Shown here one piece after another: positions 1 through 64,000 of a stretch of DNA of 64,000 nucleotides. Position 1 is the first letter of the stretch. Each line of letters opens with the position of its first letter. The notes beneath the pieces are model-generated. The model did not search any database and was not told the DNA's origin. It saw only the letters and a program-made list of their open reading frames with translations. Both the position numbers and the translations under genes were made by a program. The DNA is taken from the NCBI GenBank assembly GCA_045545855.1, contig JAZQBR010000203.1, positions 1,264 through 65,263 of the forward strand, in the 5' to 3' direction. This DNA is from Kiritimatiellia bacterium (GTDB taxonomy: Bacteria > Verrucomicrobiota > Kiritimatiellia > RFP12 > UBA1067).

Positions 1-561
1 CACGTCTGCGCGCGAAGCGAGATCGCACGCCGCCGAGAACGCGGCCTCGGGCAGGGATTCGCCGAAGAATGTTATGTCGGGCTTGTACACCCCGCCGCAG
101 CGGCAGACGGGCACATAGTCCTCGCCCAGTTTCGCGAGGCCGCCGTTCGCGGCGATCATGGCCATGATCCCATCGAACGTCTTTGCGTCGCCGCACCGCC
201 TGCAGTGGTGCATGATCGGCGAGCCGTGCACCTCGTAGACCTTCTTCGAACCGGCCTTCTGGTGCAGCATGTCTATGTTCTGGGTTATCACCCCGTCGAG
301 CAGGCCCGCGTCCTCGAGCGCCTTGAGCGCCAGATGCACCGGCCCCGGCGCGAAGTCGCCAAGCCCGTACACGAGTTCGCGGCAGCCGCGGTAGTAGACG
401 CGCGCGTCGCGGTCGAACCAGTCTATGTCGAAGATGCGCTCCGCGTCAGGATTCTTGTACAGCCCATTTGGTCCGCGAAAGTCCGGTATGCCGCAGAGCG
501 TGCTGACGCCCGCGCCGGTCATTGCGGCGACACGTTTCGCGCCCCGCACCGCCTCGATCAT
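1..561 (-). CDS. cobB: NAD-dependent protein deacylase, Sir2/CobB family (C-terminus beyond window start)
   Basis: Minus-strand translation (antisense of listed ORF 205..666) reads MIEAVRGAKRVAAMTGAGVSTLCGIPDFRGPNGLY...ITQNIDMLH...EVHGS...CRRCG...CRCGG...ITFFGESLP. These are the sirtuin GAGxS/GIPDFR, QNID, HG and Zn-ribbon Cys motifs. ATG at 561..559. Confidence 0.75.
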   Translation of the reverse strand, partial: MIEAVRGAKRVAAMTGAGVSTLCGIPDFRGPNGLYKNPDAERIFDIDWFDRDARVYYRGCRELVYGLGDFAPGPVHLALKALEDAGLLDGVITQNIDMLHQKAGSKKVYEVHGSPIMHHCRRCGDAKTFDGIMAMIAANGGLAKLGEDYVPVCRCGGVYKPDITFFGESLPEAAFSAACDLASRADV

Positions 562-673
562 TTCCTTCACTGCGACAGACCTCCTTCCTTTCTCGCCTGC
601 GCCGCCCAGGCCTTGCGGCACATTATACCAAAAATCGGCGCAACGCGGCGCGTCTTTTTGGTATAATACCCCC

Positions 674-2011
674 ATGAGGCAGATTCTCGAGAAACTTCAC
701 GCGCGCATGGGCGACTTCTGGTGGTATTCGCTCATGCTCTTCTGCGCCTGCCGTCTCGCGGACTGCCTGAATGTATTTGTCGGGCTGTGGCTCGTGCCGA
801 AGTGCGTCGACCCTGCCGAGCTTGGCGCCGTCATGCCGCTTGCGAACTTCGCGTCAGCGCTGGCGATCCCGGCCGCCGCGTTCGCCAACACGTTCAGAAA
901 CGAGCTTGTGCGCCTGTCGGCGGGCCGCGAGTTCGGGCGCCTCAGGTCGCTCATGCGCGGCGTCTTTCTGGCCGCCGCCGTTTTTCTCTTCGCCGCCATT
1001 GTAATCTCGCGCCTGCTCATGCCGCTTTTGCTGGAGAGGCTGCGCATAGTCGAGGGGTCTTTGGGGCTACTGATAATCGCGGCCTCGTTCTTCAGCGCCG
1101 TCGCGCCGGTCTACACGAACGCGCTCCAGGCTCTGAAGAAGTTCGGCCCGCAGTCTGCGATACACATACTCGGCGCGCCGGTGCGCCTCGCGGCCATGCT
1201 CGTCGCCATGCCCTTCAGGGCCCTTTCGGGCTACTTTGTCGGTCAGGCCGCGACACCGGCCTTCAGCATCGCCGCCTCGGTCTTGAGCCTCAAACGCGAG
1301 CTCGCCGTCCCGCCCGAGCCATACTGGACGCGCGCCGTCGCGAAACGCTTCGCCTCGCTCTTCGCCATCTTCGCCCTGAGCGGCGCCGCAGGCACCGGCT
1401 GCGGGCTCGTCGAAATGCTCGTCCTCCGCCAGCGTCTGCCTGACATGGATTCCGCCGGCTATTACATGGTCTCCAGATTCTCCGACATGGCCATCATTCT
1501 CTACACCGCTCTCAGCTACACGATATTCCCGTTCGCCGCCGACATGGCCAAAGACGCCGCCGCTCGCGCGCGCCTCATACTAAAGTCGTTTGGCGCGAAT
1601 ATCGCGTTCTGCGCCATGCTGGCGGCGCTTCTCGCGCTTGCGGCGAAACCGCTCCTGGCGATGCTGCCGCACGGCGAACTATACGCCGGCTACTGGTGGG
1701 CCGCCCCCTGGCTCGTCGCGACAACCGCCCTCTCGTCCCTCATCGGCCTCTACTCGGCCGCCGAAACGGCCGCCGGACGGTTCGGCTTCATGCGGTGGGC
1801 CGTGCCTCTAGACTTCGCCTACGCCGCCTCGCTCATGCTGGTGACGGGTTACGGATATTTCACCGGCTTTCTGCCCCGGGCGTGCACGGCCTTTCTCGAC
1901 GCCCACAATGTAAGATCGCTCGACGCGATGCTGTGGTGGATGACCGCCATCGCCGTCTTGCGCGCCGCATTCGCCCTCGCCGCCATTCTGAAAGACCGTA
2001 GAAAACAATGA
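674..2011 (+). CDS. Polytopic membrane protein, MOP/Wzx-like polysaccharide flippase family (445 aa from internal ATG of ORF 425..2011)
   Basis: About 12 hydrophobic segments. ATG at 674 (MRQILEKLHARMGDFWWYSLMLF) follows the sirtuin gene. The stop overlaps the next gene's ATG (ATGA), suggesting an operon. Confidence 0.5.
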   Translation: MRQILEKLHARMGDFWWYSLMLFCACRLADCLNVFVGLWLVPKCVDPAELGAVMPLANFASALAIPAAAFANTFRNELVRLSAGREFGRLRSLMRGVFLAAAVFLFAAIVISRLLMPLLLERLRIVEGSLGLLIIAASFFSAVAPVYTNALQALKKFGPQSAIHILGAPVRLAAMLVAMPFRALSGYFVGQAATPAFSIAASVLSLKRELAVPPEPYWTRAVAKRFASLFAIFALSGAAGTGCGLVEMLVLRQRLPDMDSAGYYMVSRFSDMAIILYTALSYTIFPFAADMAKDAAARARLILKSFGANIAFCAMLAALLALAAKPLLAMLPHGELYAGYWWAAPWLVATTALSSLIGLYSAAETAAGRFGFMRWAVPLDFAYAASLMLVTGYGYFTGFLPRACTAFLDAHNVRSLDAMLWWMTAIAVLRAAFALAAILKDRRKQ

Positions 2012-2775
2012 ATCGCGACTCTACAGTGCTTGTATGCTCGTGCGACGCCTATCACGATGTCGAGGCCCCTTTCATCGCGCTGTGGCGCCGGTTCTGGCCC
2101 GACTGTCCGTTCGAGACCGTGCTCTTGGGTGAGACCCTGTCAACCGAAGGCTTCGACCGCGCAATACTGACGGGGCGCGGCCTGACGTGGTGCGAGATGC
2201 TTTCGCGAGCGCTGGAGGCGATCGATACGCCCTATGTGCTGATGCTGATGAACGACTATTTTCTCGAAGCCCCCGTCGACACGGCGAAGATTCTCTCGCG
2301 CCTCGATGACGCCAGGCGCTTCGACGCCGCGAGCCTGAGGCTGAACCCGAACCCGCCCGGACGGCTGAAGCGGGCGGGCACCGACCTTCTCGAAATGCCC
2401 AAGAACGCCGCCTACTCGGTGACTTGCCAGACGAGCTTCTGGCGGCGCGAATTTCTTCTGTGGCTCGCCAGACGCAACAAAAGCGCCTGGGAGTTCGAGC
2501 GCCGCGGCTCGTTCATGACCGGCGGCGAGCCACGCCCGCTTCTCGTGACGCCGTCAAAGGAGTTCCCTTTTGTCGATGCCGTCCACAAAGGCTGCTGGGA
2601 ACGCTTCGGCCTCGAAGTCTGCCGCAGAAACGGCATCTCGCTCGCCCATTCGGCGCGCACCCTCCCGCCGTTCCGCACCCGGGTCGCCGAAGGACTGAAG
2701 GGGCTCGTCTTCAGACTCGCCCCCAAAACTCTTCTCGTGCGCCTGCAAAACCGCTTCAACATCGGCGCGCGGTAG
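2008..2775 (+). CDS. Hypothetical protein, translationally coupled to the upstream flippase-like gene
   Basis: 255-aa ORF with coding-like composition. The start overlaps the previous stop. No motif recognised. Confidence 0.45.
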   Translation: MNRDSTVLVCSCDAYHDVEAPFIALWRRFWPDCPFETVLLGETLSTEGFDRAILTGRGLTWCEMLSRALEAIDTPYVLMLMNDYFLEAPVDTAKILSRLDDARRFDAASLRLNPNPPGRLKRAGTDLLEMPKNAAYSVTCQTSFWRREFLLWLARRNKSAWEFERRGSFMTGGEPRPLLVTPSKEFPFVDAVHKGCWERFGLEVCRRNGISLAHSARTLPPFRTRVAEGLKGLVFRLAPKTLLVRLQNRFNIGAR

Positions 2776-2787
2776 TCTGATTTCGCG

Positions 2788-4407
2788 TCAAGCCTGCGCG
2801 AGCTCTTCCTGGAGCAGCCGTCTCGCGGCCCCCGGGCCCGACAGAAGCCTCAAGAAGAACCCCTCGATTTTCGCGGCGAGCGGCGTCGCGGCAAGGTCGC
2901 TGCCGAATATGGAGGCGTTCGAAAGAATGTCTTTCAGCTGCCCGCCGTAGCTCGAGGGGTCGTTCCAGACAATTCCTCCAAGCTTCGCCTGAAGCTCTTC
3001 CTTGAGCGGGTCTGCGCTGACCTCCATCGGTTCGCCCTTGTCGTCCACGGCGAGAAGATAGCGCATCCACCCCGCTATGGCGAGCGGTATTGCGACAAGC
3101 GTGTTCAAGTCGCGGCCCTCTGCCATGTAGCTCTTTATGGTCTCGCCGAAGCGTATGCCGACCTTCTGCGACGTGTCGGTCGCGATGCGCCTCGGGTCGT
3201 CGGGCATGAACGGGTTGGGCAGACGCTCGCCGACAACTTCGTCGATGAACGCCTTTGGCGAGAGTATCTTCGGGTCGACAACTACAGGCAGGTCCTCGAC
3301 ATAGCCGAGCCGCCTGACGAGCTTCACGATATCGGGGTCTTTCATCTCCTCGCAGATAAGCGTGTACCCCAGCAGACAGCCGTACATCGACATCGCCGTA
3401 TGTAGCGGATTGAGGCATGTCGTCACCTTCATGCGCTCCGTCTTGTTGACCGTCGCGCGGTCGGTCATGTAGACCCCGGCCTTTTCGAGCGCGGGCCGTC
3501 CGTTCGGGAACCGGTCTTCGACGACCAGATACTGCGGCTTTTCGGCGTTGACAAAAGGCGCGATGAACGTCTTTTTGGACGTGACGATAGGCGTCATGCC
3601 CTCGATGCCGTCCTTCTTCAGCGACTCTTCGACTATTGGATGAGGCCTTGGGGTGATCTTGTCTATCATCGACCAGGGGAAGGATACCACCGTCTCGTCC
3701 GTCACGTAGTCGAGATACTCCCGGCTGGCGAAACCGCTTTCGACCCAGGCCTTGGCGATCTCGACGACGGACGCCTTGAGTTTCTCGCCGTTGTGCGAGC
3801 AGTTGTCCATAGAAACGACAGCCAGCGGCAGACGGCCGGCCTTGAAGCGCTCCAGAAGGAGCGCGGCGACAATGCTCATCGCGTGGCGCGAGGCGGACGG
3901 GCCTTCTTTCATGTCGGCCTCTACGACCGGCATGAGCGAACCGTCTGGCCGGCGCAGTTGATAGCCTTTCTCGGTGATTGTGAAAGAAATCATCTTGAGC
4001 GAGGGCGAGCGGAACACCGCCTTGAGGCGCTCGACCGACGCCGCATCAGAGAAATCGGCCTTGACGCCTTCTGCGACGCCGGCGAGCACTTCGCGCGACG
4101 TCGTGCCGTCGGGGTTCAGCAGCACGTTCAGCGTCAGGCAGTCGAACGGCGCGTATATCTTGTCTATCACATCGTAGTCGAACGTATCGCAGGCGATGAT
4201 GCCCGTCTCGGCGAGCCCCGCGTTAAGCAGAGTCTGGCTTATCGAGCCAATGAAGCCGCGAAAGATGTTGCCGGCGCCGAAGTGCACCCACTCCGGGGCC
4301 TTGGCCGTCGCCTCGCGCATCTTGGCGATGTCGAATTTCGGCAGATTCACGCCGGCCTTCTGCCACGCGGCCGCGTCTTTGGTTATCGATTCGAGTGTGA
4401 GTTTCAT
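2788..4407 (-). CDS. Mannitol dehydrogenase family oxidoreductase (mannitol 2-dehydrogenase / D-mannonate-fructuronate reductase-like)
   Basis: 539 aa. N-terminal Rossmann motif WVHFGAGNIFRGF plus a long C-terminal domain typical of the long-chain mannitol DH family (UxuB/MtlK-like). Confidence 0.7.
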   Translation of the reverse strand: MKLTLESITKDAAAWQKAGVNLPKFDIAKMREATAKAPEWVHFGAGNIFRGFIGSISQTLLNAGLAETGIIACDTFDYDVIDKIYAPFDCLTLNVLLNPDGTTSREVLAGVAEGVKADFSDAASVERLKAVFRSPSLKMISFTITEKGYQLRRPDGSLMPVVEADMKEGPSASRHAMSIVAALLLERFKAGRLPLAVVSMDNCSHNGEKLKASVVEIAKAWVESGFASREYLDYVTDETVVSFPWSMIDKITPRPHPIVEESLKKDGIEGMTPIVTSKKTFIAPFVNAEKPQYLVVEDRFPNGRPALEKAGVYMTDRATVNKTERMKVTTCLNPLHTAMSMYGCLLGYTLICEEMKDPDIVKLVRRLGYVEDLPVVVDPKILSPKAFIDEVVGERLPNPFMPDDPRRIATDTSQKVGIRFGETIKSYMAEGRDLNTLVAIPLAIAGWMRYLLAVDDKGEPMEVSADPLKEELQAKLGGIVWNDPSSYGGQLKDILSNASIFGSDLAATPLAAKIEGFFLRLLSGPGAARRLLQEELAQA

Positions 4408-4491
4408 TCTAGTGCCTCCATGATTGACCCATATTTTCTCATAAAGGCGCGGCTTGCGCTAGAGCAAAGTTGCGACTTCTGCGCCGTATTT

Positions 4492-5460
4492 TTACGACTT
4501 TACGGCCGTGACCAGCCAATGGGGCATGGGCGGCGGCGCCGGGCGCGTCTCCTCAGGCGAGAGCCCCGCCTCGCGCATCCATCCCTTCAGCTCGCCGTCC
4601 GCGAAAACCCAGCCGTTCTCCGTTGTAAGCGCCATATTGACGGCGAAGAGCGCCGAAAACTTCGGGGCCGTGCGTGTCGCGTCGGTCATCATGTCGAGCA
4701 CATACACCCGCCCGCCCTTTTTCAGAGCGCGCGCCGCGCGGCCGAGTATGGCGACTATCGCCTCGGGCGACTCCTGGTGAAGCGCTCCGAAGATCGTGAC
4801 GGCGTCGTAGGCCGCCTGCTCGTATTCGTCGACATGGTAGTCTCCCGCACGGCATTCTATTCTGTCCGACAGGCCGAACTGCTCCACGTATGCGGCGGCT
4901 TCGGCGCTGATCGCCTTGAGATCGACCGTGACCGCCGAAAGCCCCGCGTTCGCCTGGCACATGAGTATCGCGTACGCGCCGGGGCCGCCGGCGAGATCCA
5001 GGACGCGCCCGCCGAGCGCGCCGAGCATTGGCACCACGCCGCGGCCTATGCCCATCGCGCGCCCGAACATCGCCGCCGCAAACGCCTTGGTGCGCGCGGC
5101 GTCTTCGCCCAGGTGCAGCGAGGGACGCTCCACCGGGCGGCCCGTGCGGGCGAAGTCTGCCAGACGCCCCCACGCCGGGTAGACATCGCGGTTGTACCTG
5201 ATCGCCTTTGTCAAATCGGCCGGCCCGCCCGGCAGCAGCGCCGCCTTCCCGGCCGGTGTGTTCATGTAGACGCCTTCGCTCTTCTTGATCAGAAGCCCTT
5301 CCGCCACGCATGCATCCGCCAAAAGACGCATGCCGCGCCCGCTCGCGTCAAACTCGCCCGACTCGACTTTCGAGAATATGTCCAGATCTATCGCCGCGAA
5401 AAGAACCGCGCTGCCGTAATATGCGCTCGCGAGATCCACGATCTCCTGCACTGACTTCAT
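4492..5460 (-). CDS. SAM-dependent O-methyltransferase (class I, family 2-like with N-terminal dimerisation domain)
   Basis: 322 aa. SAM-binding LDLAGGPGAYAI (motif I) and downstream VYVLDMM acidic motif. The N-terminal winged-helix-like region is typical of plant/bacterial OMTs. Confidence 0.65.
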   Translation of the reverse strand: MKSVQEIVDLASAYYGSAVLFAAIDLDIFSKVESGEFDASGRGMRLLADACVAEGLLIKKSEGVYMNTPAGKAALLPGGPADLTKAIRYNRDVYPAWGRLADFARTGRPVERPSLHLGEDAARTKAFAAAMFGRAMGIGRGVVPMLGALGGRVLDLAGGPGAYAILMCQANAGLSAVTVDLKAISAEAAAYVEQFGLSDRIECRAGDYHVDEYEQAAYDAVTIFGALHQESPEAIVAILGRAARALKKGGRVYVLDMMTDATRTAPKFSALFAVNMALTTENGWVFADGELKGWMREAGLSPEETRPAPPPMPHWLVTAVKS

Positions 5461-6785
5461 TCCTTCTCCTCCCCTGCCATTCGCCTGAGGCGCCGGTCCG
5501 CCAGCTTGAAAAGCTCCAGAAGAACTTCATCGTCGCCCATCGACACGTACTCCGGCCCCCAAAGCTCGTCGGCCTTGTCGGAGGCGAGCTTTCGCCGCAT
5601 CCCGGCGATTATGTCGGCCGCCTTGCCTATGGTAATGGCGTCCGTCGCGAGGCTCTCGAACACCCCGCGCGTCGCGACCCACGCGTCTATCTGCGAGAGC
5701 TCGATCGACGACTGGCTCATCATCGCGTCGGACATGTCGACCCGCTCTGCGACGCTGGGCTCGGCGAATATCTCCTCGAAGCGCGGAATGGCGAGCCGTC
5801 TTTCGGCCTCCGTCAGCCGGGCGTGCGTGGCGGCGAGCCTGTAGCCCAGCGCCCCCGCGGCCAGCGCGGCGGCGATCGCCACGCCCCCCACGTACCGCGC
5901 GACATGGCGTGCCGCGTGCCCGCGCCCCTTCTCGCGCAGATAGCGCTTCTCGGCCTCGGCCTCCGCACGCTCGCGCGCCGCCGCTTTTTCCGCCGCGTAC
6001 GAGAGGCACTCGCGCCCCTCCGGATTGGAGTGCAAGAGCTTCGGCACGATAACCTTCCAGACCGGATCGTACGTCTCAAGCGTCGTCACGACATCAGTGC
6101 GCGAGTCGCACCATGTGCCCGTCAGAAGCTTGTACACGATCACCCCCAGTGCATACCAGTCGGACTGCGGCGAGGCCGCGACCCCGAGCTCTATCTCCGG
6201 CGCCATGTACCCTATCGAGCCCATCACCGGCCGCCGCCCGTCGCGCAGGTTCACTATCGTGTTTACCGTGGATATCACCGACGCCTTGCCGTCGCCTGGC
6301 TCGAACGCCTTTGATATGCCGAAATCCATCAGAACCGCGTGCGAATCGGGCCCGACCATTATATTCTGCAGCTTCAGGTCGCGGTGGACGACCCCCTGCG
6401 CGTGGATGTACGCGAGGGCGTCGCGTATGTCGTCGTACCACATGCCAATCGTCTCTTCGTCGACCGAGCCTTCTTCGACGTCGGCGAGACTTTGCGGCAC
6501 GCCATCGGGGTTGCGCACGAGGTCCATTACGAAATACATGCGCCCGGCGTCTTCGCCCATGTCGGTTACACGCACTATGCGCGGGTGGCTGAGGCGCGCG
6601 AGAAGGAGCCCCTCGGTTTGAAAGCGCCGCCTTACCTCCTCGTCGTCCTTCGGGTAGGCGTAGACCTTGACCGCATGCCGCGAGCCGAGACGCGTATTCT
6701 CGGCCTCGTACACTTCGCTCATGCCGCCCTTGCCCAGAAGCCGCACTACCTTCAGCCCGCCGATGCTCTCGAGTTCGCCTGCCAT
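5457..6785 (-). CDS. Hanks-type serine/threonine protein kinase with C-terminal transmembrane/coiled region
   Basis: GKGGMSEVY (Gly-loop), AVKV (Lys), HRDLKLQNIMV (catalytic loop), DFGISKA (DFG), APE motif. C-terminal hydrophobic helix follows. The stop overlaps the start of the upstream-adjacent gene. Confidence 0.8.
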   Translation of the reverse strand: MAGELESIGGLKVVRLLGKGGMSEVYEAENTRLGSRHAVKVYAYPKDDEEVRRRFQTEGLLLARLSHPRIVRVTDMGEDAGRMYFVMDLVRNPDGVPQSLADVEEGSVDEETIGMWYDDIRDALAYIHAQGVVHRDLKLQNIMVGPDSHAVLMDFGISKAFEPGDGKASVISTVNTIVNLRDGRRPVMGSIGYMAPEIELGVAASPQSDWYALGVIVYKLLTGTWCDSRTDVVTTLETYDPVWKVIVPKLLHSNPEGRECLSYAAEKAAARERAEAEAEKRYLREKGRGHAARHVARYVGGVAIAAALAAGALGYRLAATHARLTEAERRLAIPRFEEIFAEPSVAERVDMSDAMMSQSSIELSQIDAWVATRGVFESLATDAITIGKAADIIAGMRRKLASDKADELWGPEYVSMGDDEVLLELFKLADRRLRRMAGEEKE

Positions 6786-6786
6786 A

Positions 6787-7482
6787 TCACTGCCTCTTCC
6801 CGGGCAATTCGCCCGTTACGTCGAGAATCCACGCCGTGTCGGCCCAGCAGGGATGGCTCTTGTCCTTGAATATCTGCTGCATGATCGGCTTCTTGACTTC
6901 GTCGGCCCGGTTCAGTATGTCGTTGAACACCAGTTCGACAAGATCTTTCTCCTGCGTCTTGTCCATCAAGATGCCGGCGAGCAGCATGACATTCTCGTCC
7001 GGCACGAGATTCAGCGCCCTTTGCAGGCACTCTTCGCGCCGCGCCTTGGGCACCTTTCTGAACTGCTCTGAAAAAGCTTCTATATCCTCCATCGAGACTC
7101 CGGCCTTGGCGGGCTCCATCCACTTGTCGGTCAGCGAATCGAACGCATCCACGAGAGCCGTCTCTTCGCGCTCGGCGCGCGCCGCCTCGTCCTCTGCAGG
7201 CGCCTCTTCGGCCGCGCCCGCCAGGATTTGAGCACCGGCAGCCTCTCCGCTCTCCCGGCCCTGAGCCGCGCCAGCGACCGCACGGCCTTTTGCCGCCTCG
7301 CCAACGGACCCTTGAACCTCGAATGTCTCGCCTTCAGCCGCCTCGCTTGACGCGCCCGTCTCGCCTTCAGCCGCCCGCCCGCTCAAAAAAAAGTGCACGG
7401 CGACCGCGGCGACCGTCGCCGCAATCGCCGCAATGGCGACGAGAAGCGTTGCCCTTCTTCTACTCTCAGCTTTCTGAGTCAT
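6787..7482 (-). CDS. Hypothetical membrane-anchored protein (operon with Ser/Thr kinase)
   Basis: 231 aa. N-terminal TM helix (LLVAIAAIAATVAAVAV), low-complexity Gly/Ala/Glu region with GE(T)GASSEAAEGE repeats, and a C-terminal structured domain. Confidence 0.5.
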   Translation of the reverse strand: MTQKAESRRRATLLVAIAAIAATVAAVAVHFFLSGRAAEGETGASSEAAEGETFEVQGSVGEAAKGRAVAGAAQGRESGEAAGAQILAGAAEEAPAEDEAARAEREETALVDAFDSLTDKWMEPAKAGVSMEDIEAFSEQFRKVPKARREECLQRALNLVPDENVMLLAGILMDKTQEKDLVELVFNDILNRADEVKKPIMQQIFKDKSHPCWADTAWILDVTGELPGKRQ

Positions 7483-8311
7483 CGCTGCTGCCGCCGTAGA
7501 ACTCTTCGTCGTCTTCGTCGTCCGGATTCTCCTTCAGCCATTCGTCCAGCTGCTCGGCTGTAGTGATCTCTTCCTCGCCTGTGTAGAACTCGATGTTGTC
7601 GGGCAGCACAGACTTCGTCGCGTCGCTGCCCGAGACCATCAGCTCCTTTATTGTCTCGACGGCGACCGAGTGTCGCATGTTGTTGAGCTCGAAAAGCATC
7701 GAGTCCATCGCGTCCGCGTCAGTTATAACCTTGGCCGCCTGGATAAGTATGAGCGAACGCTCGCGGTCGCTCAGATCGAAATCTGAAAGCGCCTCTTCAT
7801 ACTTCTCGACCGCCGTCTGCAGAACTTCGGCGTCAGCATCGGCGAGAAAACCGGCTATCTCCGGCAGGCACGAGACGCCAAACCAGCCCAGCGCCTCGAT
7901 CGCGGCCATCCTTATCGACTTCGGTATGCCGTCGGGCCACTCGTCAGAGGCCTGCATCCTCTGCACCAGCCTGACTACCGTCTTCTTGTCCTCCATATCG
8001 AGAGCCTTGCGGATCTCCTCAATGAGCTTGCGCTGCTCTTCGGTCAAGTTCAATTCTTCTTCGTCTTCGACCGCGAACGTCGGCTTCTGGCGGGCGGCCT
8101 CGTCCCCGCCGATCGGCACCGGCTTTCTGCTCTCGAGCCTCTTTCTCGCCGCTGCCAGGTTGGCGCTTTTGGCAGGCTTTTCCTGCGCTTTCTTAACGAC
8201 TATCGCCTCGGCCGCCGGCTTTGGTTCATGCCCTTTGTCTATAAAGAACATGGATAGCGCGCCAAGCCCGGCCGCCACGACAGTCACCAATATCAACTTC
8301 CATGTATTCAT
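7466..8311 (-). CDS. Hypothetical membrane-anchored protein with acidic C-terminal tail
   Basis: 281 aa. N-terminal TM helix, central helical region, and a C-terminus of DDEDDEEFYGGSSDDSES. Overlaps the downstream gene by 17 bp. Confidence 0.5.
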   Translation of the reverse strand: MNTWKLILVTVVAAGLGALSMFFIDKGHEPKPAAEAIVVKKAQEKPAKSANLAAARKRLESRKPVPIGGDEAARQKPTFAVEDEEELNLTEEQRKLIEEIRKALDMEDKKTVVRLVQRMQASDEWPDGIPKSIRMAAIEALGWFGVSCLPEIAGFLADADAEVLQTAVEKYEEALSDFDLSDRERSLILIQAAKVITDADAMDSMLFELNNMRHSVAVETIKELMVSGSDATKSVLPDNIEFYTGEEEITTAEQLDEWLKENPDDEDDEEFYGGSSDDSES

Positions 8312-8368
8312 TTATTTATTATATGCGGGAATCGCCCTCCAATGACAAACTTTGTCGCGCTACGCCGC

Positions 8369-8578
8369 TCAAAGCCCGAGCTTCGCTTTCGTCGCCGCCG
8401 CCACTCCGCCGGCCGCCTCGGCGCCGCTGTGCGACAGCGCGTTGAGCTGCGGAACCTCCGTCGGCCCGATCCACCCAGCCTTCACGCCCACATAGCCGTA
8501 CAGCCACATCCCGCCGCAGACCACGACCGCCAGCACGATTACCGGCAGAACCACCTTCTTTAAAACGAGCTTCATCAT
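8369..8578 (-). CDS. Small membrane protein (69 aa)
   Basis: Single strong TM helix (VVLPVIVLAVVVCGGMWLYGYV). Position is consistent with the start of the kinase operon. Confidence 0.3.
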   Translation of the reverse strand: MMKLVLKKVVLPVIVLAVVVCGGMWLYGYVGVKAGWIGPTEVPQLNALSHSGAEAAGGVAAATKAKLGL

Positions 8579-8699
8579 GATTTAACCCTCCTTGTCTTTT
8601 TGGGCGCCGCCCGGCCGGGCCGGACGCTTCGCGCTTGTCGCCGCATATATTACCATATTTCCGCCCGTCTGCCTACCCTGAATTTTCACGCGAGACGGA

Positions 8700-10169
8700 C
8701 TACTTGCCAAGCCAGTCGTTGATGTTGAGGTTCTGGGTGAGGTCGTCTTGGTGTCCGCTATCAATCTCCTCCATGACTTTATCGATAGAATTGACAACCT
8801 TGGTGGTGAAAGCAAGCTTTATCTCGTCGATGAGTTCCTTGCGATTGATTGTCGTGTCGCCGCTCAGCGCGCTGCGCACCTTGTTCACGAGCAGGACATT
8901 CTTGTTGTCCAATCCGCGGACTTTGTCCAATTCCTGCTGGAGAGGCTCGACGATGTTTGTGATTACATTGGAACGCACATTATCTTTGGCTTTCGCCTCC
9001 ATGAGGTCCTGGAACTTTTTGTCGGCCAGTATTTCTTCCTTCGTCTTCACCCTTGTGTCGCCGGCGTTCGGGTTGTTCGCCAGAGCCTTTTTGGCCTTCT
9101 TCTCGATTTTTTCCAGGCTTTCTTTGATAATGGTCTTCTTCGCACTGTCAACCTTCGCGTTGAACACCTGCTTGTCATTCGGGTTCAAAAGGGCAAATGC
9201 ACTCTCCAAATCGTCGATAAGCGCTTCCTGGCTGGCGGTGAGCGTTATTTTCTGCTGATTGACCTTGCCGGCGCCGTTATTCACGGCCTTGCCGCTTTTG
9301 TCTTTCGGGTCTTCAGCCACGCGCTCTTCGCCCGCCGGCTTGCCGGCGCCCATGGCCTTCCCGGCCTGGGCCTTGTTCACCTGGGCGAGGAGTTCCTCCC
9401 TTTCCATGCCCGTATTGACCGAGAATGTGTTGCCGCCGTCCAGCATGAAAGTTACCACTATACTCGCGTCGTCCGCTTCGTGAAGAGAGGCGAGCGCGGT
9501 ATTCAACTGGATGGGATTGTTCTTGCCGGGCAGATTGCCCGGCCGATTCATGATTATCGCGATCTCGTTTGCAATCCCCTTCTGGAGGTTGCTGAGCGTC
9601 TCGGTTTCGCCTTCGCCCGTGTATTGAAGAATGCCCAGAATCGTATTCACCGACTGGTCCGCCTCTGACACCATGCTGTCGATCGTCCGGCTGTTAATCT
9701 CGTTGCGCTTCGTCTCGCGCGCTTCCATCGTCTCCTTGCTCACGCCTTTGTAGATATCTTCGCCGGTCTTAAGCGTCGCGGTGCCGTCGATTTCACGCTT
9801 TGTGTTGATTATGCCGGCATACTCGTCGATAATCTGGCGGACATCTGCGGCTGAGAGAGGCTTTATGCCGCCGGCCCTTATGACGTCGACCGACTTGCCG
9901 GCGATGCCGAGTTTCTCCTTGACGGACGCAATATCGTCGGGGGAGAGGCCCTCGCTCGCGAGCGCCCGGCAGAACGCGGTCTTGAGCGCCAGCGATTCCT
10001 CGGGCGATATGGGCGTATTGTTGAATATCGTCCACGTCTTGTGGTTGTTCGTGCGGTAGACGCTCGAACCGTCCTCGCTGAGCTTGAGCTGACCGATATT
10101 GTACTTGCCGCTGGCTGCGGCGCTGAACTGGTCGAGTGTCAAGTGCAAGTTGTCTAGATTTACGCCCAT
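8700..10169 (-). CDS. Hypothetical protein; candidate secreted effector encoded immediately downstream of a T3SS-chaperone-like gene
   Basis: 489 aa from ATG at 10169 (MGVNLDNLHLTLDQFS...). Polar, Ser/Thr/Asn-rich N-terminus, no TM segments, Lys/Glu-rich helical body, no recognisable enzymatic motif. Confidence 0.5.
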   Translation of the reverse strand: MGVNLDNLHLTLDQFSAAASGKYNIGQLKLSEDGSSVYRTNNHKTWTIFNNTPISPEESLALKTAFCRALASEGLSPDDIASVKEKLGIAGKSVDVIRAGGIKPLSAADVRQIIDEYAGIINTKREIDGTATLKTGEDIYKGVSKETMEARETKRNEINSRTIDSMVSEADQSVNTILGILQYTGEGETETLSNLQKGIANEIAIIMNRPGNLPGKNNPIQLNTALASLHEADDASIVVTFMLDGGNTFSVNTGMEREELLAQVNKAQAGKAMGAGKPAGEERVAEDPKDKSGKAVNNGAGKVNQQKITLTASQEALIDDLESAFALLNPNDKQVFNAKVDSAKKTIIKESLEKIEKKAKKALANNPNAGDTRVKTKEEILADKKFQDLMEAKAKDNVRSNVITNIVEPLQQELDKVRGLDNKNVLLVNKVRSALSGDTTINRKELIDEIKLAFTTKVVNSIDKVMEEIDSGHQDDLTQNLNINDWLGK

Positions 10170-10274
10170 CTCGAAATCCCTTGTTTGTCTTGTACCGGCG
10201 GCGGCTCCGCACACCTGTGCTGAACATGCCGACCATGCCTCTACATCATATATACACGCGACAACATCAAAAGG

Positions 10275-10730
10275 TTACACCTGCATCATGCGAAAATCTT
10301 CGTGTGATGCATCCTCCCGGACCTCAGACGGACGATAATCGGCGATTGCGCGGCTCCAGAACAGTGCCGTTTCGATGAAAGAGACGATTTTCTTCTCGAC
10401 ATCGTTGGCCAGTTCATCCGGAGATTCGTACTTTTGCAGGCGAAAGCGCTGCGCTGCGCTGTCGAGAGCGAGCGTGGCCCCTGCGGTCTGCGAAAAGAGG
10501 TTGTTGGCTTCCAGCAAGATCCGGCAAAGCCTTTCAGCGCCTTCCGGGGGCAGCCCGCCGAGGTCCGCCGACATCAGAACCAGATTCCTCTCGTCCTCGC
10601 TTTGAATCAGCACTCGCACCTTTGTACCGCCATCCTCGCTCGCCACCTCGAATGCTGTCGAATCTTCCACGACCTTGAGTTCAAGGTGGAATGCATTCTC
10701 CAATATTGATGCTATTTCTTCGAAAATCAT
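10275..10730 (-). CDS. Type III secretion class I chaperone-like protein (CesT/Tir-chaperone or YbjN-like fold)
   Basis: 152 aa from internal ATG (MIFEEIASILENAF...). Small acidic protein with the CesT-like pattern ...LCRILLEANNLFSQTAGATLALDSAAQRFRLQKYESPDELANDVEKKIVSFIETALFWS. Sits directly upstream of the candidate effector. Confidence 0.45.
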   Translation of the reverse strand: MIFEEIASILENAFHLELKVVEDSTAFEVASEDGGTKVRVLIQSEDERNLVLMSADLGGLPPEGAERLCRILLEANNLFSQTAGATLALDSAAQRFRLQKYESPDELANDVEKKIVSFIETALFWSRAIADYRPSEVREDASHEDFRMMQV

Positions 10731-10952
10731 GGTTTTGGTCTGGTTCTGTCTTGTTTCTCGCCTGCTCTTGCCTGCCAAGCGCGTATTATACCATAACTTG
10801 CGCCTGTTTGTCCATGTGCCGTAGATTATAGCTACGAATAATCAGACATATAAACACATTTATCCAATGAATAAATCAATCTTAAAGCACCTTATCCAAA
10901 CGAATCAACGCCGAAGCCCCGCTCGGTCAAACCAAACGGGGCTTCTTGATAC

Positions 10953-11030
10953 AGCAAAGGCCGCCCTCTCGGACGGCCCTCAAATGCAATCAGGTAAAAC
11001 TCACACCTCTCTCCAACTCCAACTCATCTC
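10953..11030. repeat. Left copy of ~78-bp direct repeat (AGCAAAGGCCGCCCTCTCGGACGGCCCTCAAATGCAATCAGGTAAAACTCACACC...)
   Basis: Near-identical copy at 12856..12932. The two copies bracket the Abi_2 gene and mark the high-GC to low-GC transition. Confidence 0.6.
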
Positions 11031-11300
11031 TCCAACTCCCAACTCCTCCACTCCTAACTCCCTCACTCCCACACTTCGCTACTCCCTCACGCCCCCACTC
11101 CTTCACGTCTCTCCACGCTTTCACCAAATTGACAAGTCCCTTCTTCCTCTGCACCCGGCTCACAAACAACAATACCTTCTTACCATCTGCACGCTCTACA
11201 CGGCTCAAACTCCCCCACTCCCTCTCTCCCACACTCTCAACTCTACATGTTTCTACACGTTCTACACGGCTATTTATATTCACCCCCAGCGGAGCGGCAA
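11000..11300. repeat. Strand-asymmetric CT-rich microsatellite-like array (AACTCC/CACTCC units)
   Basis: Runs of ctccaactccaactcatctctccaactcccaactcctccactcctaactccctcactcc. Overlapping ORFs (10946..11368, 10867..11424) are low-complexity artefacts. Confidence 0.6.
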
Positions 11301-11741
11301 ACGGCCAAGCGGCAACGCCCACGCGCCACCTCTTGCGCCCAGGCGCAAAAAGGCCCGGCTGGAGATGAATCCAACCGAGCCTCTTTACACCTGTTGCCAA
11401 TGGCAACAGCCAACGCCTTTTTAAGCAACTTTCTTCTCATCCCCCCTTGCGCCGCAAGAGATAATTCCGTACAATTACAACCAGCACGCCCTCGTAAGCC
11501 TCTGGAACTTCGGTTTCAAGCTCAAATTTCGAGGGTTTTCCATTATGCACAACATAATCCCACTACACTCGTCCGACACAATGATTGCACCCTGACACAA
11601 AGTCTCCACGCCACCCGATGGGCACATAGACAAATGCCTCGCGGGGCACTGAAACAGACCGACAAGAGACACATGACATCCTCATAACCAGCCGAAAGAA
11701 TCAAAAAACGCCCAACTTCTCACTTTTTCAAAGGCACCCCC

Positions 11742-11770
11742 TTGCGCCCAGCAAAAATTTTTGCTACAAT
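11742..11770 (+). promoter_or_regulatory. Candidate sigma70-type promoter for the Abi_2 gene (-35 TTGCGC, 17-bp spacer, TG-extended -10 TGCTACAAT)
   Basis: Read directly: cttgcgcccagcaaaaatttttgctacaat, located 37 bp upstream of the first ATG of ORF 11807..12856. Confidence 0.35.
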
Positions 11771-11806
11771 ACACTCAACATACGCGCCGGACCGCTTGCC
11801 CGCCTT

Positions 11807-12856
11807 GTGCGGGGAATGTCCATAAAGGGCGCGTTTCTTTCTATGCAGATAACAGTCAAATCATCATACCCCAAGGGCTGGCTTGACTATGACGGCCAAG
11901 TCGAGAAACTGAAGAAGCGAGGTCTGAAAATTGACGATGTGGAATTTGCCAAGCAGTTCCTTGCGTATTCCAACTACTACCGATTTACTGGCTACTGCCT
12001 CCGATTCCAGCACAAGGACGAATCCGGCGAGCGCGTGTTCAATGACGGTGTTTCCGTCTCCGACATAATCGACATCTACAAAATTGACAAAGGCCTCCGA
12101 GATTGTGTTTCAGATGCACTCGGAGCGATTGAGATTAGTTTCCGTTCCGCCGTTGCATACCATTTTGCGGAGGCACACGGGGCTTTTGGACATACGATAA
12201 AGGAAAATTTCGTCCGTCCATTCATAATGCGCCGGACAGATGCAAATGGTCGAGAGCAGCCATCCCCTTATGACGAGTGGCATGAGGGTCTTGTCTCTGA
12301 AACGCGGCGTTCAAATGAATTGTTCGTCAAACATTTTGAGGCGAAATATCTCCAGTTCCCCGATCTTCCTATCTGGACTGCGCTTGAGATATGCTCCTTC
12401 GGAACACTCTCCAAGATGTTCAAGAATATGCTGCGGTTTGACATGAGACCTATCGCCGCAAGATATTCTCTTCAACCTTCGACGCTGGATTCATGCATGC
12501 ATTCCTTCGTCTATGTCCGCAACATATGTGCGCACCATAGCAGACTGTGGGACAAGGAATTCGCCATATCTCCACAACTGCCGCCCGGCAGGAAATGGGA
12601 TGTCGTGCGCAATGCGAACAAAAAGTTGTATGCGGTAGCGATGTTGGTAAATTGGATGCTCGCGCATGATTTCTTCGGGAAAGCGATGCATTCAAACTGG
12701 AAGAAACGTTTTGAGACCGTCGTCGACTCTCTCTTCGATAGATTCCCAGAACTAGCACACCACACAGGTATTCCCGCCGACTGGAAGAACCAAGAAATTT
12801 GGTCTTCCATCAAGCCGGCTCAACCGCCCACGGAACCTAACCCATCTTCACTATAG
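11807..12856 (+). CDS. Abortive infection protein, Abi_2 family (AbiD/AbiF-like)
   Basis: Conserved Abi_2 block LEICSFGTLSKMFKNM and the signature VRNICAHHSRLWDKEF. Alternative start at 11843 (MQITVKSSYPKGW). Confidence 0.75.
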   Translation: MRGMSIKGAFLSMQITVKSSYPKGWLDYDGQVEKLKKRGLKIDDVEFAKQFLAYSNYYRFTGYCLRFQHKDESGERVFNDGVSVSDIIDIYKIDKGLRDCVSDALGAIEISFRSAVAYHFAEAHGAFGHTIKENFVRPFIMRRTDANGREQPSPYDEWHEGLVSETRRSNELFVKHFEAKYLQFPDLPIWTALEICSFGTLSKMFKNMLRFDMRPIAARYSLQPSTLDSCMHSFVYVRNICAHHSRLWDKEFAISPQLPPGRKWDVVRNANKKLYAVAMLVNWMLAHDFFGKAMHSNWKKRFETVVDSLFDRFPELAHHTGIPADWKNQEIWSSIKPAQPPTEPNPSSL

Positions 12857-12932
12857 AGCAAAGGCCGCCCTCTCGGACGACCCTTAAAAGCAATCAGGTG
12901 ATACTCACACCACTCTACAACTCCAACTCAAA
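12856..12932. repeat. Right copy of ~78-bp direct repeat
   Basis: GAGCAAAGGCCGCCCTCTCGGACGACCCTTAAAAGCAATCAGGTGATACTCACACC... matches 10953..11030 with a few substitutions. Confidence 0.6.
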
Positions 12933-13020
12933 ACTCATCCACTCCTAACTCCCCCACTCCTAACTCCCCCACTCTCAACTCCTCCACTCTCAACTCCCCC
13001 ACTCACTCACTTTATACTTC
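12900..13020. repeat. Second CT-rich microsatellite-like array (AACTCC/CACTCT units)
   Basis: ctccaactcaaaactcatccactcctaactcccccactcctaactcccccactctcaactcctccactctcaactcccccactcactcac. Confidence 0.6.
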
Positions 13021-13160
13021 CGCTCCTGCTCCTTGCGCTGCTCGTCGGGCGGGAGGGAGTCGAAGCGTCTGCACCAACGGCGATAGGCGATCGCGCCGGC
13101 AATCTCGATGCCAATGATAGCAACAACTACAACGCCAACTACAATCAGCACAATCTTCAT
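12990..13160 (-). CDS. Small single-pass membrane peptide (56 aa), translationally coupled to an upstream 37-aa peptide
   Basis: Manual translation gives MKIVLIVVGVVVVAIIGIEIAGAIAYRRWCRRFDSLPPDEQRKEQERKYKVSEWGS. Its ATG overlaps the stop of the preceding peptide (ATGA). Below the 60-aa cutoff of the ORF track. Confidence 0.35.
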   Translation of the reverse strand: MKIVLIVVGVVVVAIIGIEIAGAIAYRRWCRRFDSLPPDEQRKEQERKYKVSEWGS

Positions 13161-13273
13161 TTGGCTCCCTTATACTCCTTCGGCGGATTCAGAACGGCCA
13201 CAATTACGAAAACCACGCCAAGAAGCGCAACGCCCCCTAGCGCGACCTCAATGACATGAAATGCAAGTTTCAT
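13160..13273 (-). CDS. Small single-pass membrane peptide (37 aa)
   Basis: Manual translation gives MKLAFHVIEVALGGVALLGVVFVIVAVLNPPKEYKGAK. The stop overlaps the start of the 56-aa peptide. Confidence 0.3.
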
Positions 13274-13376
13274 GGTTAGACATCCTCTATGGATTCATTC
13301 CAAATATTATCGCCCTTACGCCTACGATTACGGGAACGGCCCCAAAGCAGAAGAAGGATAGGCCTAGGCAATTTAG

Positions 13377-13426
13377 AAATGATAAAACAGGTCAGACCTA
13401 TTTTATCATTTTAGTCTTCGCGGGGC
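13377..13426. repeat. 50-bp direct repeat copy 1 containing a 13-bp perfect-arm palindrome (GATAAAACAGGTC/AGACCTATTTTATC)
   Basis: aaatgataaaacaggtcagacctattttatcattttagtcttcgcggggc. A second copy lies at 13551..13600. Confidence 0.55.
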
Positions 13427-13550
13427 TTGACGCGATTGCGGCTCCCGCTGAAGGCTGCCGACAAAGAAGAGATAACGAAGATTTGATGTAGCGATATACG
13501 CCAAAAAAGCCGCGCGATGCGGGAGATTTCTGGATAATTGCGTATAGGAG

Positions 13551-13600
13551 AAATGATAAAATAGGTCAGACCTATTTTATCATTTTAGTCTTCGCAGGGC
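13551..13600. repeat. 50-bp direct repeat copy 2 with internal palindrome
   Basis: aaatgataaaataggtcagacctattttatcattttagtcttcgcagggc, 174 bp from copy 1. Confidence 0.55.
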
Positions 13601-13703
13601 GTGGCTGCATGGCGGCGTCTGTTGCGGCCCCAAAGAGAGGCTATGGTCACAAGCGTTGAATCGATCGTGAGGATAATTGCACCTAACACAAGAGCGATGA
13701 TCT

Positions 13704-14576
13704 TCATCGTGTGCATATCAAATCCTTTATTGCCGAACTGAGCATTGCAACTCTTTGGGCGGAAGTTCCATCCCTATAGCCACGCAAGTAAGTCAACCTG
13801 CCGCCATATGTATTGCCATCGCCCCACGCTGGGGCTCCGTCAGTGGTTATCACGCGCTTGTCGCGCTCAAGTGCCTCGGCGATGACGAGTCCAAAGTTCT
13901 CCGACAACGTTGGGAGAACAAGCACGTCACACCATTGATACGCCGCCTCTTTATCGGCATCACTGACAACACCTTTGAATTCTACGTTAAGACCACGGCG
14001 AGTGACAATCTTCTTGAGCTTCTTCCCTTCGCCCTCGTCTTTACCGATGATGACAAGTTTGCAATCAGTCGGCATCGCCTCAAGCAGATATTCAACACCC
14101 TTCAACGGATGCAACCGTCCAACATAAAGCAACTTTGCTTTGGAGGATTGCTCATATCCTGAACAAACTATCGGTGCTGAAAACGAGTCCATCTCGTCTG
14201 ATTTGTGTGCCAACCGGACAATCTCCACTCTCTTCACTTTTGGCTCGAACGCCTTGATCCATTCTACTTCATCCTCGCATGTTGCAACAATTCGATCTGC
14301 ATGGCGAAACAACCAACGCTCAATAGGCGCAACCCAGCGCTTCTTGTGCCAATGGTATCTCAGTTTCGTCGGGTCTGTGCAGCCATGCGGCATACGGACG
14401 AGTTTTTTACCTGTTAGCAACGTCTTGATGCTTGCTCTTATAACCAGCGGCGTCCACATGGAATGCACCCACACCTCGCCATCCTCGCCGACGCCACGCG
14501 CAACCAATTGTTTCGCCGCCACCGCAATCCCGCACGTCGGATCGTCAACTCCTGGTATTACATGATAAGCACTCAC
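13704..14576 (-). CDS. Glycosyltransferase, GT4 family (short form)
   Basis: C-terminal GT-B motifs LLYVGRLHPLKGVEYLL...CDVLVLPTLSENFGLVIAEALERDKRVITTD. Confidence 0.65.
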   Translation of the reverse strand: MSAYHVIPGVDDPTCGIAVAAKQLVARGVGEDGEVWVHSMWTPLVIRASIKTLLTGKKLVRMPHGCTDPTKLRYHWHKKRWVAPIERWLFRHADRIVATCEDEVEWIKAFEPKVKRVEIVRLAHKSDEMDSFSAPIVCSGYEQSSKAKLLYVGRLHPLKGVEYLLEAMPTDCKLVIIGKDEGEGKKLKKIVTRRGLNVEFKGVVSDADKEAAYQWCDVLVLPTLSENFGLVIAEALERDKRVITTDGAPAWGDGNTYGGRLTYLRGYRDGTSAQRVAMLSSAIKDLICTR

Positions 14577-15553
14577 TTTGCCGTCTCCGTCATCTCCATC
14601 GCCTTCTGTACCAGTTCTCCGACATCGCCGCTTTTGAAAAGCGTGATGCGCCCCGCGTGCCGTTCCGCCACAGCGACATTACCGGGATTGTCGCTGGCAA
14701 GAACAGGACGTCCGATTTGCAGATACTCAAACAGCTTGAGCGGATAATTCCATTTGAAGGCATATGTTGCCAAATATGGGACGACAAGCACATGACACCG
14801 CCTCAGCATCTCAAACGCCTCATTCTGCGGCATACGACCGGCAAAGACAATCGGGTCGCCTGCATTGCCGCTCGGAGGATTGCCAATCCACAAACATTTT
14901 TTGTCTGGCATACGCTTCATCGCTTCTGCCATCAACTGCCCCCCCTTGCCGATTTCCCAATTCGCAAGAACACCGAAATCAAACTCAAAACCATCTTCTT
15001 CTGCATGTTCCGACTTCTCAACATAATTCAAATCTATTTCTTCAAAAGCGTCCTGCATCCGCAATTCAACCTGTCCTTCACGCGGCTTGTAGCCGATTTC
15101 ATCCAAAAGGCCAGGATGAATATTCAAAACAAGTTTGTCGCACCGCTTGGCAAAAAATCTGAACGCAGCATCTATCGCCCAACGGATCGGCCGGAAACCG
15201 TCACGCCATCTCAGGCTCGGCGGATCCCAAAGAAACACCGTCCAATGGCAACCATAGCGTCGCTTCAATCGCCACCCGACAAGCATACACGGGAAATCAA
15301 ACCCTGTGAAAACCTTAACATCCCCCTGCGATTCAGCACCTCTGCGCTTCTGCGTTAAAACGTCGAAGACGTTGGCAAACCGAACAATCTCAACACACTT
15401 TTCTGCGATCTCCATTGGGACACGGCAATGCTCTGGCACATACAGCGTCGCAGCGTACCGCGTCGCCACCTCCAACGGCTTGCGATAGGCATTGGCATTT
15501 TTGGAATACCAGCCGATGTCGCAACGCGTAATGTAGACAGCCCGCTCTTTCAT
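14573..15553 (-). CDS. Glycosyltransferase, GT4-like
   Basis: 326 aa. C-terminal LKLFEYLQIGRPVLASDNPGNVAVAE resembles the GT4 EX7E region. Overlaps neighbouring genes by 4 bp on both sides. Confidence 0.55.
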   Translation of the reverse strand: MKERAVYITRCDIGWYSKNANAYRKPLEVATRYAATLYVPEHCRVPMEIAEKCVEIVRFANVFDVLTQKRRGAESQGDVKVFTGFDFPCMLVGWRLKRRYGCHWTVFLWDPPSLRWRDGFRPIRWAIDAAFRFFAKRCDKLVLNIHPGLLDEIGYKPREGQVELRMQDAFEEIDLNYVEKSEHAEEDGFEFDFGVLANWEIGKGGQLMAEAMKRMPDKKCLWIGNPPSGNAGDPIVFAGRMPQNEAFEMLRRCHVLVVPYLATYAFKWNYPLKLFEYLQIGRPVLASDNPGNVAVAERHAGRITLFKSGDVGELVQKAMEMTETAK

Positions 15554-15556
15554 TGG

Positions 15557-16369
15557 CTATATCCGCGCAACGCCATCCCACCTGGGATTCTTCCAGTACT
15601 TTCCGCCGCGCGTCAAAAGATGCCACAGGCCCCAACACTTCGGGCGCTTCCGGATGTTCGGCACCACTTGCCCGTCGGACAGCAACGTGTGCGTTGCGTC
15701 AAGAACATTCGGGCCGAAGTCGCGCAATCGATTGTTGCGCCTGTTCGCCAGGGCCTCTTCACCGGTCCATACCTGCCGCCGACCGCCCGCGACGTGCCCA
15801 TAATCATGGAACTGGTGTTCAACCCGAATCGCATAACTCGCATCAATAACCGGGATGCCCTTGCGCAGGCAATAGGCGACCAAAGCGTTATCGCAATACG
15901 CCCGACCCATCAGCGTCCGCGGCAAATCATGAAACATTCCGCGCCGGAAAACGAAATAATCCATACCGCTCGGCCGGTGCAATCGCTTGGCACCATCTTC
16001 CAGAATATCAATCCTCTGTCCTGTCAAAAGAAACTCGTGATCAAACACCTCTTGCCGCCACGCATCCATCTGCATCAGCAGCTGCCTGATTTGCCCTTTG
16101 TCAAAAAGAATATCGGCATTCGCATACATAAAGATGTCCGCATCGGAATCGCCCTCGACAGCCTGAACCATTTCGCTAAACGGAACCAGCGGCCCATCGA
16201 ATTCGATAATATCTGAAAGCATAAAGGCGTCATGCCAGTTCGCAAGCGAACGCGACTGAATATCATCCAAACGTTTCGATGGCCGCTTGAGAGACGTGAA
16301 AAGAGCAATCACCATTATCTTCGCTCCAAGGTTCTTTCGTTCGCAATCAGGCAATAATATAGTCATCAT
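15557..16369 (-). CDS. Putative nucleotide-sugar-dependent glycosyltransferase (GT-A-like) / hypothetical
   Basis: 270 aa with the acidic motif DSDADIFMYANADILFD (DxD-like). Sits within the GT operon. Confidence 0.4.
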   Translation of the reverse strand: MMTILLPDCERKNLGAKIMVIALFTSLKRPSKRLDDIQSRSLANWHDAFMLSDIIEFDGPLVPFSEMVQAVEGDSDADIFMYANADILFDKGQIRQLLMQMDAWRQEVFDHEFLLTGQRIDILEDGAKRLHRPSGMDYFVFRRGMFHDLPRTLMGRAYCDNALVAYCLRKGIPVIDASYAIRVEHQFHDYGHVAGGRRQVWTGEEALANRRNNRLRDFGPNVLDATHTLLSDGQVVPNIRKRPKCWGLWHLLTRGGKYWKNPRWDGVARI

Positions 16370-16384
16370 TCACATTCCGTCATT

Positions 16385-19054
16385 TCAAAGCAGAGCTTTA
16401 TTCTTATATCGATAAACAATTCTCTCAACATCGGACTTACATTCATTATCGTGCAGATATTCTCGCATCGTATAACGCCGATTTTCAGAACCAATCTTAT
16501 CTCGTGCCCTTAACAAGTATTTGCCTACCAATTCCCAAGCAGGCGGCAGTAGGAATCCATGTTCCTCAAAATATTTCACCACATCATCAAAACACTGCAT
16601 GCTTTTAAGTTCATGATAATTTACATCGACAACCCACGGATAATCTTCGTCTCTCAAGTTTTTCAAAAATGGCAACATCCAATGCAAAACCGGATCCAGA
16701 GATTTTCGCATTACAGCTTCCCAACGCGCATTGTACGAACCATAAATCTTTTCATTCCATTCACACACTTTAGAGAGCCACAGCCACTTCTCTCGCAAAA
16801 GCGTTTCATTGGGGTGCGCGTCCAACGGCATTTTTTGCACCTGTCTTGCAAACACTGTCAGTAGTCTATCATAATCAGCATCATTGCAAATGAGATGCAT
16901 ACCGTCATCTTCTCTATGATGCACCATGGGGCGATGATGGCCCCCGTCCTCTTTTTCCAACAACAACACCTGCAGTAGCAATAGCCCGTCATCGCAATCC
17001 TGATCCGCAAACATGCGATAGAGGAACGAACCTCTTTCGTGCTGATCTGGATAATATTTCCAAGTCAGCGTAACAAGGCACTCAAGCAGGTCGGCAAACA
17101 AAGCCCTCTCCAGATTCAAATAAGTAACAGGGTTCTCAATGTCGCTTATTTTATCGCCAAGCCTTGCAACCGCTATCTTTGCAAACGCCAAGAATACATT
17201 CGAGAGACGCACCATACTTTTCTTTTGCAGAAGATCCATATCGCTTTGAAGAGCATAAAAGAGCGGTCGCAGATAACCATTACCATAGAACTTCTGGATC
17301 AACTCTTCAATGCGCGGACCACACGGCTCGCTTGCGACCATCTGTACAAACTCTTCAACCTGTGCTTTGGGAATGGCGACGGACCGCTCGGTATACCCTG
17401 TAAAATAATTATCATAATACGACGAAACTACCATTCTGTAATCGCGCATCGCATCAATAGACTTATAAGTCACAGCCCAATATTCTTGCATCGAGTCGTT
17501 AGTGTCTTGTCGATAACTTGATTTGAAATGCAAGACATGTGTCAGAAACAGCCATGTCGCCTTCTTCTTGAACTTATCCCGCTCGCAAGAGAATAACGCC
17601 AATAATTCTTCTTCCTGCCGTTTTCCCTCAGCAAGCAACTCATCTTTCTCACGATACAGAGTCTCATACGTATCTGGATAAAAATATCCCAACAACGTCA
17701 ACGAGATAAAGTCATCCTCGCAAATGCAAGGCCGAGAGTGATTTTGAGGATTTGTGTACAGATAATATAACTGCGTGCCTACATAATCTGCACACTGCCG
17801 GACGTGACGCATTGTCTTTACGAGCAGCGGAATCATCTTGGCCGCGCATGAATTCTCGTCCAGCGCAGCCAGTCGTCTATCTTTAAGCATTTTCGAGATC
17901 AACTCCATCAGAAGATTCGGCAAGCGCTCTTTGGGCAGTTGCGGCAATTTAAAAGCAACTGGAAATATTTTCTCCAAGTACTCGTGCCCCGCGCCAATCT
18001 GATTGTCTTTGCAATCGCCAACGATCTCCCGCCCCAACGCCATCTCGACATGCTGCTGATCAGCCAAAACAAGATAGGTTACTCTCGGGAAGTCGCAGTT
18101 TGTCCGAATGAGTCGGATAAGCTCAATTATTTCTTTGTGCATCAGTCGATCTACGTCATCTATCACAACCACCAACCGCTGGTTTTCAGGCAGCATACAC
18201 AACATCTCTCTGACGCGCGACTCGAGCGCCGCCGTTCCTGAAAAAGCACGGACGCAAGAATTTAAAAAGTTGATACAACCAGATTGGGCCGTCAACGCCT
18301 CCCATAGGCTCGAACTAGAAAGTTTCGCACCCAGAAGTCGCAAATCCATCGCACCACCCGGCAATCCCAGGTTAACGACAGTGCTGGCAAGAGTATCGCA
18401 CAACTCAGCCGCATACCCTTCTTTGGCCCTACTCCCCCAGGGCGCAAAGCGCACGAGAAAGAAGTTTTGCTCAAAATTGCGCAGCCGATCATCCAGAATA
18501 TTCACGACACTCGTCTTACCTTCACCCCATGCGCCATAAAGTGCAATAAACGCCGCCTGCGGTTGCCGACACGATTCTTTGATGGCATGGATAATCGCAT
18601 CCACAAAAGGCAATCGGTCAAGACGGTCTTCCGATGCTTGCGTAATGGGCGCATCAATTCCTTGTGACTCCCCGACCAACAGACACTTATATGGATGAGA
18701 TGCCCTCAATCGTTTGATAGCTTGGATGATGCTAGAGGCCATCCATGTGATCGCTAGCACCAGTATTATGGCCATGGCGCATTGCAGCAAAAGGCTGTTG
18801 CCCATTTGCTGACACACGGTGACATAGCACGAAGACAGACGGCTAAGGAGCGCGTGGCAGGTGGCAACCGCCAGAAAGGCGCCCGCCGCGACACCGGCAT
18901 ACAGAACGATGAAGCCGAAATGCACGACTATAAATTTCAGTATAGCACACATTGTCTTTCCATAGCTAACGATGTAATGCATCATGGTCGCGATAAACTC
19001 ACACGCACAGCATCTCCACCCCATATTGCAAGAAGATTTCATCAACCAATCCAA
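16385..19054 (-). CDS. KAP-family P-loop NTPase with N-terminal transmembrane segments
   Basis: Walker A IALYGAWGEGKTSVVNIL (KAP-type GxWGxGKS/T), Walker B VVVIDDVDRL, and 3-4 N-terminal hydrophobic helices. A large 889-aa protein of lower GC than the flanks. Confidence 0.65.
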   Translation of the reverse strand: MDWLMKSSCNMGWRCCACEFIATMMHYIVSYGKTMCAILKFIVVHFGFIVLYAGVAAGAFLAVATCHALLSRLSSCYVTVCQQMGNSLLLQCAMAIILVLAITWMASSIIQAIKRLRASHPYKCLLVGESQGIDAPITQASEDRLDRLPFVDAIIHAIKESCRQPQAAFIALYGAWGEGKTSVVNILDDRLRNFEQNFFLVRFAPWGSRAKEGYAAELCDTLASTVVNLGLPGGAMDLRLLGAKLSSSSLWEALTAQSGCINFLNSCVRAFSGTAALESRVREMLCMLPENQRLVVVIDDVDRLMHKEIIELIRLIRTNCDFPRVTYLVLADQQHVEMALGREIVGDCKDNQIGAGHEYLEKIFPVAFKLPQLPKERLPNLLMELISKMLKDRRLAALDENSCAAKMIPLLVKTMRHVRQCADYVGTQLYYLYTNPQNHSRPCICEDDFISLTLLGYFYPDTYETLYREKDELLAEGKRQEEELLALFSCERDKFKKKATWLFLTHVLHFKSSYRQDTNDSMQEYWAVTYKSIDAMRDYRMVVSSYYDNYFTGYTERSVAIPKAQVEEFVQMVASEPCGPRIEELIQKFYGNGYLRPLFYALQSDMDLLQKKSMVRLSNVFLAFAKIAVARLGDKISDIENPVTYLNLERALFADLLECLVTLTWKYYPDQHERGSFLYRMFADQDCDDGLLLLQVLLLEKEDGGHHRPMVHHREDDGMHLICNDADYDRLLTVFARQVQKMPLDAHPNETLLREKWLWLSKVCEWNEKIYGSYNARWEAVMRKSLDPVLHWMLPFLKNLRDEDYPWVVDVNYHELKSMQCFDDVVKYFEEHGFLLPPAWELVGKYLLRARDKIGSENRRYTMREYLHDNECKSDVERIVYRYKNKALL

Positions 19055-19082
19055 CCTCTCTTCTAGTGCATGTCAATCGCCT

Positions 19083-19850
19083 TTAGTGACGGTGCAATAC
19101 CCGCACTCTCGTAAACTCATATACCAATATCCATGCCGCGCGGGGAACACACCAGAGGTCGCGCTTTAGGACCCTCCATCCGCCCGTCAACATCCTCCAC
19201 AGCCAGCAGATGCCGTATTTGTGAACCCACTGCGGAACCGGCTTCTGCGTTCCGGCGTGAAAATCGAATGCCGCGCCAACGGGCAGAACAGCAGCCGCAT
19301 TGAACTCGCCCAAATGACGAGCGCACCACTTCTCCTGCTTCGGGCTGCCAAGCGCGACCCAGAGAAAATCGCACTCCATATTTTTCGGCACTTTAGGATC
19401 GGGCGAATACTCAGGAGCGAATGTCCCGACGATTTTCACACCGGTAAATCTCGCCTCCATGTTTGCCTTCAATTTCGCCAATGTCTCTTCATTCGTACCG
19501 CAAAATGCGTGCCGCCAACCACGGCCAATGCCGTATTTCATAGCCTTCTCGAAAAATACGGGACCGATGACGCGTCCCGGCAACTTGCCACCGCTTATCG
19601 CCGCCAACTTGACCATGACGATTCCATCCGACATGACGGCATCCGCCTTGCGATAGGCAGCAGCCAACTCCTCGTCCCGCCATCCATGCGCCAATCCATT
19701 CGCATCGCAGAAGCACACCAACCTACAATCCCCTTTTCGTGTATTTAGTGGTTCCATACTCCGCCACGAATCCATCTCCGCGAGCAGCGACTCATAGCCA
19801 ACTGCTGCCATGTCCCAATAGCGAGTTTTTACTTTCTCAATCATAAACAA
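19083..19850 (-). CDS. WecB/TagA/CpsF family glycosyltransferase (GT26; N-acetylmannosaminyl/glucosyl transferase-like)
   Basis: Signature LWVALGSPKQEKW and overall length 255 aa. Confidence 0.7.
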   Translation of the reverse strand: MFMIEKVKTRYWDMAAVGYESLLAEMDSWRSMEPLNTRKGDCRLVCFCDANGLAHGWRDEELAAAYRKADAVMSDGIVMVKLAAISGGKLPGRVIGPVFFEKAMKYGIGRGWRHAFCGTNEETLAKLKANMEARFTGVKIVGTFAPEYSPDPKVPKNMECDFLWVALGSPKQEKWCARHLGEFNAAAVLPVGAAFDFHAGTQKPVPQWVHKYGICWLWRMLTGGWRVLKRDLWCVPRAAWILVYEFTRVRVLHRH

Positions 19851-19946
19851 TGAATAGGGAATATAAGCCGATATCGATTGCGCATCAAATACGCAATCAA
19901 CACGAGCTTCAGCTCAATATATTACAGGAAACTTAGTGCTGTATCA

Positions 19947-20633
19947 TCATCTACGCCGCCAAGACTTAGTCTCAACAAACGGCGCTTTGATTATCTTTTC
20001 CACCAACGGATAAATACCGGCATAATGCGAAGCGTTCAGACATTCGGGGAATTGGCCATGCGTTGCAGCCCATGCCTTGGCTCGCCTAATTGCAACCTCT
20101 GTTTGCGTCATCTTCCCTACATCGAACTGTGCTCCGCTCTTGTGATCATACTTCGGCATCAACTTGTGCAACAGACCATGCAGTTCATGCCTATCGAGAG
20201 GGAAGTTGTCCATTTTAGAACCATCCTCTGTGCAGAGGACTCCCCAGATTTCTATACACGGCGACATGAACGCCACATGGATACGATAAAAAACATCACG
20301 CGATTCGCATCTAGCTATATCGCGGACCTTGCAATCATCATCGCATCTTTCCGGGCACTTCGTCAAAACCGACCTGACCTCCAACATCTCCTTAGCCTTC
20401 GCATCGTGGTCGAAAACAACCCATATTTCCGCATTGGGATTATGACGCAAGTCCTTGGCAACTTCGACAGCAAACCTCAAAGCTCGTTCCAACAGGACCA
20501 CGGGCGACGAGACGGATGGCTTCTGCACAATCCTAATGTCGCGATTCTTCGCCAAAGCCTGCAAGTAGCCCAGCTCCGTCTTGCCCTCATGAAAGAGGTA
20601 GATGACAGGCGAAACAGCATAATCATTCGCCAT
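19947..20633 (-). CDS. RloB-like protein (AbiLii-like partner of AAA_21 ATPase)
   Basis: N-terminal VIYLFHEGKTELGYLQAL resembles the RloB ilvcEGekTEpnYf motif. Overlaps the 3' end of the upstream ATPase gene. Internal ATG at 20633. Confidence 0.5.
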   Translation of the reverse strand: MANDYAVSPVIYLFHEGKTELGYLQALAKNRDIRIVQKPSVSSPVVLLERALRFAVEVAKDLRHNPNAEIWVVFDHDAKAKEMLEVRSVLTKCPERCDDDCKVRDIARCESRDVFYRIHVAFMSPCIEIWGVLCTEDGSKMDNFPLDRHELHGLLHKLMPKYDHKSGAQFDVGKMTQTEVAIRRAKAWAATHGQFPECLNASHYAGIYPLVEKIIKAPFVETKSWRRR

Positions 20634-21900
20634 ACACCATCTCCCCTCCCAAGCTAGGCAACGCGCCATACAACCCCTGCAGATAGCCCTTCTCTAGATT
20701 CTTGTCGTGCCTTGGCTGAAACTGGTAAAGCGAATAGAGGTCTGACGAACCATCAACACGCTTCTCGGCGAACCAAATCTCATCGGTCCGCCAAATGTCG
20801 TGCGTCATCAGGTTTGTATCATGCATGGTTATCACAAGTTGTGCGCCATCGGCCCTGCGTTCCATGAAAGACTTAAGGAGGTACTTCATCAATACAGGAT
20901 GAATATGACAATCAGCCTCGTCTATAAACCATGTTCCAGTGCCACGATGCAACTGATACAGCATCGGCGAGAGATGGATCAACCGCACAGTCCCGTCAGA
21001 TTCGGACTCCGCCCGCAACGGAACGCCATTGTGCTGCAGGCGAAATTCCTCACCACTAATTCCGTTGGCATCCTTTTTAATCAAATAAAATCCTCGGCTA
21101 ATGCCCAATACACGAGCACCATCCCCTTTGAAAGGATTCATATTGAATATAATCTCGGCTTCCTTGCTGGACAAAGGCTCCCACGAGAGATCCGTGACGC
21201 CCAAGTCCGCACGCTTCAACAGCTCAAGCAGAAACGTCTTGAAGTCTTCTTGTTTGATAAAGGTGTAGAACGCCGCTGGATTCGGACGCGACTCCGTGCC
21301 TAACACGAACATTTGACTAAGCCCGACATAAGCCGACAGGATTACATCGGCCATCGCGATATCCAATTTGTTTTCCCTCAAACCATCGGAAATCAACTTA
21401 GGCAGATATAGCAGATTATCCGCCAATGTCCGTTGCCTATACCACTCAGCCTTATCAAGTCGCTCATCAAGTCCAAGGCGAGTTCCATTCTCCCTGTCGA
21501 ACAGAATTGATTCCCGTTCGCCACTGACCTGCCAAAGGGTTTCCCTCTTGACCGCAAGTCCATCCGTAGCGACTGCATACCTGAACATCAAGCCTTCATT
21601 GGAAAAAACAATGTCGAATCTCATTTCCGGTCTAATAGATTCAGACAAAGCAAACTGCATCCCACGCACTACAGAGCAATCGCCACGAAAAACCATCTGC
21701 TGAAATAAATCGACAGCCTTAAGGAGATTGGACTTGCCAGATGCATTAGCACCATATATTGCAGCCCCTCGCAAGACTGAAATACCATTCACATCGCGAA
21801 TATGGTTCTCATGCCGCGAAGTCTTGCGACCAGCCTCCATTGAGAAAGAGACAGGCGCATCAAACGACAAGAAGTTCTCGATTGTGAGATTTATAAGCAT
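20623..21900 (-). CDS. AAA_21/ABC-type ATPase (AbiLi/RloA-like)
   Basis: Walker A GANASGKSN, Walker B/D-loop WFIDEADCHIHP, H-loop ITMHDTNLM. 425 aa. Confidence 0.7.
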   Translation of the reverse strand: MLINLTIENFLSFDAPVSFSMEAGRKTSRHENHIRDVNGISVLRGAAIYGANASGKSNLLKAVDLFQQMVFRGDCSVVRGMQFALSESIRPEMRFDIVFSNEGLMFRYAVATDGLAVKRETLWQVSGERESILFDRENGTRLGLDERLDKAEWYRQRTLADNLLYLPKLISDGLRENKLDIAMADVILSAYVGLSQMFVLGTESRPNPAAFYTFIKQEDFKTFLLELLKRADLGVTDLSWEPLSSKEAEIIFNMNPFKGDGARVLGISRGFYLIKKDANGISGEEFRLQHNGVPLRAESESDGTVRLIHLSPMLYQLHRGTGTWFIDEADCHIHPVLMKYLLKSFMERRADGAQLVITMHDTNLMTHDIWRTDEIWFAEKRVDGSSDLYSLYQFQPRHDKNLEKGYLQGLYGALPSLGGEMVYGE

Positions 21901-22028
21901 CTTCTACCTCCAACGGCGTGTATTATACCATATCTCACTCACCCAACGCAATAGAACTTGTGAAAAAATCTCATAATCATATCTACCCGCAGAAAACTCG
22001 CCAATAGCAAAATACCAATAACTACCCC

Positions 22029-22844
22029 TCACCTAAACCACTTATAGCCGTAATAGCCGATGTACTCGTGGATGAACGAGTTATTGCGGGCGAAGGCGTC
22101 GAAGCTCGGCAACAGACCACGCCATTTGAAAGGTTCATCCTTCCACGGCAATGCCTGATAATCCGTCGCGGCCGGGATGCACTCTATCTCAGGCGCATAC
22201 TTTTTGAACATGTACAAGCTTCGTTTCATGTGACATGCGCTCGTCACCAACAATATACTTGGCTTCTTTGCGACCTCTGCTCCTTTGAGCCTCTGCGTTA
22301 CAATTTCTCCAACAAATTTTGCGTTCTCCTCGGTGTTCACCGCCTTGTCCTCCAACACAACAGCCTCACGCGGAACACCCAAATCCACAAGCAATTTCAC
22401 ATCCCCGAACTCGGCACCGACATTGCTTGAAATGACGATAGGCGCTTTCCCAGCCTTCCAGAGCCTTGCCGCATGCCATGGCCGGTCCGCCGCCTCATTC
22501 ATGCAGGCGTAGGGATAGCATTCGTCACCCCAAACGCCTCCGCCCATCAAAACAATCGCATCAGCTTTCGTCATATCCTCCGCCAACTGTACAGGGTAAT
22601 CCTCTTCAAGCGGCAACGCCAGCCAACCGCCGACAATCGGCATCGACCAAAACCAGAACCATGACAAGGCCGTTCCCAAAGTCCACATCACTGCTTTACG
22701 CTTTTTGAGCAGGGCAAACGTCTGCCCCAAGGCAACAGCCACAATGCCTACAAACAGCGGATTGGCGACAAAACCGACAATCTTATTTATCGTGTTCACA
22801 ATTTCATGCAACCATGTAGAACATGTAGAACGTATAGAAACCAA
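22029..22844 (-). CDS. YdcF/ElyC-like DUF218 family protein (start uncertain)
   Basis: ILLVTSACHMKRSLYMF and VLMGGGVW motifs of DUF218 with an N-terminal TM segment. The listed N-terminal residues STCSTWLHE are encoded by a CATGTAGAA repeat arm, so the true start is probably downstream. Confidence 0.55.
   Translation of the reverse strand: MVSIRSTCSTWLHEIVNTINKIVGFVANPLFVGIVAVALGQTFALLKKRKAVMWTLGTALSWFWFWSMPIVGGWLALPLEEDYPVQLAEDMTKADAIVLMGGGVWGDECYPYACMNEAADRPWHAARLWKAGKAPIVISSNVGAEFGDVKLLVDLGVPREAVVLEDKAVNTEENAKFVGEIVTQRLKGAEVAKKPSILLVTSACHMKRSLYMFKKYAPEIECIPAATDYQALPWKDEPFKWRGLLPSFDAFARNNSFIHEYIGYYGYKWFR
22812..22840. repeat. Solo arm of TGTAGAA-unit element (ccatgtagaacatgtagaacgtatagaa)
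   Basis: Three tandem (C/A)TGTAGAAC units with no inverted partner nearby, between the GT4 stop and the ydcF-like gene. Confidence 0.5.
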
Positions 22845-22864
22845 TCACCAACCACCAAAGACTA

Positions 22865-24130
22865 TCAACTGACCACTTCCCCGTAAATCTCCATTAGTCG
22901 CTTGTAGTTCGCTTCTTCTGAATATTTAGTTTCAGCCTCGTGCTTTGCCGCTGCACATACTTCGTCATAATCTGAACGCGACAGAAACCGCTTTATCGCC
23001 GCCGCACATGCCTCTGCATTGCCAGCCTCAAACACTTCACCGAAACGGTTTTCCTGCACGATCTCTGGCAAGGCACCAAGATTGCTCGTCACAACAGGCG
23101 TTCCCTCTAGCATTGATTCCACGACCGTCAATCCAAATGTCTCCCACCATTCACTTGGAAGGACAGTAGCCTTGGATTTAGCCATAAGACGGAGTACTTC
23201 AGCGGCTGATTTCAGGCCGACAAACTCAACATCCCCCCCGTCGGCAAGTTTCTCAAGCTCCTGCCGATCAACACCATCGCCGACTATTATCAGCTTGAGG
23301 TTATTTAACCATGTAGAACATGTAGGAGCATGTAGATGTTCTTTATGACAAATAATCTTGAAAGCCTTTATAAGAGTTTCGACACCTTTCTCTTTCGATA
23401 GCCGCCCAACATAAACTATCTGATCTTTCTTAAGGATGGGGGATGAGGGATGTGGGATGGGGGATGGGGGTGTTATTCTCATCCCTCCTATCTCATCTCG
23501 CATCCCTATCACAAAATTGCCCTTCACAGCAATTTTGTGTTCTGGCCAGCCATATTCAACCATCTTCCGCTTCTGGAACTCGCTCAGTACAATAAACCTT
23601 GAAACCCACTTTGGCAACCGCCTTCGATAAAGCGCAATGTTGATTGCAAGCGGCAATGTTGCCGCCAGACTTCCGCGATAGCAACGATACTTGATTCCAT
23701 CACATACACATCTCTTATCCAAACACAGCGAGCACACTTTCCCGTCCCTCGTCGGCACGCCTGCCGCACAAGCCATTCGATAGTTGTGTAGAGTCATCAC
23801 GACCTGCGCATACTTGCTCGCCGCACGAACCGCCAACGGGCTGATAAGCGGGAAGGTGTTATGGAAGTGAACGACATCCGGCTTGAATTCTCTACATTTC
23901 TTCGCAACCGCCCGCGCCGCGAACGGATTGCCGACCGTACACAGCGCCCCTTTGATTTTACCCAAGATCCTTTTAATTGCATTGCCGCACCGTATTTCAT
24001 CACTATGCCGGGCATATACAGCGACCTCATGTCCATGCTTCTCCAGCATGGCCTTCTCTGCCTCGAAGACCTTGTTCTCGCCTGACGGCGCCGATGAGCC
24101 ATAGTAGTTATGGACAAGGAGAATCCTCAT
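22865..24130 (-). CDS. Glycosyltransferase, GT4 family, carrying two in-frame repeat-element insertions
   Basis: MRILLVHNYYGSSAPSGENKVFE... N-domain and ...ETFGLTVVESMLEGTPVVTSNLGALPEIV C-domain. The segments HLHAPTCSTWLNN and ITPPSPIPHPSSPIL are encoded by repeat elements at 23301..23337 and 23435..23510. Confidence 0.7.
   Translation of the reverse strand: MRILLVHNYYGSSAPSGENKVFEAEKAMLEKHGHEVAVYARHSDEIRCGNAIKRILGKIKGALCTVGNPFAARAVAKKCREFKPDVVHFHNTFPLISPLAVRAASKYAQVVMTLHNYRMACAAGVPTRDGKVCSLCLDKRCVCDGIKYRCYRGSLAATLPLAINIALYRRRLPKWVSRFIVLSEFQKRKMVEYGWPEHKIAVKGNFVIGMRDEIGGMRITPPSPIPHPSSPILKKDQIVYVGRLSKEKGVETLIKAFKIICHKEHLHAPTCSTWLNNLKLIIVGDGVDRQELEKLADGGDVEFVGLKSAAEVLRLMAKSKATVLPSEWWETFGLTVVESMLEGTPVVTSNLGALPEIVQENRFGEVFEAGNAEACAAAIKRFLSRSDYDEVCAAAKHEAETKYSEEANYKRLMEIYGEVVS
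23301..23337. repeat. TGTAGAA-unit element arm inside GT4 CDS (tatttaaccatgtagaacatgtaggagcatgtagatg)
   Basis: Shares the TTTAACCATGTAGAAC terminus with the elements at 28984 and 34190 and is read in-frame. Confidence 0.55.
23435..23510. repeat. G-rich palindromic element (GGGATGAGGGATGTGGGATGGGGGATGGGGG ... CTCATCCCTCC...CATCCCTATC) inside GT4 CDS
   Basis: Tandem GGGATG units on the left and complementary CATCCC units on the right. Read in-frame (PPSPIPHPSSPI). Confidence 0.5.
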
Positions 24131-24600
24131 GTTTAATTAGCCGTGTAGAACGTGTAGATCGTGTAGAATTATGCGGTGATGGTACGACGCTCGAATTTAT
24201 AGGAACCAAAATTTACAAGAAGTCCAACAGGATGCCGCGTGATCTTCAAGTAGTTTATAATCTGGGCAAAGTGTTCAGGAGCAAACGTTTTAACGGCCTT
24301 AAGCTCAACTATCAAGCTATCATTTACAAACATGTCTACAAAATACTCCCCGACACAATATCCGTCCCTGTCGAACACTTTAAGCGGTTTTTGTCGTTCG
24401 ACTTTATAGCCCGCAATTACAAGCCTATGCTCCAAGGCCGCCTCATAAACCTTTTCCAGCAATCCCGTGCCAAAGTATTCATGCACCCCATACGCAATCT
24501 GACCTACATCAGCTGCCAGTTTCCTTAATTCATCAGCGCAACCATCCATACTTCCCACCTTCTGCACGTTTCTACACGTTCTACACGGTTAGAACCCTTC
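24131..24600. mobile_element. ~470-bp cassette bounded by inverted arrays of CGTGTAGAA units, carrying a GxxExxY gene
   Basis: Left terminus ttaattagCCGTGTAGAACGTGTAGATCGTGTAGAA (24133..24168). Right terminus cacgTTTCTACACGTTCTACACGGttagaacc (24561..24600) is its inverted complement. The left end abuts the GT4 start codon and the right end overlaps the 3' end of the kinase-like gene. Confidence 0.55.
24169..24549 (-). CDS. GxxExxY family protein (PD-(D/E)XK-like small protein)
   Basis: MDGCADELRKLAADVGQIAYGVHEYFGTGLLEKVYEAALEHRL... contains the GLLEKVY = GxxExxY motif. About 126 aa from ATG at 24549 (the ORF track begins at an upstream GTG). Confidence 0.65.
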   Translation of the reverse strand: MDGCADELRKLAADVGQIAYGVHEYFGTGLLEKVYEAALEHRLVIAGYKVERQKPLKVFDRDGYCVGEYFVDMFVNDSLIVELKAVKTFAPEHFAQIINYLKITRHPVGLLVNFGSYKFERRTITA

Positions 24601-25465
24601 CCCTCCTTCTACACGGATATGCATCAATTCCCAACAGCCCTTTGACCTGCTTCTTAAACCAGGATTCATCCTTGCCCTCGACCCACTGCCCTGCGTCTTC
24701 CCAATCCCAGACATACAATTTGCCATCCACGATAGAACAGTTCCACGGAGCAAAGTCGCCGTGCGACAAACCCGCCCTTCTCAATTCGTCCAGAAATACA
24801 TAATGCTCCTTCTGCATCCGAACAGGGCTTTTGCCTTTCGGCAATACCGACTGCGCACTCCATGTCCATGCCCCATCATGCCCGACATCGCCTATGGCAA
24901 CAGGTACTTGCGCACACAAAGGCGTCATCATCAGCCTTTTCAGCACGTCCACCTCTTCCCTGATCGCCTCTGCCGCCTTATCTGTCCTTCCCAACTTCAA
25001 TATGATTTCATTTGTGTTTAACACAGAGTCACAGAGACGCAGAGGATTGGGAGAGTCAGAAGAAATCTCTGTGCCTCTGTGCCTCTGTGTTAAAACCTTC
25101 ACCAGCACCGTCAACTTGGACTTCGCCGAATCGTTTCCCATATAAAGCGTTATCCACTCTATCTTCTTTGCGAACTTTGCGTTCTTTGCGGCTAAATCAT
25201 CTATCGCTTTCCCTATTACCTCGTGTCCATCCAGTTCATCAAACCGCTTGATTGGCCCATGAACCATCTTCTCGATGGGCAGCCATGCGAACCATCCCAG
25301 AACCTTTACAGCCCACTTCAGCACCTTGCGCCCTGGCGTGTGCATCGCCAGCCCTGCCCGCTTGCTTGCGGCAGATGAAAGGTCAATCCACACGCGCGGT
25401 TTCGGAGACGGAAGGCCAAGGAATCTGTGCATAGATATTTTCATGTGCACCTCATGATACAACAT
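24581..25465 (-). CDS. Phosphotransferase-family kinase-like protein (APH/choline-kinase fold)
   Basis: Brenner motif LSHGDFAPWN and DWE motif VWDWEDAG. An in-frame palindromic element lies at 25019..25092. The C-terminus overlaps the cassette TIR. Confidence 0.5.
   Translation of the reverse strand: MLYHEVHMKISMHRFLGLPSPKPRVWIDLSSAASKRAGLAMHTPGRKVLKWAVKVLGWFAWLPIEKMVHGPIKRFDELDGHEVIGKAIDDLAAKNAKFAKKIEWITLYMGNDSAKSKLTVLVKVLTQRHRGTEISSDSPNPLRLCDSVLNTNEIILKLGRTDKAAEAIREEVDVLKRLMMTPLCAQVPVAIGDVGHDGAWTWSAQSVLPKGKSPVRMQKEHYVFLDELRRAGLSHGDFAPWNCSIVDGKLYVWDWEDAGQWVEGKDESWFKKQVKGLLGIDAYPCRRRGRVLTV
25019..25092. repeat. Palindromic element built from CACAGAG units (cacagagtcacagagacgcagagg ... cctctgtgcctctgtg) inside CDS
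   Basis: Tandem 7-mers on the left, their complement on the right, and a ~25-bp loop. Translated in-frame within the kinase-like protein. Confidence 0.5.
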
Positions 25466-26390
25466 GCTTTAATCCCATTTTGAACAACCCACAAGAATTC
25501 CGTCTACCAATATCCAAAACGAGGCAAATCAAGTATGTAATCACCGATGTCGCACAGAACGCCGCCAAAATCCCCCAACCTTGTTTTTCGACAAGGCACA
25601 ACTCCAATCGCGACATCAAGGATAGGCCTCCAGAAGTGATGTGAAGAAGATACACCGCAAATGCTGATGGCGCAAGAAATAACACTATTCGTTCCATTGT
25701 CGATGGCATCTTCAACCGCCTAAAGAACTCAAAGGCGAAACAGGAAACGACAAACGCCGGGATCCACCAGTACCACCAGAATCCGGCCAGCATCGCTATC
25801 ACACATATCGGCAGCATCCAGATGGCGTTGCGCATCGTGCAGAAACGTCCCAAGTCCAATGACTTGTATAGCCGCACTGCTATATAAATACCGACAAGTG
25901 AAAGGAATGTGCATCCATCGAGTCCGCGCGGCGACGGAATCCAATCCCTGACATAAGGTATTGCACACATAACACCCCACGCATAAACAGCGAACAATAC
26001 AGGGGCTGACAAGATAAAAATCGTGCGCCCAACTTTACCGGCAAATGCGGCATCAATAAGTGGAGCAAGCATCATAAGCAACAGATAAGCCCACAGGAAC
26101 CAATAGCCGCAAATGCCTTTAATGGCATATAATGCCCCCGCCCCCCCTGCAATGTTTGACACAATAGCACACCAGATGCAGAGCGCGACCATATTCAGAC
26201 ACTTACGCACGTTGAACTTCACACCGAAATATCCAGATATAAACACAAACCCACATACGCACCAGTCAAGAATTGTCCAATGCGAACCGTCTTGTGGATA
26301 TGCACACTGCACTGCAGCATGCATGGCGACAATGCCAAACATCATCAAGAGCCGCATAAGCTCAAGCCCTGCGTTACGTTTCCCGTTCAT
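25452..26390 (-). CDS. Acyltransferase family 3 membrane protein (O-acyltransferase)
   Basis: N-terminal LELMRLLMMFGIVAMHA and a C-terminal SAFAVYLLH-type block, with about 10 TM helices. Confidence 0.7.
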   Translation of the reverse strand: MNGKRNAGLELMRLLMMFGIVAMHAAVQCAYPQDGSHWTILDWCVCGFVFISGYFGVKFNVRKCLNMVALCIWCAIVSNIAGGAGALYAIKGICGYWFLWAYLLLMMLAPLIDAAFAGKVGRTIFILSAPVLFAVYAWGVMCAIPYVRDWIPSPRGLDGCTFLSLVGIYIAVRLYKSLDLGRFCTMRNAIWMLPICVIAMLAGFWWYWWIPAFVVSCFAFEFFRRLKMPSTMERIVLFLAPSAFAVYLLHITSGGLSLMSRLELCLVEKQGWGILAAFCATSVITYLICLVLDIGRRNSCGLFKMGLKHVVS

Positions 26391-26417
26391 TTACGACCTC
26401 CGCATATATCTCATTAA

Positions 26418-26666
26418 TTAAAGCGCCGCAGTTCGCCCATGTGTATTGCGCTTTGATGCGTGCTTGCCCAGTTCCGCCTTGTGTTTTGAGTATCTCGAAA
26501 TCACGAAAATAACGCCCAAGCACCGCAACGAGGCCGTCAACAGAATCCGAATTGCCGCATCAACATTCACAGGCACGGTCATTCCGCAAAACGCAAGCCC
26601 AAATCCCGTCGCATCGCCATGCATCCACAGAATCATCGACTGGCAATGGATACCGACAACCATCAA
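26418..26666 (-). other. Possible N-terminal fragment of an acyltransferase-3 paralogue (remnant)
   Basis: MMVVGIHCQSMILW... resembles the N-terminus of the acyltransferase at 32861..33907 (LLVVAIHCQSMAPW). Only 82 aa between two acyltransferase genes. Confidence 0.2.
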
Positions 26667-26725
26667 TGCGCATGCAAAGGCCGCCGCACCAAGACGCTTG
26701 CTTGTTTCTACGTCGCCTTCATTTG

Positions 26726-27692
26726 CTAAATCAGTCTGAACATCGTCTTATAGTCGTATGCACAATCACAGAATGTCTGACTTAAGAATCTCGCTGCACA
26801 GCGCGCCAGCCACGAAACGGCAAGAGATGCAATAAAACCGCAAATATAGCACAATGGGAAATACGAGGTAAACATGAATGTCTTTGCGAGCCAGCCGACG
26901 AGATACATCTCCAGTGAAAGTCCTCCTACGAACATCACAAGAAAATTGACGACTGGATGTCTCATTGCACGAATGCAGAAATCCGACATGCAAAGCCTAT
27001 ATAGGCCCCAAACGCCAACCAAAAGCGGCACGCCCATTAGAATCTGCAATCTGGCAATTAGCTGGACTCGACCTGCCAGATAATATATTGCATAAAATAG
27101 CACAATCCCCCCCCCCCCCGAATAAAAGCGGCAAAGAGATTGTTCTTTCGACCTCGTCTTTTCTCTGTGCCATATATGCGCCCTCTATGAAAAACACAAA
27201 GAACAGCAAGTATTTCAAACTGTTATCGCCAAAGAGCCATGCACCACAGTCAACATCCTGACATCCCCATCCGAATGCATATGCTATTAATGTCATCCCC
27301 AAAGAAATCCAAACCAGCAACCCAAGCCGATTTGACATCAATCTAACTATAAAATAATAAACACCATAATAAACAAGCAAACACGTCACAAACCAACCAC
27401 TCCCGGCAAGCGCAAACGCAACCGAACAGCCAAGGCCCAGAAAACCCTTAACGAACGCCGCAACCAAGCAGGTTGGCCACAGTCTAGCCAGCCTACGCTT
27501 CATCCATAGATCAAAGCGGACCATCCTCCCTAATTGGCAGAGATAACCAGAAACGAAATAGAACAGTGCGCATCCAATACCACCGCCCGTGGCCAGGAAA
27601 GAGTATTTTCCATAGTAAGGCCCAGCCAAGTGATTGAATATCATCATGGTGGCAATGAACTTAAGGATATCTATACCTACTATTCTATTCAT
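26726..27692 (-). pseudogene. Acyltransferase family 3 gene split by a frameshift at a poly(C)13 tract (candidate phase-variable gene)
   Basis: The N-terminal part (ORF 26997..27692: MNRIVGIDILKFIATMMIFNHL...LFGGGGD) and the C-terminal part (ORF 26726..27103: LFYAIYYLAGRV...) overlap in different frames across C13 at 27107..27119. A 12-C or 15-C tract fuses them into a ~315-aa protein matching the 312-aa paralogue. Confidence 0.6.
27107..27119. repeat. Homopolymeric C13 (G13 on coding strand) tract
   Basis: cacaatCCCCCCCCCCCCCgaataaaag, read directly. Confidence 0.8.
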
Positions 27693-27768
27693 AGTCGTTT
27701 CAATTCGTTTAGTACCTTTAGCAAAATCGGCAAAACCTTTCTTTGCTCAAACACTCCGCTCCATGCGA

Positions 27769-28980
27769 TTACAATACCCTCCTAATATTGCTATAATCGC
27801 AGGAATCAACTCCGATTTCACACAAAACAGTCGAATCCACGCCCCACAATTTACGTGCCTCTCTTTGGTTTTCCCCAGTGGCGACAATCAAGCGATTTGT
27901 TTCGGCGGCACGTCTTGCTGCCATTCGAGGACGCAGAAGGAAATGAGAATGACACCAGTTTATTATATTCCTTGCAGCAAATTCAAGCACACCAAACATA
28001 CCCATAAGGGGCAAGAGCCGCCAAGCAGTATAGCCCAGTCCACCGATAGGCCCCCAGGCAAAAGGGACTTTAAGTTTCCAAAGATAACCCGGCTCGCGAA
28101 AGCCCACCATATTCAACTGATGCACAAGATCGAATCCAACAATTTTGTGCAAATCACACGCTTTCTTATATGCACGCCATTGCCAGACGCGATAGAACCA
28201 ATAGTAGCTTGGGGGCCATATCTTGCGAAGCAACCGCGCTCTTGGCTTGCGAATGAATGTCCAGTGGACGTTCTGCATTTCGTCGGGATGATCGGCAAGA
28301 TATTTTTCAATATCCGGACGCCACTTCTCTTCTTCGACAATTGCCCACACTTCGTTCTCCTTGGCAATCATCTTTAGGAAATGCCACCCCATGCCCGGCT
28401 CCGACCCCCTGTATGGGGAACAGGCGTAAACTGAAACCAAAACTTTTTTGCCGCCACCGCCATAAATATCTTTCAAGACTTTTGCTTTTTCCGTCCAAAG
28501 ATACCGCTTGGCCTTTTCAATTGCGCCCCTTGACAATTTTTCACGCAATTCCCGATTCTTCAACCTGCAAATTGCCTTTCCGAACCCGGCAATCACTTCT
28601 CTGGGGAGCCCAATCGGGATTTTTATTCCGCAAGTATCATCAACTACATCTGAAAAGCCGCAGTGGTCGAGGCAGATGACAGGCTTACCCGCAGACAACG
28701 CTTCGATCAGAACCGTAGAGGTCAAATCCCTTAGACTTGTAATTACAAAGACATCTGAGTCCGCGACTACTTTCTGCGCTTCGGCCTTCGGCAGCCAACC
28801 ATGCCACGTGATTTTGTCGTTGACGCCAAGCCGCGACGCCAAACGCTGATAATACTTGCGCAACTTGCCGTCACCCAGCACATCAACCCGTATAGAACTG
28901 TTTTCGATACCGGCAACGGCATTCTCAAGAACAGACAAAGCCTTGCCGCGCGTATATTGTCCTGACCAAGCAATCTTCAT
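27769..28980 (-). CDS. GT4-like protein with inverted domain order (C-terminal Rossmann domain first, N-terminal domain second); possibly a rearranged gene
   Basis: The first ~160 aa carry C-domain motifs (VDVLGDG...DVFVITSLRDLTSTVLIEALSAGKPVICLDHCG). After GGGGKK comes an N-domain (KVLVSVYACSPYRGSEPGMGWHF...FDLVHQLN...IVATGENQREARKLWGVDS). Confidence 0.45.
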   Translation of the reverse strand: MKIAWSGQYTRGKALSVLENAVAGIENSSIRVDVLGDGKLRKYYQRLASRLGVNDKITWHGWLPKAEAQKVVADSDVFVITSLRDLTSTVLIEALSAGKPVICLDHCGFSDVVDDTCGIKIPIGLPREVIAGFGKAICRLKNRELREKLSRGAIEKAKRYLWTEKAKVLKDIYGGGGKKVLVSVYACSPYRGSEPGMGWHFLKMIAKENEVWAIVEEEKWRPDIEKYLADHPDEMQNVHWTFIRKPRARLLRKIWPPSYYWFYRVWQWRAYKKACDLHKIVGFDLVHQLNMVGFREPGYLWKLKVPFAWGPIGGLGYTAWRLLPLMGMFGVLEFAARNIINWCHSHFLLRPRMAARRAAETNRLIVATGENQREARKLWGVDSTVLCEIGVDSCDYSNIRRVL

Positions 28981-28983
28981 TTT

Positions 28984-29228
28984 ATTTAACCATGTAGAGC
29001 GTGTAAAGTTATGCCGTAATTGTGCGACGCTTTAATTTGCACGAACCAAAGTTTACGAGAAGACCTGCAGCGTTATGAAGAGTCGATTCATAAGCCTTTT
29101 CAAATAAGTCATTCTCAAAATATTCGTATACATCATACGCCACTTGCCCTACTCCCGAAGCGAGTTCTCTCAATTCATCTACTTCATCCATGCACCACCT
29201 CCACTCTACACGATCTACACGGCTATAC
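28984..29228. mobile_element. Degenerate second copy of the CGTGTAGAA-TIR cassette with a decayed GxxExxY gene
   Basis: Termini tttatttaaccATGTAGAGCGTGTAaag (28984..29008) and cacctccactCTACACGATCTACACGGctatac (29195..29226). The internal sequence is homologous to 24165..24330 but carries a deletion. Confidence 0.5.
29009..29191 (-). pseudogene. GxxExxY gene remnant (internal deletion)
   Basis: MDEVDELRELASGVGQVAYDVYEYFENDLFEKAYESTLHN...AGLLVNFGSCKLKRRTITA parallels the intact copy (…VGLLVNFGSYKFERRTITA) but lacks ~35 central residues. The listed ORF 29009..29305 reads through the flank. Confidence 0.5.
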
Positions 29229-30569
29229 ATACCTTTCCTCCATTCGTCCCATAATGAATGCAAGCGCAGCATCGACGCTTCCTTGCAGCAACATTGTCGT
29301 GTCAATCCATACTGCTCGCCTATTGCCGTCGCAAAACTTCTTCAAGTCCGTTACTTGCCGCCGCACTTCTTCCAACGACGTTTCCGGCTTGCGCGCATAT
29401 ATCTTTTCCGGGTCGCCGCCAAGGCATAAAATCAAGTCCGGCTTTGGTATGAACCACGAAAAGAAGCGCGCCATGCCAGTCGGCAGCTTGACGGCGCACC
29501 GTCTGGGATCGATCATATACTCGTAATAGTAGCGGTCGCAAATGACTATAGTAGGACGCTTCACAAGCCACGGGAATATTTTGACATAATAGCCAAGCGT
29601 ATAGTCGATGTAGTAATAGAAGAATCTAAACACCGACGCAATCCAGCCCGACGTCTTGCCTCCATGCGGATTGGTGACCGGTCCGATCATCGCGGGTTTC
29701 CCCGCCAACCGCGCCAGACTCGGCAAAAGCCCTGGGCGCAGATGGCGATATTCGACAGGATGGTGCATCATCTGATACAGCACGGGCGTCACTTTCTCGA
29801 TAAGCGTCGATTTGCCGCTGCCATCCGTCCCCAGAAACGCAACACAATATCCGGGATATTTGAGAAGCCGTCTATAGCGTTGCTTGATGTTGTTCAATTT
29901 TATTCTTGCAAGCGACAGCCAATGGAATCCGGCAATCTGCCGTATCCAAAGCGCACGGACAAGTCGTTTTGAATCGCGGAAGATCTCCTTGTCCGAACAT
30001 TCCCCTGAAAGCAGCTTCTCCACAAGCGCCCATCCCTTTGCGCCGTAGCACCCAATCATAGCCGCCTTCACGCCATTGGGATTCGCCGCATAAGCCGCCC
30101 TCGCCCGTGGATAATAATCTTTCTTGGTCCGACGGTTCGGCATAATCTCCTTGATGAAACTCGCCACATCGGAAAGCCCGCCAAGTCTGTAAAACGAATC
30201 TTTCTCCAACACCCGCTCCGAAAATGCTCTGGCGGAATCCATATACGGAATGCCAAAATACATAAAGCCGGGGAAGAGGTCGATGTGAAGCCCCCACCAC
30301 GTTCCGTCCGCATGCCGCCCGCCGAGGCAGGTAATCGTCGCCTCCACCGTGTACTTTACGGTAAATCCGCCATTGTATTTTTTCGCTATTTCATCTGCAG
30401 TGGCGAGAACCTTCCCGACCTCGCACGGCCCGTCGGCGAACAGATCGAGATCGCTGCCGCCAAGCGATTCCGGCAGCGTTTCGTTGTTGCGCATCACGGC
30501 GTACCGGACGCCGCGCTCCTTCAGCACCGCAAAGAAATCAAGCAAAAATAGGGTTTCTGGTGTTTTCAT
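29223..30569 (-). CDS. Two-domain protein with a C-terminal P-loop NTP-binding domain (nucleotide/sugar kinase-like), function unknown
   Basis: Walker A FLGTDGSGKSTL at aa ~245. The N-terminal ~200 aa contain GGSDLDLFADG (a possible nucleotidyltransferase-like GS...D.D motif). 448 aa, in the GT operon. Confidence 0.45.
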   Translation of the reverse strand: MKTPETLFLLDFFAVLKERGVRYAVMRNNETLPESLGGSDLDLFADGPCEVGKVLATADEIAKKYNGGFTVKYTVEATITCLGGRHADGTWWGLHIDLFPGFMYFGIPYMDSARAFSERVLEKDSFYRLGGLSDVASFIKEIMPNRRTKKDYYPRARAAYAANPNGVKAAMIGCYGAKGWALVEKLLSGECSDKEIFRDSKRLVRALWIRQIAGFHWLSLARIKLNNIKQRYRRLLKYPGYCVAFLGTDGSGKSTLIEKVTPVLYQMMHHPVEYRHLRPGLLPSLARLAGKPAMIGPVTNPHGGKTSGWIASVFRFFYYYIDYTLGYYVKIFPWLVKRPTIVICDRYYYEYMIDPRRCAVKLPTGMARFFSWFIPKPDLILCLGGDPEKIYARKPETSLEEVRRQVTDLKKFCDGNRRAVWIDTTMLLQGSVDAALAFIMGRMEERYV

Positions 30570-31657
30570 CTACTCTCCTTGACCAATCTCTCAACCGACA
30601 ACCTCAGGTCATATTTGAGCAACGATTCGTTGCTACGGGCAGGCAGACGGTCAATGGCCGCCTTGAAGTCAACCATATCGTTACAAGCAAAAACAGTACC
30701 GCTTATGCCATCCTCTATCATAACCGCCGCGCCCAAATGGCTGGCGACCACACACGGAGTTCCCCACTGCAAAGCCTCTGCGACAACTGCTCCGAATGTT
30801 TCTGAATGACTGCACAATACAAGACCGTCCGCCATTGCCATCATCGCGTAGAGGGAATCACCCTCCTTCCTGCCAGCGAACACCACCCGATCATCAAGTT
30901 TCAACGCGGCTACCATCGCTTTTAATTCCGTATCCAATACTCCGTCGCCAACTAAAACAAGTCCCGTTGTTTTAGGTTGCTCTCGCATCTGCTCTATTAG
31001 CCAAGGCAGATTCTTGACTTTCGCAAAGCGCCCTACGAACACAAGTACACGGTTCCATACCTTGGGGCAGTTCGCTTCTCGCCATGCACGCCCCGCCGCA
31101 TAGATTTTGTCTGCGTTCTTTCGCATTGTCGCCGTATCATGGATTATGGGCACGACAGAGTAGTTGTTGGTGGTTAGTCGATAGTCGTCGGTTGATAGAG
31201 AGCGATAAGCGTCAGCGGCGGCTTGACTGGGAACGATTATCTTTTCGACATTTCGCAGAACCCAATCGCGCATGATACGTCGCAATCCTCTCCGTGACCT
31301 AATCTGTTCGGCGCTGTCATCCATGCTCGTCCATATTTTGGCGCTAACGAGCCCAAGCTTCTTCAACAGAACCAGTTCAAGCGTGAGCGGGCTTGCTTCG
31401 TAGGCAAGAATGATGTCTGGACATTCACGACGGACAATCCCAAGGATGCCAGTGCGGATGCATCGTCCGCGTATGCAAACGCCGTTTGTCAAATGCTCAT
31501 ACGGCACTCTAAGCCTTTCCAGCAATGCTTTCTGGTCGAACTTCTGAGTCTGCAAATTCTCCTGAAGGAATACCATTTTCAATTCCGCCAGCTCACCGAG
31601 CAGATTGAAGAAATCAACCCGGTATGGCGCAAGAGCAGGATGGAAGCAGATAATCTT
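30566..31657 (-). CDS. Glycosyltransferase, GT4 family
   Basis: Starts at MKIICFHPALAPYRVDFF (ATG at 31657, overlapping the upstream stop). C-terminal ETFGAVVAEALQWGTPCVVASHLGAAVMIEDGISG. Confidence 0.65.
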   Translation of the reverse strand, partial: KIICFHPALAPYRVDFFNLLGELAELKMVFLQENLQTQKFDQKALLERLRVPYEHLTNGVCIRGRCIRTGILGIVRRECPDIILAYEASPLTLELVLLKKLGLVSAKIWTSMDDSAEQIRSRRGLRRIMRDWVLRNVEKIIVPSQAAADAYRSLSTDDYRLTTNNYSVVPIIHDTATMRKNADKIYAAGRAWREANCPKVWNRVLVFVGRFAKVKNLPWLIEQMREQPKTTGLVLVGDGVLDTELKAMVAALKLDDRVVFAGRKEGDSLYAMMAMADGLVLCSHSETFGAVVAEALQWGTPCVVASHLGAAVMIEDGISGTVFACNDMVDFKAAIDRLPARSNESLLKYDLRLSVERLVKESR

Positions 31658-32859
31658 CATTGACCGCGAACTACTCCTTCCATCCATTGATACATTCCGC
31701 CGACAAGAACATCCCACTGCTTGCGGGCAAGGAACCACTTCTTTATCGTCCCGAACTTCGCTCGTTTACGCTCTTCGTCCCAAGCAAGCACTTCACGGAT
31801 CTTGGCGACATAATCTTCCGCCGTGTCGCCTTCCGCAAACTCCACGACCTCGGCATAGTCAGGCGACAAGCTTTCAAGTCGCGTACTGACGACCGGGCGA
31901 CCGAAACTAAGGTAGTGCGGCAGCTTGCTTGGGTAGTTTAATATGTTGTCGGGATGATGGGGATCGCGTACATTCAGCAATACATCCGCGTTACGGCATA
32001 TGCGGTTCATCTCTTCCTCTTCCACGAAGCCTGGCAACTCAACGTATGGGTTGTCGCCAAACAACTTCGCAAGGATACGGCAACTGGACTTGCCGCAGAA
32101 TATGAACTTTATGTCGGGCGCAGCCATTTTGCGGACAACCTCAACCATGAAATCAAGTCCGCGCCACTGATCGAGCGCTCCTGTATGGACAAGTGTCTTA
32201 GTCGTTAGCCGCTGGTCGTTAGCCGTTAGCTTGTGGTCATCAACACCACTATCGACTAACGACTGACGACTATCGACTTCTTCTCCTCCACACCAACCAT
32301 CCGCCCCGCCGTCCATATGGTATTTTGGCACATCAACAGGGCAATGCGTATGCACCCACCACGAAAGCGAGACGATGCCGCTTGAATATTGCCCAGCCCG
32401 TTTCACCCAACCCCAGTCATCCTTGCGCGGATCGTCGCCATCAAGAATTATGGGGAAACACGGAACACCCATGCCGCGCAGGATTTTCATTGTGCGCACA
32501 AGGTAGGGCAAATGGCAATTGTAAAATATGGCCACATCGATTTTCTTCTGGCGAGCGATTTTCCTTGCCTCGACCGGGTATCGCCATACATACCACCAGT
32601 CGCGGAAATATTTGATTACAGGATATGAAAGTGCCACGCAATCCCACCCGTCAGGGTAGAGACGCTTATCGTATCCACGCCACAACACCTTGCCCTTCGG
32701 CCATGACACTTCGTATGTGTGGGTGAGTGCCGTCACATTGGATATCTTCGAGAGTGCAGTCAGGAACCCTCGCGCCCATTTCGCCGCCGCAAGCGAGACC
32801 GGGCGGTTCATCTGCGCCCATTCGCTGTCGTTCGGGCCTATGTAGAGTATGTTCAGCAT
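31657..32859 (-). CDS. Glycosyltransferase, GT4 family, with in-frame palindromic insertion
   Basis: MLNILYIGPNDSEW... and a GT4 C-domain (VLLNVRDPHHPDNILNYPSKLPHYLSFGRPVV). The segment VDSRQSLVDSGVDDHKLTANDQRLT is encoded by the GTCGTTAG-unit element at 32198..32278. Confidence 0.65.
   Translation of the reverse strand: MLNILYIGPNDSEWAQMNRPVSLAAAKWARGFLTALSKISNVTALTHTYEVSWPKGKVLWRGYDKRLYPDGWDCVALSYPVIKYFRDWWYVWRYPVEARKIARQKKIDVAIFYNCHLPYLVRTMKILRGMGVPCFPIILDGDDPRKDDWGWVKRAGQYSSGIVSLSWWVHTHCPVDVPKYHMDGGADGWCGGEEVDSRQSLVDSGVDDHKLTANDQRLTTKTLVHTGALDQWRGLDFMVEVVRKMAAPDIKFIFCGKSSCRILAKLFGDNPYVELPGFVEEEEMNRICRNADVLLNVRDPHHPDNILNYPSKLPHYLSFGRPVVSTRLESLSPDYAEVVEFAEGDTAEDYVAKIREVLAWDEERKRAKFGTIKKWFLARKQWDVLVGGMYQWMEGVVRGQ
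32198..32278. repeat. Palindromic element of GTCGTTAGCC units (tagtcgttagccgctggtcgttagccgttagc ... cgactaacgactgacgactatcgac) inside CDS
   Basis: Tandem units and their complements. A partial copy of the unit (accaacgactaacgacc) also occurs intergenically at about 49078..49100. Confidence 0.5.
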
Positions 32860-32860
32860 A

Positions 32861-33907
32861 TTACGCCCTTCCCCCTGTCAACAAATTGAATATCCTCGGC
32901 GAACAACGCTTTGAAAGGAGGCCGACAAGGAGCGCCCCCCCCATCCCAGACAAGATTTTAAGGAGATACATCGTCAACGTTTGCAGATGAAACGCCAGCC
33001 CAACCCGTAACGCCACGGAAATCATCAATGTGTGGATTGCATAGATAAAGAACGTTAATCCGACAAATCTCCTGCTCAATGGCGATACACGATCAACCAT
33101 TTGCAGATTGGCAAACACTGCACACACGCCAGAGAAGACAAGCACTTTGTCTGCAATGTCAAACGCCATTTTGTTGCGATACACGCCGAACAAGACCTTG
33201 CAAACAATACTTGTGCAGAATATGGCAAGCACAAGATGTCTTCTATCGACAAGTGTTTTTCGCAATTCTAAGAAACTGTCGGCATCGCGCATTCTGAATC
33301 CAACCCATGATCCAACTGCGAGCCACAAGAAATTACCTGCGGCAAGCGGCAACGGCAGATAGTACCAGAACGTGCCTATCCACCCGGCAAGGAAGACGCA
33401 AATCAATACCACCCCATGCAATTTGTTCCGCAATAACGGAAGAATCAGGGGCGCAGCAAGCACATATATGAAAACTGTCTGCAAATACCAGAACTGCATG
33501 CAGCCAAGGCGGACATATGGGTCATAACCAAAAATCTTCGCCATAATTGACAAACCTTCATGCAATTCCCCAGACAGAAGCGCAAGCGCAAGATAAATGG
33601 CGTTCCATAGAACGAATGGAACATACAGCGTGATGAGTCGCTTCCTTATTTCATTGGTAAACCATGTGAACCATCCATTGCCCGGATATCCCTTGACAAG
33701 GAAGAACCCCGTGATCGTGAAGAAGATCGGTACGGCTATTCGTGGAACCGTGTATGTCCCCAGAAAATAGAACGCCGCCTCCAATTTGCCGACAGGCATC
33801 TCCCCAGCGAACCACGGCGCCATAGACTGGCAATGGATCGCGACAACAAGCAATGCGCACAGGAAAGCCACCGTGCGCAGACGCTCGCTTGTCTTGGCGG
33901 ATATCAT
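32861..33907 (-). CDS. Acyltransferase family 3 membrane protein
   Basis: N-terminal RTVAFLCALLVVAIHCQSM, with about 10 TM helices. A homopolymeric G-run encodes MGG near the C-terminus. Confidence 0.7.
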   Translation of the reverse strand: MISAKTSERLRTVAFLCALLVVAIHCQSMAPWFAGEMPVGKLEAAFYFLGTYTVPRIAVPIFFTITGFFLVKGYPGNGWFTWFTNEIRKRLITLYVPFVLWNAIYLALALLSGELHEGLSIMAKIFGYDPYVRLGCMQFWYLQTVFIYVLAAPLILPLLRNKLHGVVLICVFLAGWIGTFWYYLPLPLAAGNFLWLAVGSWVGFRMRDADSFLELRKTLVDRRHLVLAIFCTSIVCKVLFGVYRNKMAFDIADKVLVFSGVCAVFANLQMVDRVSPLSRRFVGLTFFIYAIHTLMISVALRVGLAFHLQTLTMYLLKILSGMGGALLVGLLSKRCSPRIFNLLTGGRA

Positions 33908-35196
33908 TTGCCTCGCTCCTGTTTGACAACGTTTTCAAGCGCGGCAATGTAACGCTTCACGACAGCGGTCATCATGAATCGTTCTTTCACGTTCCTTACG
34001 GCATTGCCAGACATCTTTGCCCTCGCCGAATAATCAAGCATCAAGTTCTCGATGCATTCCGCCAACTTCTCTGGTCTTGTTACGTTGCATACGACACCGC
34101 CCGCAACGGATGATTCCGATCTTTCCTTTTCATTTAGCCGTGTAGAACAGGGAGAACATGAAGGATTTTCTACACGCTCTACATTTTCTACATGGTTAAA
34201 TCCATCGATTCCCAACACCCACGGCACCGCGCCACTCTTCTCGCCGCCGACGCACGGGACTCCATGCGCCATCGCCTCTATGAAAACCATGCCAAAACTC
34301 TCTTCCAAGGACGGACTGCAAAATACATCCGCCTCTTTCTGCAACGCTCGCCGTATCATCTCCGAAGAGCCATAACCTCGCAACTCTATGCACCCGGAAT
34401 CGATGAGACGACCCATGCCATTCTGCCGCATCCAAGGATCGGCACCGCGTTGATCCATATAATGTCCATACACCACCAGCCGCCATTCCGGGTGTCTCGC
34501 ATGGAGCAGCGCAAATGCCTTGAAAAGCGTCTTAGAGTTCTTGAGGCGACCCCACTGCGTGACACACAATATCGTCCGCGCTTCGAGGCGGATTTCAATC
34601 CTGCCGGCCTGGGCGGTTTCTTCCTTAATGGCATTTGGAATAATCTCCACCGGCTTGCGATAGAAGTTGAAGTTTCGCAGATCTTCCGCCATGTGCGGAG
34701 AAACGGTAGCCATGTGCTTGACATGTGGAAAAACAAAGAACTGTGAATATATCGCCTTGAAAAGCGATGCGGCATTGCGCATTGTCCATACGACCCGCCA
34801 AGGAGAGTCATGCGCCACAACAAGCGTTGGAACGCCACTTTTCAGAGCAGCACGTGCATACTGATATGTCCAGTTCGCCAGTATGACATCCGGCTTTGCC
34901 TTATGTATTTCGTCAACCATACATGACACTTCTTTTGAATAGAACGTCATGTATTGATAGCGGCAACGTCTTTCGGGAACAATCCTGATCTCCAGACGGC
35001 CAGCCGTATAGGTGGTTGCCGCGGAATGGTTCATGTCTGTGACGACTACAGAAACCTCATGCCCGGAATCAACCAATGCAGCGACCAGATCGCTTCCGTA
35101 GTTGAAATCCCATCTGACGGACGGCAATTGCCTGTCGAACTTGAATCGTTCTGCAAGACAAGACAGCGTGACACGCCCTAAAAACGCTATCTTCAT
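33904..35196 (-). CDS. Glycosyltransferase, GT4 family, with an in-frame miniature CGTGTAGAA-TIR element
   Basis: Starts at MKIAFLGRVTLSCL (ATG at 35196). C-domain ...ADVFCSPSLEESFGMVFIEAMAHGVPCVGGE... The segment GFNHVENVERVENPSCSPCSTRLNEKERSE is encoded by the element at 34133..34202. Confidence 0.65.
   Translation of the reverse strand: MKIAFLGRVTLSCLAERFKFDRQLPSVRWDFNYGSDLVAALVDSGHEVSVVVTDMNHSAATTYTAGRLEIRIVPERRCRYQYMTFYSKEVSCMVDEIHKAKPDVILANWTYQYARAALKSGVPTLVVAHDSPWRVVWTMRNAASLFKAIYSQFFVFPHVKHMATVSPHMAEDLRNFNFYRKPVEIIPNAIKEETAQAGRIEIRLEARTILCVTQWGRLKNSKTLFKAFALLHARHPEWRLVVYGHYMDQRGADPWMRQNGMGRLIDSGCIELRGYGSSEMIRRALQKEADVFCSPSLEESFGMVFIEAMAHGVPCVGGEKSGAVPWVLGIDGFNHVENVERVENPSCSPCSTRLNEKERSESSVAGGVVCNVTRPEKLAECIENLMLDYSARAKMSGNAVRNVKERFMMTAVVKRYIAALENVVKQERGK
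34133..34202. mobile_element. Miniature (~70 bp) cargo-less copy of the CGTGTAGAA-TIR element (MITE-like) inside a CDS
   Basis: tttagCCGTGTAGAACagggagaacatgaaggattTTCTACACGCTCTACATTTTCTACATGGTTAAAtcc. Both termini match those of the 24131 and 28984 cassettes, with only ~20 bp between arms. Confidence 0.55.
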
Positions 35197-35606
35197 CTCT
35201 TGCCTCCAAGCAATGCAGGACAAAATCTCAATATTGCGACAGAAGCAACCCAGCTGACGCATATAGTCGCAAACATAATGCCGCAAAGCAGAATCGCAAG
35301 ACTTCCGCCAGTCAGGATGCATCCAGATGGCAATAAGCGGACGGACGCGACGATGATGAATTTATGCAATAGCATTATTCCGAGCGAACATTCCCCTATG
35401 CGCTTCCAAAGTGGATTCGAGAGGCATCCCGCGATGCCGGCAGACAGCGCAGCGCCGACAAGTCCGGACATCCATGCGATGTAACTGAACATAATCCTGT
35501 TAGACCAACCATTATCGTGCAACCAGTTAACCGACATGGCCACAGCCACAATGACAGGCACCCCAAGCATGCTCCACATCCCCCGGCAAACGACTTGCAT
35601 CATATC
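35193..35606 (-). CDS. Possible small polytopic membrane protein downstream of wzy (start uncertain; may be an acyltransferase C-terminal remnant)
   Basis: The listed ORF 35193..35912 overlaps the wzy-like gene by ~190 bp. Its distal 135 aa (MMQVVCRGMWSMLGVPVIVAVAM...IMLLHKFIIV...) are strongly hydrophobic. Confidence 0.25.
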   Translation of the reverse strand, partial: DMMQVVCRGMWSMLGVPVIVAVAMSVNWLHDNGWSNRIMFSYIAWMSGLVGAALSAGIAGCLSNPLWKRIGECSLGIMLLHKFIIVASVRLLPSGCILTGGSLAILLCGIMFATICVSWVASVAILRFCPALLGGKR

Positions 35607-35722
35607 CTTCTCGTCAGACGCGATTGCGGTAATTCGTCCAACGAAGTAGAAGGACAGCCACCTCGGCAGCACCACAAGCGTGATGAGCAATCCTTTATAT
35701 GCGTCTATCGAAGCATTCTTCT

Positions 35723-37069
35723 TCACAACACGCCCCCAGTCCCATACTTCGGCGGAAACCGCCACGCTTCCTGGGTGAATGGCCGGAATGGCACAACGCA
35801 CGGCAATTGCCTGAACTTCCGCGAACAGAGGGCCACGGCAAGGCCAAGAAGGACTTTGGTGCTGCCGCCACGCAGAATCGGTTGCGCCTCGCCTACGCCT
35901 GTAAGCGCCCATACGCCGAACAGCATCAATGCAAGCCGTCCCATCGTCCCCATGCGTACGCTACGCACCATGAGTCCAATGGCAAACAGCGCGAACAGCA
36001 GCGACCCGACATATCCCGACTGCCTGAATATCTGGAAATACACACTATGATAATTTCCTAGTACAATTTGTCCCGTCTCGGTAATGTCGACATATCCGCC
36101 AGAACCAAACCAACGCTCTCCCACCTTGGCAGAGTTGTAATAATTGATATACCAATCAATTCTTCCCGACGAGAACTGGTTTAGATCAGTGCCTTTCTCG
36201 TAGGAAAACACGCGCAGATTTGAGATAGAACTTGTAGTGAGCACAATCAGCAGACCGAGAAAAATCACAAGAACGCTGAAAATCGCCATGCGCTTCGCGC
36301 GGTTTCCGCCAGATTTGGCGAAGATGAAATACCATGCAATCGGCAGAAGTCCGAGACAGGCGTTTCGTGCACCAGTGCGTATAAGAAGAAGAGTCAAGAC
36401 GAGCACATTGACGACTCCGACTATCTTCATCCACTTCATCCGCGTATATTGCTGTTTGCCGAGCACATAGAGGAACAGATAAGGCAAAAGACCAATCATC
36501 GAAAGCCCGATCCAGTTCACGTTGCTCTTTCTGTCCGCTATGTCGGCAGAAAGACCTTCCACGTTCACTCCGGCGCGCATGTTCGCATCCATCGCTTCCG
36601 GCGAGAGACTGCCCGTCACAATATAGAAGAACGTAACAAGCGTGAAGCAAACCGCAGCAGCCCGCACGATGCGTTCCATCCCTCCAGGCGTTCGCAACGC
36701 CCACATGCCGACGAAATACCCTACGCTGATCAACTCAAACAGAATAATCAGATACTGCGAGAAGCAGATCATTGCGTATTTGCCGAAAAACATGCTTACG
36801 AGCATCCACCCCCAGAAAAGGAGAAACAACAGCAGAACGCCATTGCGACTGCACATTCTAAGCGAATAGCCGTCGGTCAGAAACGAAATCGCCAGATAGT
36901 AGAAAAGCACCCCGAAGAAGAATATTCGCGTCGGGACAAAAGGCGTTATGGCCGTCCATGTAAGCAATCCGGCAAGTACCCAAGGCGTGATTTTGTCACG
37001 AATCCTTTGCGGAATCGTTGCCTTGAATATCCAACTGAATATGATTTCCGCTATCAGTCTGCTAAACAT
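35723..37069 (-). CDS. wzy: O-antigen polymerase/ligase-like (Wzy family) polytopic membrane protein
   Basis: More than 10 TM helices and a large periplasmic loop with NYHSVYFQIFRQSGYVG (Wzy_C-like). 448 aa. Confidence 0.55.
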   Translation of the reverse strand: MFSRLIAEIIFSWIFKATIPQRIRDKITPWVLAGLLTWTAITPFVPTRIFFFGVLFYYLAISFLTDGYSLRMCSRNGVLLLFLLFWGWMLVSMFFGKYAMICFSQYLIILFELISVGYFVGMWALRTPGGMERIVRAAAVCFTLVTFFYIVTGSLSPEAMDANMRAGVNVEGLSADIADRKSNVNWIGLSMIGLLPYLFLYVLGKQQYTRMKWMKIVGVVNVLVLTLLLIRTGARNACLGLLPIAWYFIFAKSGGNRAKRMAIFSVLVIFLGLLIVLTTSSISNLRVFSYEKGTDLNQFSSGRIDWYINYYNSAKVGERWFGSGGYVDITETGQIVLGNYHSVYFQIFRQSGYVGSLLFALFAIGLMVRSVRMGTMGRLALMLFGVWALTGVGEAQPILRGGSTKVLLGLAVALCSRKFRQLPCVVPFRPFTQEAWRFPPKYGTGGVL

Positions 37070-38220
37070 CTGTCATGCCCTCCATCTACAAATCTGCACA
37101 GATTCTCCACGCCCATGCGAGAATTCCACTTGTCAACGATTTTGCAGGCGTTTTGCTTCATCCTCTCCAGAAGAGAATTGTCGCCCAATATTTCAGCAAG
37201 GTGACCGCACAGCTCGTCAGGATGCCGTGCCGCCACCTTAAAGCCGTTCACGCCGTCCTCGACCAATTCGGCAGCCCCGATTGCATTCGTGCATATCACG
37301 GGAAGACCCATGGACAACGCTTCGTTTACGACAAGCCCCCAGATGTCGCCCTCGCTCGGAAAGAGAAACACGTCCGCCGCCGAATAGTAGGACATCACTT
37401 CGCCGTATGGCATATCCTTGACAAAGTGAACCTTGATTGTCTTGAGCGACTTCAATATCGGCTCATGGGCACGCCATTCCCCTTGTCCGATCAAGACATA
37501 TTCGACATTGGCAGCAATATCTGGATGCGTTTTTTCCAACAGGGCCAAGGCGTTTGAAGCGTCTTCCAGACGCTTCAAACAGAGCCATCTACTGATTGTC
37601 AGGACAACCGTCTTCCCTTCTGAAATGCCAAGGCGTTTGCGTATCAGCATCCGCGCCGCCGCTCCTTTCTCCATGCGAAACTTCCCGAACGCATCGACGT
37701 CATGCGAAAAACAGGCGTTGATCATCTGCGCATTATGAAAGCCAAACTTGCCTGAATAACGCCGCCCCATTTCGCCAGGAGTGAACACACCGCAGCATCC
37801 TATTCGCCATAGGCGCTTCCAAAGCATTGCATCCTTTTGCCGTATTGCATCAACAAACCCTGCGTCATTCCATTTTACAACCTTGGCAAGACGCATAACC
37901 CCCAACAGCCACACGAGAAGCCAGTCGCCAGAATGTATGCCTGCACCAACCAAATGGACGCTGCCGCGTCGCTGCCGGAAAAATGTGCGAAGCATGTTCA
38001 CTGAGAATATACGTCCCAGAAAATGAAATGTCTTTTTAGCCACGACTACATCCATGCCGCCTAAAACTTCACTTGCCGGTTTCCAAGTCTTATGCTCAGG
38101 TCTATCCGTATAAAAAATGAACTGTGCATGGCGGAAGCTTCTGTCAAACATCTTAAACAGGTGCACCCGGTAAGGCGCTGCAACATTCGTATGCACATAC
38201 AAGTCGCGTTCTACATGCAT
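37054..38220 (-). CDS. Glycosyltransferase, GT4 family
   Basis: C-domain VFLFPSEGDIWGLVVNEALSMGLPVICTNAIGAAELVEDGVNGF. Confidence 0.7.
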   Translation of the reverse strand: MHVERDLYVHTNVAAPYRVHLFKMFDRSFRHAQFIFYTDRPEHKTWKPASEVLGGMDVVVAKKTFHFLGRIFSVNMLRTFFRQRRGSVHLVGAGIHSGDWLLVWLLGVMRLAKVVKWNDAGFVDAIRQKDAMLWKRLWRIGCCGVFTPGEMGRRYSGKFGFHNAQMINACFSHDVDAFGKFRMEKGAAARMLIRKRLGISEGKTVVLTISRWLCLKRLEDASNALALLEKTHPDIAANVEYVLIGQGEWRAHEPILKSLKTIKVHFVKDMPYGEVMSYYSAADVFLFPSEGDIWGLVVNEALSMGLPVICTNAIGAAELVEDGVNGFKVAARHPDELCGHLAEILGDNSLLERMKQNACKIVDKWNSRMGVENLCRFVDGGHDRCLAD

Positions 38221-39332
38221 AGCGCCTCCTTCAAATAGTCAATTCCGCATTGCCTAAACCGAACTGTTTCCATATCAACGGAATCCCAGTCGATGTGCTT
38301 CCCGGCTATGTCATCCAGCCTGTTCCCTTCTGCGACCACTCGCTCCATCAGCGAGCATCTCTCCATGATGGCAAAAGCCCTCGCATTCAACCCGCTGGTC
38401 GCTCCTGAGATCGGGATGTAGGCAAACGGGCGATGGAACAGCAGCGAAAACATGACGCCATGAAATGAATTCGTCACGACAAATGCCGCATTCCAAACAA
38501 AACCCAGCCACTGGACGGGCGTCGGGAAGCAGGCGTAATTCCTCGCCGCCCATATCTTACGCGGGAAGGGAATGCGCACAGCCAAATCTTTCCGCCTGGC
38601 AAATTCTTTGCAGGCGGAAAGAACGGAGATCGCGCCAGGATGCCCCAGATCATATCCAAACACATACGATCCATGTTCCCGGGGTGGCATTTCCGTTATC
38701 TGTCGCCATTCGTCCGCATCAAGCAGCAATGTAGGATCGGGCGCAAGAACGGCCTGAATGCCGCGTTCTCTCAAGAAATCGGCATTGCTCTGCTCTCGGC
38801 AGGATATCCGCTGGAATCCTCCGCACTTTATCCGCTCAACAACCGCATCCTTCCTGTCATAGCCGGTCAACGCCGCACCCGTGCTGGCGGCATAGACGAT
38901 CTTTCGAGAATGCGTTATCCCATCGCCGAAAAACACTTTCGCCATGACTGAATCAAGCCCTACCGCCCACGGACTCCAGATGTTATCGCTGCCGAACACA
39001 AGATAATCGGCATCATGCTTCATCTTAAGCGCCTTGGCGAAACTGCAGTGCTGTTTATTGCCATAGTCAAAATAGATCTGGCGAAACTTTTCAAATCCAT
39101 CATGCCATCGACTGCCACGCTCCCGGCAAAAGCGCTCAAGCTTCGAGCAAGTTCCACGCAGAGTCTTCGAGAAGACTCTGCGAACCCCTGTGTCTCGCGC
39201 TACTTCCATAGGAACAATGTGGGCAGCAATGCCAAGTCTGCGAAGCGCCGTCTGCAATGCGTAGGCCTGTAAGACTGTACCGTAATTGTCGTACCACTGG
39301 AACGTGATTATTTCGGCGGTCTTCATCTTCAT
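38211..39332 (-). CDS. Polysaccharide pyruvyl transferase family protein (WcaK/CsaB-like)
   Basis: N-terminal ITFQWYDNYGTVLQAYALQTAL matches the PS_pyruv_trans hallmark (Y..N.GA.LQAYAL). 373 aa. Confidence 0.7.
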   Translation of the reverse strand: MKMKTAEIITFQWYDNYGTVLQAYALQTALRRLGIAAHIVPMEVARDTGVRRVFSKTLRGTCSKLERFCRERGSRWHDGFEKFRQIYFDYGNKQHCSFAKALKMKHDADYLVFGSDNIWSPWAVGLDSVMAKVFFGDGITHSRKIVYAASTGAALTGYDRKDAVVERIKCGGFQRISCREQSNADFLRERGIQAVLAPDPTLLLDADEWRQITEMPPREHGSYVFGYDLGHPGAISVLSACKEFARRKDLAVRIPFPRKIWAARNYACFPTPVQWLGFVWNAAFVVTNSFHGVMFSLLFHRPFAYIPISGATSGLNARAFAIMERCSLMERVVAEGNRLDDIAGKHIDWDSVDMETVRFRQCGIDYLKEALCM

Positions 39333-40507
39333 AAGCGGACCATCCTTTTTAGTTTCCCCTCCATCCGTTTGAATAGGGTCGGGCGAGGATCAAGTTTCGC
39401 GCAGATATTGCGGACTGACATCCCCGCCTTGACAAGTTCGACCGTATTCGATCTGTTCGGCGGACGGCTCAACGATTCACACATGGAGGGATTTACTTTC
39501 AATGCCGTTTCCATGTTTGATTCGCGCCATATCGTATCGCCGACAATTTTCTTCCACATGGTGCGTCCTGATTCCGTATGGACGACAACAAGCGATACAC
39601 CCTTGTCATCGTCAAAATCGGGCATCGAGCGATGAACGTTCCAGAAATCGCCGAGCGTGACGTCTGCGCCGCTTCCACCGCCTTCCTTGGCGGCACAACG
39701 GTAACACGATTCACGCTGCCACAAATGGCTCATCATTGCTCGGTAGAACACGGCTGATTTCGTGCTGTTGCCATTCTCATCGACATATTGGACTCGAGCC
39801 GTCGAACGTGCACAACATCCAGCATTCCATCCGTTGTCCTTGTTGCGAAACACAACTTCGCCGTGTCCATTCCACCCGCATTCTTCTCCGGCGAGCGCAA
39901 GCGTCTTTGAAGAAAGGCATCCCATGCAGATTACCTCCGCAAGGAGAAGCCGTTTAGGCTTGCATCCGAGAAAAGCCAACAACCCGGCTATTTGGCACGG
40001 CGTTCCGGTAAACAATACGTCGCGGCCCTCGACAATACGTTCTTTCACACGTCCGTATATCGCCCCGGCAAACGCCTGTACGTACTTAGAACCTCGCATC
40101 GATGCTATTCCATTGGAATCCGTCGTCTGCGCATAAACGGCTTTGCCAGAAACGGCATCCCAGACCACGCCGAAAACAACCCCGCCATTTCGCAAAGTCT
40201 CCTCCGCCATCAGAGAAAACACACCACCAGAAGAACTCTTCAGGCGCAATAAATCGTCGTTAGCCTTAACGGCATATACATGACATGGGGCATCTGCGGT
40301 TTCGTTCTGAGTCGGAGGTTTGTGCAGAACCGGGCAAGACTTTGCGCATCGCCCGCAATTGATGCAACGGCTTTCATCGATGGCTGGATAGGCAAACCCC
40401 AGTTCATCTTCAACCCACTTGGTTGCAGCTTGCGGACATACAGCAGAACAGACCCCGCATCCTGTGCAGTGCAGATTGTCGGCAAGTTGTATCGTCGTTT
40501 TGTTCAT
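39329..40507 (-). CDS. Coenzyme F420 hydrogenase/dehydrogenase beta-subunit-like Fe-S protein (usual partner of pyruvyl transferases)
   Basis: Two 4Fe-4S ferredoxin motifs (CTGCGVCSAVCP and CINCGRCAKSCP) in the N-terminus. About 390 aa from MNKTTIQLAD. Overlaps the pyruvyl transferase start. Confidence 0.55.
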   Translation of the reverse strand: MNKTTIQLADNLHCTGCGVCSAVCPQAATKWVEDELGFAYPAIDESRCINCGRCAKSCPVLHKPPTQNETADAPCHVYAVKANDDLLRLKSSSGGVFSLMAEETLRNGGVVFGVVWDAVSGKAVYAQTTDSNGIASMRGSKYVQAFAGAIYGRVKERIVEGRDVLFTGTPCQIAGLLAFLGCKPKRLLLAEVICMGCLSSKTLALAGEECGWNGHGEVVFRNKDNGWNAGCCARSTARVQYVDENGNSTKSAVFYRAMMSHLWQRESCYRCAAKEGGGSGADVTLGDFWNVHRSMPDFDDDKGVSLVVVHTESGRTMWKKIVGDTIWRESNMETALKVNPSMCESLSRPPNRSNTVELVKAGMSVRNICAKLDPRPTLFKRMEGKLKRMVRL

Positions 40508-40526
40508 GACTGTAAACCGCTTCTCT

Positions 40527-41807
40527 TCAACTCTCCAGCAACGATACCTTGCGGTTACCATGCGTAAGCAAATTCAGCAGATGGATGAAACGCATTTTCC
40601 ATTTCCTGTACCATAAAATGCGTGGCAGATGATGTGCGACAAAGAAACCCTCGCCTCTGCGCAGTTCGCGGATGAGGCGGTCATAATTCTCTTTCGTCTC
40701 AAATTGTCGTGCATGTTCTTCAGCATAGGGGAGCAGATTGCCACCATCATCTTTCTCCAGTACGGCAAAGAACGACCTCCACCTCCCGCTGAGATTCAAT
40801 GACGTGGCTTTTTCCGTCACGGATTGCCGAGCCGCACTTCCCAGCTTTAAAATCCGTTCTGGATTCTTTAGCAGCGCAATTGTTGCATCGGCAAGTTTCT
40901 TGGCATCATCTGCAAGCACCACACCGTCCGAATCGGACAGCCCTTCCAAAACAGGCATCCGCAAAGCCACGGTCGGCACACCGCAAGCTTGCGCCTCAAG
41001 AATTACCTGCGGTACGGTTACTTCCAGCAAGGACGTGAAAATGTGCAACGCGGACTTGCCTAGTCTATCTCGCACGTTCGGTTCATATCCAACAATGTCT
41101 ATCACCTTGCGCACTTCTGCAGGGACGAAAGCAAGATACCGATTCTTCTGTTTAGGCGTAATGGTACCCAAGACTGTCAGTCGTGCATCAGGGCATTGTT
41201 CGTAGATTAGGACAAATGCCTCCAACGCCAGCTGAAAACGCTTGGCTTCATCCGTCGGCCGTCCAACCCAGACAATATTTCTGCCATGCCCGTAAGAATG
41301 TATGCCCTGCATTTCGTCCGCGACTGGATTTGGGATAAAGAACGTCTCGCGCTTGACACGCCGCCACCATATCGCCTGCATCGGGTCGACGCAAACAAGA
41401 GCGTCAATCATCGGCATATAGGCATCCATGTCATAATCGGAATGATTGCAAAGCGAGTACGTCCAGTTGTTCACCACATGGTGCAGAATTACGCAGACAC
41501 GAACATTTTTTAGCGTATGAACCAATTTTATGGCATTTTTGAACCGAGGTATCGCCCATGAGCCATTGAAAACCGCGATGTCAAATCCATATTTCTGGTG
41601 TAAGACACCAATTGTCTTGGCATCCAGCCGCTCATAATCAAGATGTTCCCGTGCGATGCACGAATGGTCAAATTCACCATCAAACTTCGGCTGCATCGTG
41701 AAGAACACGCATTTCATCCCCAATGTCGACCAGAGGCGCGAAAGCGTGGTTATGACACGTTCCGTTCCTCCATTATGCAGACAGCGGGTAAAGATCGCTA
41801 CGTTCAT
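40527..41807 (-). CDS. Glycosyltransferase, GT4 family
   Basis: MNVAIFTRCLHNGGTERVITTL... N-domain and ...LEVTVPQVILEAQACGVPTVALRMPVLEG C-domain. Confidence 0.7.
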   Translation of the reverse strand: MNVAIFTRCLHNGGTERVITTLSRLWSTLGMKCVFFTMQPKFDGEFDHSCIAREHLDYERLDAKTIGVLHQKYGFDIAVFNGSWAIPRFKNAIKLVHTLKNVRVCVILHHVVNNWTYSLCNHSDYDMDAYMPMIDALVCVDPMQAIWWRRVKRETFFIPNPVADEMQGIHSYGHGRNIVWVGRPTDEAKRFQLALEAFVLIYEQCPDARLTVLGTITPKQKNRYLAFVPAEVRKVIDIVGYEPNVRDRLGKSALHIFTSLLEVTVPQVILEAQACGVPTVALRMPVLEGLSDSDGVVLADDAKKLADATIALLKNPERILKLGSAARQSVTEKATSLNLSGRWRSFFAVLEKDDGGNLLPYAEEHARQFETKENYDRLIRELRRGEGFFVAHHLPRILWYRKWKMRFIHLLNLLTHGNRKVSLLES

Positions 41808-42004
41808 TTACTTCTCTCGTTTTTCAATCTACATATTGCGCCAGAGCAACAACTAACGACAAGCGCCTTGGCTAAACGATCGCTACGGCTGGCGTTTCTA
41901 TGACATGGCGTCAAAGACACAATGCCACAAGGCTTGCTCAAAGGGTGCGCAGGGTTTGTGGTAAAGGGTACGCAGGTTTTACATCAAACACTGCGCAGGG
42001 ATAG

Positions 42005-43714
42005 TCAATTGTTTAGGGCTTCCATCTTCGGCTTTATGCGCTTCCAATGGCGGTTGACGACATTTGTAAACGTGTGAAGATTCTTGTACGCCCCGCGATT
42101 GGGATGTTCGGACTTCCAGCCGTCGTACACCTGTTTTGCAATGGCATTGACGTCAATGCCGCCAGGGTTTTTCTTTGCCTTTTCTTCAAGCTTGTCCATC
42201 GCGAACTTAAGCATTTCAGGATACTTGACCATCGGTCCCCGCCTTTTGGAATCAACCTGGGATGGCGTATCTTGCTCTGCCTTGATGAACTTGATGTCCT
42301 TGCCTTGCTGAAGCTGGGTGCGCCGTATCATGTCCTGCTTGTCGGCCATGCGGGAAACCATTGCATGGGTCTTGAAGCAAATCTCCGCAATCTCAGGATC
42401 TATTGCCGATCCGACGGAACTGTTGCCGAGAGACGGTTCTTTGCCCCTCGCATGAAGCCCGTTTTCATAATATCCAAGGCTCAAGTCAAACTCCGTCATG
42501 CTGCCCATGAATCTGTCATAGGCATCGCCGACAGGCTCCATCATGAAATACCCTTGCCCGACGACTCCCATCATCTTTCCAAAATAGCCGTTGCAACTGC
42601 ATTGCAACGAACGCAGCCACGACAACACTTCCGCAGGGAGATTGAAGTGCTCAAGCAATTCAAGGAGGTTGGAGAAAAGACCATGCGCGCTTTCGACAAG
42701 GTTCCCGTGCATTGATGAGAAGTCATTATCCATCTCATAGAAAGAAGCGTGCAACACCTCTATTGCCCTGCGCAAGAAGGAACACTTGTCAAACACATTG
42801 AACAGACGAATCTTGGGAATCTGCAAGTCCTCGCCTCTAAAGAACTTTTCCGTATTCTTTACGTCCTCAATGGCAAGACATGTCGAGAACTGCAAAACTA
42901 TTGCCGACAGCTCCATGCAACGGATTGCCGCATCGCCGCTGAACTCCGCTTCAAGCAGCCGCTCTTCAACCATTGCATAGCGATTTGAATGTGGCGTTTC
43001 CCGTAAGCGATTCTTGCGGAAATCATCAAAAGAACCGTATGCATAGGCAGAATCCAGTTCATCCTCATAGTCTCGCATGGCTTTGTTCATCTTGCCAAGC
43101 GACTCGTTTACGACGAATGCCCACACTCTGAAAATGATGGGGACTTCGCTCTCATGCACCCATTCCCATTCGCAGAACAGCGTGACAAGAAACCGCAAAT
43201 GGCAGAATGCCCTCCTGATCATGGACGGCGGATACCAATATCCAAGCCACATTTGCAATTCCTGAAGCAAAGAATCGGTCAACATATAAAGCCGATTGGG
43301 ATTGTCTGCGTAACGCTTTTTCGCAATTTGAAACTCCGCTTGCGACGATTCATCGGCGAGAAGCCATATCGCCTTGCCAACAATCCCCTGCGGAGCGAAC
43401 AAATCACTTGGGCGTTCCTCTCCCATATTAAACGGCCCCGCGCCAACAAGCGGTCTATGCGCCGTCAAAAGATTCTCCTCGAAACTGCGCAGAACGGCAA
43501 GCGCAAAACCTTCCAACCCGTGTTTCGCCACACCGCCGCCGGTTTTGCAGCAGGAGTTTATTCCAGCCCGCAACTTGGCAAAATCCGAATCCGCAGACCG
43601 AATCGTCCTCTCGAACGCAGTCACGCCAGCCGGCTCCATGTCCGTAGCAATCATTTTACAGTCATGTCGGCAAGTGCGGCCCGACATAGCCGATGTATAA
43701 CTTCTTGGCGTCAA
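42005..43714 (-). CDS. Hypothetical protein (569 aa), last gene of a four-gene defence-like operon
   Basis: Long ORF with coding composition and no recognised motif. Overlaps the upstream gene by ~50 bp. Confidence 0.5.
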   Translation of the reverse strand: MTPRSYTSAMSGRTCRHDCKMIATDMEPAGVTAFERTIRSADSDFAKLRAGINSCCKTGGGVAKHGLEGFALAVLRSFEENLLTAHRPLVGAGPFNMGEERPSDLFAPQGIVGKAIWLLADESSQAEFQIAKKRYADNPNRLYMLTDSLLQELQMWLGYWYPPSMIRRAFCHLRFLVTLFCEWEWVHESEVPIIFRVWAFVVNESLGKMNKAMRDYEDELDSAYAYGSFDDFRKNRLRETPHSNRYAMVEERLLEAEFSGDAAIRCMELSAIVLQFSTCLAIEDVKNTEKFFRGEDLQIPKIRLFNVFDKCSFLRRAIEVLHASFYEMDNDFSSMHGNLVESAHGLFSNLLELLEHFNLPAEVLSWLRSLQCSCNGYFGKMMGVVGQGYFMMEPVGDAYDRFMGSMTEFDLSLGYYENGLHARGKEPSLGNSSVGSAIDPEIAEICFKTHAMVSRMADKQDMIRRTQLQQGKDIKFIKAEQDTPSQVDSKRRGPMVKYPEMLKFAMDKLEEKAKKNPGGIDVNAIAKQVYDGWKSEHPNRGAYKNLHTFTNVVNRHWKRIKPKMEALNN

Positions 43715-44645
43715 AATCAGGCAGAAAATGCATTCTTTCTTTGATATTCAATCTCAAATGGGGCCAACAATCGCGGCGCACTCCATTCCAATGGAATGTA
43801 CGGGAATTGGGATATTGATGTTTTGTTGAATCGCTCTCATCCATTATCAAAGACTTTGTCGAACCGTATTCTTTCCGCAAATCGCGAGATCCGCCATTCA
43901 GGCATATCTCAAATGCAGAATGCAATCTTATCAGGTCGCCGACCAGATGCCCGTTGGCTACATCAAAAGCAGGCAATTGCGCTATCACTTCGTCAGAAAA
44001 CGACAGATACGGCCACAAGTTTTCGCAGACATCCAATATTGCCTGTCCGGAATGAACTTCTTTGACAATCCTTTGGGTTACAGGATCGCTAAATAATTCT
44101 GCTCCCGCCCCAGTGGCAACGACATCGACAGCCTCCTGCCTTATGTCAATTTCGCCACTCTCGAGCAACTCGTGCTTTTCGAGCAAAAACCCGCCCCCCA
44201 TGGAAAAGCGTCCGACATTGAGAGCAATGGACGGCAAGCGATTTAGATACGACAACAAGAATGCAGGTATATATGTTGATCCGCCGCCATATATCTGCTC
44301 GCCTTCAAAAAACAAATCAAAATCGCAATAGCCGACAAAAGAATCCGGAGCCTCTTCGAACGCAGGCGTTTTTGACATTGCAATCTTGAAGAAGCCCTTG
44401 AGCATTCGTTCTTGCGAATTCAATGCATTTTTGTCAAACAGCCACTTTCGAAATGTAGTTCCCGAATAACACACCCGTTCATATATGCCATGCGATTTGG
44501 CTACAGCGTACGAAAAACCGATTCTATTCATGGCGTCCATCACACACTTAAGCTCCTGCATCCTGGACAGAAACTCTTCGTGCGAGACACAAGCCACAAA
44601 GGACAACTCATTCAAAATCTGAGGATATGGAATCCTTAACGCCAT
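43662..44645 (-). CDS. Hypothetical protein (327 aa)
   Basis: Long ORF, 17 bp downstream of the ATPase gene. Gly-rich loops (YGGGSTYIP, SMGGGF). No family recognised. Confidence 0.5.
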   Translation of the reverse strand: MALRIPYPQILNELSFVACVSHEEFLSRMQELKCVMDAMNRIGFSYAVAKSHGIYERVCYSGTTFRKWLFDKNALNSQERMLKGFFKIAMSKTPAFEEAPDSFVGYCDFDLFFEGEQIYGGGSTYIPAFLLSYLNRLPSIALNVGRFSMGGGFLLEKHELLESGEIDIRQEAVDVVATGAGAELFSDPVTQRIVKEVHSGQAILDVCENLWPYLSFSDEVIAQLPAFDVANGHLVGDLIRLHSAFEICLNGGSRDLRKEYGSTKSLIMDESDSTKHQYPNSRTFHWNGVRRDCWPHLRLNIKERMHFLPDFDAKKLYIGYVGPHLPT

Positions 44646-44661
44646 CTATAAACCCTGAATA

Positions 44662-45801
44662 TCAAATCAACTCGGCAATCGTATTCTCGTATTCATCAAA
44701 GAACCCCTCCGGCCAAACATCTATCGCGCCCGACTGAAGTATGCGCGGAGTGGCGATTTCGACATCCCTCTCGCTATCGCCCTTGGCGACAAAATTCAAT
44801 CTGACATCCGTGCCGCGCACGATGTCCTTCTTCACGGCAAGCCTCATGCCATTCAAAATATGATCGCTATGCGTCTCTACAACAACCTGTATGCCATTTG
44901 CCGCAACTTTTGAAAGGAACATTCCCATGGCTACCTGTCCCTTAGGATGAAGATGCGCCTCTGGATTTTCAATCAGCGCCAGACCTCCTTTCGGCAATGC
45001 AAGCAGAGCGACAAATATGGGGAGCGAATATGTCAATCCAAAACCTACATTTGAGGGACTATAGTCCAGTCCATAACCGTCTTCGCCCTCAAGAAAGGAA
45101 AAGGCCAGCCATGCACTCTGCTGCCGTTCGTTCATATCGGCAGACACTCTCATCTGCCGTCCCATCTTGCTCATCCATGCAGACACTTGCTGGATGAGCG
45201 AGTCGCCGTAAATGCCGTCCTGATCTGCAAGCAATTCCGGTATATGGAGTTTCGACAACTGTCTGTCGGCGAGATGCCATGCGCAAAACTCTCCCTGATT
45301 GCCAAGAAAGTTAAGGCGGGCCTCTTCCGGCGTTGGTGCTTTGAAGTTCGTCCGAGGACCGACTCGATCAGCGCACAGGTAGGCGAAATCTTCTGAGAAC
45401 AGGGGAAGCGACCTGTCTGTCGCCGACAACGTCTCGATTTCAAGAATCTGCTTCTGGATACGCATAGGCGCGTCGGTTTCATGCCGATACGCAGACAATT
45501 CCGCTTGTGCGGCCCCGCAATCGAACTCCACTGAAACCGCCACATTGCCATGTGCGCTGTTTATTCTGCCATAGGCATACAACAAATCATCGACCTGTCC
45601 GAACGAAACAAGACGCCCGTTTACAGGAAGCAGGGAATCGCCTTCGCGCCGTTCAAGCATCGACTGCCGCAAAAACAACAAGGCCTGCAACACCGTGCTC
45701 TTTCCTACTGCATTCATGCCAGCGAAAACGGTCAATGGAGCAAAATCCAATTCCGCCTCACGATAACATTTGAAGTTGCGCAGCTTAAGCTTGCTAACCA
45801 T
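44662..45801 (-). CDS. AAA_15/AAA_21-type ATPase (SMC/ABC-like split Walker motifs; DUF3696-like C-terminus)
   Basis: Walker A AGMNAVGKSTVLQAL. Walker B/H-loop LALIENPEAHLHPKGQ...VVVETHSDHIL. Overlaps the DUF262 gene by 8 bp. Confidence 0.7.
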   Translation of the reverse strand: MVSKLKLRNFKCYREAELDFAPLTVFAGMNAVGKSTVLQALLFLRQSMLERREGDSLLPVNGRLVSFGQVDDLLYAYGRINSAHGNVAVSVEFDCGAAQAELSAYRHETDAPMRIQKQILEIETLSATDRSLPLFSEDFAYLCADRVGPRTNFKAPTPEEARLNFLGNQGEFCAWHLADRQLSKLHIPELLADQDGIYGDSLIQQVSAWMSKMGRQMRVSADMNERQQSAWLAFSFLEGEDGYGLDYSPSNVGFGLTYSLPIFVALLALPKGGLALIENPEAHLHPKGQVAMGMFLSKVAANGIQVVVETHSDHILNGMRLAVKKDIVRGTDVRLNFVAKGDSERDVEIATPRILQSGAIDVWPEGFFDEYENTIAELI

Positions 45802-47074
45802 TTAAAGTCTCCTCTATGATCTGACGAACAGCACCAAACCGCTTGTGAACGCGTGCGACGGAACCCGTCCCCTGTGTTACAGATTGCAGAAATTCATTGT
45901 CGTTGGACATCTTCGCCCTGAAGCGTTCTATCAAGACATCTTTGCGCGCCAGAAGAACTTCCCGCTCTGTCGGCGTCAACCGGTGCAGATTCACGCTCCA
46001 CGCCTCAAACAGCGACTTGTTTACCGGGCTGCGCGTCTGCCGGCCGACATCCATCTTTCTGAAAGCCAACTTCCCCAGAAGGTCATGCGCATAGCGCATC
46101 GTGCATGTAAACTCGTCTATTATCGCACGAATGGGCGCACTGTCCAATGTCTGTCCGGCATGGACTTCATTGAATGAACGCATCGCGTCGTTGAGAAAAC
46201 TGTTGTAGTCGTTCTTCCTGTAATCGGAAATGTCTATGTCTTTGAAGGCGAGATACCGCATGATACACTCTCTGTCTGCCATGCGCTTTGCCTGAATGCC
46301 GTTCATTGTCGCTTCTTTGAAGGCGTCGCTTTCAGAAAGATGCTTGAGCAACATCGTGCATATGCCCATGTTCAAGGCATGGCGAATTTCCTGCGGGCTC
46401 AAGGGTTCGCCTCCTGTATTGATGCGCCGGAAGATATCGAATTTGACTCGTGGCGGCGTTCCTGGCAATATGATGTAGCATACGACCTCCGTCTCGTCGA
46501 TTCGTCGTTGCAGGGATGGCGGAAGCTGTGAATAAGTTTTGCCCTCCATGTTGTGAAGGAATTCAAGCCCGGTCAACTTCAGTTCCCCGTTGACGAAATC
46601 GCGTATCGTCGAAAGTCGCTGCAAACCATCGATGACAAGCCAGCGGTCGTCGTCCGATGCGTCAAAGTAGAAAGCCGGTATCGGTATGCGGATCAGCAAC
46701 GATTCTATAAGCCGGCTTTTGGCGACCTTGGACCAAACGCCTTCGTTCCGCTGAAAATCGGGATGTAGTTCAATCGCATTGGATTTTATCCTGCGCAGCA
46801 ACAAATCCAGAACCGTTGTCTTTGGCTGCACCTGTATGAACGCTGGATTGAACGGTTCGTCTATTCGCGTACCGCCCTCCGAATCATCTTCGATGGACTC
46901 GTCCTCTTCCTGAAAAGAAACGGCTGCTTTCCCCTTTTCTTCATCTGTTTCAAGATATTCCATAAATCTGCTCCCGCTATCGTTTTTCTTGGACTTGGAT
47001 TCTGTGGTCAGGACAAGCCATTTGTCAGTAACATCCTTTTTCCGCATTCCAAGTCCGTTGTCTCGGATATGCAA
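45794..47074 (-). CDS. DUF262 (ParB/GmrSD-N-like) domain protein; likely 3' portion of a frameshifted GHKL-DUF262 fusion gene
   Basis: DUF262 hallmarks PDFQRNEGVWSKVAKSRLIESLLIRIPIPAFYF...VIDGLQRLSTI. The N-terminus begins HIRDNGLGM, a GHKL G1-box. The ORF track start is TTG. Confidence 0.65.
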   Translation of the reverse strand: MHIRDNGLGMRKKDVTDKWLVLTTESKSKKNDSGSRFMEYLETDEEKGKAAVSFQEEDESIEDDSEGGTRIDEPFNPAFIQVQPKTTVLDLLLRRIKSNAIELHPDFQRNEGVWSKVAKSRLIESLLIRIPIPAFYFDASDDDRWLVIDGLQRLSTIRDFVNGELKLTGLEFLHNMEGKTYSQLPPSLQRRIDETEVVCYIILPGTPPRVKFDIFRRINTGGEPLSPQEIRHALNMGICTMLLKHLSESDAFKEATMNGIQAKRMADRECIMRYLAFKDIDISDYRKNDYNSFLNDAMRSFNEVHAGQTLDSAPIRAIIDEFTCTMRYAHDLLGKLAFRKMDVGRQTRSPVNKSLFEAWSVNLHRLTPTEREVLLARKDVLIERFRAKMSNDNEFLQSVTQGTGSVARVHKRFGAVRQIIEETLNG

Positions 47075-47292
47075 AAAACAAAACTTCGCTCTTTAGTCCC
47101 ATCATTTTCAGCAGGGAGTGTATAGTTTATCCAAACGTCACTTGCCCCGGCGCCCAATGAATTCTTGAACAATTCGCCCTCCGCCGTCGGCGCATCAGCT
47201 ATCTGCTGACGTCCCAACAGGTCTATCACGCGCGCACGGCTTCTAAAATGGGCAGTTGCCATTTGCTCCAACCTTTTCCAATAGAGATGCAA
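47008..47292 (-). pseudogene. 5' fragment encoding a GHKL/MutL-MORC-like ATPase N-box, out of frame with the DUF262 ORF
   Basis: ...IADAPTAEGELFKNSLGAGASDVWI... matches the GHKL N-box (ELVENSLDAGA in MutL) about 37 aa upstream of the IRDNGLGM G1-box in the next ORF. The frames differ by 1 nt across an A6 run at about 47073..47078. A7 would give ...SFVFLHIRDNGLGM... Confidence 0.4.
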
Positions 47293-47641
47293 AATATTAT
47301 ACCATTTCGCTGAAGTCCGGTCAATGGGACGCGAAACAGTTTATTGCTTCAAACTGTTGCATTGTTTTCCCGCACAAGATCAATCTCTAACTTGTTCAAC
47401 GCACATTCCCACGAGAGCATAATCCCTCCCGAAAACTTTCCGCAACAGTTTTCCTGTTGCATGGCGCGACAATGACGCATGGTCAGGCAGATTGTCGCGC
47501 GTTGCAGATGTGACACATTTTCCGTTCTCCACGACTTTCCAATGACCGCCTCGGGGCTGGCCGGGAAAGTCTCGGTTGACGCTGTCGGCCAGACCTGACG
47601 GCAATGAACAGAACAACACAATCCCGAAAGGAACCCGGAAA

Positions 47642-48106
47642 ATGGAAACAACACGGAACAAAGACAATCGCGGCTATGAGCTTGACGCCCTTGCCCGAAA
47701 AATGGAACGCGCCGCAGAAGTTGATTATATCCGCTGGGCGAACGCAAAGAAACGCCGCGCATGGACTGCCGGGGCATTGCGTCTCGACGACTGCCTGTTC
47801 GATGAAAACGGGGATGAGAGGGAAAACTCCCTGCTTTCCGACAACGGCAGAGGTGCCGAGTTGATTCGCCGCTGCGGGGAACCTGCGCCAAAGGCGAACA
47901 ATGCTTGGCGTAAGGAGTTCCGCCGCGTATTTTCGACCCTGAACGCTGTCGAGCAAGGCATTGTCCTCGCGTTGTCGAAGGATTCCCGCCCTCAAGTCGC
48001 CGCCCGCATGGCCTGGACGAACCGCATGCGCGTATATCGCACCATCGCGAAATTGCGCAAATTGCTCGCAACCGCCCATTCCCTCTGGCTGCGCCGCTGG
48101 GAATAA
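47642..48106 (+). CDS. Putative DNA-binding regulator with sigma-70 region-4-like HTH
   Basis: Internal ATG of ORF 47576..48106 (METTRNKDNRGYELDALARKMERAA...). C-terminal EQGIVLALSKDSRPQVAARMAWTNRMRVYRTIAKLRKLL resembles a region-4/LuxR-type HTH. Higher GC than neighbours. Confidence 0.35.
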   Translation: METTRNKDNRGYELDALARKMERAAEVDYIRWANAKKRRAWTAGALRLDDCLFDENGDERENSLLSDNGRGAELIRRCGEPAPKANNAWRKEFRRVFSTLNAVEQGIVLALSKDSRPQVAARMAWTNRMRVYRTIAKLRKLLATAHSLWLRRWE

Positions 48107-48242
48107 AAAACTTTCGCAGATGCCGCGTTGCACATCTCTCGGTTTCTGCGATTGTCAAATGAACACCTCTGTCGGCGATGCAGGACGCCAGGTGGCATCC
48201 CGCCGGCGAGGTTGAAGAAAGCACAAATAAAGGAATAAAGTT

Positions 48243-48977
48243 ATGGCTGCTGTTAAGCCTCAATTGAAATACCGCGTCGTCAATGGCTACAACCCAAAGA
48301 CGCGCGGAACCTGCAAGCGCCCCCAGATCACGGAACGCGAAACCTACTACCTCGATCAGGTGGTGCAATTCGCGCTGGACAACGGATTCGTCCGTGGCCA
48401 GTTCCAGGACATGAAGGGTGCGCTCAACGGGTTCATCGAATGCATCCAGTACCTCGGGCTGACCGGCAAGGCCGTCTCGCTCAACGACTGGCTCAGAGTC
48501 CATTCCGAACTCACGGGAACGGTCGGCGAAGACTACCAGCTCACGTCCGGCAACGACTTGCGCGTCCGCATCCAGGCTCTCAAGGAACTGAAGACGAGCG
48601 TGGACAAGTTCAGCTGGACGAACGTGAGCGACACGGGCGTTCTGCCGAAGATCGATTCGCTCATGTACGTTGGCGCTCCGAAAAGCGGTGAAATCAAGAA
48701 GTCTCTGGCCATCATCGCCACGGGACGCAATCTTGCGTTCAACGCCGCCTTGGGCGACACCGTGACGCTTATCTGGACGGAAGGCGACGAGGCCAAAACC
48801 GTTACCCTCACGCCTGCCGAGAGCGACTATTCGCACATGAAGTTCAACTGGCCGTCTGCATTGGCTGACGTGCCGGACGGAACCGAAATTACGTTCACCT
48901 TCACTCTCCACGGCGGAGTGGAAGGAGGCGCGGCCCATACGGCCACGAAAAGCGTGAAGCTTCTCGCTGCCGCATAA
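48243..48977 (+). CDS. Hypothetical protein (244 aa)
   Basis: Clean ORF with strong codon bias. The antisense 579-aa ORF 47349..49088 is an artefact of this high-GC block. Confidence 0.55.
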   Translation: MAAVKPQLKYRVVNGYNPKTRGTCKRPQITERETYYLDQVVQFALDNGFVRGQFQDMKGALNGFIECIQYLGLTGKAVSLNDWLRVHSELTGTVGEDYQLTSGNDLRVRIQALKELKTSVDKFSWTNVSDTGVLPKIDSLMYVGAPKSGEIKKSLAIIATGRNLAFNAALGDTVTLIWTEGDEAKTVTLTPAESDYSHMKFNWPSALADVPDGTEITFTFTLHGGVEGGAAHTATKSVKLLAAA

Positions 48978-48986
48978 GCTAATTAT

Positions 48987-49061
48987 CTCACGCAAAGTCC
49001 GTGACGTACGCAAAGTTTCATCCCTCAGGCGCCTTTGCGTCTTTAGCGGACTTTGCGTGAG
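48987..49061. repeat. Palindromic element of ACGCAAAG units (tctcacgcaaagtccg...cgcaaag ... ctttgcgt...cggactttgcgtgag), 10 bp after the stop codon
   Basis: Perfect 15-bp outer inverted repeat and inner CGCAAAG/CTTTGCG pairs. No downstream U-tract. Confidence 0.5.
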
Positions 49062-49100
49062 CGATCTATCCATACCACCAACCACCAACGACTAACGACC

Positions 49101-49784
49101 ATGAAAACTATCGTCAAAAAAGTAAAGTTGCTTCCCTGGTCCAACCCCTATATCACCGACGGCCTCATCGCCATGTGGGATGGCGAATGGAACGCAGGCA
49201 TCGCCAAGCATGATCCCACTGCAACGACTTGGACCGACCTCGTCAACGGGTGCGTCGGCATCAAGGCCGCTGACACTGTGCAATGGCTCGACAAGGCCTG
49301 TTTTGTCGATAACGGATACTTCATTGTCGAAACGCTCCCTGATTCCATCAAAGACGCCATGAACGCCGACAACTTCACATGGGAAGTCTGCAGATACTAC
49401 AGAGGCGGCAACGGCCAATACACGGCCCTCGGCTCGGCTGCGGTGCGAAACGAGTTCTGGGCGAGCGGCCCGAACAACGCCAACTCCTACCTTTCGTGGC
49501 ATTCGCCATCTTTTACGAGCTACTGCGGCGGTGGCGGAGGAAAAGTCAAAACTACGCATTCTTTCACTGTTTGCGGCGATACAATCATTGGCTACAGCAG
49601 GGGTGTTCCGTATGCAACCCAGACTTTCACTGCAATCGGTTCTATCGACGCGGCAAGACTCCTGCTCGGCGGCAAGCGCGGCATCGTTGCCGACATCTAC
49701 TGCATTCGCATATACAACCGCGCCCTCTCAACCGCCGAAATCGCAGCCAACTTCGCTATCGACAGAATGAGGTTCGACCTGTGA
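49101..49784 (+). CDS. Hypothetical protein (227 aa)
   Basis: Internal ATG (MKTIVKKVKLLPWSNPYITDG...) of ORF 49053..49784, consistent with a beta-rich secreted or structural protein. No motif recognised. Confidence 0.5.
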   Translation: MKTIVKKVKLLPWSNPYITDGLIAMWDGEWNAGIAKHDPTATTWTDLVNGCVGIKAADTVQWLDKACFVDNGYFIVETLPDSIKDAMNADNFTWEVCRYYRGGNGQYTALGSAAVRNEFWASGPNNANSYLSWHSPSFTSYCGGGGGKVKTTHSFTVCGDTIIGYSRGVPYATQTFTAIGSIDAARLLLGGKRGIVADIYCIRIYNRALSTAEIAANFAIDRMRFDL

Positions 49785-49789
49785 GCAAA

Positions 49790-50356
49790 TCACCACTGCT
49801 TTGCCAATACAAAATCTTCGAACTCGGCAGGCGTATATATTTCGAAATTTTTAACCACCTGACCGACTACCGTTCTAGGGTCGTTATTAACGTCAGAGCA
49901 AGATGAATTCATACAATCTGCGACCGACTTCTTCCTAATCTGTTCAAGTCGCTTTTCTACTTCGGCTCCAACAAGAACAAAAGTCAGATGGTGTCTGCAT
50001 TGATCCCATGTGAGAACATTATGTTCGACCAGAGCCATTGCGGAGTCGCATGCCTTGCGAAACGTGTCGGCAATATTAACACCTCCAGTTTTGAACTCAA
50101 TCAAGTAATATTCCAAACCATCGACAATCAATGCATCAGCAGATTTACCCTTAAACACGAATTTACCATCGCGCCAATAATCTTTTACTAAATCAAAATC
50201 AATTGCTTGCACCTTTCCGGCATTTGATGTCGGTGCAACACAATATTTCTTCTCTGCCCCTGGTTTGGCCTTGGTCGCAGACAACTCCGCCAGTGACTTG
50301 CGGAAGTCCTCATTCCGCAAGTCATCAGAAAGTCCATCAAAATCGCTCGGTTTCAA
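49790..50356 (-). CDS. Hypothetical protein (188 aa), third gene of an ATPase operon; possible PD-(D/E)XK-like core
   Basis: Start overlaps the ATPase stop by 4 bp. The segment ALIVDGLEYYLIEFK has a D...ExK-like arrangement (weak). Confidence 0.5.
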   Translation of the reverse strand: MKPSDFDGLSDDLRNEDFRKSLAELSATKAKPGAEKKYCVAPTSNAGKVQAIDFDLVKDYWRDGKFVFKGKSADALIVDGLEYYLIEFKTGGVNIADTFRKACDSAMALVEHNVLTWDQCRHHLTFVLVGAEVEKRLEQIRKKSVADCMNSSCSDVNNDPRTVVGQVVKNFEIYTPAEFEDFVLAKQW

Positions 50357-51684
50357 TTTTGAACTCCATCATCAGCAGAAGACTTTTCCAATTCAGCAAC
50401 ATTCATGCGTTCTAATTCCAGCTCGCGCATGGTTTTTGCGAATTTGCGATACATGCTTGACGTGTCATTTGAAATATCATCAAATTCCACACGCCCTGAA
50501 TCATCAATTTTCTTCGGTTGATAGACCTTGAGAGTTTCGCCTTCGCCATTCTCCGCTCTCTTTTTACGCGCAGAAAGCTCAAGCGACTGCAGAAAATAAG
50601 GACTGTGTGTGGTCACTAGAACAGTCAAATCATATATTCGCTGAAGTTCAACGATTACATCGGCGAACAAAACCTGCAATTCAGGATGAAGATGGTTTTC
50701 CGGCTCATCCAAAATCAAAACGTCCTTCCGCTTCAACAAATTGGCATCTATCATCAAACGCAGCAACGCCAACATTTTTATGCCCATTGAAAGATTGGCT
50801 GAATTAAGAGGCTTCTGCATTCCGGGAATGCCAACTTCCAGTTCTCCGTTTTTGCCTAATGAGAATTCACCGGAGAAATATCCATCAATCATTTCATAGA
50901 TTGTCGCTAATTCCTTATCTGCGACACGACGAGCAATACTACTTCTTGGTCTTGCACGACGAATTCTCGACGCTAATTCTCTGCTTATTGGATCCCCAAT
51001 CGTCCACGAAGACATCCTGAACGATGTTCCCAAGGCATCCATAATTAATGGTGTTCCAATAAACCAAGCATCATTGCGCAAAAACTCTTCAACCACCATA
51101 GGCTGCGCATTGGTATTCCATTTTGCGACAATCTTTCGGCCCTTGACAGTAATCGATATCTCACTCTCACCGGTAAAATCAAAATAGTTGGGAAGAAATT
51201 GATTGTTGAAATAACGATTTAGGTCGGCCTGAACAGCATCGTGAAAGAGAACCATCTCCGAAATTCCACGGGCCTTTTTGATTTGTAATTTTATATCAGC
51301 AACTATATCACGCTCGGAATCCTGCCTCAAGCGCGAAGATTCATCTGCCAAAAAGGAACTCTGCCTGAGGGTTCCAGGCCGATAATAAAAACGCAATCTC
51401 CGCCACAACTCATCATCATCAATAGAGGAATCAGAAGAAAACCATTCATCACGAAATATCCTACGGGTGAGATTTGTATTGCGCAAATTGAGCGATTCAA
51501 GCACAAATCCCGCACGAGCATCGAAAAATCCTTCTTTGAGATTTGCAAAGGTATGAAAAATGGAATACAATACTTTCCCGACCGTGCTTTTGCCCCTGTC
51601 ATTGTCGCCAATGATTGCTGTAAGTCCCTGGCAGACCAAATTTGCATTGCTTATTTTCGCGATATTGTTTATGGTCACATTCAT
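50353..51684 (-). CDS. AAA_15/AAA_21-type ATPase (ABC/SMC-like)
   Basis: Walker A IIGDNDRGKSTVGKVL. Walker B/D-loop VLILDEPENHLHPELQ. H-loop VLVTTHSPYFL. 443 aa. Confidence 0.7.
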   Translation of the reverse strand: MNVTINNIAKISNANLVCQGLTAIIGDNDRGKSTVGKVLYSIFHTFANLKEGFFDARAGFVLESLNLRNTNLTRRIFRDEWFSSDSSIDDDELWRRLRFYYRPGTLRQSSFLADESSRLRQDSERDIVADIKLQIKKARGISEMVLFHDAVQADLNRYFNNQFLPNYFDFTGESEISITVKGRKIVAKWNTNAQPMVVEEFLRNDAWFIGTPLIMDALGTSFRMSSWTIGDPISRELASRIRRARPRSSIARRVADKELATIYEMIDGYFSGEFSLGKNGELEVGIPGMQKPLNSANLSMGIKMLALLRLMIDANLLKRKDVLILDEPENHLHPELQVLFADVIVELQRIYDLTVLVTTHSPYFLQSLELSARKKRAENGEGETLKVYQPKKIDDSGRVEFDDISNDTSSMYRKFAKTMRELELERMNVAELEKSSADDGVQN

Positions 51685-51687
51685 GTC

Positions 51688-52287
51688 TCACCTCCAACCA
51701 TTTTTCGCGACGAAAGCAGCAACTTCATCGTCAAAGAGGACATAAGCCTTCTCACAAATCAACCCTGATAATCGATACTCTTGGGGCGCTCTTTTCTTTC
51801 TTTTTATATCGGAATATTCCCGCAAATCATACTCCCATGCATCTTCTACGAGTCGATCAAGCGATCCTGCCATAAAACTTGTAGGATCCAAAGTCTCAGA
51901 CCGCGCGAACTTGCCGGCATCACGCGAACCAGATTCCCTAATCTGCAGATAGAAGAATCCATGGCGCAATGCACCAACGCGGCATTGCCCAGTTTGGCAC
52001 ATACCTATGACCAAATTGTAGAATCGACGCAACCTATGTATTTGATTGACTGTAGAACAATAGGATTCCACAGCATAAACACCCGCACTGTTTGAATGAA
52101 TTGCCGGGACAGTTTCTCGATGAAATTGATGCGCTGACGGCACCAAGCCCTTAAGATACCCTGATGCATTAATACAGGAAATGGTTGCCAATGCTGCATG
52201 GGACTGCACCCCCAGCGCACCAAATGTCGATGCCAATATTGGGTTTGACAATCCGTACGGAGCCGCACTGAAATCGTTAGGAGTCAT
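51688..52287 (-). CDS. Hypothetical protein (199 aa), first gene of an ATPase operon
   Basis: Ends 4 bp before the ATPase start. Contains Cys at GMCQTGQC. No family recognised. Confidence 0.5.
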   Translation of the reverse strand: MTPNDFSAAPYGLSNPILASTFGALGVQSHAALATISCINASGYLKGLVPSAHQFHRETVPAIHSNSAGVYAVESYCSTVNQIHRLRRFYNLVIGMCQTGQCRVGALRHGFFYLQIRESGSRDAGKFARSETLDPTSFMAGSLDRLVEDAWEYDLREYSDIKRKKRAPQEYRLSGLICEKAYVLFDDEVAAFVAKNGWR

Positions 52288-52585
52288 TGCATTCCACCTT
52301 CAACCTTTTTAGCAATTGCACAGCATACGCCCACAGCGACTGCAATACCACCCCCAAAAAGATGCCAACGCATCCTTCCCACTAACATTTGTCCACATGA
52401 TTGTGGCTCTGCTATGCATATACTCTATCATTGCCAATTGATTTGCCGCATAGTTTACCATTTTTCGTTTTCGCTGACAAGTGGGGCATCGGTTTTTTTT
52501 GCATCCGCGATTGCCACCGAAATCGCTATAACCTCTACCAGCGACGGGATGTGGTTGGCTCTGGCACTTTGACTTATCCATCCGC

Positions 52586-54730
52586 TCACTCCAAGTGACC
52601 TCCAGGCAACAAGTGCAAAGTATCAAGGAAAAACTTGAAGCCGCTGAGCAGGAAGTGGATGTTGTACTTGTCTCCGGCGAGGTAGAAGCGCGGAAGGAAA
52701 TATCGATCAGGCGACATGACTGAATACTCCATGTTAGATACGGCACATGGATATCCCGACTGTTTAACCATGTCGATGTTTGCATCAGACACCGACATCC
52801 TTTCGCCAAAGGGAAAACTGAACGGCAGTCCGACAAAGTCGTCTGGTGGCGTAACTTCAGTATTCACCTCTTCACGAGACAAGCCCGAAAGCGGGAAATG
52901 GCTTTGGGTATGCCAACAGACAAGCCACCCCGCTTTTCGCATTTCATCAAGCTGTTCGCCTGAAATGCCGCAAAGTCGCTGCCTTAAGTATTCCTCCGGC
53001 AATTCGCTCCAAATTTTTGCAAACGGATAAAGCGCATCAAGCCGCTTTACGACATTAGCGCCTTTGGCTTCCGTATCGGCTGCGTATTCAGGGCGGATAA
53101 ACTTCGACCATACCTCATTCCTTGTCAATCCTGCGCCAAACTCCCTGTCAAGGATTTCTTGCGGCGCATACGACTTCCAGAAAAGCAGGCGATCGACAAT
53201 CAGCGCTTCGGCAGGAGTCTTGGCCTTTAGCGCATCGCCGCTTGCGAAAACAATTCCAGGTATGCCCATCTCTTTAAGACACCTGAATGCACAATCATAC
53301 TGGTTGCAATATCCATCGTCAAAAGTGATGGTCGCCGTATTCGCATCAAGCAGATCATTTGAGAATCTGTACTTCTTGGCGATATCGCCTACAATCATCC
53401 TGAACTGTGATTCACTGCAGGACACGCCATTCGTGCCATCATTTCTGAATATCTCGTCTGGCAAGACATTGTGAAATGTCACAATCCGTTTCGCCTTCCG
53501 ATTGAGGCGATAGAATAATGAATCAATGCCAAGATAATACCCGACAACCGCGAGCAGCCGCTGAACTTTGCCGCGACTGAATACGGAGGCCCAAATCTTC
53601 TTTAGCACCATTTTTGACAATCGCCCTGCATCACGTTTAAAAGCGACCAAAAACGGTTTTCTATCTTTTCTGTTCCGCACAAAGTACGCATCAACAGCCA
53701 TATACTCGCGTATCCATTGGAGCACCGGGACTTTACCTTCCAGCATATTCTTATGGTCTTCCCAGTTCATCAAATAATATGGTGTCTTGAATTGTATACG
53801 CTCCAACTCATCCTTGCTCAATTCATCCCGACAATACTTCACCCACAAAGCCGGATAGTTAATTCCAGCTGCCGTGTACAAATACCCACACGCATCATTG
53901 CGCAAATTGACTTCAAGGAAATAATACTTTCCACCACTCTTTATAACCTCTACACTAAATATCCCCTCATAATGCAACTCTTTTATGAAATCTTTTACCC
54001 ACTCGATGTTAAAGTCGCGATATTTCCTAATATCGTCCAGCCGGATATATACCGATTGTCTGTGCAAATCATCCCTTATTTTTCTGACAACCGCCGGAAC
54101 ATACGAACCCTTCCCATGATTCCATGCCAGCCCCACAAAGTTAAGTTCATAGTCCTTTATTAAATATTCTTGCACAAGATAATCGACATCTACACAAAGA
54201 GACTGTTTTAGTTCTAGCTCATTCTGGCATATTCGCATGTGTCCCTTATTACTGGTTGTGCTATTGGCACCCTTTATAAGACACGGATATGTTACATCCG
54301 ATGGAATTTCACATCCACCTAAAACATGCCAAGTTTTGATTAGGCTGAATCCACATTTTTCTGCAACAGGGAATGTGTTCATTTTGTCTAGAAAACGGCT
54401 TATCCTACCCTGTTCGCCAGCATTGAAAAATAAAAATCGCTCTTTAAGTTCATTATAGTGACTATCAACCAAACAGACAGGCGGATCGCCTCCAAAAAGC
54501 AGAATCGGTTTCTCCCGCTCGTCCCAATATTCACGGCGAAGAACTTCCAACCCCTCTTCTTGTGTATGGCAATAGTGGGTTGCCGCAATATATTTGCTGT
54601 ATTGAACATAGCAACGATGAGGATCCTTGCTCACCAGCAGCAAATATACAGGCATACCCGCCTCACCAATGCTGCGGATCAGCCCTAATGTATTATTAAG
54701 GCCATTGCCAAAGATGATTACCTTATTCAT
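52586..54730 (-). CDS. Fusion protein: N-terminal ATP-grasp ligase domain plus C-terminal polysaccharide deacetylase (NodB-like) domain
   Basis: ATP-grasp features (…YPCLIKGANSTTSNKGHMRIC…, …KYYFLEVNLRNDACGY…) in the first ~400 aa. NodB motif ITFDDGYCNQYDCAF at aa ~475, followed by …WHTQSHFPL…. Confidence 0.6.
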   Translation of the reverse strand: MNKVIIFGNGLNNTLGLIRSIGEAGMPVYLLLVSKDPHRCYVQYSKYIAATHYCHTQEEGLEVLRREYWDEREKPILLFGGDPPVCLVDSHYNELKERFLFFNAGEQGRISRFLDKMNTFPVAEKCGFSLIKTWHVLGGCEIPSDVTYPCLIKGANSTTSNKGHMRICQNELELKQSLCVDVDYLVQEYLIKDYELNFVGLAWNHGKGSYVPAVVRKIRDDLHRQSVYIRLDDIRKYRDFNIEWVKDFIKELHYEGIFSVEVIKSGGKYYFLEVNLRNDACGYLYTAAGINYPALWVKYCRDELSKDELERIQFKTPYYLMNWEDHKNMLEGKVPVLQWIREYMAVDAYFVRNRKDRKPFLVAFKRDAGRLSKMVLKKIWASVFSRGKVQRLLAVVGYYLGIDSLFYRLNRKAKRIVTFHNVLPDEIFRNDGTNGVSCSESQFRMIVGDIAKKYRFSNDLLDANTATITFDDGYCNQYDCAFRCLKEMGIPGIVFASGDALKAKTPAEALIVDRLLFWKSYAPQEILDREFGAGLTRNEVWSKFIRPEYAADTEAKGANVVKRLDALYPFAKIWSELPEEYLRQRLCGISGEQLDEMRKAGWLVCWHTQSHFPLSGLSREEVNTEVTPPDDFVGLPFSFPFGERMSVSDANIDMVKQSGYPCAVSNMEYSVMSPDRYFLPRFYLAGDKYNIHFLLSGFKFFLDTLHLLPGGHLE

Positions 54731-54755
54731 TTATGATAGTCCACAAACCAGAGCC

Positions 54756-55862
54756 TCACTGCACAATATTTCTTAAGAAGCTTATTGATTCATCGCGTAG
54801 TTTCATTAAACGCGGCTCAACAACAGTATAGTCAACATTGAAACGACTCTCAATATGGTCATCATCCGGTATGTCATTATCCATAACTACCTGTTGAGGA
54901 ATCCCCAACCTTGTAAGCAAATCTGTAACACGCTCATTCAAGTCATATCCCACAGGCCGAATGACAATAAAAGGCTTACGATTAATCAATGCAAAAGCCG
55001 TTCCATGAAAAGATGTTGAGATGACAAACTTGGCATTTCGCATCAACCATAAAAACCTATCAGGGGGCATCCCTATCCAGTCGCCTTTACGCTGTCTAAA
55101 TCTGCTTAATGGCCATTGATTAATGAACACAACTCTCAGACCATGTTTTGCGGCCAATTTATGCGCAATTGCCCGCGCCTCTTCTCCACAACGCCCACCC
55201 CAGTAAATGACAATATATTCCCCACCCACATACGAGGGCGATTCAAACTCTTTATAGTCATCAGCCTCAAGTAATAGCGTCGGGTCAAGAACTGTTTTCG
55301 GTTTGACATTGATACCAAGTTCTTCACGGCAGATTTTCTCAGCCGAAGACTCCCTAAAACCTAAATATTCGAATTTCGCCAGTTCTGCCGCAAAGTCACC
55401 GCGATATTGTTCTGGCAACGTGGCTGAGCCAAAGCTGGCCGCATAACAACTCTTCTTTGAATTGTCCATGAAATCTTTTAGCAGAAATACGTTAGTCTGT
55501 GAACCAGTTATCATAGGATTGAACACCTGGTCACTGCCAACAATGATTCTGTCAAACTCATCAGGAAACTTTTTGCCAATACAATTTTGGGTAATAGGTA
55601 TAAGCCTACGGCGAAAAAGTTTGTAGTGACGGAAAAATTGACCAGCTATTCCGATTGACATTGCAAGACGAACTAAAAGCCCAACAAGACCGCGAATTGT
55701 TCTTACGCCTCTAAATTTGGGCCAATGCGACTCGCCTACATTGTTGCAATCGACGACCTTGACTGTATGCCCCATGCGTTGAAGAACCATAACTAATGCA
55801 GCACATTGCAACGCCGCCCCACAGTTATGTGCGCGATGGAATGTAACAACTCCTACTTTCAT
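54756..55862 (-). CDS. Polysaccharide pyruvyl transferase family protein
   Basis: MKVGVVTFHRAHNCGAALQCAALVMVLQRMG matches the pyruvyl transferase N-terminal hallmark. 368 aa. Confidence 0.7.
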   Translation of the reverse strand: MKVGVVTFHRAHNCGAALQCAALVMVLQRMGHTVKVVDCNNVGESHWPKFRGVRTIRGLVGLLVRLAMSIGIAGQFFRHYKLFRRRLIPITQNCIGKKFPDEFDRIIVGSDQVFNPMITGSQTNVFLLKDFMDNSKKSCYAASFGSATLPEQYRGDFAAELAKFEYLGFRESSAEKICREELGINVKPKTVLDPTLLLEADDYKEFESPSYVGGEYIVIYWGGRCGEEARAIAHKLAAKHGLRVVFINQWPLSRFRQRKGDWIGMPPDRFLWLMRNAKFVISTSFHGTAFALINRKPFIVIRPVGYDLNERVTDLLTRLGIPQQVVMDNDIPDDDHIESRFNVDYTVVEPRLMKLRDESISFLRNIVQ

Positions 55863-56860
55863 CAGTTCAGCTCCTTTAGAATCTCATCTGTGCTAATGCG
55901 TGGAGAAGACGCCACATCAAACTCACTGGGTGCTTCTCCACACGACAAAATAGCAATAACGCATTCAGAATCTTTGATTGAGATAATCTTGCGCAAGAGA
56001 ACGTCCTTATCTGGATATTGCGACCAATTGAGAACACAATGCGCTATCTCTTCATAGAAAAGAGCATAGCACAAATTCATCAAAAACATTCCGCCGTTAG
56101 TAAACACATCATCGCGCTCACACGGGACAACACCTTCAATGTCAACAGTTACAACCAGACATTTATCTGCAAGGTGCCCAAATCCACGATTTCCACCTTG
56201 AAGGGAAAGGACCTCCTCAATTCTTGCCTTGTCACTTAGGCAATAGACGCGGCAATACTGTTTATTGCATGCTGTCGGCGTTGTCCGAGCAATCTCTACC
56301 GCGCGTCGAATACGCTCAAGGGGAAGCGGTTCCGCCGCATAATTACGTATCGTATGTCGTGATTTGGCAAATTGCGGAAACGATGCGTCTTTATTAGCAT
56401 AGAAATCCTTTTTTTCGAAATGAAATTCTATTGCAGGTTCAACATCCTGATATTTAAGCAGAAAGTCATCAATCTCTTTGTCGTTAGATTCTGAATGAAG
56501 AACTTTGTATGTTTTGATGACTTGAATTGCATGAAGGATTTGAGGATCGGTGGCTCCGTATTTATTGCAGAAATCCGTTATCTGCCGCATCAGATTTGAG
56601 ACTTTTGCCCTGCCAAACCCTTTGCGCCGATTAGGCATTGTAAGCCCTTTCTCCAAAATATGATATGAGATGATTATTCCCGATCTCTCCATATTGCGGG
56701 TCTTTGGGCCGTCCCAACCTGAAAACTTTATAAAGCGTTCATGATCATAGTCAAAACATAGTTTCACTCTTTTTCTGAAAAGACGTTTTCTCCGCCACTC
56801 GCGAATACGCGAACACATTGACACGCCCAAAAGCATCTTCATAATTGAAGTCAATATCAT
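55862..56860 (-). CDS. Nitroreductase-family flavoprotein
   Basis: SRHTIRNYAAEPLP and CNKQYCRVYCL motifs in the C-terminal ~180 aa. 332 aa with a long N-terminal extension. Confidence 0.55.
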   Translation of the reverse strand: MILTSIMKMLLGVSMCSRIREWRRKRLFRKRVKLCFDYDHERFIKFSGWDGPKTRNMERSGIIISYHILEKGLTMPNRRKGFGRAKVSNLMRQITDFCNKYGATDPQILHAIQVIKTYKVLHSESNDKEIDDFLLKYQDVEPAIEFHFEKKDFYANKDASFPQFAKSRHTIRNYAAEPLPLERIRRAVEIARTTPTACNKQYCRVYCLSDKARIEEVLSLQGGNRGFGHLADKCLVVTVDIEGVVPCERDDVFTNGGMFLMNLCYALFYEEIAHCVLNWSQYPDKDVLLRKIISIKDSECVIAILSCGEAPSEFDVASSPRISTDEILKELN

Positions 56861-56878
56861 AATACCCCTTTCTTTCGT

Positions 56879-58441
56879 CTACCGTCTTGAACCTCTCATC
56901 TTTGCGGCAAACGCACTACATTTTGCGCGGACAAATTCACGCTCCGCGCAATCAAGCACAAGATACCATGCACACGGGAAAAGCGCGGCTTCGCAAAACA
57001 AAGTAGTCATGCAAATACGCTGAAACCCAGAAGCGACAAAACACGAAGGGACGAAGCCAATAGACAGCGCCACCACGGTTGTCAGTGCAAGCGGCACGAA
57101 AACCTTGCGCAACCACTCACGGATCGGCACACCCACATAAGCCCTCGTGAAAAACACCCGTCCCCATGCGCAGACTGCCGTTGTAATAACAAAAAGACAA
57201 CACAATGAATAAACGCCCAAGCCAAGATGAAATGAAATCCAGGCCAACGGCAGTGTAGCAACCAGAGAGCCGCCAAGCAACAACTGATATTTCGCGATTC
57301 GTCCTGTCGCATGGACAACTGACATATGTCCGATTGTTGTTTTGTCTATAATCAGCGCAATCATCATGCTCACACAAAGACCAGCCGTGTATTCCGGCGG
57401 CGTCACCAGCCACAATCTAAGGACTTCGCCTATCTCTATGCACAGCGGAAGTGTAAAGATGAACGAAAGAAGGACTCCAAACTTGCAAGCGCGATACATC
57501 AAGTTCCTCGTCTTCGCAATGTCGCCAGAGCCATACGCCGTTGTTATCGCGGGCATGAACGCGCCCTGCATTGCACTAGCAAGAGAGTTTGCCTGGCCAT
57601 TAACGGTATTGCCAATCGCCATCGCGGCATTTACGCTTGGCCCGAAATACTTGTTTACGAGAACCGCCATGCCTTGCCCGCGTGCCAGATTCCCAAGAGT
57701 CCCAAACATCTGCCAGCCTGTATATTTGAACAGAGAGCCAAAACGCGACCGATCAAACGCATAGTGCCATCTGAATCTGCATTCCTTGAAGATGAAACAC
57801 GCTCGAATCGATATTATCAACTGCGGCAGAACCACCATCAAGCAATGCCAGAACGCATACTTCGTCAGCCAGAACCCTGGATGGGTCACCATATAGTAGA
57901 GGAAAACGAAATTGCACAACGTCGTTACAAAGGCATACACCGTCAATTCGGCAATATATTGTTTCGCCGTGTACATGGCATTGAACGGAACACTGACCAT
58001 GCCCAAAAAACAAGAAACGCACACAAACCTGAATACCCAGACGCACGATGCAATCCGACCAGGAGGAATCGTCAGAAAGTTACGAACCGCCCATTCGCCA
58101 ATTGGATATCCAATAAGCAACAGCAGCGCGGGGACAATTGTATGGATCACAACCGCAATTGAAAACCATCGTCTGCACTCTTCAAGGCCCTCAACTTCGT
58201 TGCCTTTCTTCAGCGCCGCGCCGACCGACAACGCGTAGAAGCGGCCAATGGAATATGCAAGAACCGAGTTGAAAAACGAGATGAACATGGCCAGCCCACC
58301 GACAACACCATTCAACCCAAAGTCAACCTCACCCAACGCCTGCAATGCCCACCGCCCGGAAAACAGCCCGCACGCAAGAGCGAACAGACTCCGCCCGTAC
58401 GTGGCTAAAATGTTCAGTGCTATCCGCTTATTTGGGGACAT
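56879..58441 (-). CDS. wzx: Polysaccharide/O-unit flippase, Wzx (MOP superfamily)
   Basis: 520 aa with about 12-14 TM helices. N-terminal MSPNKRIALNILATYGRSLFALACGLFSGRWALQALG is typical of Wzx. Confidence 0.65.
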   Translation of the reverse strand: MSPNKRIALNILATYGRSLFALACGLFSGRWALQALGEVDFGLNGVVGGLAMFISFFNSVLAYSIGRFYALSVGAALKKGNEVEGLEECRRWFSIAVVIHTIVPALLLLIGYPIGEWAVRNFLTIPPGRIASCVWVFRFVCVSCFLGMVSVPFNAMYTAKQYIAELTVYAFVTTLCNFVFLYYMVTHPGFWLTKYAFWHCLMVVLPQLIISIRACFIFKECRFRWHYAFDRSRFGSLFKYTGWQMFGTLGNLARGQGMAVLVNKYFGPSVNAAMAIGNTVNGQANSLASAMQGAFMPAITTAYGSGDIAKTRNLMYRACKFGVLLSFIFTLPLCIEIGEVLRLWLVTPPEYTAGLCVSMMIALIIDKTTIGHMSVVHATGRIAKYQLLLGGSLVATLPLAWISFHLGLGVYSLCCLFVITTAVCAWGRVFFTRAYVGVPIREWLRKVFVPLALTTVVALSIGFVPSCFVASGFQRICMTTLFCEAALFPCAWYLVLDCAEREFVRAKCSAFAAKMRGSRR

Positions 58442-58446
58442 TGCAA

Positions 58447-59202
58447 TTAAATGCGCTCTTCAACTCCACGGAAGTGTACGTTCAACTCATGAAGCGGTGC
58501 AAGAAGTGTTCCCATTGAGGTCCCTTGCGTCATTTTGGCAAAGGCATTGACATCCTTCGGGAAGCACTTGCCCCCGTAACCGAACTTGCCGTCTGGACCG
58601 GGGACGTAGGTATGCGTGTCGTTGATGTAGCCAGAGAGCAATACGCCTGTGTGAACCTTCGCCCAATCGCCGCCCATTTTCTCGACATACTCCTTCGCCG
58701 CGTTGAAGTATGTGACCTTATATGCTCCGAACACATTGTGAATATACTTTGTAAGCTCGGCCTCCAGCGGCGACATAACTGTAAACTTCTTCCCTGGAAA
58801 CACCTTGATAAGAAGGTCGACCGCACCAGTGAACACCATCGTCTGCTTCTTGAAGTCTTCGATGTGCGTCCGCTCGGTCAGGAACTCCGGCATGTAGCAG
58901 ACCTGATGCCCCGTCTCTTTCGAGAGCATGTCACTCGTCCCCGGCAGAATCGTCGTCCTCACGAATACCGGCACATTCGGCAGTTTGCGAATCAGCTCTT
59001 TCATCAGCGTCAGATTCTGTGTCCCGTCATCTTCCGTCGGAACATGGATTTGCAGAAACGCGATATCGATTTGCGAAAGGTCGTCATTCATTCCCTTCGG
59101 CGGATCACTAACAAAGACTTTCGCGTCCTTGTTGTTCTCCTCCAGCCACGCTTTGAGGGCTCCACCCACAAAACCACAGCCAATGATACCTACGTTAATC
59201 AT
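58447..59202 (-). CDS. UDP-glucose/GDP-mannose dehydrogenase family protein, short form (251 aa; lacks the usual C-terminal UDP-binding domain)
   Basis: N-terminal Rossmann GIIGCGFVGGAL and catalytic-Cys motif GYGGKCFPKDV. The gene ends 6 bp from the wzx start. Confidence 0.6.
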   Translation of the reverse strand: MINVGIIGCGFVGGALKAWLEENNKDAKVFVSDPPKGMNDDLSQIDIAFLQIHVPTEDDGTQNLTLMKELIRKLPNVPVFVRTTILPGTSDMLSKETGHQVCYMPEFLTERTHIEDFKKQTMVFTGAVDLLIKVFPGKKFTVMSPLEAELTKYIHNVFGAYKVTYFNAAKEYVEKMGGDWAKVHTGVLLSGYINDTHTYVPGPDGKFGYGGKCFPKDVNAFAKMTQGTSMGTLLAPLHELNVHFRGVEERI

Positions 59203-59293
59203 TTCATTAAATCTCCTTATGTTCTATGCACTCGCAACAAGAACTTACTTGGGACAGCAATCCCTAATCCATTCCAACGGCACAACAAACAAG

Positions 59294-59563
59294 TTATAGA
59301 GAAGTCAATAATACGGGTTGCGCTTCATCGCGCACCCACAGTATCCGCCCCTTTTGCATATTGTGTTCATGACACATAGGTACAATTCTTATTTTAGTTC
59401 CCGAGCCAACACGAACATGAGCACCATCCGTTGCCCACTTATCGCAACCACGAACGCAGCACTTCACTGGTCCAGAGACACCCCTCGCATCCTTCCATAG
59501 ATCAATCATGGGCTCCGACCGATATGTTCGAGGATCTGTCCCAATATTCGTCACTTGCTTCAC
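59294..59563 (-). CDS. Small Cys/His-rich protein with HNH-like motif (89 aa)
   Basis: CCVRGC...GAHVRVG...IVPMCHEHN fits a CxxC...H...N...C-H-x-H-N HNH/zinc-ribbon arrangement. Confidence 0.35.
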   Translation of the reverse strand: MKQVTNIGTDPRTYRSEPMIDLWKDARGVSGPVKCCVRGCDKWATDGAHVRVGSGTKIRIVPMCHEHNMQKGRILWVRDEAQPVLLTSL

Positions 59564-59856
59564 TGTTCGCGTTCCTTTCTATTTACATTCCGTGATATAA
59601 AGTTTAAAAGGTCATTCTACCGAACAAACCGAATGCCTTTCCGCTCAAATAGGTTATTTATTCCACAATTTCCCTACAAGCCGATGATTTTGTCGCTCGC
59701 TACCACCCCCAACTTCCTGTAACCGGTTTATGGTAGCTTCATCAAAAAGTCGGACAACGACCCTTCGAACATCTGTCTTTTGCTTATTTAGGCCTTGATT
59801 GTTTTTCACTACCACCAACATGCCTTCCGAATAATCAGCTATTCTAAAGTTAATTT

Positions 59857-60735
59857 TCATTTTTTAGGTGTGTCTATAATTCTTATAAGTAATTCATACA
59901 AATTATCTATAATGCTCTCTATCACAGGAATATCATATCGTTTTTCATCAAATTTCTCTATTTTATCGCAATCAACACATAGAAAACCGCACATCACAGA
60001 ATCAGTTTCACCACGTTTCAACGGCATTATGGGATATACTATTTCACTCTTATAAGGCAATACCGTTTCTTCATTGATTTTACTAGTATTCAAATAATCC
60101 TTTGCTTCCGGTATGTTGTTATTGATATACGCCACTTTTGTGCTATGCCGAATCAACTGATTGACAACATGCTGATATGGAGTATTGCCAACCACGGTAT
60201 GCTCGGTCCGTAGGTATTCCTCTGTATCACGACAAGTGTTTTTGTCGTCTCGACATAGATTCCGGAATTTCCATGATGTAATTTCCTTGTCCTTCGACAG
60301 TGTGACTTTGATTGAAACACCACATTTTGCACTTGTCTTATCATCAAAAAACTGTTTCAACTCATTGCAAATTTTCTTCAACACCTTCATCAACCTGTCA
60401 TCGTCGATACTTTCGCCTCTTACGAGTTCTTTCAATTGCAAATTCAATTCTGTGAGACTAGTAATGACTTTCCCATATAGCGAATCCACAAAAGTATTAT
60501 GTATATACCGTAATAGGTTCTTCGCTGAAATAACACCAATGACAAATAAATACCAACCTAAGACGATAGTGATTACGAGTATCGCATTGTCTCGGTTGAT
60601 AGTAGACTTGTCATTTGCAGTTACAAACCAAGCAACCAGACTTCCAATGACTCCACTAATCAACCACCCCATTCTCACAAGCTGCGAATGTCTTATGTCC
60701 TTCCACGTATTCCTTAAAAAACAACTCTTTTTCAT
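59857..60735 (-). CDS. Hypothetical low-GC membrane protein (2 N-terminal TM helices plus cytoplasmic domain)
   Basis: 292-aa ORF with AT-rich codon usage distinct from the neighbours. TM helices LVRMGWLISGVIGSLVAWFV and AILVITIVLGWYLFVIGVI. Confidence 0.5.
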   Translation of the reverse strand: MKKSCFLRNTWKDIRHSQLVRMGWLISGVIGSLVAWFVTANDKSTINRDNAILVITIVLGWYLFVIGVISAKNLLRYIHNTFVDSLYGKVITSLTELNLQLKELVRGESIDDDRLMKVLKKICNELKQFFDDKTSAKCGVSIKVTLSKDKEITSWKFRNLCRDDKNTCRDTEEYLRTEHTVVGNTPYQHVVNQLIRHSTKVAYINNNIPEAKDYLNTSKINEETVLPYKSEIVYPIMPLKRGETDSVMCGFLCVDCDKIEKFDEKRYDIPVIESIIDNLYELLIRIIDTPKK

Positions 60736-61159
60736 ACCTTCGGTTTATTCATATACGACAATCTGCATCAAACATCAACTTGCCTTAAAAATAGGGCGAC
60801 GCTTCAGGTTCAACAGGGTCAGACTTGATTGCCACAGTAAATTGCCACAGTAGTTTTCGTTTCTCACTGCGGCATTCCCTCCGCACACCTACCTCATCGT
60901 ACAAGCCGTCAACTCAATCACCGTCATCCCACCAACCACGCTACACAATCCAAACTCACTCTTCCCCACCGCCGACACATTGAGAAGTTAAGAGTGGGTG
61001 AGTTAGCCTCTATTTTACAGCCTATTTCGATGCTTCCAACTTGTACATCAGCATACTGGCAAACGCCAATTTTCTAATGGCATCATCTTCGCTGATCGTC
61101 ATGTTTTCATGCGCCTTTGGAATCTGTGGGGAGAGGCCCCGCGAGGGGGAGATGTAAAT

Positions 61160-61560
61160 GCGGTTATTGAGCGAAATGGGAGGTGAATCTTCGCCTTTCA
61201 AGCGAGTTACTGACCCCAGTGGGCAAAAGCGCCACCCCCTCGGAGGGGGTGAAGCGAAGCGCCCCCACTACATCGCGACACCCCCTCTGGCAGGGTAGCG
61301 CGACCCTGCCAGGCAGGGTGTACCCGACCCTGCCGGGCGGGGTGGCGCGACCCCGTCCGGCACCCAAAGGCGACCCCGCCAGAGGGGGGCGAGGTTCTTG
61401 CCTCAAGGACGAAATCGTCGCAGGACCCACTACCGCTACCACTAAACCTACCGCTCGGGCCGCCCGGTGGTCGGCCCCTACCGTTTGGGGCACACCTCAA
61501 TCCTGTCAATCCTGTTAATCCTGTCAAAACCTCTACACCTCTACACGGCCAAAAATCCGC
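61160..61560. repeat. GC-rich repeat-dense intergenic region (CGACCCTGCC(A/G)GGC(A/G)GGGT units, CTACCGCT units, CAATCCTGT x3, CTCTACAC x2)
   Basis: Read directly. ORFs 61164..61493, 61183..61518 and 61207..61527 here are frame artefacts. Shares a ~30-bp block TCGGGCCGCCCGGTGGTCGGCCCCTACCG with 63360..63390. Confidence 0.5.
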
Positions 61561-61592
61561 TACCGCTTCTCAATCACTCCAAATAAGCAAAG

Positions 61593-61655
61593 CTCGTTTG
61601 TCTATTCGTAAAATTTTGTTCAAATAAGCAAAAAACGACCCCGCGCGTTGCTTAA
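61593..61655. repeat. ~60-bp direct repeat, left copy (gtctattcgtaaaattttgttcaaataagcaaaaaacgaccccgcgcgttgcttaatt)
   Basis: A near-identical copy lies at 63117..63180. The two bracket the DUF4143 ATPase gene. Confidence 0.65.
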
Positions 61656-63043
61656 TTGGCAAGCATCTCTCGACCTAGATTGTACGCAAAACGCGATGTT
61701 GAAACAAAAGTCAGCTCCACCGGACCCACGTGCTTCACGCCTTCTTGCGAACGCGATGTGACAACCATCCGGTTGAGACCGTTTCGTTCGGCAAAGTTGA
61801 CCGCCTCTTTGATCTCGGCTGGATGATCAAAAGGTCCGTCAGACCATTTCACTTCGAACATTGAATCGGCCCGCTGCGTGCCCGCGTCTATCCGCACAAA
61901 GTCGACCTCGCGATTTTCTCGGCCGACTTTCCAATTTGCATAGCGCCAGGACATGCGCTCTTCGCCAATACCCAGTTGCGCGGCTACGGCCGTCTCTATG
62001 ATATGCCCGAAATACACATCATCAACGGCTCTTGCCGGCTGGAACATGGCCGCTCTCAACGACGGATTTGTCAAATACAACTTGAACTGCATGGCGCGTT
62101 TGAGCGACAGAGCGTTCAAGTCAACCCTGTCATGCCGCACAATCAAGAAAGCTTCCTCCAGGTATCTAAGCAGATTTGCCACCGTGTGCTTTGTCAGGCC
62201 CGACCCTTGAGAAAGCCCCTCATACGACTGAACCATGCCGGAATGAAACGCCACATAAGAAAAAAAGGCCTGCAAATCACGAACATCGTCTATATGGTAA
62301 AGGCTCGGCAAATCGCGAAGCAGAACTTTATCGACTATATCGCGCTGGATGAACTGCCCGGGGTTGCCCCTCACCGTCTGGTTTGCGACAAGTTCAGGAT
62401 ATCCACCGTAGTTTACATAGTCTATGAAGCATTTGTTCGCCGCCTCCATCGACTCGAACATGCGCTCGTCTTCGCCAATCATCAAGCAGTATTCGTAAAA
62501 GCTCAACGGCGCCAGCTTAAGATCGGTAAAACGCCCGGCCCCGCTTTCTCTCGCGCCCTTCACAAGAACGGATGCCGCCGAACCCGATGCAGTGAAGCGT
62601 ATATTGGGATATGTATCGGTAAGCGTTTTCAGCGATGTCTCCCAATCCTTCATATACTGTATTTCGTCAAAGAAGACGAACAACCGGTCTAGCCTTGGGT
62701 CGCGCCCGGTGAATCTGCACGCTTCTCTTAACAGTTCTTCAAGTTCGCTGCCATGATATACAGGCACATCTATCGGCAGAAAGATTATGTTCTTGGCAGG
62801 TATATTATCCTTAGTAATAAGCCGATGGATGGCGTGTTGCATAAGCCAGGTTTTACCAACACGCCTGGGCCCCATGAGCAAGAGCGCCCTTTTAACCCCG
62901 TCAAGCTTCAGAAAGCTATAGAATTTGTCAAGAAACCGTCTTGGCGTGACTGAGGTATAGCCTTGATCGACAATCCCAGTCTCCCACCAGGGATTGTCCA
63001 GCTTGATGCGATCGACAAACATTTCTTTTGATAACATAATCAC
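61652..63043 (-). CDS. AAA-family ATPase with DUF4143 C-terminal domain (archaeal-ATPase-like, AAA_14)
   Basis: Walker A LLLMGPRRVGKTWLMQH, Walker B RLFVFFDEIQYMKDW, and the C-terminal DUF4143-like region. 463 aa. Confidence 0.7.
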   Translation of the reverse strand: MIMLSKEMFVDRIKLDNPWWETGIVDQGYTSVTPRRFLDKFYSFLKLDGVKRALLLMGPRRVGKTWLMQHAIHRLITKDNIPAKNIIFLPIDVPVYHGSELEELLREACRFTGRDPRLDRLFVFFDEIQYMKDWETSLKTLTDTYPNIRFTASGSAASVLVKGARESGAGRFTDLKLAPLSFYEYCLMIGEDERMFESMEAANKCFIDYVNYGGYPELVANQTVRGNPGQFIQRDIVDKVLLRDLPSLYHIDDVRDLQAFFSYVAFHSGMVQSYEGLSQGSGLTKHTVANLLRYLEEAFLIVRHDRVDLNALSLKRAMQFKLYLTNPSLRAAMFQPARAVDDVYFGHIIETAVAAQLGIGEERMSWRYANWKVGRENREVDFVRIDAGTQRADSMFEVKWSDGPFDHPAEIKEAVNFAERNGLNRMVVTSRSQEGVKHVGPVELTFVSTSRFAYNLGREMLAN

Positions 63044-63116
63044 CTACTTTCGCTCAAAACAAGCAAAAGTGTATCATATTATTTCGCCATTGTCAATAGC
63101 AACACCATTACGCACA

Positions 63117-63180
63117 TCGGTCTATTCGTAAAATTTTGTTCAAATAAGCAAAAAACCACCCCGCGCGTTGCTTAATTCAA
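63117..63180. repeat. ~60-bp direct repeat, right copy
   Basis: gtctattcgtaaaattttgttcaaataagcaaaaaaccaccccgcgcgttgcttaatt. Confidence 0.65.
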
Positions 63181-63283
63181 CATCGTGTAGAAGTTGACGG
63201 CATAGTCCCTGCGAAGGAGGTCTACAAGCGTCGACTTACCTGACCCGTTGGGGCCGGCAATCATTCTGAAACGCTTCGTCATA
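63181..63283 (-). pseudogene. 5' fragment of a P-loop ATPase gene truncated at the direct-repeat/cassette boundary
   Basis: Minus-strand MTKRFRMIAGPNGSGKSTLVDLLRRDYAVNFYTML... (Walker A GPNGSGKST) runs into the repeat at about 63180 with no further ATPase motifs. Confidence 0.4.
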
Positions 63284-63299
63284 TCGGCTCAAACTCCTT

Positions 63300-63560
63300 G
63301 ACAAAAGTTCTGGTACCATCGGGCTGCACCCCTGCTAGGGCATCCGCTTCGCGGCTCACTGCACTCGGGCCGCCCGGTGGTCGGCCCCTACCGCTACGCC
63401 TTTCCGCGACCGCTACACCTACCGCTCGGGCTGCACCCATGCTAGGGCATCCGCTTCGCGGACAGCCTTCGGCTGGGGGATACCAGTGATCGGCCCCTAC
63501 CGCTACGCCTACACCTACCGTGCGGGCTGCTCGGTGATCAGCCCCTACCGCTAAATCCTA
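63300..63560. repeat. Tandem ~105-bp GC-rich repeats (two-plus units containing GCTAGGGCATCCGCTTCGCGG and CCCCTACCGCTAC)
   Basis: Units at about 63320..63425 and 63416..63535 share long identical blocks. Related blocks lie at 61440..61490. Confidence 0.55.
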
Positions 63561-63563
63561 CCG

Positions 63564-64000
63564 CTAGCCCAGCATAATCATCTGGCCGCGGACGGAGAAG
63601 GCGTCGCGGACGAGCCCTTTCGCCGCAGAACGTTCGCGCTCGCCCAGCCAGCCGAACGGCGCGAGCCACACCACCGGGGCCGGGGCCGCGCCTTGGTTCA
63701 TCGCGCAGACAAACGCCGCCAGAAACATCATCTTCTCGCCGTTGTCGACCAGCGCGAACGGGGTGCCGCCGGGGGCGATGTCGCCCTGATGGCGAACTGT
63801 CAGAACGGGCGCGCCTTTCTCGCCGGGCTCGACCGCATAGCCCGTCAGCGACGGACACACCCGTTGGAGTGCCGCGCGCATCGCCGAGGCGACCTGCCCG
63901 TTCGAAAGCTGCGCCGCCATGCAGGTCGCAAAGTCCGAAAAATCCCCTTCTTCGCCCTTCGCCCCGGCGCGGCCGATTTCGCTTCTCATCGCGTTCGGGT
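63564..64000 (-). CDS. Hypothetical protein (partial; N-terminus may lie beyond window end), high-GC core-genome gene
   Basis: ORF 63564..63989 (141 aa) with GC-rich codon usage resuming after the island. No motif recognised. Confidence 0.35.
   Translation of the reverse strand, partial: PNAMRSEIGRAGAKGEEGDFSDFATCMAAQLSNGQVASAMRAALQRVCPSLTGYAVEPGEKGAPVLTVRHQGDIAPGGTPFALVDNGEKMMFLAAFVCAMNQGAAPAPVVWLAPFGWLGERERSAAKGLVRDAFSVRGQMIMLG

Follow-up and report, generated by a model that had tools for sequence, protein, structure and literature searches.

A translated foldback element with tandem CACAGAG-unit arms in a kinase-like gene of a Kiritimatiellia-like bacterium

The CACAGAG-unit palindrome and its host gene

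The window analysed here, a 64-kb stretch of DNA from a Kiritimatiellia-like bacterium, contains a variable polysaccharide locus in which the gene at 24581..25465 (minus strand) encodes a protein of 294 residues. This protein was assigned an APH/ChoK-like kinase fold on the basis of its orthologues, an AlphaFold model, and a Pfam match to the APH/phosphotransferase family (PF01636) that is weak and lies on the C-lobe. Inside the gene is a foldback element of 78 nt at 25017..25094 with the layout TTTAA-(CACAGAGN)x3-21 nt loop-(CTCTGYGN)x3-TTAAA. Specifically, a leader or outer stem of TTTAA (25017..25021), which recurs at positions 4178-4255 of the related contig L001, in L052 and in at least 120 metagenome loci, is followed by the left arm CACAGAGT CACAGAGA CGCAGAGG (25022..25045, plus strand), a loop of 21 nt without an ORF, ATTGGGAGAGTCAGAAGAAAT (25046..25066), the right arm CTCTGTGC CTCTGTGC CTCTGTG (25067..25089, plus strand), and the closing outer stem TTAAA (25090..25094). 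Both arms were apparent from the sequence and from an inverted-repeat search; the loop differs between copies, as judged by comparison with L001. The outer stems lengthen the palindrome to the full 25017-25094 interval, so that each arm spans 28 nt, the two being 89% complementary and 22 nt apart. The first-pass annotation had described tandem 7-mers around a 25-bp loop. The tandem units are indeed present, three to an arm, but they repeat every 8 nt, each comprising a 7-mer and a single variable base, and the loop measures 21 nt.

That this palindrome is real, as first proposed, is supported by several measures. Among all inverted repeats of the window it ranked first, followed by those at 48987-49061 and 32200-32278. 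Its two strands fold with predicted energies of -39.8 and -40.2 kcal/mol (z = -4.4 and -5.4), and none of 200 shuffled sequences was as stable. Unit doublets paired with reverse-complement doublets occur three times in the window as compared with 0-1 times in shuffles, and five of the window's seven CACAGAG heptamers fall inside this one element.

Equally sound was the earlier proposal of an in-frame reading, as the ORF at 24581..25465 (minus strand) remains open through the entire element and reads its 26 codons as LTQRHRGTEISSDSPNPLRLCDSVLN, which corresponds to residues 125-150. In the AlphaFold model these residues lie between strands E117-125 and E153-159, with residues 128-138 predicted at low confidence, and the insert position is, according to this model, a tolerant hairpin loop between two beta strands. 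For annotation, odd protein peptides such as TQRHRGTE...LCLCVSV become recognizable as element-derived.

Approximately 150 orthologues of the kinase-like protein were found in Kiritimatiellia-type MAGs and gut metagenomes (modal length 245 aa, range 243-295), and their alignment revealed two indel hot spots. The element occupies the one designated site B, which follows the strand KLTVMV and at which some orthologues have no hairpin. In others, site B is occupied by a single arm, (CGCAGAGN)x4 (L010), by a CGTGTAGAA-unit hairpin translated as RVERVDRVE...STRSIRS (L005 and L006), by a GAGTGGAGGAGTAG tandem (L008) or, in L001, by a diverged homologue of the window's CACAGAG element with two units per arm. 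Short alleles still contain GGGATGAG-like units, and since the orthologous loop always has some unit-like sequence, an exact empty counterpart of the window copy could not be delimited among the orthologues examined. Judged by this alignment, the 25017-25094 element is nonetheless established as either an insertion or a replacement relative to its orthologues. The second hot spot, site A (25164..25196, plus strand), was recovered by a repeat search of the window as well as from the orthologue alignment. It holds a solo arm, TTCTTTGCG AACTTTGCG TTCTTTGCG plus GCTAAA, which in the sense of the gene is a TTTAGC leader followed by CGCAAAGAA CGCAAAGTT CGCAAAGAA and is translated as LAAKNAKFAKK. Its units number two or three in orthologues, with none in L009.

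A loop position that varies this strongly between orthologues would also be expected of a host-encoded hypervariable protein loop, in which codon-level repeats are under diversifying selection. The same DNA units, however, are confined neither to this gene nor to this frame: they recur in other genes, in other frames and between genes, and the two arms of the palindrome encode unrelated peptides, complementarity at the DNA level being meaningless for a protein. The intergenic copies and those in other phyla, described below, already contradict the hypervariable-loop reading, and we give it practically no chance. In line with this, the outcome that would have refuted the original description, namely units that prove to be codon repeats conserved in orthologues and without additional copies, was not encountered: the site is an indel hot spot and copies are present elsewhere.

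Related elements and their cargo genes

The window contains at least five elements that are read in frame, located at sites A and B of the kinase-like gene, in the GT4 genes 22865..24130 and 31657..32859, and in the ORF 33904..35322. The first GT4 gene carries a GGGATGAG-unit hairpin (23434..23497), detected by the inverted-repeat search and translated as MRDEIGGMRITPPSPIPHPSSPI. The second carries a GTCGTTAG-unit hairpin (32200..32278), the third-ranked inverted repeat, which comparison with orthologues identifies as an insertion of 16-18 aa in the inter-domain linker. The closest orthologues lack it, and some others have different inserts in its place. A tblastn search of this GT4 protein against the first ten loci returned no orthologue; it was a protein search that found them. 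In ORF 33904..35322, a unit search located a CGTGTAGAA-unit hairpin with a TTTAGC/GTTAAA outer stem (34133..34200). Outside coding sequence, the second-ranked inverted repeat is a ACGCAAAG-unit hairpin between two plus-strand ORFs (48987..49061) that begins 10 nt past the TAA of ORF 48243..48977, and a partial GTCGTTAG-type arm lies immediately 5′ of an ATG (49078..49100). The earlier assertions that the same layout recurs with GTCGTTAG units in a GT4 gene and with ACGCAAAG units after a stop codon, and that a partial GTCGTTAG copy exists at 49078-49100, were thus borne out. The unit search further recovered two solo arms, one with CATGTAGAA/CGTATAGAA units at the junction of genes (22813..22839, plus strand) and one with CGTGTAGAG/CGTGTAGAT units at the boundary of a gene (29204..29221, minus strand), as well as copies of a CGTGTAGAA-type arm whose outer end is GCTATTTA (11186..11268, minus strand). 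A strict tandem-array detector overlooked most arms. Simple insertion does not account for the many solo arms in which the leader is retained.

Approximately 430 bp from the CACAGAG element, and wedged between the kinase-like and GT4 genes, lies a larger element (24137..24592, minus strand) in which CGTGTAGAA-unit arms (24142-24168 and 24560-24587), consisting of three 9-mers and their complements, surround a gene for a GxxExxY PD-(D/E)XK nuclease (24169-24567). The 132-aa product matches the GxxExxY (TIGR04256, 2.7e-33) and PDDEXK_3 profiles, and its residues D78, E88 and K90 do not vary across 24 homologues. Its predicted fold (pLDDT 88.5) resembles Cas4, lambda-exonuclease-like enzymes, the archaeal tRNA-splicing endonuclease and Hjc with TM scores of ~0.5. 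These neighbors of the predicted model are generic for PD-(D/E)XK proteins and do not pin down a substrate. A sequence search of the PDB with the GxxExxY protein gave no match, and PADLOC gave only a weak match to PDC-S02. The roles of the abundant GxxExxY and ‘23S rRNA IVS protein’ (IVP) families are unknown (PMC3424549, PMC11270868); IVP and PDDEXK_3 are called uncharacterized in the literature, where IVP genes have been found wedged between cas genes.

The same kinase-like/GT4 junction is empty in L001 and L007, where the stop codon of one gene overlaps the start of the next (GATGC|ATGA). In L005 and L010 it is filled by TTAGC-(CGCAAAGNN)x3-GxxExxY ORF-(NNCTTTGCG)x3-GCTAA, an element whose own TAG restores the stop codon. 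In L006 it is filled by GAAGTCGAA arms around a 23S_rRNA_IVP gene, and in the window by the CGTGTAGAA/GxxExxY element. L009 has the arms of L005 and L010 in an element of only 207 nt that keeps both ends of the GxxExxY ORF, indicative of an internal deletion. This series demonstrates that ORF-less versions can arise by internal deletion of ORF-carrying ones.

The association between arms and cargo is general in the material at hand, as inverted unit arrays surround every one of the ten GxxExxY or IVP genes that are present at full length in the fetched loci. IVP genes were seen in elements with units other than CRCAGAG (L006, L008 and L359). GxxExxY genes are present between CRCAGAG arms in the long versions from L040, L108 and L112 and, among the matches listed, in seven metagenome loci, most of which have visible TTTAA/TTAAA ends. 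An ORF-carrying partner of the window's hairpin type therefore exists, although the 64-kb window itself contains no CRCAGAG-armed GxxExxY gene. These observations also uphold the suggested kinship of the CACAGAG palindrome with the CGTGTAGAA elements, in that the latter and the CRCAGAG elements with a TTTAA leader both hold the GxxExxY nuclease gene. Because allowing long-range pairing, with loops of up to 1 kb, produced many spurious pairs where the GC content is high, only short pairs and cargo confirmed by blast were used.

Among GxxExxY proteins, those associated with CGCAGAG arms share 50-96% identity, whereas their identity to the proteins of elements that have CGTGTAGAA or CGCAAAG arms is only 28-40%; this is so although L112 belongs to the class of the window's host. 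This split by arm unit argues that arms and cargo descend together. The correlation could also reflect mere linkage. The two cargo proteins that share this single arm architecture are unrelated, IVP being a four-helix bundle without a nuclease fold. Neither the cargo genes nor the likeness to rRNA intervening sequences discussed below had been noticed in the first-pass annotation.

Distribution of the CACAGAG family and the level of selection

A scan of 185,579 species genomes with the query CRCAGAGNCRCAGAGNCRCAGAG returned at least 120 loci, where about two would be expected by chance from base frequencies, and a complementary arm was present within 10-190 nt in about half of the genome loci listed. 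Hosts among the matches listed include Acidobacteriota, Planctomycetota, Alpha-, Beta-, Gamma- and Deltaproteobacteria, Chloroflexota, Cyanobacteria, Verrucomicrobiota, Kiritimatiellota, Spirochaetes, Bacillota, Bacteroidota and a Methanotrichaceae archaeon. Cultured strains with these hairpins include Pelomonas caseinilytica P7 (L061), Magnetospirillum sulfuroxidans J10 (L033) and Propionivibrio limicola (L128). CRCAGAG arrays also gave more than 120 matches in IMG/VR, and more than 120 metagenome loci matched when the leader of the window copy (TTTAAC...) was included in the scan. Judged by this distribution, the CACAGAG family is large and old.

With respect to structure, the listed loci share conserved outer stems of the types TTCAC|C...G|GTGAA, GAAC/GTTC and TTAA. 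Copies have their arms and outer stem in common and their loops are unrelated, even within one genome or lineage. The L001 copy at 4178-4255, for example, has TTTTAA, CACAGAG arms and TTAAAA around a different loop; it resides in another glycosyltransferase gene and is missing from the L007 orthologue. No near-identical pair of copies at two sites was found, and no movement was observed. Elements nested in the loops of other elements occur in L038, L013, L022 and L112. In-frame hairpins extend to core enzymes, including DnaE (DNA polymerase III alpha), where one lies within the HHH_6 domain (L094, Acidobacteriaceae), and TrpE (anthranilate synthase I), where one lies between the two domains (L127). 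Among the matches listed, 25 of 61 hairpins lie in reading frames that stay open for 40 codons or more in each direction. Element length across all copies has no clear bias modulo 3 (41, 29 and 34 copies for remainders of 0, 1 and 2).

The units themselves vary in a restricted manner. Listed loci contain CACGGAG, CGCGGAT, CACAGAT, CGCAGAT, CACAAAG, CACGAAG, CGCGAAG, CGCCAAG and CGCAAAG, most of which fit CRCRRAK; unrelated units are also present. Since CACAGAG, CGCAGAG and CGCAAAG are one or two transitions apart and are mixed within single arms, the CACAGAG and ACGCAAAG families are best regarded as neighbors rather than as independent inventions. The original notion of several unit families accordingly survives with respect to their shared layout and fails with respect to their independence.

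These relationships bear on the possibility that such structures are born repeatedly in situ, with slippage producing the units and template switching during replication copying them into an inverted arm. That idea would readily accommodate the variation in whole units between orthologues and between Coxiella strains, the frequency of solo arms, the unrelated loops and the separation of unit families by single transitions. What it does not readily explain is the occurrence of identical arms and outer stems in unrelated genes of distant phyla, the co-descent of arms with a cargo gene, or a single gene junction that is filled by four different elements and empty in other genomes. In our estimate, recurrent birth has little likelihood of being the correct explanation. 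In-situ processes may well shape arms after insertion. Of the two origins contemplated initially, a mobilization machinery with modular recognition arms or recurrent birth at the DNA level, the evidence thus favors inherited mobile elements, given that the combination of arms, outer stems and cargo is preserved from phylum to phylum; the ‘modular recognition arms’ are still an inference.

We also considered whether the palindrome is a selected RNA structure, such as an RNase III site, an mRNA stability element or a small RNA that regulates the polysaccharide operon. The 28-bp stem is very stable, and the homologous-looking stem of the rRNA intervening sequence is cut by RNase III. Nevertheless, G.U-type mismatches in the stems show no excess over A.C-type mismatches, either overall (96 vs 88) or when oriented by the host ORF so as to represent the sense strand (31 vs 39). 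With respect to host genes, the elements occur in either orientation (11 vs 14), their loops are unconserved, and most orthologues lack the element altogether. Searches of Rfam at gathering and E-value thresholds yielded only sub-threshold similarity to generic miRNA-precursor hairpins, and no rRNA or other Rfam family was found within the window. The equal mismatch types, the two orientations and the lack of an Rfam family together suggest that the palindromy is a DNA-level property rather than one selected in a strand-specific RNA. As for the RNA structure envisaged initially, a stable fold (about -40 kcal/mol) was found, but neither the mismatch signal of RNA-level selection nor an Rfam family accompanied it. 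We therefore judge a selected RNA function to be very improbable; cleavage may occur, as a side effect.

Relation to known elements and a proposed mechanism

The closest likeness that we identified is to the intervening sequences (IVSs) of rRNA genes, the origin and function of which remain unclear and the origin and mobility of which have been open questions since ~1990 (PMC4990558). The IVS in helix 45 of the Coxiella burnetii 23S rRNA is 428 nt in length and has terminal inverted repeats forming a 28-bp stem, in which AGAAGA is followed by two or three tandem GACAGAT heptamers, depending on the strain; it contains an S23p (23S_rRNA_IVP) ORF with a 176-bp deletion in one strain, and its stem is cleaved by RNase III (PMC4990558). 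The distribution of IVSs is sporadic, suggesting horizontal transfer (PMC4990558). The window's element likewise has a stem of ~28 bp built of terminal inverted repeats, and its class is characterized by tandem heptamer-type units of variable number, GACAGAT being close to CACAGAG and CACAGAT, and by a loop that optionally holds a deletable 23S_rRNA_IVP gene. This comparison involves the Coxiella IVS only. Unlike an rRNA IVS, the window copy is part of a protein-coding gene, with which it is translated in frame; it contains neither an ORF nor an IVP, and many of its relatives hold a GxxExxY nuclease instead of IVP. Strict membership among rRNA IVSs thus fails, as the window element is not in rRNA and contains no ORF. 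In the literature searched, IVS elements are described only in rRNA genes; we found no account there of such elements outside rRNA or in protein-coding genes, nor of unit-array arms as a general feature, and CACAGAG arrays as a string were absent.

Other repeats resemble the window element in part. Rickettsia palindromic elements (RPEs), which Ogata and colleagues reportedly described in 2000, are said to be short palindromes found in frame in protein-coding genes, including essential ones. The likeness consists of a palindromic repeat that is in frame in genes and tolerated as an extra peptide. The two have no sequence relation, however: no match was obtained in Rfam or in the literature, and the present host is Kiritimatiellia-like rather than Rickettsia. 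RPEs are conserved along their whole length and lack arms of tandem units; to our knowledge, they have no autonomous partner and are restricted to Rickettsia. Eukaryotic foldback transposons, such as Drosophila FB, have arms of tandem sub-repeats and a variable or nearly absent loop, in some cases with genes inside it. In this case only the architecture is alike, as FB elements are eukaryotic, kilobase-scale, associated with a different transposase and not read in frame.

MITEs, Correia elements and REPINs are likewise small, non-autonomous palindromic repeats present in many copies per genome. Correia (nemis) elements are RNase III substrates when transcribed. Elements of these kinds are mostly extragenic and conserved over their full sequence, with TA duplications in Correia elements and RAYT partners for REPINs. 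In contrast, only the arms and outer stem are shared within the window's class, loops differ, and the partners are GxxExxY and IVP. REP/REPIN doublets are extragenic, whereas the window element is intragenic; of a Y1_Tnp gene, the transposase type of RAYT, only a faint instance was seen, in L005. REPINs are mobilized in trans by a single-copy gene (PMC3116915). Of the features of MITEs, the window's class has terminal inverted repeats and, in L009, a derivation by internal deletion, but its cargo is not a known transposase and its unrelated loops are at odds with whole-length conservation.

An ordinary MITE could nonetheless be envisioned, moved in trans by a classical TTAA/TA transposase of the IS630/Tc1-like or piggyBac-like type, with GxxExxY and IVP as mere passengers. 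The copies are many, they have terminal inverted repeats, and TTAA is found at both ends of the window copy and of the L001 4178-4255 element. That TTAA, however, lies within the palindrome itself, and other members of the class end in GTGAA/TTCAC, GAAC/GTTC or TTAGC/GCTAA. Moreover, a target-site duplication was sought at the clean kinase-like/GT4 junction, by comparing the filled state in L005 and L010 with the empty one, and none was found. Loops are unrelated between copies. GxxExxY and IVP were the sole genes found between arms, and no transposase was seen there. We consider a conventional MITE to be improbable.

Taken together, we regard it as probable that the palindrome at 25017-25094 is an ORF-less miniature of a widespread, IVS-type class of foldback insertions, namely inserted selfish DNA, which may spread with the help of a cargo nuclease. 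Members of this class would consist of a short outer stem, two arms of 2-4 tandem units of 7-9 nt, and a variable loop, which in full-size members would hold one small gene for either the GxxExxY PD-(D/E)XK nuclease or the four-helix-bundle 23S rRNA IVP. Within such a class, the classical 23S rRNA IVS would seem to be the special case that resides in rRNA, an analogy that rests on one paper's description. In terms of mechanism, we infer that the cargo nuclease may act on its cognate unit arrays, or on hairpins extruded from them, and thereby spread the element at the DNA level, with short ORF-less copies being mobilized in trans. The in-frame copies in DnaE speak against a long, disruptive intermediate. 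Selection would then retain only those copies that are free of stop codons, preserve the frame, and reside in tolerant loops or at gene boundaries. On this reading, the window element has persisted because its insertion lengthens a tolerant surface loop by exactly 26 codons, none of them a stop. The arms could be held alike by slippage and by templated repair from one arm to the other, and the 28-bp stem, when transcribed, might serve as an RNase III substrate as in rRNA IVSs, such that the host mRNA is cut.

What is new here is an IVS-type foldback palindrome outside rRNA that is translated in frame; its broader significance is plausible but unproven. In the most far-reaching version, which we put forward tentatively and consider possible without expecting it to be right, rRNA IVSs would be the visible tip of a pan-bacterial class of selfish foldback elements. 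The cargo protein would read interchangeable units as ‘address labels’, and the elements would home into hairpin tips, gene junctions and tolerant loops, leaving ORF-less miniatures in frame in thousands of proteins, with essential ones such as DnaE among them. If the elements described here are of the same kind as IVSs, they would provide thousands of natural insertion sites outside rRNA, some empty, some filled and some decayed, that would allow the insertion rules to be deduced, together with a defined nuclease/DNA pair for biochemistry. They would also represent a source of unexplained in-frame peptide insertions, of variation in protein length, and of breaks in metagenome assemblies.

Displaced stop codon and nested insert in the kinase-like gene

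The C-terminus of the kinase-like ORF (window 24581-24625) reads YPCRRRGRVLTV, with the reading frame running into an arm of the GxxExxY element, and orthologues of this ORF end in LLGIDA*. The stop codon of the kinase-like ORF was displaced by insertion of the GxxExxY element. At site B, the location of the in-frame unit hairpin in this gene, a related contig (L007 10001-10870) contains a nested, GC-rich insert of 50 nt (TATCCCCCAACCGAAGG...GGGGTGAG) within the first CGCAGAG unit. This insert is translated as YPPTEGCPQRGCPSRG and is common to several orthologues.

GxxExxY proteins, base composition and other repeats

A protein search with the GxxExxY protein of the window identified ~2000 proteins at E <= 1e-5, and identity to the query was 75-98% among the 120 matches listed. 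Many of the matching genes reside on contigs of <1 kb, a placement expected of a multi-copy repeat at which metagenome assemblies break.

With respect to base composition, GC content is 61-65% in window 1-8000, whereas it is 43-55% in 10000-62000. The elements are concentrated in this low-GC stretch, which is a cluster of glycosyltransferase and acyltransferase genes, and the GC drop across it suggests a polysaccharide island that is foreign or fast-evolving.

Overlapping GC-rich palindromes (GCGCCACCCCCTCGGAGGGGGTG..., GGGTAGCGCGACCCTGCCAGGCAGGGT...) cluster at window 61229-61391; these are not of the unit-hairpin type and could represent a REP-like array. Three tandem copies of TCAATCCTG (61497-61547) are followed directly by CTCTACAC CTCTACACG|GCCAAAAA, a solo CGTGTAGAG-type arm. 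A further palindrome (ATTATACCAAAAATCGGCGC / GCGCGTCTTTTTGGTATAAT; 622-667) has 20-nt arms and a 6-nt spacer.

Unit repeats in other genomes

Three putative viral contigs from IMG/VR (L165, L196 and L201) carry long, pure (CGCAGAGG)n tandem arrays at or close to their ends. Within 5 kb of a Dehalococcoidia MAG (L014 2336-7289) there are three CACAGAG hairpins with differing loops, two of which flank a 276-aa alpha/beta-hydrolase-like ORF.

In an Acidobacteriaceae MAG (L094 6580-6693), a CACAGAG hairpin of 114 nt lies in frame within the HHH_6 domain of DNA polymerase III alpha; the element is carried here by an essential gene.

Follow-up and report, generated by a model that had tools for sequence, protein, structure and literature searches.

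The gene located at positions 26726..27692 on the minus strand of the window (the whole 64-kb stretch of DNA analysed here) encodes, as judged from its PF01757 match and its orthologues, a stand-alone acyltransferase-3 (AT3), and it is frameshifted as assembled. The question raised by this locus is whether this gene, which we name AT3-A, is switched ON and OFF by changes in the length of a long homopolymer inside its coding sequence, or whether it is a dead gene, or an intact one whose homopolymer has been miscounted.

Reading of the sequence by script shows that positions 27107..27119 of the plus strand consist of exactly 13 C residues, corresponding to a run of 13 G residues (G13) on the coding minus strand, which begins with codon 192 and comprises four GGG codons followed by a single G. 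The upstream open reading frame (26997..27692) has 191 in-frame codons before the tract, and its 231 amino acid product, the OFF product as assembled, consists of transmembrane helices (TM) 1-6, four glycines and 36 out-of-frame residues. The remaining C-terminal part of the gene (26726..27106, minus strand) spans 126 codons free of stops, encodes TM7-10 and is open in the frame obtained with a run of 12 (G12) or 15 (G15) residues. We edited the run in silico to all lengths between G10 and G16. Only G12 and G15 resulted in continuous proteins, of 321 and 322 amino acids, respectively; G10, G11, G13, G14 and G16 all caused truncation at 210-232 amino acids. Gain or loss of bases in the tract would therefore decide whether the product is complete or truncated, and the rest of the gene is intact. 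These results are in agreement with the original prediction that the homopolymer marks the exact point at which an acyltransferase-3 gene is broken, and that loss of one base or gain of two gives a continuous protein. The predicted junction, LFGGGG-IVLFYAIYYLAGRV, is correct, and the 125-codon open reading frame (26726..27103, minus strand) reported for the C-terminal half does lie in the other frame, directly behind the tract, with a GTG start codon. Two counts required revision: the N-terminal part exists and is one codon longer than the 190 codons given, and the repaired protein is indeed continuous at the lengths given above and not at ∼315 amino acids.

The assignment of the encoded protein is based on the following results. 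The G12 protein matched the Acyl_transf_3 profile PF01757 over residues 5-296, covering positions 2-324 of the 326 in the profile, with a score of 65.4 bits (E = 6e-18; the gathering cut-off is 31 bits). The 231 amino acid product covered positions 2-209 of the profile and no more, and the 125 amino acid C-terminal reading frame on its own gave no Pfam match. PF01757 is the sole Pfam match of the 321 amino acid protein, which has no fused SGNH or other domain. The same AT3-only architecture is found in Oac, WbaK, Lag-1 and IcaC (PMC9558356). AT3 domains contain ten transmembrane helices (PMC9833829). An AlphaFold model built from 18 homologues (pLDDT 84, pTM 0.86) predicts ten long helices for AT3-A, at residues 5-22, 36-54, 60-84, 100-119, 123-139, 159-176, 186-206, 216-234, 246-272 and 280-306, and the hydropathy segments of the protein are consistent with these helices. 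A Foldseek search of the PDB with this model gave no match at E ≤ 0.001, the library having yielded no solved AT3 domain, and a scan of NCBIfam returned no named subfamily for AT3-A or for the neighbouring AT3 gene described below.

The residues that are invariant in the family are present on both sides of the tract. On the cytoplasmic side of TMH3, the RXXR motif takes the form K65-R66-R67-L-A-R70-L-W-P, of which K65, R70 and P73 do not vary across the aligned family. In OafB, TMH1 contains an R-X10-H motif formed by Arg14 and His25 (PMC9833829). The corresponding helix of AT3-A contains His21 (within ...LKFIATMMIFNH...), preceded by the basic residue Lys11 at X9 spacing instead of an Arg at X10. 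This is a feature of the whole subfamily: the 18 homologues have the sequence KFIATxxIxNH in common, and with it the Lys at X9. Behind the tract, the invariant residues L258, L260, E261, Y263 and Q305 are all kept. The OFF product lacks TM7-10 and with them the invariant GGLSLEMYL motif that contains Glu261. The four glycines encoded by the tract (Gly192-195) are located inside predicted TM helix 7 (residues 186-206), and the G12 form may be impaired by having four glycines within a transmembrane helix.

AT3-A is embedded in a surface-polysaccharide biosynthesis cluster of ∼40 kb (19083..58441, minus strand), delineated by Pfam scans, which contains genes for WecG, a DUF218 protein, about ten GT4/GT1 glycosyltransferases, three AT3 proteins, a Wzy-like polymerase, two pyruvyl transferases and a flippase-like protein. 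Defence-like ATPase genes are scattered within the same cluster. Because of its location within a polysaccharide cluster, the most likely substrate for O-acylation by AT3-A is a sugar in the polysaccharide that the surrounding genes are predicted to build. A role of the modified glycan as phage receptor or antigenic determinant, which had also been put forward, would follow by analogy with other AT3 enzymes.

The DUF218 neighbour shares 69-79% identity with genes in metagenome-assembled genomes (MAGs) of Kiritimatiellia bacteria and in one MAG of an uncultured Verrucomicrobia, and near-identical versions of the neighbouring proteins (96-97% for DUF218) are encoded on ENA contigs from samples SHIW14, XIEF21 and TONG22. 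We take these labels to denote sheep and other ruminant metagenomes. The host is apparently an uncultured, rumen-associated member of the Kiritimatiellia (PVC group). Most proteins of the window are the sole members of their 90% clusters.

Two other AT3 genes in the cluster are intact. AT3-B (25452..26390, minus strand, 312 amino acids) had been regarded as a paralogue of AT3-A. It does match PF01757, but pairwise comparison of the two proteins revealed no significant similarity (BLASTP E = 0.08), and AT3-B is better described as a distant family member. Its sense strand contains an interrupted run, G7-C-G5 (C5 at 26135..26139 and C7 at 26141..26147 on the plus strand). AT3-C (32861..33907, minus strand, 348 amino acids), identified by Pfam and as distant from AT3-A as AT3-B is, contains the second-longest homopolymer of the window, a sense-strand G8 (32935..32942) that is in frame. 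An intact GT4 glycosyltransferase gene (22865..24130, minus strand, 421 amino acids) has a sense-strand G7 at 23233..23239. Directly downstream of AT3-A, the remnant of another AT3 gene was detected by tblastn (26418..26712, minus strand); it is frameshifted near its start and truncated, spans ∼90 codons and corresponds to repeat D2, with 73% identity to positions 33801-33892. It matched a gene of the related locus L002 (tblastn, 49% identity over 91 amino acids, E = 1e-25), and this counterpart is an intact 352 amino acid AT3 gene that follows AT3-A there. The segment to which AT3-A belongs is partly decaying, because this dead AT3 gene lies immediately next to it. We also considered the domain-permuted glycosyltransferase gene upstream of AT3-A (27769..28980) as a mark of a broken and rearranged locus; this was rejected, as the gene is present at full length in two other loci (L010 and L011).

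To what extent the tract itself is old can be judged from the orthologues. Those of AT3-A, P0002 (present in L002 and L003) and the one in L001, share 59-68% identity with it. At the position of the tract these orthologues have hydrophobic residues (LLVI, LFIS/LLFI) where the window has GGGG, and more distant homologues are likewise hydrophobic there. Such comparisons indicate that the tract is a derived, lineage-specific feature. In the G12 form, the conserved QRKD and AGRV anchors are separated by as many residues as in the orthologues, which suggests that length was constrained during the evolution of the gene with its tract and that G12 would be its working state. AT3-A shares 64% identity with the repaired L001 orthologue before the tract and 56% after it, and neither half contains a second lesion. 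Gene order is conserved in L001, with the permuted glycosyltransferase gene upstream and an AT3 gene downstream. There, the AT3-A orthologue itself is split by a run of G7; the one in L002 has G5 and is intact.

A search of 5.8 billion protein clusters with the G12 protein did not reveal a second copy of AT3-A with more than 68% identity, and returned only the 59-68% orthologues and the 231 amino acid product of the window itself (P0001, the sole member of its cluster). No copy was found either among the GTDB representative genomes, scanned with the protein, or among the JGI metagenomes, searched with the exact tract flanks separated by a variable gap and, in a separate scan, with the orthologue alignment. 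Look-ups of proteins of the window by exact sequence found none of them on record. The tract is known from one assembly.

Several observations indicate that a run of this length is exceptional. No other homopolymer in the 64-kb window reaches nine residues, the next-longest being a C8. The window contains four overlapping matches to C/G 10-mers when 0.13 are expected from dinucleotide-preserving shuffles, a number equalled in one of 100 shuffles, and a run of at least 13 residues is expected ∼0.005 times in 189 kb of related DNA according to a first-order Markov estimate. Codon usage does not explain the run, since GGG, used four times in succession in the tract, accounts for only 24% of the codons that specify glycine in a set of 25 genes from the window, and since another Gly4 stretch, a linker encoded by the gene just upstream of AT3-A, is specified by the mixture GGC GGT GGC GGC. 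G/C runs of nine or more residues are hypermutable. Scans for promoters and terminators around AT3-A gave no excess over shuffled sequences and revealed no alternative regulatory element, and no inverted repeats flanking a promoter, of the type that would form an invertible-promoter switch, were found around the gene.

Comparison with related loci provides evidence that G tracts of this kind are not restricted to AT3-A. At the site in the GT4 gene, the flanks of which are near-identical, the run is G7 in the window, where the gene is intact, G8 in L005 and G13 in L004. The AT3-B site is G7CG5 in the window; L005 has G10TA there and L004 has G5AG9, and the frame is kept in all three. In MAG LOHA06_bin.047 (L007) a different AT3 gene is split by a G11 run located just before its SYELYLTH motif, and would be restored by G10 or G13. 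In polysaccharide loci of Kiritimatiellia totalling ∼189 kb, four G/C runs of at least ten residues were counted when 0.28 are expected (P ∼2e-4), the expectations over this DNA being analytic and first-order Markov, and with L004 and L005 belonging to related strains the sites amount to about four independent ones. Runs of at least seven residues show no overall enrichment in the same loci, with 11 observed versus 16 expected. Each of the long runs lies in an AT3 or a GT4 gene and consists of G when read on the sense strand. Together these results show that such G tracts are real, that they vary in length between strains and that they are concentrated in AT3 and GT4 genes. The expansion of the GT4 tract in L004 and L005 could nevertheless be neutral drift after inactivation, because the segment concerned is rearranged and partly pseudogenised in both and the L005 version has an in-frame stop. 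In addition, AT3 genes are broken in L011 and P0015 in the absence of any long tract, from which it follows that loss of AT3 genes in related loci is common and is not always reversible.

The reading that we favor, to which we assign a probability of about one half, is that AT3-A is a functioning ON/OFF contingency gene, and the view of the tract as a candidate slippage switch in the original prediction is credible. According to this model, the AT3-A lineage would have gained a G12-13 run in the segment coding for TM helix 7, and slipped-strand mispairing at the run during replication would lead to gain or loss of a single G. Cells with G12 or G15 would synthesize the full ten-helix enzyme and be ON, and those with the assembled G13, or with G11 or G14, would terminate after TM6 with a short nonsense tail and be OFF. 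A population would then be a mixture of cells with and without acylation of the surface glycan, each type giving rise to the other at high frequency, and either the majority of the sequenced cells or the assembled consensus would be OFF. The model is favored by the full-length PF01757 match obtained only at G12 and G15, and by the combination of an exceptional tract, the absence of any other lesion and the long G runs in related AT3 and GT4 genes. It is weakened by the four glycines in TM7, by the downstream remnant, by the AT3 breaks that have no tract and by the dependence on a single assembly. Slippage at the AT3-A tract and its reversibility are features that we infer, as are enzymatic activity at G12, the identity of the acceptor sugar and any selective benefit, such as escape from phages or immunity.

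We consider it rather unlikely that AT3-A is a plain pseudogene, generated either by a +1 slip or by growth of the run once function had been lost, in which case the tract would be mutable without being a selected switch. The AT3 remnant immediately downstream, whose counterpart in the orthologous locus is an intact gene of 352 amino acids, would fit such a history, as would a Gly4 stretch within TM7 at a position where homologues are hydrophobic; phase-variable tracts are more usual near the 5′ end of a gene or in segments encoding loops. AT3 genes of related loci are moreover broken both with and without tracts, and in the GT4 gene the short G7 run goes with the intact gene and the G8 and G13 runs with its rearranged, partly dead version. 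Against a gene free to decay speak the 321 codons that lack a second lesion and keep the invariant residues, the exact orthologue spacing obtained at G12, and the concentration, in MAGs that are independent of each other, of long G runs in genes of the AT3 and GT4 classes. Moreover, one slip undoes the defect, so that at G13 a dead gene and an OFF gene differ only by selection.

Less probable still is that the run was miscalled, or that the consensus is an artefact, and that the run has 12 (or 15) residues in reality or in most copies; the gene would then be intact and its run would still be hypermutable. A single-base error in one contig, probably a metagenome-assembled one, would be sufficient, and a G/C run of 13 bases is hard for every sequencing platform. 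On the other hand, the frame is maintained at the other four G7-G8 runs within coding sequence, and the neighbouring genes are intact, which indicates that the assembly is not generally indel-prone, and G11 and G13 runs occur in the same classes of gene in independent assemblies, including a sheep rumen data set from the 2014 era. An inserted artefact is excluded by the flanks, which continue the orthologous protein at unchanged length. For the same reason, and because similar tracts are found in independent assemblies, we rejected the insertion of poly-G by two-colour Illumina chemistry.

It appears very improbable that some functional enzyme is made from the G13 allele despite the frameshift, be it by slippage of RNA polymerase, by +1 slippage of tRNA-Gly on GGG-G, or by translation of the C-terminal part from its own GTG start codon. 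Loss of one G from the mRNA, or +1 re-pairing on the four GGG codons and the G-AUU that follows them, would lead into the C-terminal frame, and the GTG at 27103 lies 3 nt after the run, whose purines could act in a Shine-Dalgarno-like manner. Slippage on long homopolymers is also established, as in dnaX, IS elements and endosymbiont poly-A genes. The known cases of efficient transcriptional slippage, however, concern A/T and not G/C runs, the AT3-A tract showed no sign of a stimulatory element such as a downstream structure or an A-site codon that is rare or a stop, and we know of no precedent for a split ten-helix enzyme among AT3 proteins.

If AT3-A is a switch, its mechanism is already known from other bacteria and the candidate lies in an unstudied lineage. 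The pglI gene of N. meningitidis encodes an AT3-SGNH O-acetyltransferase that modifies the pilin glycan and is switched by a poly-G tract within its open reading frame (PMC10425976, PMC11130364, PMC9558356). It resembles AT3-A in the class of enzyme, in the surface glycan and in the poly-G tract inside the open reading frame, and differs from it in being an AT3-SGNH fusion, AT3-A being an AT3-only protein of 321 amino acids. Isolates, as well as pairs of samples from carriage and disease, have revealed pglI to switch, whereas switching of AT3-A is predicted, and a proteobacterial pathogen and an uncultured rumen Kiritimatiellia share no detectable orthology at these genes. Another case is the gut commensal Akkermansia muciniphila, for which phase variation by slippage was proposed from sequence at a (C)10 run in the acyltransferase gene Amuc_2098 and a (G)8 run in the capsule biosynthesis gene Amuc_1413 (PMC3048395). 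As in the host of the window, a PVC bacterium carries a G/C run in a gene described as an acyltransferase. The Akkermansia lineage is however Verrucomicrobiota and not Kiritimatiellia, and its genes were described as having tracts and not as being frameshifted.

Two further AT3 genes switch at repeats of another type. The icaC gene of S. aureus encodes an AT3-only protein that modifies PNAG, and slipped-strand mispairing at a repeat within its open reading frame turns it ON and OFF (PMC4117637, PMC9558356). It is like AT3-A in these respects, namely an AT3-only protein, modification of an exopolysaccharide and a repeat inside the open reading frame. Its repeat, in contrast, is the tetranucleotide TTTA and not a homopolymer, its host is Gram-positive and its switching has been shown experimentally. 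In H. influenzae, phase variation at intragenic repeats affects oafA, which encodes the AT3 that O-acetylates LOS and which was first met as a frameshifted gene in the reference genome (PMC9558356). The parallel with AT3-A lies in an AT3 gene that is frameshifted at an intragenic repeat; unlike AT3-A, oafA contains tetranucleotide repeats, acts on the LOS inner core and has a demonstrated role in serum resistance. The distribution of runs across the Kiritimatiellia loci is reminiscent of the pattern in Campylobacter jejuni. The capsule and LOS loci of C. jejuni contain many G8-G11 runs in glycan-modifying genes, with lengths that vary between strains and within populations, and switching at these runs has been documented by population sequencing and by phenotypes and is tied to the absence of mismatch repair. 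Our literature search returned no work linking Kiritimatiellia with phase variation.

The homopolymer slippage strategy is documented mainly in host-adapted pathogens, and within the PVC group we found it only as the sequence-based proposal for Akkermansia. If the AT3-A tract switches, it would mean that uncultured rumen Kiritimatiellia diversify their surface polysaccharide by this route, and O-acylation would be a variable trait relevant to the adsorption of rumen phages. A practical consequence is that frameshifted AT3 and glycosyltransferase genes in such MAGs should not be labelled pseudogenes by default, and that the length of their homopolymers is worth checking in the raw reads. It is possible, and we put it forward as a tentative idea, that the Kiritimatiellia of rumen and gut have lineage-wide, sense-strand poly-G switches distributed over the AT3 and GT4 genes of their hypervariable polysaccharide loci. 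The G13 run in the window would then be one such switch caught in the OFF state, and several switches per locus would give rise to combinatorial variation of surface glycans in an uncultured, non-pathogenic PVC lineage.

The second-longest homopolymer of the window is a G8 on the sense strand (32935..32942), which lies in frame within the intact acyltransferase-3 (AT3) gene at 32861..33907. The other intact AT3 gene of the window (25452..26390) carries an interrupted run, G7-C-G5, at 26135..26147, also in frame. All five G/C runs of at least 7 nt in the window fall in polysaccharide genes, with the G on the sense strand in every case; the frequency of runs of 7 in the window was no higher than chance.

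Comparison of related loci showed that the length of a G tract varies at one site of a GT4 gene in three strains, being G13 in locus L004 (9323-9335), G8 in locus L005 (1061-1068) and G7 in the window (23233..23239). Behind the tract, L004 and L005 each have a partial duplicate of the C-terminal half-domain, after which comes a separate 144-aa ORF with the real C-terminus. The L005 copy also contains an in-frame stop.

A different AT3 gene from the one split by the window's G13 tract is broken in locus L007 (MAG Kiritimatiellia bacterium LOHA06_bin.047, JBJEWD010000020.1). This gene starts at ~2830 and is interrupted by a sense-strand G11 at 3604-3614 (context G11-A-G4). Frame 0 at the tract terminates with ...ISRNVTGGGGGA and a stop codon, while the +1 frame past it runs on as ...GLSSLSYELYLTH...; the reading frame would be repaired by G10 or G13. 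In one rumen metagenome contig, the orthologue of the G13-split gene itself has a frameshift at a run of G7 (L001:693-699; protein record P0003, 231 aa), about 8 codons upstream of the position of the window's G13 tract; in two other contigs it is intact with G5+T (at ~467-471 in L002).

Other AT3 lesions were also observed. The Kiritimatiellia AT3 gene at L011:3980-4960 is split by a frameshift near ...AKQQVAGYLFG-stop, and no homopolymer of at least 7 nt is present near this frameshift; the alternatives are a pseudogene and an assembly error. On the minus strand of the window, 26418..26712 holds a frameshifted and truncated AT3 remnant of ~90 N-terminal codons. It is 49% identical to an intact 352-aa gene of L002, next after the orthologue of the G13-split gene, and its DNA identity to the 5' end of the G8-bearing AT3 gene (33801..33892) is 73%.

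The glycosyltransferase encoded at 27769..28980 (minus strand) has its GT-B halves reversed: a Glycos_transf_1 C-domain (residues 6-153) is followed by a Gly4 linker and an N-domain-like part. Its orthologues in L010 and L011 are full length (63% identity), and in the L007 homologue the halves are in normal order. Apparently, this is a conserved circular permutation.

Defence-like genes are scattered in and around the polysaccharide cluster (11807..12856, 16385..19054, 20623..21900, 44662..47074 and 50353..51684). The set comprises Abi_2, a KAP-family NTPase, AAA_15/AAA_21 ATPases (one with DUF3696) and a GmrSD N-terminal domain protein. Separately, the APH-like kinase gene at 24581..25465 contains an in-frame 28-nt inverted repeat (25017..25094) of CACAGAG-type units, with arms 89% complementary and a 22-nt spacer.

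A small PD-(D/E)XK_3 (GxxExxY) gene at 24169..24567 is bordered on both sides by 21-nt inverted repeats made of GTAGAAC(G/A)T units, the whole unit spanning 24138..24591. Further sites of this type of element are present at 22797..22841, 23294..23324, 28975..29008, 29205..29225 and 34123..34201. Solo repeats are found in intergenic positions and also in frame within glycosyltransferase genes, where they encode ...CSTWL.../...NHVEHVE..., and at 29009..29305 the small gene is present again in decayed form. The gene and its repeats together look like a miniature mobile cassette colonising the polysaccharide locus.

Follow-up and report, generated by a model that had tools for sequence, protein, structure and literature searches.

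A decayed copy of a repeat-bounded GxxExxY cassette at the junction of two polysaccharide-operon genes

The segment at positions 28986-29225 (minus strand) of the window, i.e., of the whole 64,000-nucleotide stretch of DNA analyzed here, is almost certainly a dead copy of a discrete, repeat-bounded cassette, an intact version of which lies at 24137-24592. The cassette consists of a gene for a GxxExxY-family protein between inverted arms of short tandem repeats. The degenerate copy lies co-directionally at the junction of two polysaccharide-operon genes, and its host is probably a member of the Kiritimatiellae from the human gut. On its own, this remnant is an ordinary pseudogene; its interest is that it exposes a regular architecture for a large protein family. 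The evidence taken as a whole inclines us to regard the cassette as a probable selfish nuclease element.

The decayed copy and its intact counterpart

The decayed copy, on the minus strand, has the following parts:

28986..29225, minus strand: whole decayed GxxExxY cassette, 240 nt, which aligns end to end with the intact cassette except for a 198-nt internal gap
29200..29225, minus strand: eroded 5' arm (gene strand TAGCCGTGTAGATCGTGTAGAGTGGA)
29009..29191, minus strand: remnant ORF, 60 codons in frame (MDEVDEL...RRTITA), with N-terminal and C-terminal parts of the GxxExxY protein
28986..29008, minus strand: eroded 3' arm (gene strand CTTTACACGCTCTACATGGTTAA)

The intact cassette that served as the reference is composed as follows:

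24137..24592, minus strand: intact reference cassette, arms and GxxExxY gene
24556..24592, minus strand: 5' arm, CTAACC followed by three 9-mers
24169..24549, minus strand: intact GxxExxY gene, 126 aa, predicted PD-(D/E)XK fold (PF13366, E=2e-32; TIGR04256, E=2e-33)
24137..24168, minus strand: 3' arm, three 9-mers followed by GGCTAA

The two loci were globally aligned on the gene (minus) strand, where 203 of 267 aligned bases (76%) were identical. The identity was distributed over four blocks: the 5' arm (20/23), the N-terminal coding block (63/92), the C-terminal coding block (45/57), and the 3' arm (22/28). Significant similarity therefore exists outside the arms as well: in BLASTP, the N-terminal segment of the remnant matched the intact protein at 21 of 36 residues (E=4e-13), and the C-terminal segment at 16 of 27 (E=7e-9). 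Chance or low-complexity similarity of the two copies was ruled out by these alignment statistics and by shuffles. A preliminary description of this DNA had already interpreted the segment as a second, decayed cassette copy with the same termini, and the alignment bears this out, although the termini are eroded. The example match offered there is the C-terminal coding block. The same description had placed the homology in the first ~170 bp of the cassette interior, but it covers both gene ends instead (24169-24243 and 24443-24549). Its statement that the reading frame keeps the N-terminus and the C-terminus was correct, whereas the loss amounts to ~66 residues (198 nt) and not to ~35.

The remnant ORF retains ~38 N-terminal and ~18 C-terminal residues of the 126-aa protein. 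The missing ~66 residues include D72, E82, and K84 of the PD-(D/E)XK core, and the glycine of the family motif is also gone (DLFEKAY, compared to GLLEKVY in the intact copy). Two 9-mers are recognizable on each side, as opposed to three in the intact cassette, and the total length is 240 nt compared to ~450 nt for intact cassettes. The outer ends are nevertheless TAGCC... and ...GGTTAA, as in all cassettes. The 5' arm terminus supplies the stop codon TAG of the upstream 448-aa gene (GTA TAG CCGTGTAGA), and on the other side, 5 nt separate the 3' arm from the start codon (ATG, 28980..28978) of the following gene.

In HMM searches, the remnant reached 15.9 bits against TIGR04256, below the family threshold of 35, and had no Pfam match; it can be placed in the GxxExxY family by descent only, not by HMM score. 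Among 5.8 billion protein clusters, it matched only itself (a 73-aa gene call, P0001), and exact look-ups of P0001 and of the 448-aa neighbor returned no match. Its nonsynonymous divergence (dN) from the intact copy was 0.21. Over the same codons, intact copies differ from one another by 0.07-0.10, and the two- to threefold higher value of the remnant is what inactivation would lead one to expect. The synonymous divergence between the two window copies is saturated, so they do not stem from a recent local duplication.

The intact protein scored 115 bits against TIGR04256 (cutoff 35) and 112.3 bits against PF13366 (PDDEXK_3; cutoff 22). It contains the motif G29-L-L-E32-K-V-Y35 and the core residues D72 and E82-L-K84, of which D72, E82, and K84 are invariant or nearly so in 41 homologs. 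Its AlphaFold model has a pLDDT of 83. The Foldseek matches were weak (best E=0.016), with the top ones all of the PD-(D/E)XK nuclease fold. Sequence searches found no relatives of solved structure, and HMM searches found no transposase family match. A defense or phage origin was rejected, as there was no meaningful match to PADLOC defense families, no match in PHROG, and no relative in viral contigs. In the arms, CGTGTAGAA is repeated three times at 24142-24168, with its complement at 24556-24587; an extra partial arm is located at 24604-24616, beside the 5' arm. The exact 126-aa protein recurs on several contigs from gut metagenomes, where it has the same arms and neighbors. In at least three other samples, the 24-kb gene is frameshifted (56 aa + 82 aa). 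Members of 56 aa in the cluster of the intact gene, considered as a possible second in-frame deletion, are these frameshift alleles.

Relatives carrying the same site were retrieved via homologs of the upstream 448-aa gene. In locus L222, where this homolog is 84% identical at the amino acid level, an intact 124-aa GxxExxY cassette with full arms occupies the site of the decayed copy; it has two tandem left arms and is followed by a canonical glycosyltransferase (GT) gene and then an acyltransferase gene. In L223 (448-aa homolog also 84% identical), the site holds a ~150-nt remnant with recognizable arm ends. Its right junction, GGTTAAATAAATGAAAGTTGCATGG, matches GGTTAAATAAAATGAAGATTGCTTGG of the window, with GGTTAAATAAA(A)ATGAA in common, and it is followed by a gene for a 419-aa GT that starts with MKVAWSG. 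In L003 (72% nucleotide identity, too diverged to fix the junction), the cassette is absent and the two genes overlap by an ATGA stop/start. These loci show a decay series at one site: intact (L222), reduced to the 60-aa remnant (window), reduced further (L223), and absent (L003). An intact gene at this site in other genomes, which the preliminary description had raised as a question, is thus present in L222.

It had further been suggested that the decayed copy sits where the neighboring GT gene appears rearranged. In the ORF at 27769-28980, residues 34-173 do correspond to the C-terminal part (256-403) of a canonical 413-aa GT, with the N-terminal part of that GT (2-130) matched by residues 179-314. 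However, residues 1-395 of this 403-aa GT align with residues 1-410 of the 419-aa L223 protein at 67% identity. The swapped domain order has therefore been conserved since before the two lineages split, and a rearrangement by the cassette is ruled out.

We also considered whether the 60-aa ORF could be functional as a truncated protein, for example as a fragment with a dominant-negative or DNA-binding action through which the intact nuclease is regulated. The deletion preserves the frame, no stops are present, and the start codon and a purine-rich spacer are kept. An in-frame outcome, however, occurs by chance in ~1 of 3 cases, and the ORF has lost the motif glycine together with the whole β-sheet core that carries D72, E82, and K84. 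Its uniqueness among the protein clusters, its two- to threefold raised nonsynonymous divergence, its eroded arms, and the further decay at the same site in L223 also speak against a function, which we regard as highly improbable.

Distribution of cassettes and arms

The cassettes have the layout TTARCC(GTGTAGAnC)x3, ~8 nt, ATG...TAA, (TCTACACGn)x3GGYTAA, with the ATG of the next gene within 2-15 nt. The ~8-nt spacer between the 5' arm and the GxxExxY gene carries a ribosome-binding site. When six cassettes with different neighboring genes were aligned, the similarity set in precisely at TTARCC and stopped at GGYTAA. Between pairs of cassettes, the arms were 89% identical and the flanks ~40%, while codon positions 1, 2, and 3 had identities of 83%, 90%, and 42%. 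The cassette proteins had dN of 0.09-0.12 with saturated dS; because both dN is low and arm identity is 89% despite the saturated synonymous sites, the protein and the arm sequence are both strongly constrained.

Homologs of the protein form more than 120 distinct 90%-identity clusters at 79-88% amino acid identity, one of them labeled as a Kiritimatiellae MAG. Many of these clusters are located on very short contigs, typical of repeats. The GxxExxY family as a whole has 9680 representatives at the 50%-identity level.

The cassettes were found at four or more different gene junctions, in different strains or species rather than in one genome. In the window, the intact cassette lies between an APH-like gene and a GT4 gene. 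Of the 79-88% identical homologs, two were examined for their context: in L129, the cassette is flanked by a GT2 and a Polysacc_synt_2 gene, and in L132-L141, by an FnlA-like gene on one side and a 167-aa ORF plus Epimerase_2 on the other. The Kiritimatiellae contexts are all polysaccharide loci. Most cassettes point in the same direction as the gene upstream (45:6) and the gene downstream (39:9). The genes that flank cassettes in other lineages are unrelated housekeeping genes, such as asnS|rpoN in L191, with matching neighbor sizes suggesting the same site in three further loci, as well as PhoH|MiaB-like and cystathionine synthase (CBS)|cystathionine lyase. No identical cassette copies at different sites within one genome were seen among the loci retrieved. 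The ends TTARCC...GGYTAA place TTAA/TTAG in the inverted termini, from which a TTAA or TTA target duplication is indistinguishable. These comparisons show the cassette to be a discrete unit with sharp boundaries that occurs at unrelated sites. Its mobility we infer from the sequence data.

A total of 80 metagenomic GxxExxY loci at 35-89% identity were scanned by comparing the 130 nt upstream with the 130 nt downstream of the ORF, and an inverted repeat score of ≥14 was taken as positive. Inverted arms bracketed 14 of 21 close and 21 of 45 distant (35-53% identity, other lineages) GxxExxY genes. Of the controls, mismatched pairs were positive in 3/45, and neighboring same-strand ORFs of the same loci in 3/57 and 3/80 (Fisher p about 1e-8). 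Several of the loci that failed have mis-set ORF ends or variant arrangements that still hold arms. The distant arms contain 2-4 tandem units (e.g., CACAAAG, CACAGAG, CACGAAG, CGCAGAG, or CACTAAG). These follow (T)TGCC/AACC and recur in mirror image downstream. Upstream of the gene, the sense strand is strongly enriched in the pattern C[AG][CT]NNAG, and the downstream side is enriched in its complement. In L033, a distant paralog in a rumen MAG that also contains GTGTAGA arms has a unit family of its own, CACGAAATA. The design of a gene between inverted tandem-repeat arms is thus shown by these comparisons to be common to distant members of the GxxExxY family. Full-text literature searches with the family names and with descriptions of the repeats found no description of the arm architecture or of GxxExxY function; searches with the family names yielded only a family catalog that gives the function as unknown, and incidental mentions.

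The arms also occur without the gene. With up to three mismatches, the arm motif CCRTGTAGAWCRTGTAGA occurs 13 times in the window (10 distinct arms), compared to 0.12 occurrences expected from shuffles. Four of the 10 arms surround the two cassettes, two form an empty hairpin, and four are solo:

34134..34199, minus strand: arm-only ('empty') hairpin of the same 9-mer family, in frame inside the GT4 gene 33904..35322
23305..23337, minus strand: solo arm of the same family, in frame inside the GT4 gene 22865..24130
22810..22839, minus strand: solo arm of the same family, at the junction of a GT gene and a DUF218-like ORF
11186..11273, plus strand: two solo arms of the same family, at 11186-11203 and 11242-11273

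A 48%-identical homolog of the GT4 gene 33904..35322 in L003 lacks exactly the 35-aa hairpin insert. At the site of the solo arm 23305..23337, L004 has a (TCTTTGCG)x3 module instead. None of the five in-ORF arm inserts seen shifts the frame or contains a stop, a pattern to be expected only of translated sequence; a splicing-like removal of in-gene hairpins, considered since splicing endonucleases are among the weak fold matches, is disfavored for this reason. No Rfam family matched in the window.

A genome scan with the arm sequence GTGTAGAWCGTGTAGA returned at least 120 loci, of which ~40 belong to Kiritimatiellae, 'Verrucomicrobia', or rumen MAGs, whereas the others resemble chance matches. 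Only one of the 120 arm loci listed has a GxxExxY ORF within 8 kb. Most of the comparison loci described above were retrieved via the GxxExxY gene itself, so that gene-to-arm counts from them are biased in one direction. In Kiritimatiellae-type MAGs, the module is almost always TTTAGCC-GTGTAGAAC-GTGTAGATC-GTGTAGA, and an inverted partner often directly adjoins it to give an arm-only hairpin (L050, L052, L063, L084, L094, and L110). Among the MAG loci listed, arm modules often abut other threefold tandem 7-9-mers. As far as these scans indicate, the arms are a dispersed repeat across Kiritimatiellae-type MAGs, mostly without a GxxExxY gene nearby, and arm-only hairpins and solo arms are far commoner than cassettes.

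Whether the arms act as DNA or as RNA was addressed by counting inter-arm mismatches. G.U and A.C mismatches were equally frequent (56 against 56), so that this test gave no signal of selection for an RNA stem. This result is more in keeping with symmetry at the DNA level than with selection for a stem in the sense RNA. A DNA-level role of the arms appears favored, as their sequence and not just their pairing is conserved and there is no G.U excess. On the other hand, the predicted minimum free energy fold of the mRNA pairs the two arms into a long stem (z = -2.4), and given this predicted stem, an RNA-level role is possible.

Explanations for the cassette and its decay

A selfish nuclease cassette would work as follows. 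The GxxExxY protein would recognize the heptamer or 9-mer units of its own arms and make DNA breaks. Through these breaks, homing-like or transposition-like repair could copy the arms-gene-arms unit to new junctions or to pre-existing arm hairpins, and the cassette would be expressed by read-through from the host operon. Being dispensable, the inserted gene would decay by frameshift or internal deletion, leaving arm-only hairpins and solo arms as the end products. The 29-kb copy would then be an intermediate between the cassette and the arm-only hairpin.

Several findings weigh against this reading. The structural matches are weak, no transposase homology was found, a target duplication is indistinguishable from the termini, the two copies in the window are too diverged to be recent duplicates, and identical copies at different sites of one genome were not seen among the loci retrieved. 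The strong purifying selection on the protein in many lineages might just as well reflect a function that benefits the host, and the abundance of arms without the gene means that another enzyme may move them. In one alternative model, the arm modules are mobile or recombinogenic through an unlinked enzyme of the host or of an element. The GxxExxY gene would be a passenger trapped between two arms, similar to the genes that composite elements capture, and the 29-kb copy would be a degraded passenger. The numerical excess of arms over genes (~40 Kiritimatiellae-type loci, with the single nearby GxxExxY ORF among the loci listed) is what such a model predicts. So are the swapping of modules of different unit families at one site between strains, with no GxxExxY gene nearby, and the arms that adjoin or lie inside many other genes. 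However, the association with arms is specific to GxxExxY genes and very old, as distant members have their own arm families and neighboring ORFs do not. A passive passenger is also unlikely to have kept its catalytic residues, with dN/dS far below 1, across hundreds of lineages, and no other gene type was tightly bracketed by arms in the loci examined. We therefore consider a passenger gene unlikely.

Alternatively, the nuclease could be useful to the host within the operon, for example in defense or in recombination and repair in hypervariable glycan loci, with the arms as RNA or DNA structural signals that set its expression (an RNase III stem, an mRNA stabilizer, or an insulator). The multiple sites would then reflect recombinational shuffling of glycan loci, and the 29-kb copy would be an ordinary pseudogene. 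The predicted arm-pairing stem, the co-directional position in operons with minimal spacers, the strong purifying selection on the protein, and the restriction of the Kiritimatiellae contexts to polysaccharide loci, which are recombination hot spots, are all compatible with this. Yet the neighbors in other lineages are unrelated housekeeping genes, and so there is no consistent functional linkage. The protein does not match any known defense family. The arm mismatches have no G.U excess, and the 89% conservation of the arm sequence alongside saturated synonymous sites means that the constraint goes beyond pairing. In addition, close relatives have repeatedly lost or disrupted the gene while keeping the surrounding operon, and arms occur in frame inside coding regions, where a site for RNase III would do harm. 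A beneficial role of this kind seems quite unlikely to us.

A selfish nuclease cassette is therefore the explanation that we lean towards. The preliminary description had also read the two copies as a repeated selfish element and not as a housekeeping gene. The dead, diverged copy and the occurrence at unrelated sites agree with this, and the distribution is not that of a housekeeping gene; however, the termini are not private to the cassette, and mobility is deduced from the comparisons. In a broader and more doubtful extension, which we offer only tentatively, the GxxExxY (PF13366) proteins, with ~10^4 diverged clusters, might be the nucleases of minimal mobile elements that have gone unrecognized. 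Their autonomous form would be a ~450-bp cassette with CACNNAG-type arms, expressed by operon read-through. Their non-autonomous forms would be the hairpins and solo arms that spread in several phyla, enter the genes of enzymes such as glycosyltransferases in frame, and replace one another at fixed sites in different strains.

Should the GxxExxY protein act on its own arms, the family would gain a testable function. There would then be a nuclease-plus-repeat system in which, unlike in REPIN/RAYT, the gene is multi-copy and bounded by the repeats. Such an action would also explain thousands of odd short tandem or inverted repeats in genomes of the PVC group, Bacteroidota-like genomes, and others, including peptide-loop inserts in the surface-glycan enzymes of gut bacteria. 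In practical terms, the arm repeats interrupt metagenome assemblies, and gene callers are misled into running ORFs through the arms.

Comparison with known systems

The Correia/NEMIS elements of Neisseria are MITEs with terminal inverted repeats (TIRs) of ~26-32 nt, located at A/T-rich sites between co-transcribed genes. Like the arm-bounded units described here, they are short, bounded by TIRs, co-transcribed, capable of forming RNA hairpins, present in many copies, and different in presence or absence between strains. We know of no autonomous partner of the Correia elements, whereas a gene-carrying version of the GxxExxY elements exists, although its product is not a recognized transposase. 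The GxxExxY TIRs also differ in being internally tandem-repetitive, and there is no clear target-site duplication.

Rickettsia palindromic elements (RPEs), which Ogata and colleagues are said to have described in 2000, reportedly lie in frame in protein-coding genes. The in-frame arm modules resemble them as stop-free palindromic inserts that add a peptide to conserved enzymes, in our case to GT4, APH-like, and other genes. RPEs, however, are 100-150 bp in length and carry no gene, while the arm modules are 30-130 nt, consist of tandem units, and share their arms with a nuclease cassette.

Free-standing homing endonuclease genes mediate the 'intronless homing' of phages, and some homing enzymes, such as I-Ssp6803I, have the PD-(D/E)XK fold. 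Like such genes, the gene of the cassette is small, stands alone between conserved genes in the same orientation, occupies a given junction in some relatives and not in others, is dispensable, and tends to decay after fixation; the distribution of the cassettes is compatible with this. In contrast to the cassettes, such genes have no terminal inverted repeats and usually one target, whereas the GxxExxY contexts are many and unrelated.

The intervening sequences of 23S rRNA contain S23p/four-helix-bundle ORFs bounded by inverted repeats and are excised by RNase III. They too are read as parasitic and consist of a small, highly paralogous ORF bounded by inverted repeats that pair in the transcript. 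The GxxExxY cassettes differ in their location in protein-coding operons and in their protein family, and their arm mismatches gave no sign of selection for RNA pairing.

Cyanobacterial STRR heptamer arrays are dispersed tandem 7-nt units that often occur as inverted pairs. To our knowledge, no link of STRR or small dispersed repeats (SDR) to a nuclease gene flanked by them has been reported. SDR are mentioned in the REPIN-RAYT study cited below (PMC3116915). The GxxExxY arms resemble both in their dispersed tandem 7-nt arrays, their inverted pairs, and their nested short repeat families, but differ in unit sequence and in host phylum.

In logic, the closest analog appears to be the REPIN-RAYT system, in which doublets of REP sequences form hairpins and are accompanied by REP-associated tyrosine transposases (Bertels & Rainey 2011, PMC3116915). 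In both cases, a small nuclease-type gene is flanked by cognate short repeats, which are dispersed as inverted doublets and singlets and far outnumber the gene (10 arms and two cassettes in the window). Distinct gene subfamilies go with distinct repeat families, and the repeats form clusters and nested arrays in both systems. The enzymes are different, as RAYTs are HUH/Y1 proteins (IS200/IS605-like) and the GxxExxY protein belongs to PF13366, with a predicted PD-(D/E)XK fold. RAYTs are single-copy per family and thought to be immobile, whereas the GxxExxY cassettes are multi-copy and occupy unrelated sites. REPs are palindromic 20-40-mers, in contrast to the GxxExxY arms, which are three tandem 7-9-mers and not palindromic. 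Finally, REPINs are extragenic, whereas arm modules of the GxxExxY type also lie in frame inside genes.

Exchange of repeat modules at fixed sites within genes

The APH-like gene (ORF 24581..25465) and the GT4 ORF (22865..24130), both on the minus strand, carry the following repeat modules in the window:

25017-25094, minus strand: in-frame hairpin of the APH-like gene, (CACAGAGG)x3 / (CTCTGTG)x3, with the ends TTTAAC...GTTAAA
23434-23500, minus strand: GGGATG/CATCCC hairpin with five GGATGGG heptamers, in the GT4 ORF
23305-23337, minus strand: (TCTACATG)x3GGTTAAAT, in the GT4 ORF

The APH-like gene was compared with its counterparts in the contigs L001-L003, where the sequence flanking the hairpin is ~77-90% identical to that of the window. 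At exactly the same site, these contigs contain a different hairpin, with CGTGTAGA-type 9-mer arms and a loop of ~50 nt (L001 5417-5546). A single site in this gene is occupied by different repeat families in the window and in L001-L003.

In the GT4 ORF, modules are likewise exchanged between strains at two further sites (L004 1440-1650 and L001 7005-7158). The GGGATG/CATCCC hairpin of the window is replaced by a solo TTAACC(GTGTAGAAC)x3 in L001, L002, and L004, and the (TCTACATG)x3GGTTAAAT module is replaced by (TCTTTGCG)x3GGCTAAA in L004. Because a change in the copy number of the heptamers or octamers would move the reading frame, phase variation of this GT through such changes is conceivable.

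Other repeat arrays and their relation to the arms

Additional modules were found elsewhere in the window:

32200-32278, minus strand: hairpin of inverted tandem CGTTAGC/ACTAACG units, in frame in a GT (ORF 31657..32859)
48987-49061: hairpin of inverted tandem ACGCAAAG/CTTTGCGT units, at the start of ORF 47349..49088
25166-25198: solo (CTTTGCG)x3GGCTAAATC module
11008-11116 and 12939-13004: long CCACTCC/CCAACTC-type 7-8-mer arrays, direct orientation
13377-13411 / 13551-13585: 35-nt inverted repeat AAATGATAAAACAGGTCAGACCTATTTTATCATTT, 94% complementary, spacing 139 nt
61229-61547: nested palindromes rich in GC, with tandem copies of a 24-nt unit, GGCAGGGTGGCGCGACCCTGCCG x2.8

The CCACTCC/CCAACTC-type arrays, in which a 15-mer is present in as many as 4.4 copies, flank ORF 11807..12856 and adjoin two solo 9-mer arms (11186-11273). 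The 35-nt inverted repeat, either arm of which is by itself a near-perfect palindrome, is not related to the 9-mer arms. At 61229-61547, the palindromes are followed by (TCAATCCTG)x3.4 and then by (ACCTCTAC)x2 terminating in CGGCCAAAAATCC, so that this region looks like another composite repeat-module array.

In some cassettes, the opening codons of the GxxExxY nuclease ORF are themselves arm sequence (e.g., MNSRVERAERVD...), and gene callers often run this ORF upstream through the arm (e.g., ...NREDRVERVERV...), as in the contigs L145 (2400-2600) and L132 (4001-4040) and the proteins P0024 and P0098. Judged from these sequences, the N-terminus of the GxxExxY protein and the arm overlap in evolution.

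Other genes of the polysaccharide locus

19947-21900, minus strand: AAA_21/AAA_15 (AbiEii-like) ATPase gene and 240-aa partner ORF, at the margin of the polysaccharide locus
26726-27692, minus strand: Acyl_transf_3-like gene
27769-28980, minus strand: 403-aa GT-like ORF

A similar ATPase is encoded in the contig L222 (956-2338), where it directly precedes the homolog of the 448-aa gene found upstream of the decayed cassette. The ATPase and its partner may form a gene pair of the defence type that lies within glycan loci.

The Acyl_transf_3-like gene appears to be divided between ORF 26997..27692 and ORF 26726..27103, which overlap and are read in different frames; it is probably a frameshift pseudogene or the product of a sequencing error.

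Compared with canonical GT4 enzymes, the 403-aa ORF has its C-type Rossmann domain ahead of the N-type domain. This order is conserved over the full length in L223 (67% identity), a contig with a smaller cassette remnant at the site of the decayed copy, and the ORF may therefore encode a naturally permuted or fused GT.

Follow-up and report, generated by a model that had tools for sequence, protein, structure and literature searches.

The glycosyltransferase gene at positions 33904..35196 of the 64,000-nucleotide stretch of DNA that we analysed (hereafter the window) raises the question of how a short repeat with inverted ends came to be translated within an enzyme, and of what kind of element this repeat is. 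A first-pass annotation had proposed that 70 bp of the gene (34133-34202) are a cargo-less miniature of an element whose full-length parent lies in the same window, inserted in frame in the manner of Rickettsia palindromic elements (RPEs) and of Correia-type, MITE-like repeats. We find that the insert is an RPE-like in-frame selfish repeat and that this reading was essentially right, with corrections to the size of the insert, to its make-up, and to its probable route into the gene.

The host enzyme and the boundaries of the insertion

The host gene lies on the minus strand and encodes 430 aa; its surroundings are a polysaccharide locus, with a Wzy-like gene on one side and an acyltransferase gene on the other. 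The product had been assigned to the GT4 family of glycosyltransferases (GT-B fold), and this identity was upheld by Glyco_transf_4 and Glycos_transf_1 domains (the precomputed Pfam domains of P0001, the exact window protein on record, include PF13439, PF13579, and PF00534), by an EX7E motif, and by a two-Rossmann-domain fold. In particular, an AlphaFold2 model for which the input was an alignment of 114 homologue sequences showed a confident GT-B/GT4 fold (mean pLDDT 93.6, pTM 0.90), and its top PDB matches were the GT4 GT-B enzymes MshA, BshA, and PimA.

Comparison with orthologues, the check that the first-pass annotation had suggested, showed the segment to be cleanly absent from the nearest ones. 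The closest relatives (P0003, P0004, and P0005; 395 aa, 72-80% identity) read ...GAVPWVIG-D-GGVVCDV... with a clean gap at the insert, and a single residue occupies the insert position in 97 of the 114 homologues. The DNA of two syntenic loci (L002 and L003) matches that of the window at 81-85% identity to either side of the insert, with alignment breaks at exactly 34101/34212; the empty site of the insert-free gene reads ...TGGGTGATTGGTGATGGCGGTGTC.... Protein alignments, the L002/L003 DNA, and a residue-to-coordinate mapping place the full insertion at 34102..34209 (minus strand), where 108 nt encoding the peptide IDGFNHVENVERVENPSCSPCSTRLNEKERSESSVA put 36 codons in place of a single D/E/N codon, for a net gain of 105 nt over the insert-free orthologues. 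The insert is thus longer than the approximately 30 aa first supposed. The open reading frame does read through it, as had been noted (...GFNHVENVERVENPSCSPCSTRLNEKERSE... / ...GIDGFNHVENVERVENPSCSPCSTRLNEKERSESSVAGG..., with VENVERVENPSCSPCSTR the peptide of the insert region), but the insert that was described as a multiple of three cannot be the 70 bp, since 70 is not divisible by 3.

Within the insertion lies a core palindromic element of 68 nt (34133..34200, assigned to neither strand). On the plus strand it begins at 34133 with tttagCCGTGTAGAAC, just as the first reading described, and finishes at 34200 with TTCTACACGCTCTACATTTTCTACATGGTTAAA. Read directly, it runs TTTAGCC GTGTAGAAC AGGGAGAAC ATGAAGGAT T TTCTACACG CTCTACATT TTCTACATG GTTAAA, that is, TTTAGCC, three units, a T, three units, and GTTAAA, and the same layout is found in 16 cargo-less hairpins. 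The core consists of two inverted arms, each made up of TTARCC and three 9-nt units (RTGTAGAAC). One arm, at 34168..34200 (minus strand), is well conserved, its mRNA-sense sequence being TTTAAC CATGTAGAA AATGTAGAG CGTGTAGAA and its translation FNHVENVERVE. The other, at 34133..34166 (plus strand; TTTAGCC followed by the units GTGTAGAAC, AGGGAGAAC, and ATGAAGGAT, with the mRNA translation PSCSPCSTRLN), has decayed to the point where its outer unit alone still pairs with the opposite arm. What had been taken for approximately 20 bp between the termini is no spacer but two of these decayed units, AGGGAGAAC and ATGAAGGAT, so that the element is an ordinary arm pair of 3+3 units with one degenerate arm. 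The RNA fold of the insert region is only moderate (-23.7 kcal/mol, z = -2.0).

The palindrome does not account for approximately 36 nt of the insert (9 nt to its 5' side and approximately 31 nt to its 3' side, in the mRNA sense), and no further copy of these was found in the window or among 160 loci. (The flanks show a 15-nt similarity to the 3' end of ORF 24581..25465, but at E = 5 it was not significant.) We considered that the flanks could derive from a donor site between two genes, from the end of one and the start of the other (TGG ATT TAA ... ATG AAA AGG), an idea that fits with the position of the cassettes described below, which sit between genes.

The AlphaFold2 model, the second check that the first-pass annotation had suggested, shows the insert as a loop of low confidence; it joins helix 324-328 to strand 367-370 and comes after the EX7E motif. 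Residues ~330-365 alone fall to pLDDT 50-57, with the remaining GT-B fold at ~97. The motif residues E299-x7-E307 are invariant or nearly so among the homologues and are intact here, and the surrounding invariant residues are untouched by the insert; the damage to a conserved catalytic motif that would have spoken against a tolerated insertion was not seen. Most NCBIfam alignments to the host enzyme stop before or around residue 338, at or shortly before the start of the insert. The insert is a predicted disordered surface loop of 36 residues that, according to the model, leaves the catalytic fold intact, and it would appear to have no function of its own in the enzyme.

Paired arms and GxxExxY cassettes

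The glycosyltransferase copy belongs to a multi-copy arm family, which bears out the earlier description of it as another copy of the same element. The 10-mer CCGTGTAGAA, allowing up to one mismatch, has 21 matches in the window against 2.5 expected, and none of 100 shuffles reached 21. Its clusters lie at 11182-11276, 22810-22840, 23303-23335, 24138-24168/24561-24616, 28984-29008/29205-29225, and 34138-34197. A full-length cassette, at 24138..24591 (minus strand), has arms at 24138-24168 and 24561-24591 around an intact GxxExxY / PDDEXK_3 gene (24169..24558), the 21-nt arm core being 95% complementary and the arm duplex having an energy of -49.6 kcal/mol. The gene product scores 114.9 bits (E = 2.5e-33) with the model of TIGR04256, whose curated cut-off is 35, and is a member of that family. 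The full-length parent is thus indeed in the window, and the same arms bracket not only this gene but also every close homologue of it that was examined. A second cassette, at 28984..29225 (minus strand), has the same arms and is internally deleted, with a 61-aa GxxExxY remnant that retains N- and C-terminal parts only (jackhmmer E = 7.6e-21). (The idea that this degraded cassette had split a glycosyltransferase gene found no support, since the upstream ORF, 29223..30569, shows no glycosyltransferase N-terminal domain.)

The other copies in the window are arms without such cargo. A solo arm of three units at 22810..22840 (plus strand) is intergenic, between the glycosyltransferase gene 22865..24130 and a DUF218 gene, and a second, at 23303..23335 (plus strand), is translated in frame as HLHAPTCSTWLNN within that same gene, itself a GT4 gene, at a hypervariable insertion site. 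Two more arms of the family lie at 11182..11276 (minus strand), in a stretch crowded with other short-tandem-repeat modules. The family alignment of 22865..24130 has three hypervariable sites; in this gene one is taken up by the solo arm and another by a GGGATG-type module, and at such a site other members show NHVEHVEQVE, which is the 9-mer read in frame. A different module family is represented by a TAGTCG-type hairpin of period 7 at 32190..32290 (minus strand; -61 kcal/mol), which is in frame as EEVDSRQSLVDSGVDDHKLTANDQRLTTKT in the glycosyltransferase gene 31657..32859; in the L004 orthologue of that gene the sequence at this place is different and shorter, and the hairpin is absent. A solo TAGTCG arm lies in the interdomain linker of the glycosyltransferase encoded by 30569..31660. 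Altogether, four glycosyltransferase genes in the window contain five repeat modules that are predicted to be translated, and a kinase-like ORF contains a further hairpin. Neither Rfam at gathering thresholds nor a tRNA/tmRNA scan gave a match in the whole window, and among the window proteins scanned against Pfam there was no transposase, integrase, or RAYT, and no DDE, HUH, or serine/tyrosine recombinase.

The arms also occur outside the window. A scan with CCGTGTAGANCGTGTAGA of one genome per species, for which ~70 chance matches were expected (17 specified bases, 596 Gb), found them mainly in Kiritimatiellae, "Verrucomicrobia", and rumen/gut MAGs, with many contigs per MAG. The sequence TTTAGCC(GTGTAGAxC)x3 is present at at least nine loci with unrelated flanks within single MAGs. 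Cargo-less arm pairs of 61-84 nt were found 16 times in other genomes, which makes the cargo-less state a common form. In IMG/VR the arm pattern gave only chance matches within high-GC coding sequence, and no link to phages.

We took a census of reading frames for 76 arms with a clear TTARCC end at 65 loci. Thirty-one of them (41%) are in frames that are stop-free for at least 60 codons on both sides, as against 71.5% of random 30-nt windows, and 29 of these 31 share one frame, reading F(S/N)(R/H)VE(R/H)V(E/D) or ST(R/C)STRL(N/K). The glycosyltransferase copy (FNHVENVERVE ... CSTRLN) uses the frame of those 29. Two PurF-like genes (at L084 and L067, 71% identical) contain several arm islands each, one island being found in one gene only. 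Judging from such sequences, in-frame residence appears common in Kiritimatiellae-type bacteria. Note that arm families differ in period, which is 9 nt for GxxExxY-type arms and 7 and 8 nt elsewhere; a 9-nt period as a general design that safeguards the frame was therefore rejected, as it holds for GxxExxY-type arms only.

Homologues of the cargo protein (665 clusters at E up to 1e-5) are named 'GxxExxY protein' and contain PF13366; the cargo itself is 125-129 aa long. In the closest subfamily (at least 77% identity) arms were present at every locus read (L006, L138, L139, L142, L148-150, L154, and L155). The cassette of this subfamily usually follows an FnlA-like dehydratase gene and precedes a further gene, filling exactly the gap from stop codon to start codon; the ATG lies 3-8 nt past the arm, within A-rich sequence. 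In GxxExxY genes that are more distant the layout is kept but the 9-mers differ: GCAAAGAAC at L067 (52% identity), ACGAAATAC at L019 (40%), and GACAGGATT at L155. Both arms are complementary at L067 and L019, and at L155 the upstream arm alone was seen. A Bacteroides finegoldii GxxExxY gene has 30-nt arms that are 90% complementary, with 9-mers of the CACAGAGGA type; a Treponema gene has a 16-nt inverted repeat, and one from Fusobacteria has direct repeats instead. The arm duplexes have energies of -37 to -56 kcal/mol (-20.6 for Treponema). Summed duplex energies are equal for sense and antisense (-481.8 vs -479.5 kcal/mol), so that pairing at the DNA level and pairing at the RNA level are indistinguishable by this measure. 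As far as sequence comparison goes, the association of paired arms with GxxExxY genes is systematic and covarying across phyla. It is not exclusive, since arms also enclose non-coding cargo (L022/L124, L040, and L114) and pair chimerically with arms of other families.

For the GxxExxY protein itself, PHROGs gave no match and the PDB held no sequence relative at E up to 1; a survey of the PD-(D/E)XK superfamily enters PDDEXK_3 as "unknown". (A PADLOC match, to PDC-S02, was marginal at E = 0.0014.) We speculate that the protein is a putative nuclease that recognises its own arms and drives their primary spread. A broader scenario, which we put forward tentatively and hold to be possible though by no means probable, would make GxxExxY genes the active core of selfish cassettes that dwell in operons across phyla. 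The arms would be the recognition sites of the nuclease, and cargo-less pairs would be non-autonomous, REPIN-like derivatives that were seeded in frame into many proteins of Kiritimatiellae (as the HVEHVE...STRSTRLN peptide) and spread from one homologous gene to another by break-induced gene conversion, giving rise to hypervariable hot-spot loops in enzymes of polysaccharide synthesis.

An insertion hot spot and the route into the glycosyltransferase gene

The codon that received the insert is a recurrent target. Inserts of 12-40 aa, of at least eight unrelated types, are found at exactly the same codon in 17 of the 114 homologues. In a syntenic orthologue of 74% identity (L004/L005) a TAGTCG-type hairpin occupies the hot spot (34102-34209 in the window), and in L006 there is a direct repeat of GAGTCGAAG units. 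A Leu at position -2 is found in 13 of the 17 insert-bearing homologues and in 29 of the 97 insert-free ones (p = 6e-4, uncorrected for phylogeny).

One of the insert-bearing homologues has the very insert of the window. P0006, from L001, is only 54% identical in protein sequence, and its insert matches that of the window at 105 of 108 nt, including the decayed arm and the non-palindromic flanks. (L127, which has the same decayed copy at 105/108 nt, is the same organism as L001, and a metagenome scan specific for the junctions returned the L001 organism again and nothing else.) Along most of their length the window and L001 genes are 40-60% identical in nucleotide sequence, but in the four 20-codon blocks that cover aa 300-379 the identity is 85%, 93%, 97%, and 87%. 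Moreover, where the amino acids are identical the codons are too at 28 of 44 flank positions, compared with 48 of 135 elsewhere (p = 0.0015). Note that no part of the protein is more conserved than the one in which the L001 flanks show raised identity, so that constraint could explain some of it. We infer that the shared insert was transferred by recombination, on a stretch of a few hundred nt, rather than by repeated transposition. Recombination is the simpler account, since two independent insertions would neither decay in the same way nor share the 36 nt outside the palindrome.

We consider it likely that the insert is a cargo-less, partly decayed arm pair of the GxxExxY cassettes, that is, a dispersed selfish repeat that resides in a permissive loop of a GT4 enzyme. 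The paired arms that bracket GxxExxY (PD-(D/E)XK nuclease-like) cassettes would constitute a dispersed selfish repeat of Kiritimatiellae-type genomes, of which one cargo-less copy lies in the permissive surface loop. This copy, or its ancestor, would have reached glycosyltransferase genes and passed from one to another when a few hundred nt were exchanged by recombination, homologous or ectopic, and not through a new transposition event with precise ends. Once in place it could simply be translated as a loop, since the arms have a 9-nt period and the frame used (VE(R/H/N)... then ...STRL(N/K)) is stop-free and hydrophilic. New here are the findings that the codon is an insertion hot spot, that an identical decayed insert is present in a glycosyltransferase of 54% identity, and that GxxExxY genes whose arms are unrelated in sequence, one of them in Bacteroides, still have complementary arms.

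The best of the alternatives, although in our view an unlikely one, is a classical MITE, in which the arm pair was cut and pasted into this codon by a transposase supplied in trans, perhaps the GxxExxY nuclease, on separate occasions in the window and L001 lineages. The terminal inverted repeats with their iterated subterminal units, the dispersal of many copies, and the existence of a larger element that shares the ends would be in keeping with a MITE, as would a site struck repeatedly by different module families, and the enrichment of Leu at position -2 could indicate a target preference. However, a comparison of the filled window with the empty L002 and L003 loci revealed no target-site duplication, neither a precise element end nor an empty intergenic site could be defined, and the window proteins scanned against Pfam included no recognisable transposase. 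(GGAATC, the only flanking direct repeat, was rejected as a duplication because it would give an out-of-frame ancestor.) Independent pasting is moreover hard to reconcile with a decayed arm and 36 nt of flank that are common to both lineages, and with identity that reaches past the insert into the surrounding gene. The 'MITE' label of the first-pass annotation, insofar as it implies insertion by a transposase, is thus not borne out, and the evidence points to recombination.

A role for the arm pairs as functional cis-elements of polysaccharide operons (as stems for RNase III, as stabilisers of the mRNA, or in controlling how the following gene is translated), with the glycosyltransferase copy kept as a regulator of its own mRNA, seems to us very unlikely. 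It would account for the fact that GxxExxY arms stay complementary, at -37 to -56 kcal/mol, despite the change in sequence between subfamilies, and for the exact stop-to-start fit of the cassettes; Rfam, which has no family for the arms, excludes no such role. The glycosyltransferase copy, however, has lost most of its pairing (z = -2.0), its orthologues manage without the insert, and the similar sense and antisense energies favour nothing at the RNA level over the DNA level. In addition, the arms are rarer in open reading frames than random windows are, as expected for insertions that are tolerated rather than selected.

That the segment is native sequence of the enzyme (a lineage-specific low-complexity loop) or an assembly artefact, with no insertion at all, is scarcely credible. 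Variation of the loop among the homologues (17 of 114) and the presence of the same 36 residues in the distant P0006 would speak for it, but the segment belongs to a dispersed DNA repeat family, is missing from the closest orthologues, is 97% identical between genes that are otherwise 40-60% identical, and recurs across three assemblies, those of the window, L001, and L127, that are independent of one another. The first-pass annotation had named the sharing of the segment by distant taxa as evidence for native sequence. Such sharing does occur, in P0006, but the short tract of high identity (105/108 nt) in a gene otherwise 40-60% identical argues that the piece was transferred and is not ancestral.

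Comparison with known systems

In our literature search we met neither GxxExxY cassettes with iterated arms nor repeats of this kind in Kiritimatiellae, and we compared the family with systems that share some of its traits. Two memberships were rejected. The integron attC pattern (RYYYAAC ... GTTRRRY, 57-141 nt) fits the window copy on one side only, and in the 16 hairpins the ends vary (TTAGCC, TTGGCC, GGTTCA, GGCCAA ...) and the attC cores are not retained. The REP/REPIN-RAYT system resembles the family by analogy only, in having a gene between inverted short repeats together with dispersed cargo-less doublets. RAYT is a Y1 HUH transposase, whereas the gene enclosed here is of the PD-(D/E)XK-type GxxExxY family (TIGR04256/PF13366); REPs are small palindromes that carry a conserved tetranucleotide and are extragenic, whereas the arms here are direct tandem repeats, 41% of which lie in open frames. 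In regard to GTAG-tagged REPs (PMC3733652), the unit GTGTAGAAC happens to contain GTAG, but other arm families are without it.

Prokaryotic MITEs such as Correia, ERIC, and the Coxiella QMITE (PMC10969869, PMC5896051) are alike in their small size, terminal inverted repeats, lack of coding sequence, multiple copies, and occasional in-frame fusion, and the 68-nt core, with dozens of copies in Kiritimatiellae-type MAGs, has this general form. It differs in that the window and L002/L003 show no target-site duplication between them, and no IS-type parent with a known transposase was found: the larger element with the same ends (24138..24591) encodes a GxxExxY/PDDEXK_3 protein, a putative nuclease, and the spread of the glycosyltransferase copy is best explained by recombination.

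The hot spot (17/114 homologues, at least eight insert types) and the tract of high identity would fit homing of the endonuclease type, although the glycosyltransferase copy contains no nuclease gene. Intervening sequences of 23S rRNA and homing-endonuclease genes have a small ORF, occupy recurrent, tolerated sites in conserved genes, and travel together with their flanks. The family shares with them the stem of inverted flanks around a small ORF, the recurrent sites, and the flanks that travel. Unlike the host of 23S rRNA intervening sequences, the host here is protein-coding, and the insert is predicted to be translated, not excised.

The closest likeness is to RPEs, and here the behaviour proposed in the first-pass annotation was recovered: an in-frame palindrome, orthologues without the insert, and a loop compatible with the fold. 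A summary (PMC10969869) of Ogata et al. 2000 and 2002 describes RPEs as inserted in frame, as encoding a conserved peptide, and as compatible with the fold, and regards in-frame 'protein-coding palindromes' as a Rickettsia speciality. As far as that summary describes them, RPEs and the arm family are alike in being short palindromic repeats of several families that lie in frame in unrelated genes, encode a conserved peptide, and occupy sites where the fold tolerates them. RPEs are ~100-150 nt long and their host is obligately intracellular, whereas the arm pairs here are 60-84 nt, with tandem iterations of 7-9 nt behind a TTARCC end, and the host, which is assigned to Kiritimatiellae indirectly, is of a free-living or gut PVC-group lineage. 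As both the structure of the units and the phylum of the host differ, no sequence relationship is expected. Furthermore, unlike RPEs, the family has a gene-bearing form with the same ends (the GxxExxY cassette), several families strike one codon, and one copy appears to have moved between divergent genes by recombination. Such inserts enlarge and diversify glycosyltransferase loops, break HMM alignments, and fragment metagenome assemblies, and the tie between the repeats and GxxExxY proteins, a widespread family without a known role, leads to the hypothesis of a nuclease and its cognate arms. With this family, Rickettsia-like in-frame palindromes are now found, at high density, in an unrelated free-living or gut PVC-group lineage.

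Repeat modules within coding sequences

The glycosyltransferase (GT) encoded at 22865..24130 on the minus strand belongs to a highly conserved family, in which 25 aligned homologues are 64-92% identical to the window protein. Within this family there are three hypervariable sites of in-frame insertion, at which the repeat modules differ between relatives (window 23420-23480 and 23303-23335), and the homologues listed range in protein length from 369 to 465 aa. Within the APH-like kinase ORF at 24581..25465 (minus strand) there is a hairpin belonging to a different family, accompanied by a CTTTGCGAA x2.8 module (25017-25094 and 25166-25190). The hairpin has arms of the TTTAAC ACAGAG type that are 28 nt long, 89% complementary and 22 nt apart, and the 3' end of the ORF reads into a repeat arm (…IRVEGGEGF*). 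In two other MAGs, genes for PurF-like amidophosphoribosyltransferases that are 71% identical to one another (L084:3149-5203 and L067:3031-5112) carry at least five variable islands built from the same repeat modules. In-frame repeat modules are therefore not limited to polysaccharide genes.

Possibly altered genes of the polysaccharide locus

The GT gene at 33904..35196 is separated from the Wzy-like gene by ~650 nt (35197-35843) that contain a 239-aa ORF (35193..35912). The orthologous locus L002 lacks this segment, such that the Wzy-like gene and the GT abut, and two further syntenic loci (L004/L005) have an intact acyltransferase of 328 aa at the same position. The segment and its ORF may represent a decayed acyltransferase gene.

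Immediately after the degraded GxxExxY cassette (28984..29225, minus strand), the ORF at 27769-28980 (minus strand) has at its very start the C-terminal domain of a GT (Glycos_transf_1, residues 6-153) and continues for 250 aa beyond it. The ORF upstream of the cassette (29223-30569, minus strand) is in part P-loop kinase-like and contains no GT N-terminal domain.

Defence-type genes, ATPase genes and direct repeats

Two direct repeats of 97 nt, at 10930-11026 and 12834-12930 and sharing 84% identity, flank the Abi_2 (Abi-like) gene at 11807..12856 (plus strand), within 10930-13012. Tandem modules of the CTCCAACTCC type come after each copy, and each copy includes a GGCCGCCCTCTCGGACGGCC hairpin. 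This looks like a defence gene inserted in a repeat-rich gap. Downstream of the repeat-rich stretch 10930-11276 is a minus-strand gene (10275-10778) whose product belongs to the CesT family and is like a type III secretion chaperone (Pfam E = 3.3e-8). Where the gene cluster ends, a 68-nt sequence is present in two direct copies (13375-13616) that share 88% identity and both contain the near-perfect palindrome AAATGATAAAACAGGTCAGACCTATTTTATCATTT.

At 61652..63043 (minus strand), within 61600-63177, an AAA_14/DUF4143 ATPase gene is bracketed by two direct copies of a 58-nt sequence, with 98% identity between them (61600-61657 and 63120-63177), and the GC-rich repeat families D2, D9 and D15 occur on both sides of it. 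An AbiLi-like AAA ATPase gene (20623-21900, minus strand; PADLOC AbiLi E = 3e-74; Pfam AAA_21) is located at the edge of the polysaccharide locus; in the compared L006, a comparable AAA_15/AAA_21 gene lies within the locus.

GxxExxY cassettes in other genomes

One short contig (L155:3-1447) carries three tandem GxxExxY genes, two of which have different arm families, of the GACAGGATT type and the GTGTAGA type, which suggests arrays of cassettes. On a Bacteroides finegoldii plasmid (NZ_OY725952.1; L159:1440-1911), a GxxExxY gene located between radA and a gene for an FAD-dependent protein has on both flanks 30-nt arms that are 90% complementary and composed of CACAGAGGA-type 9-mers. Thus, the arm architecture reaches Bacteroidota.
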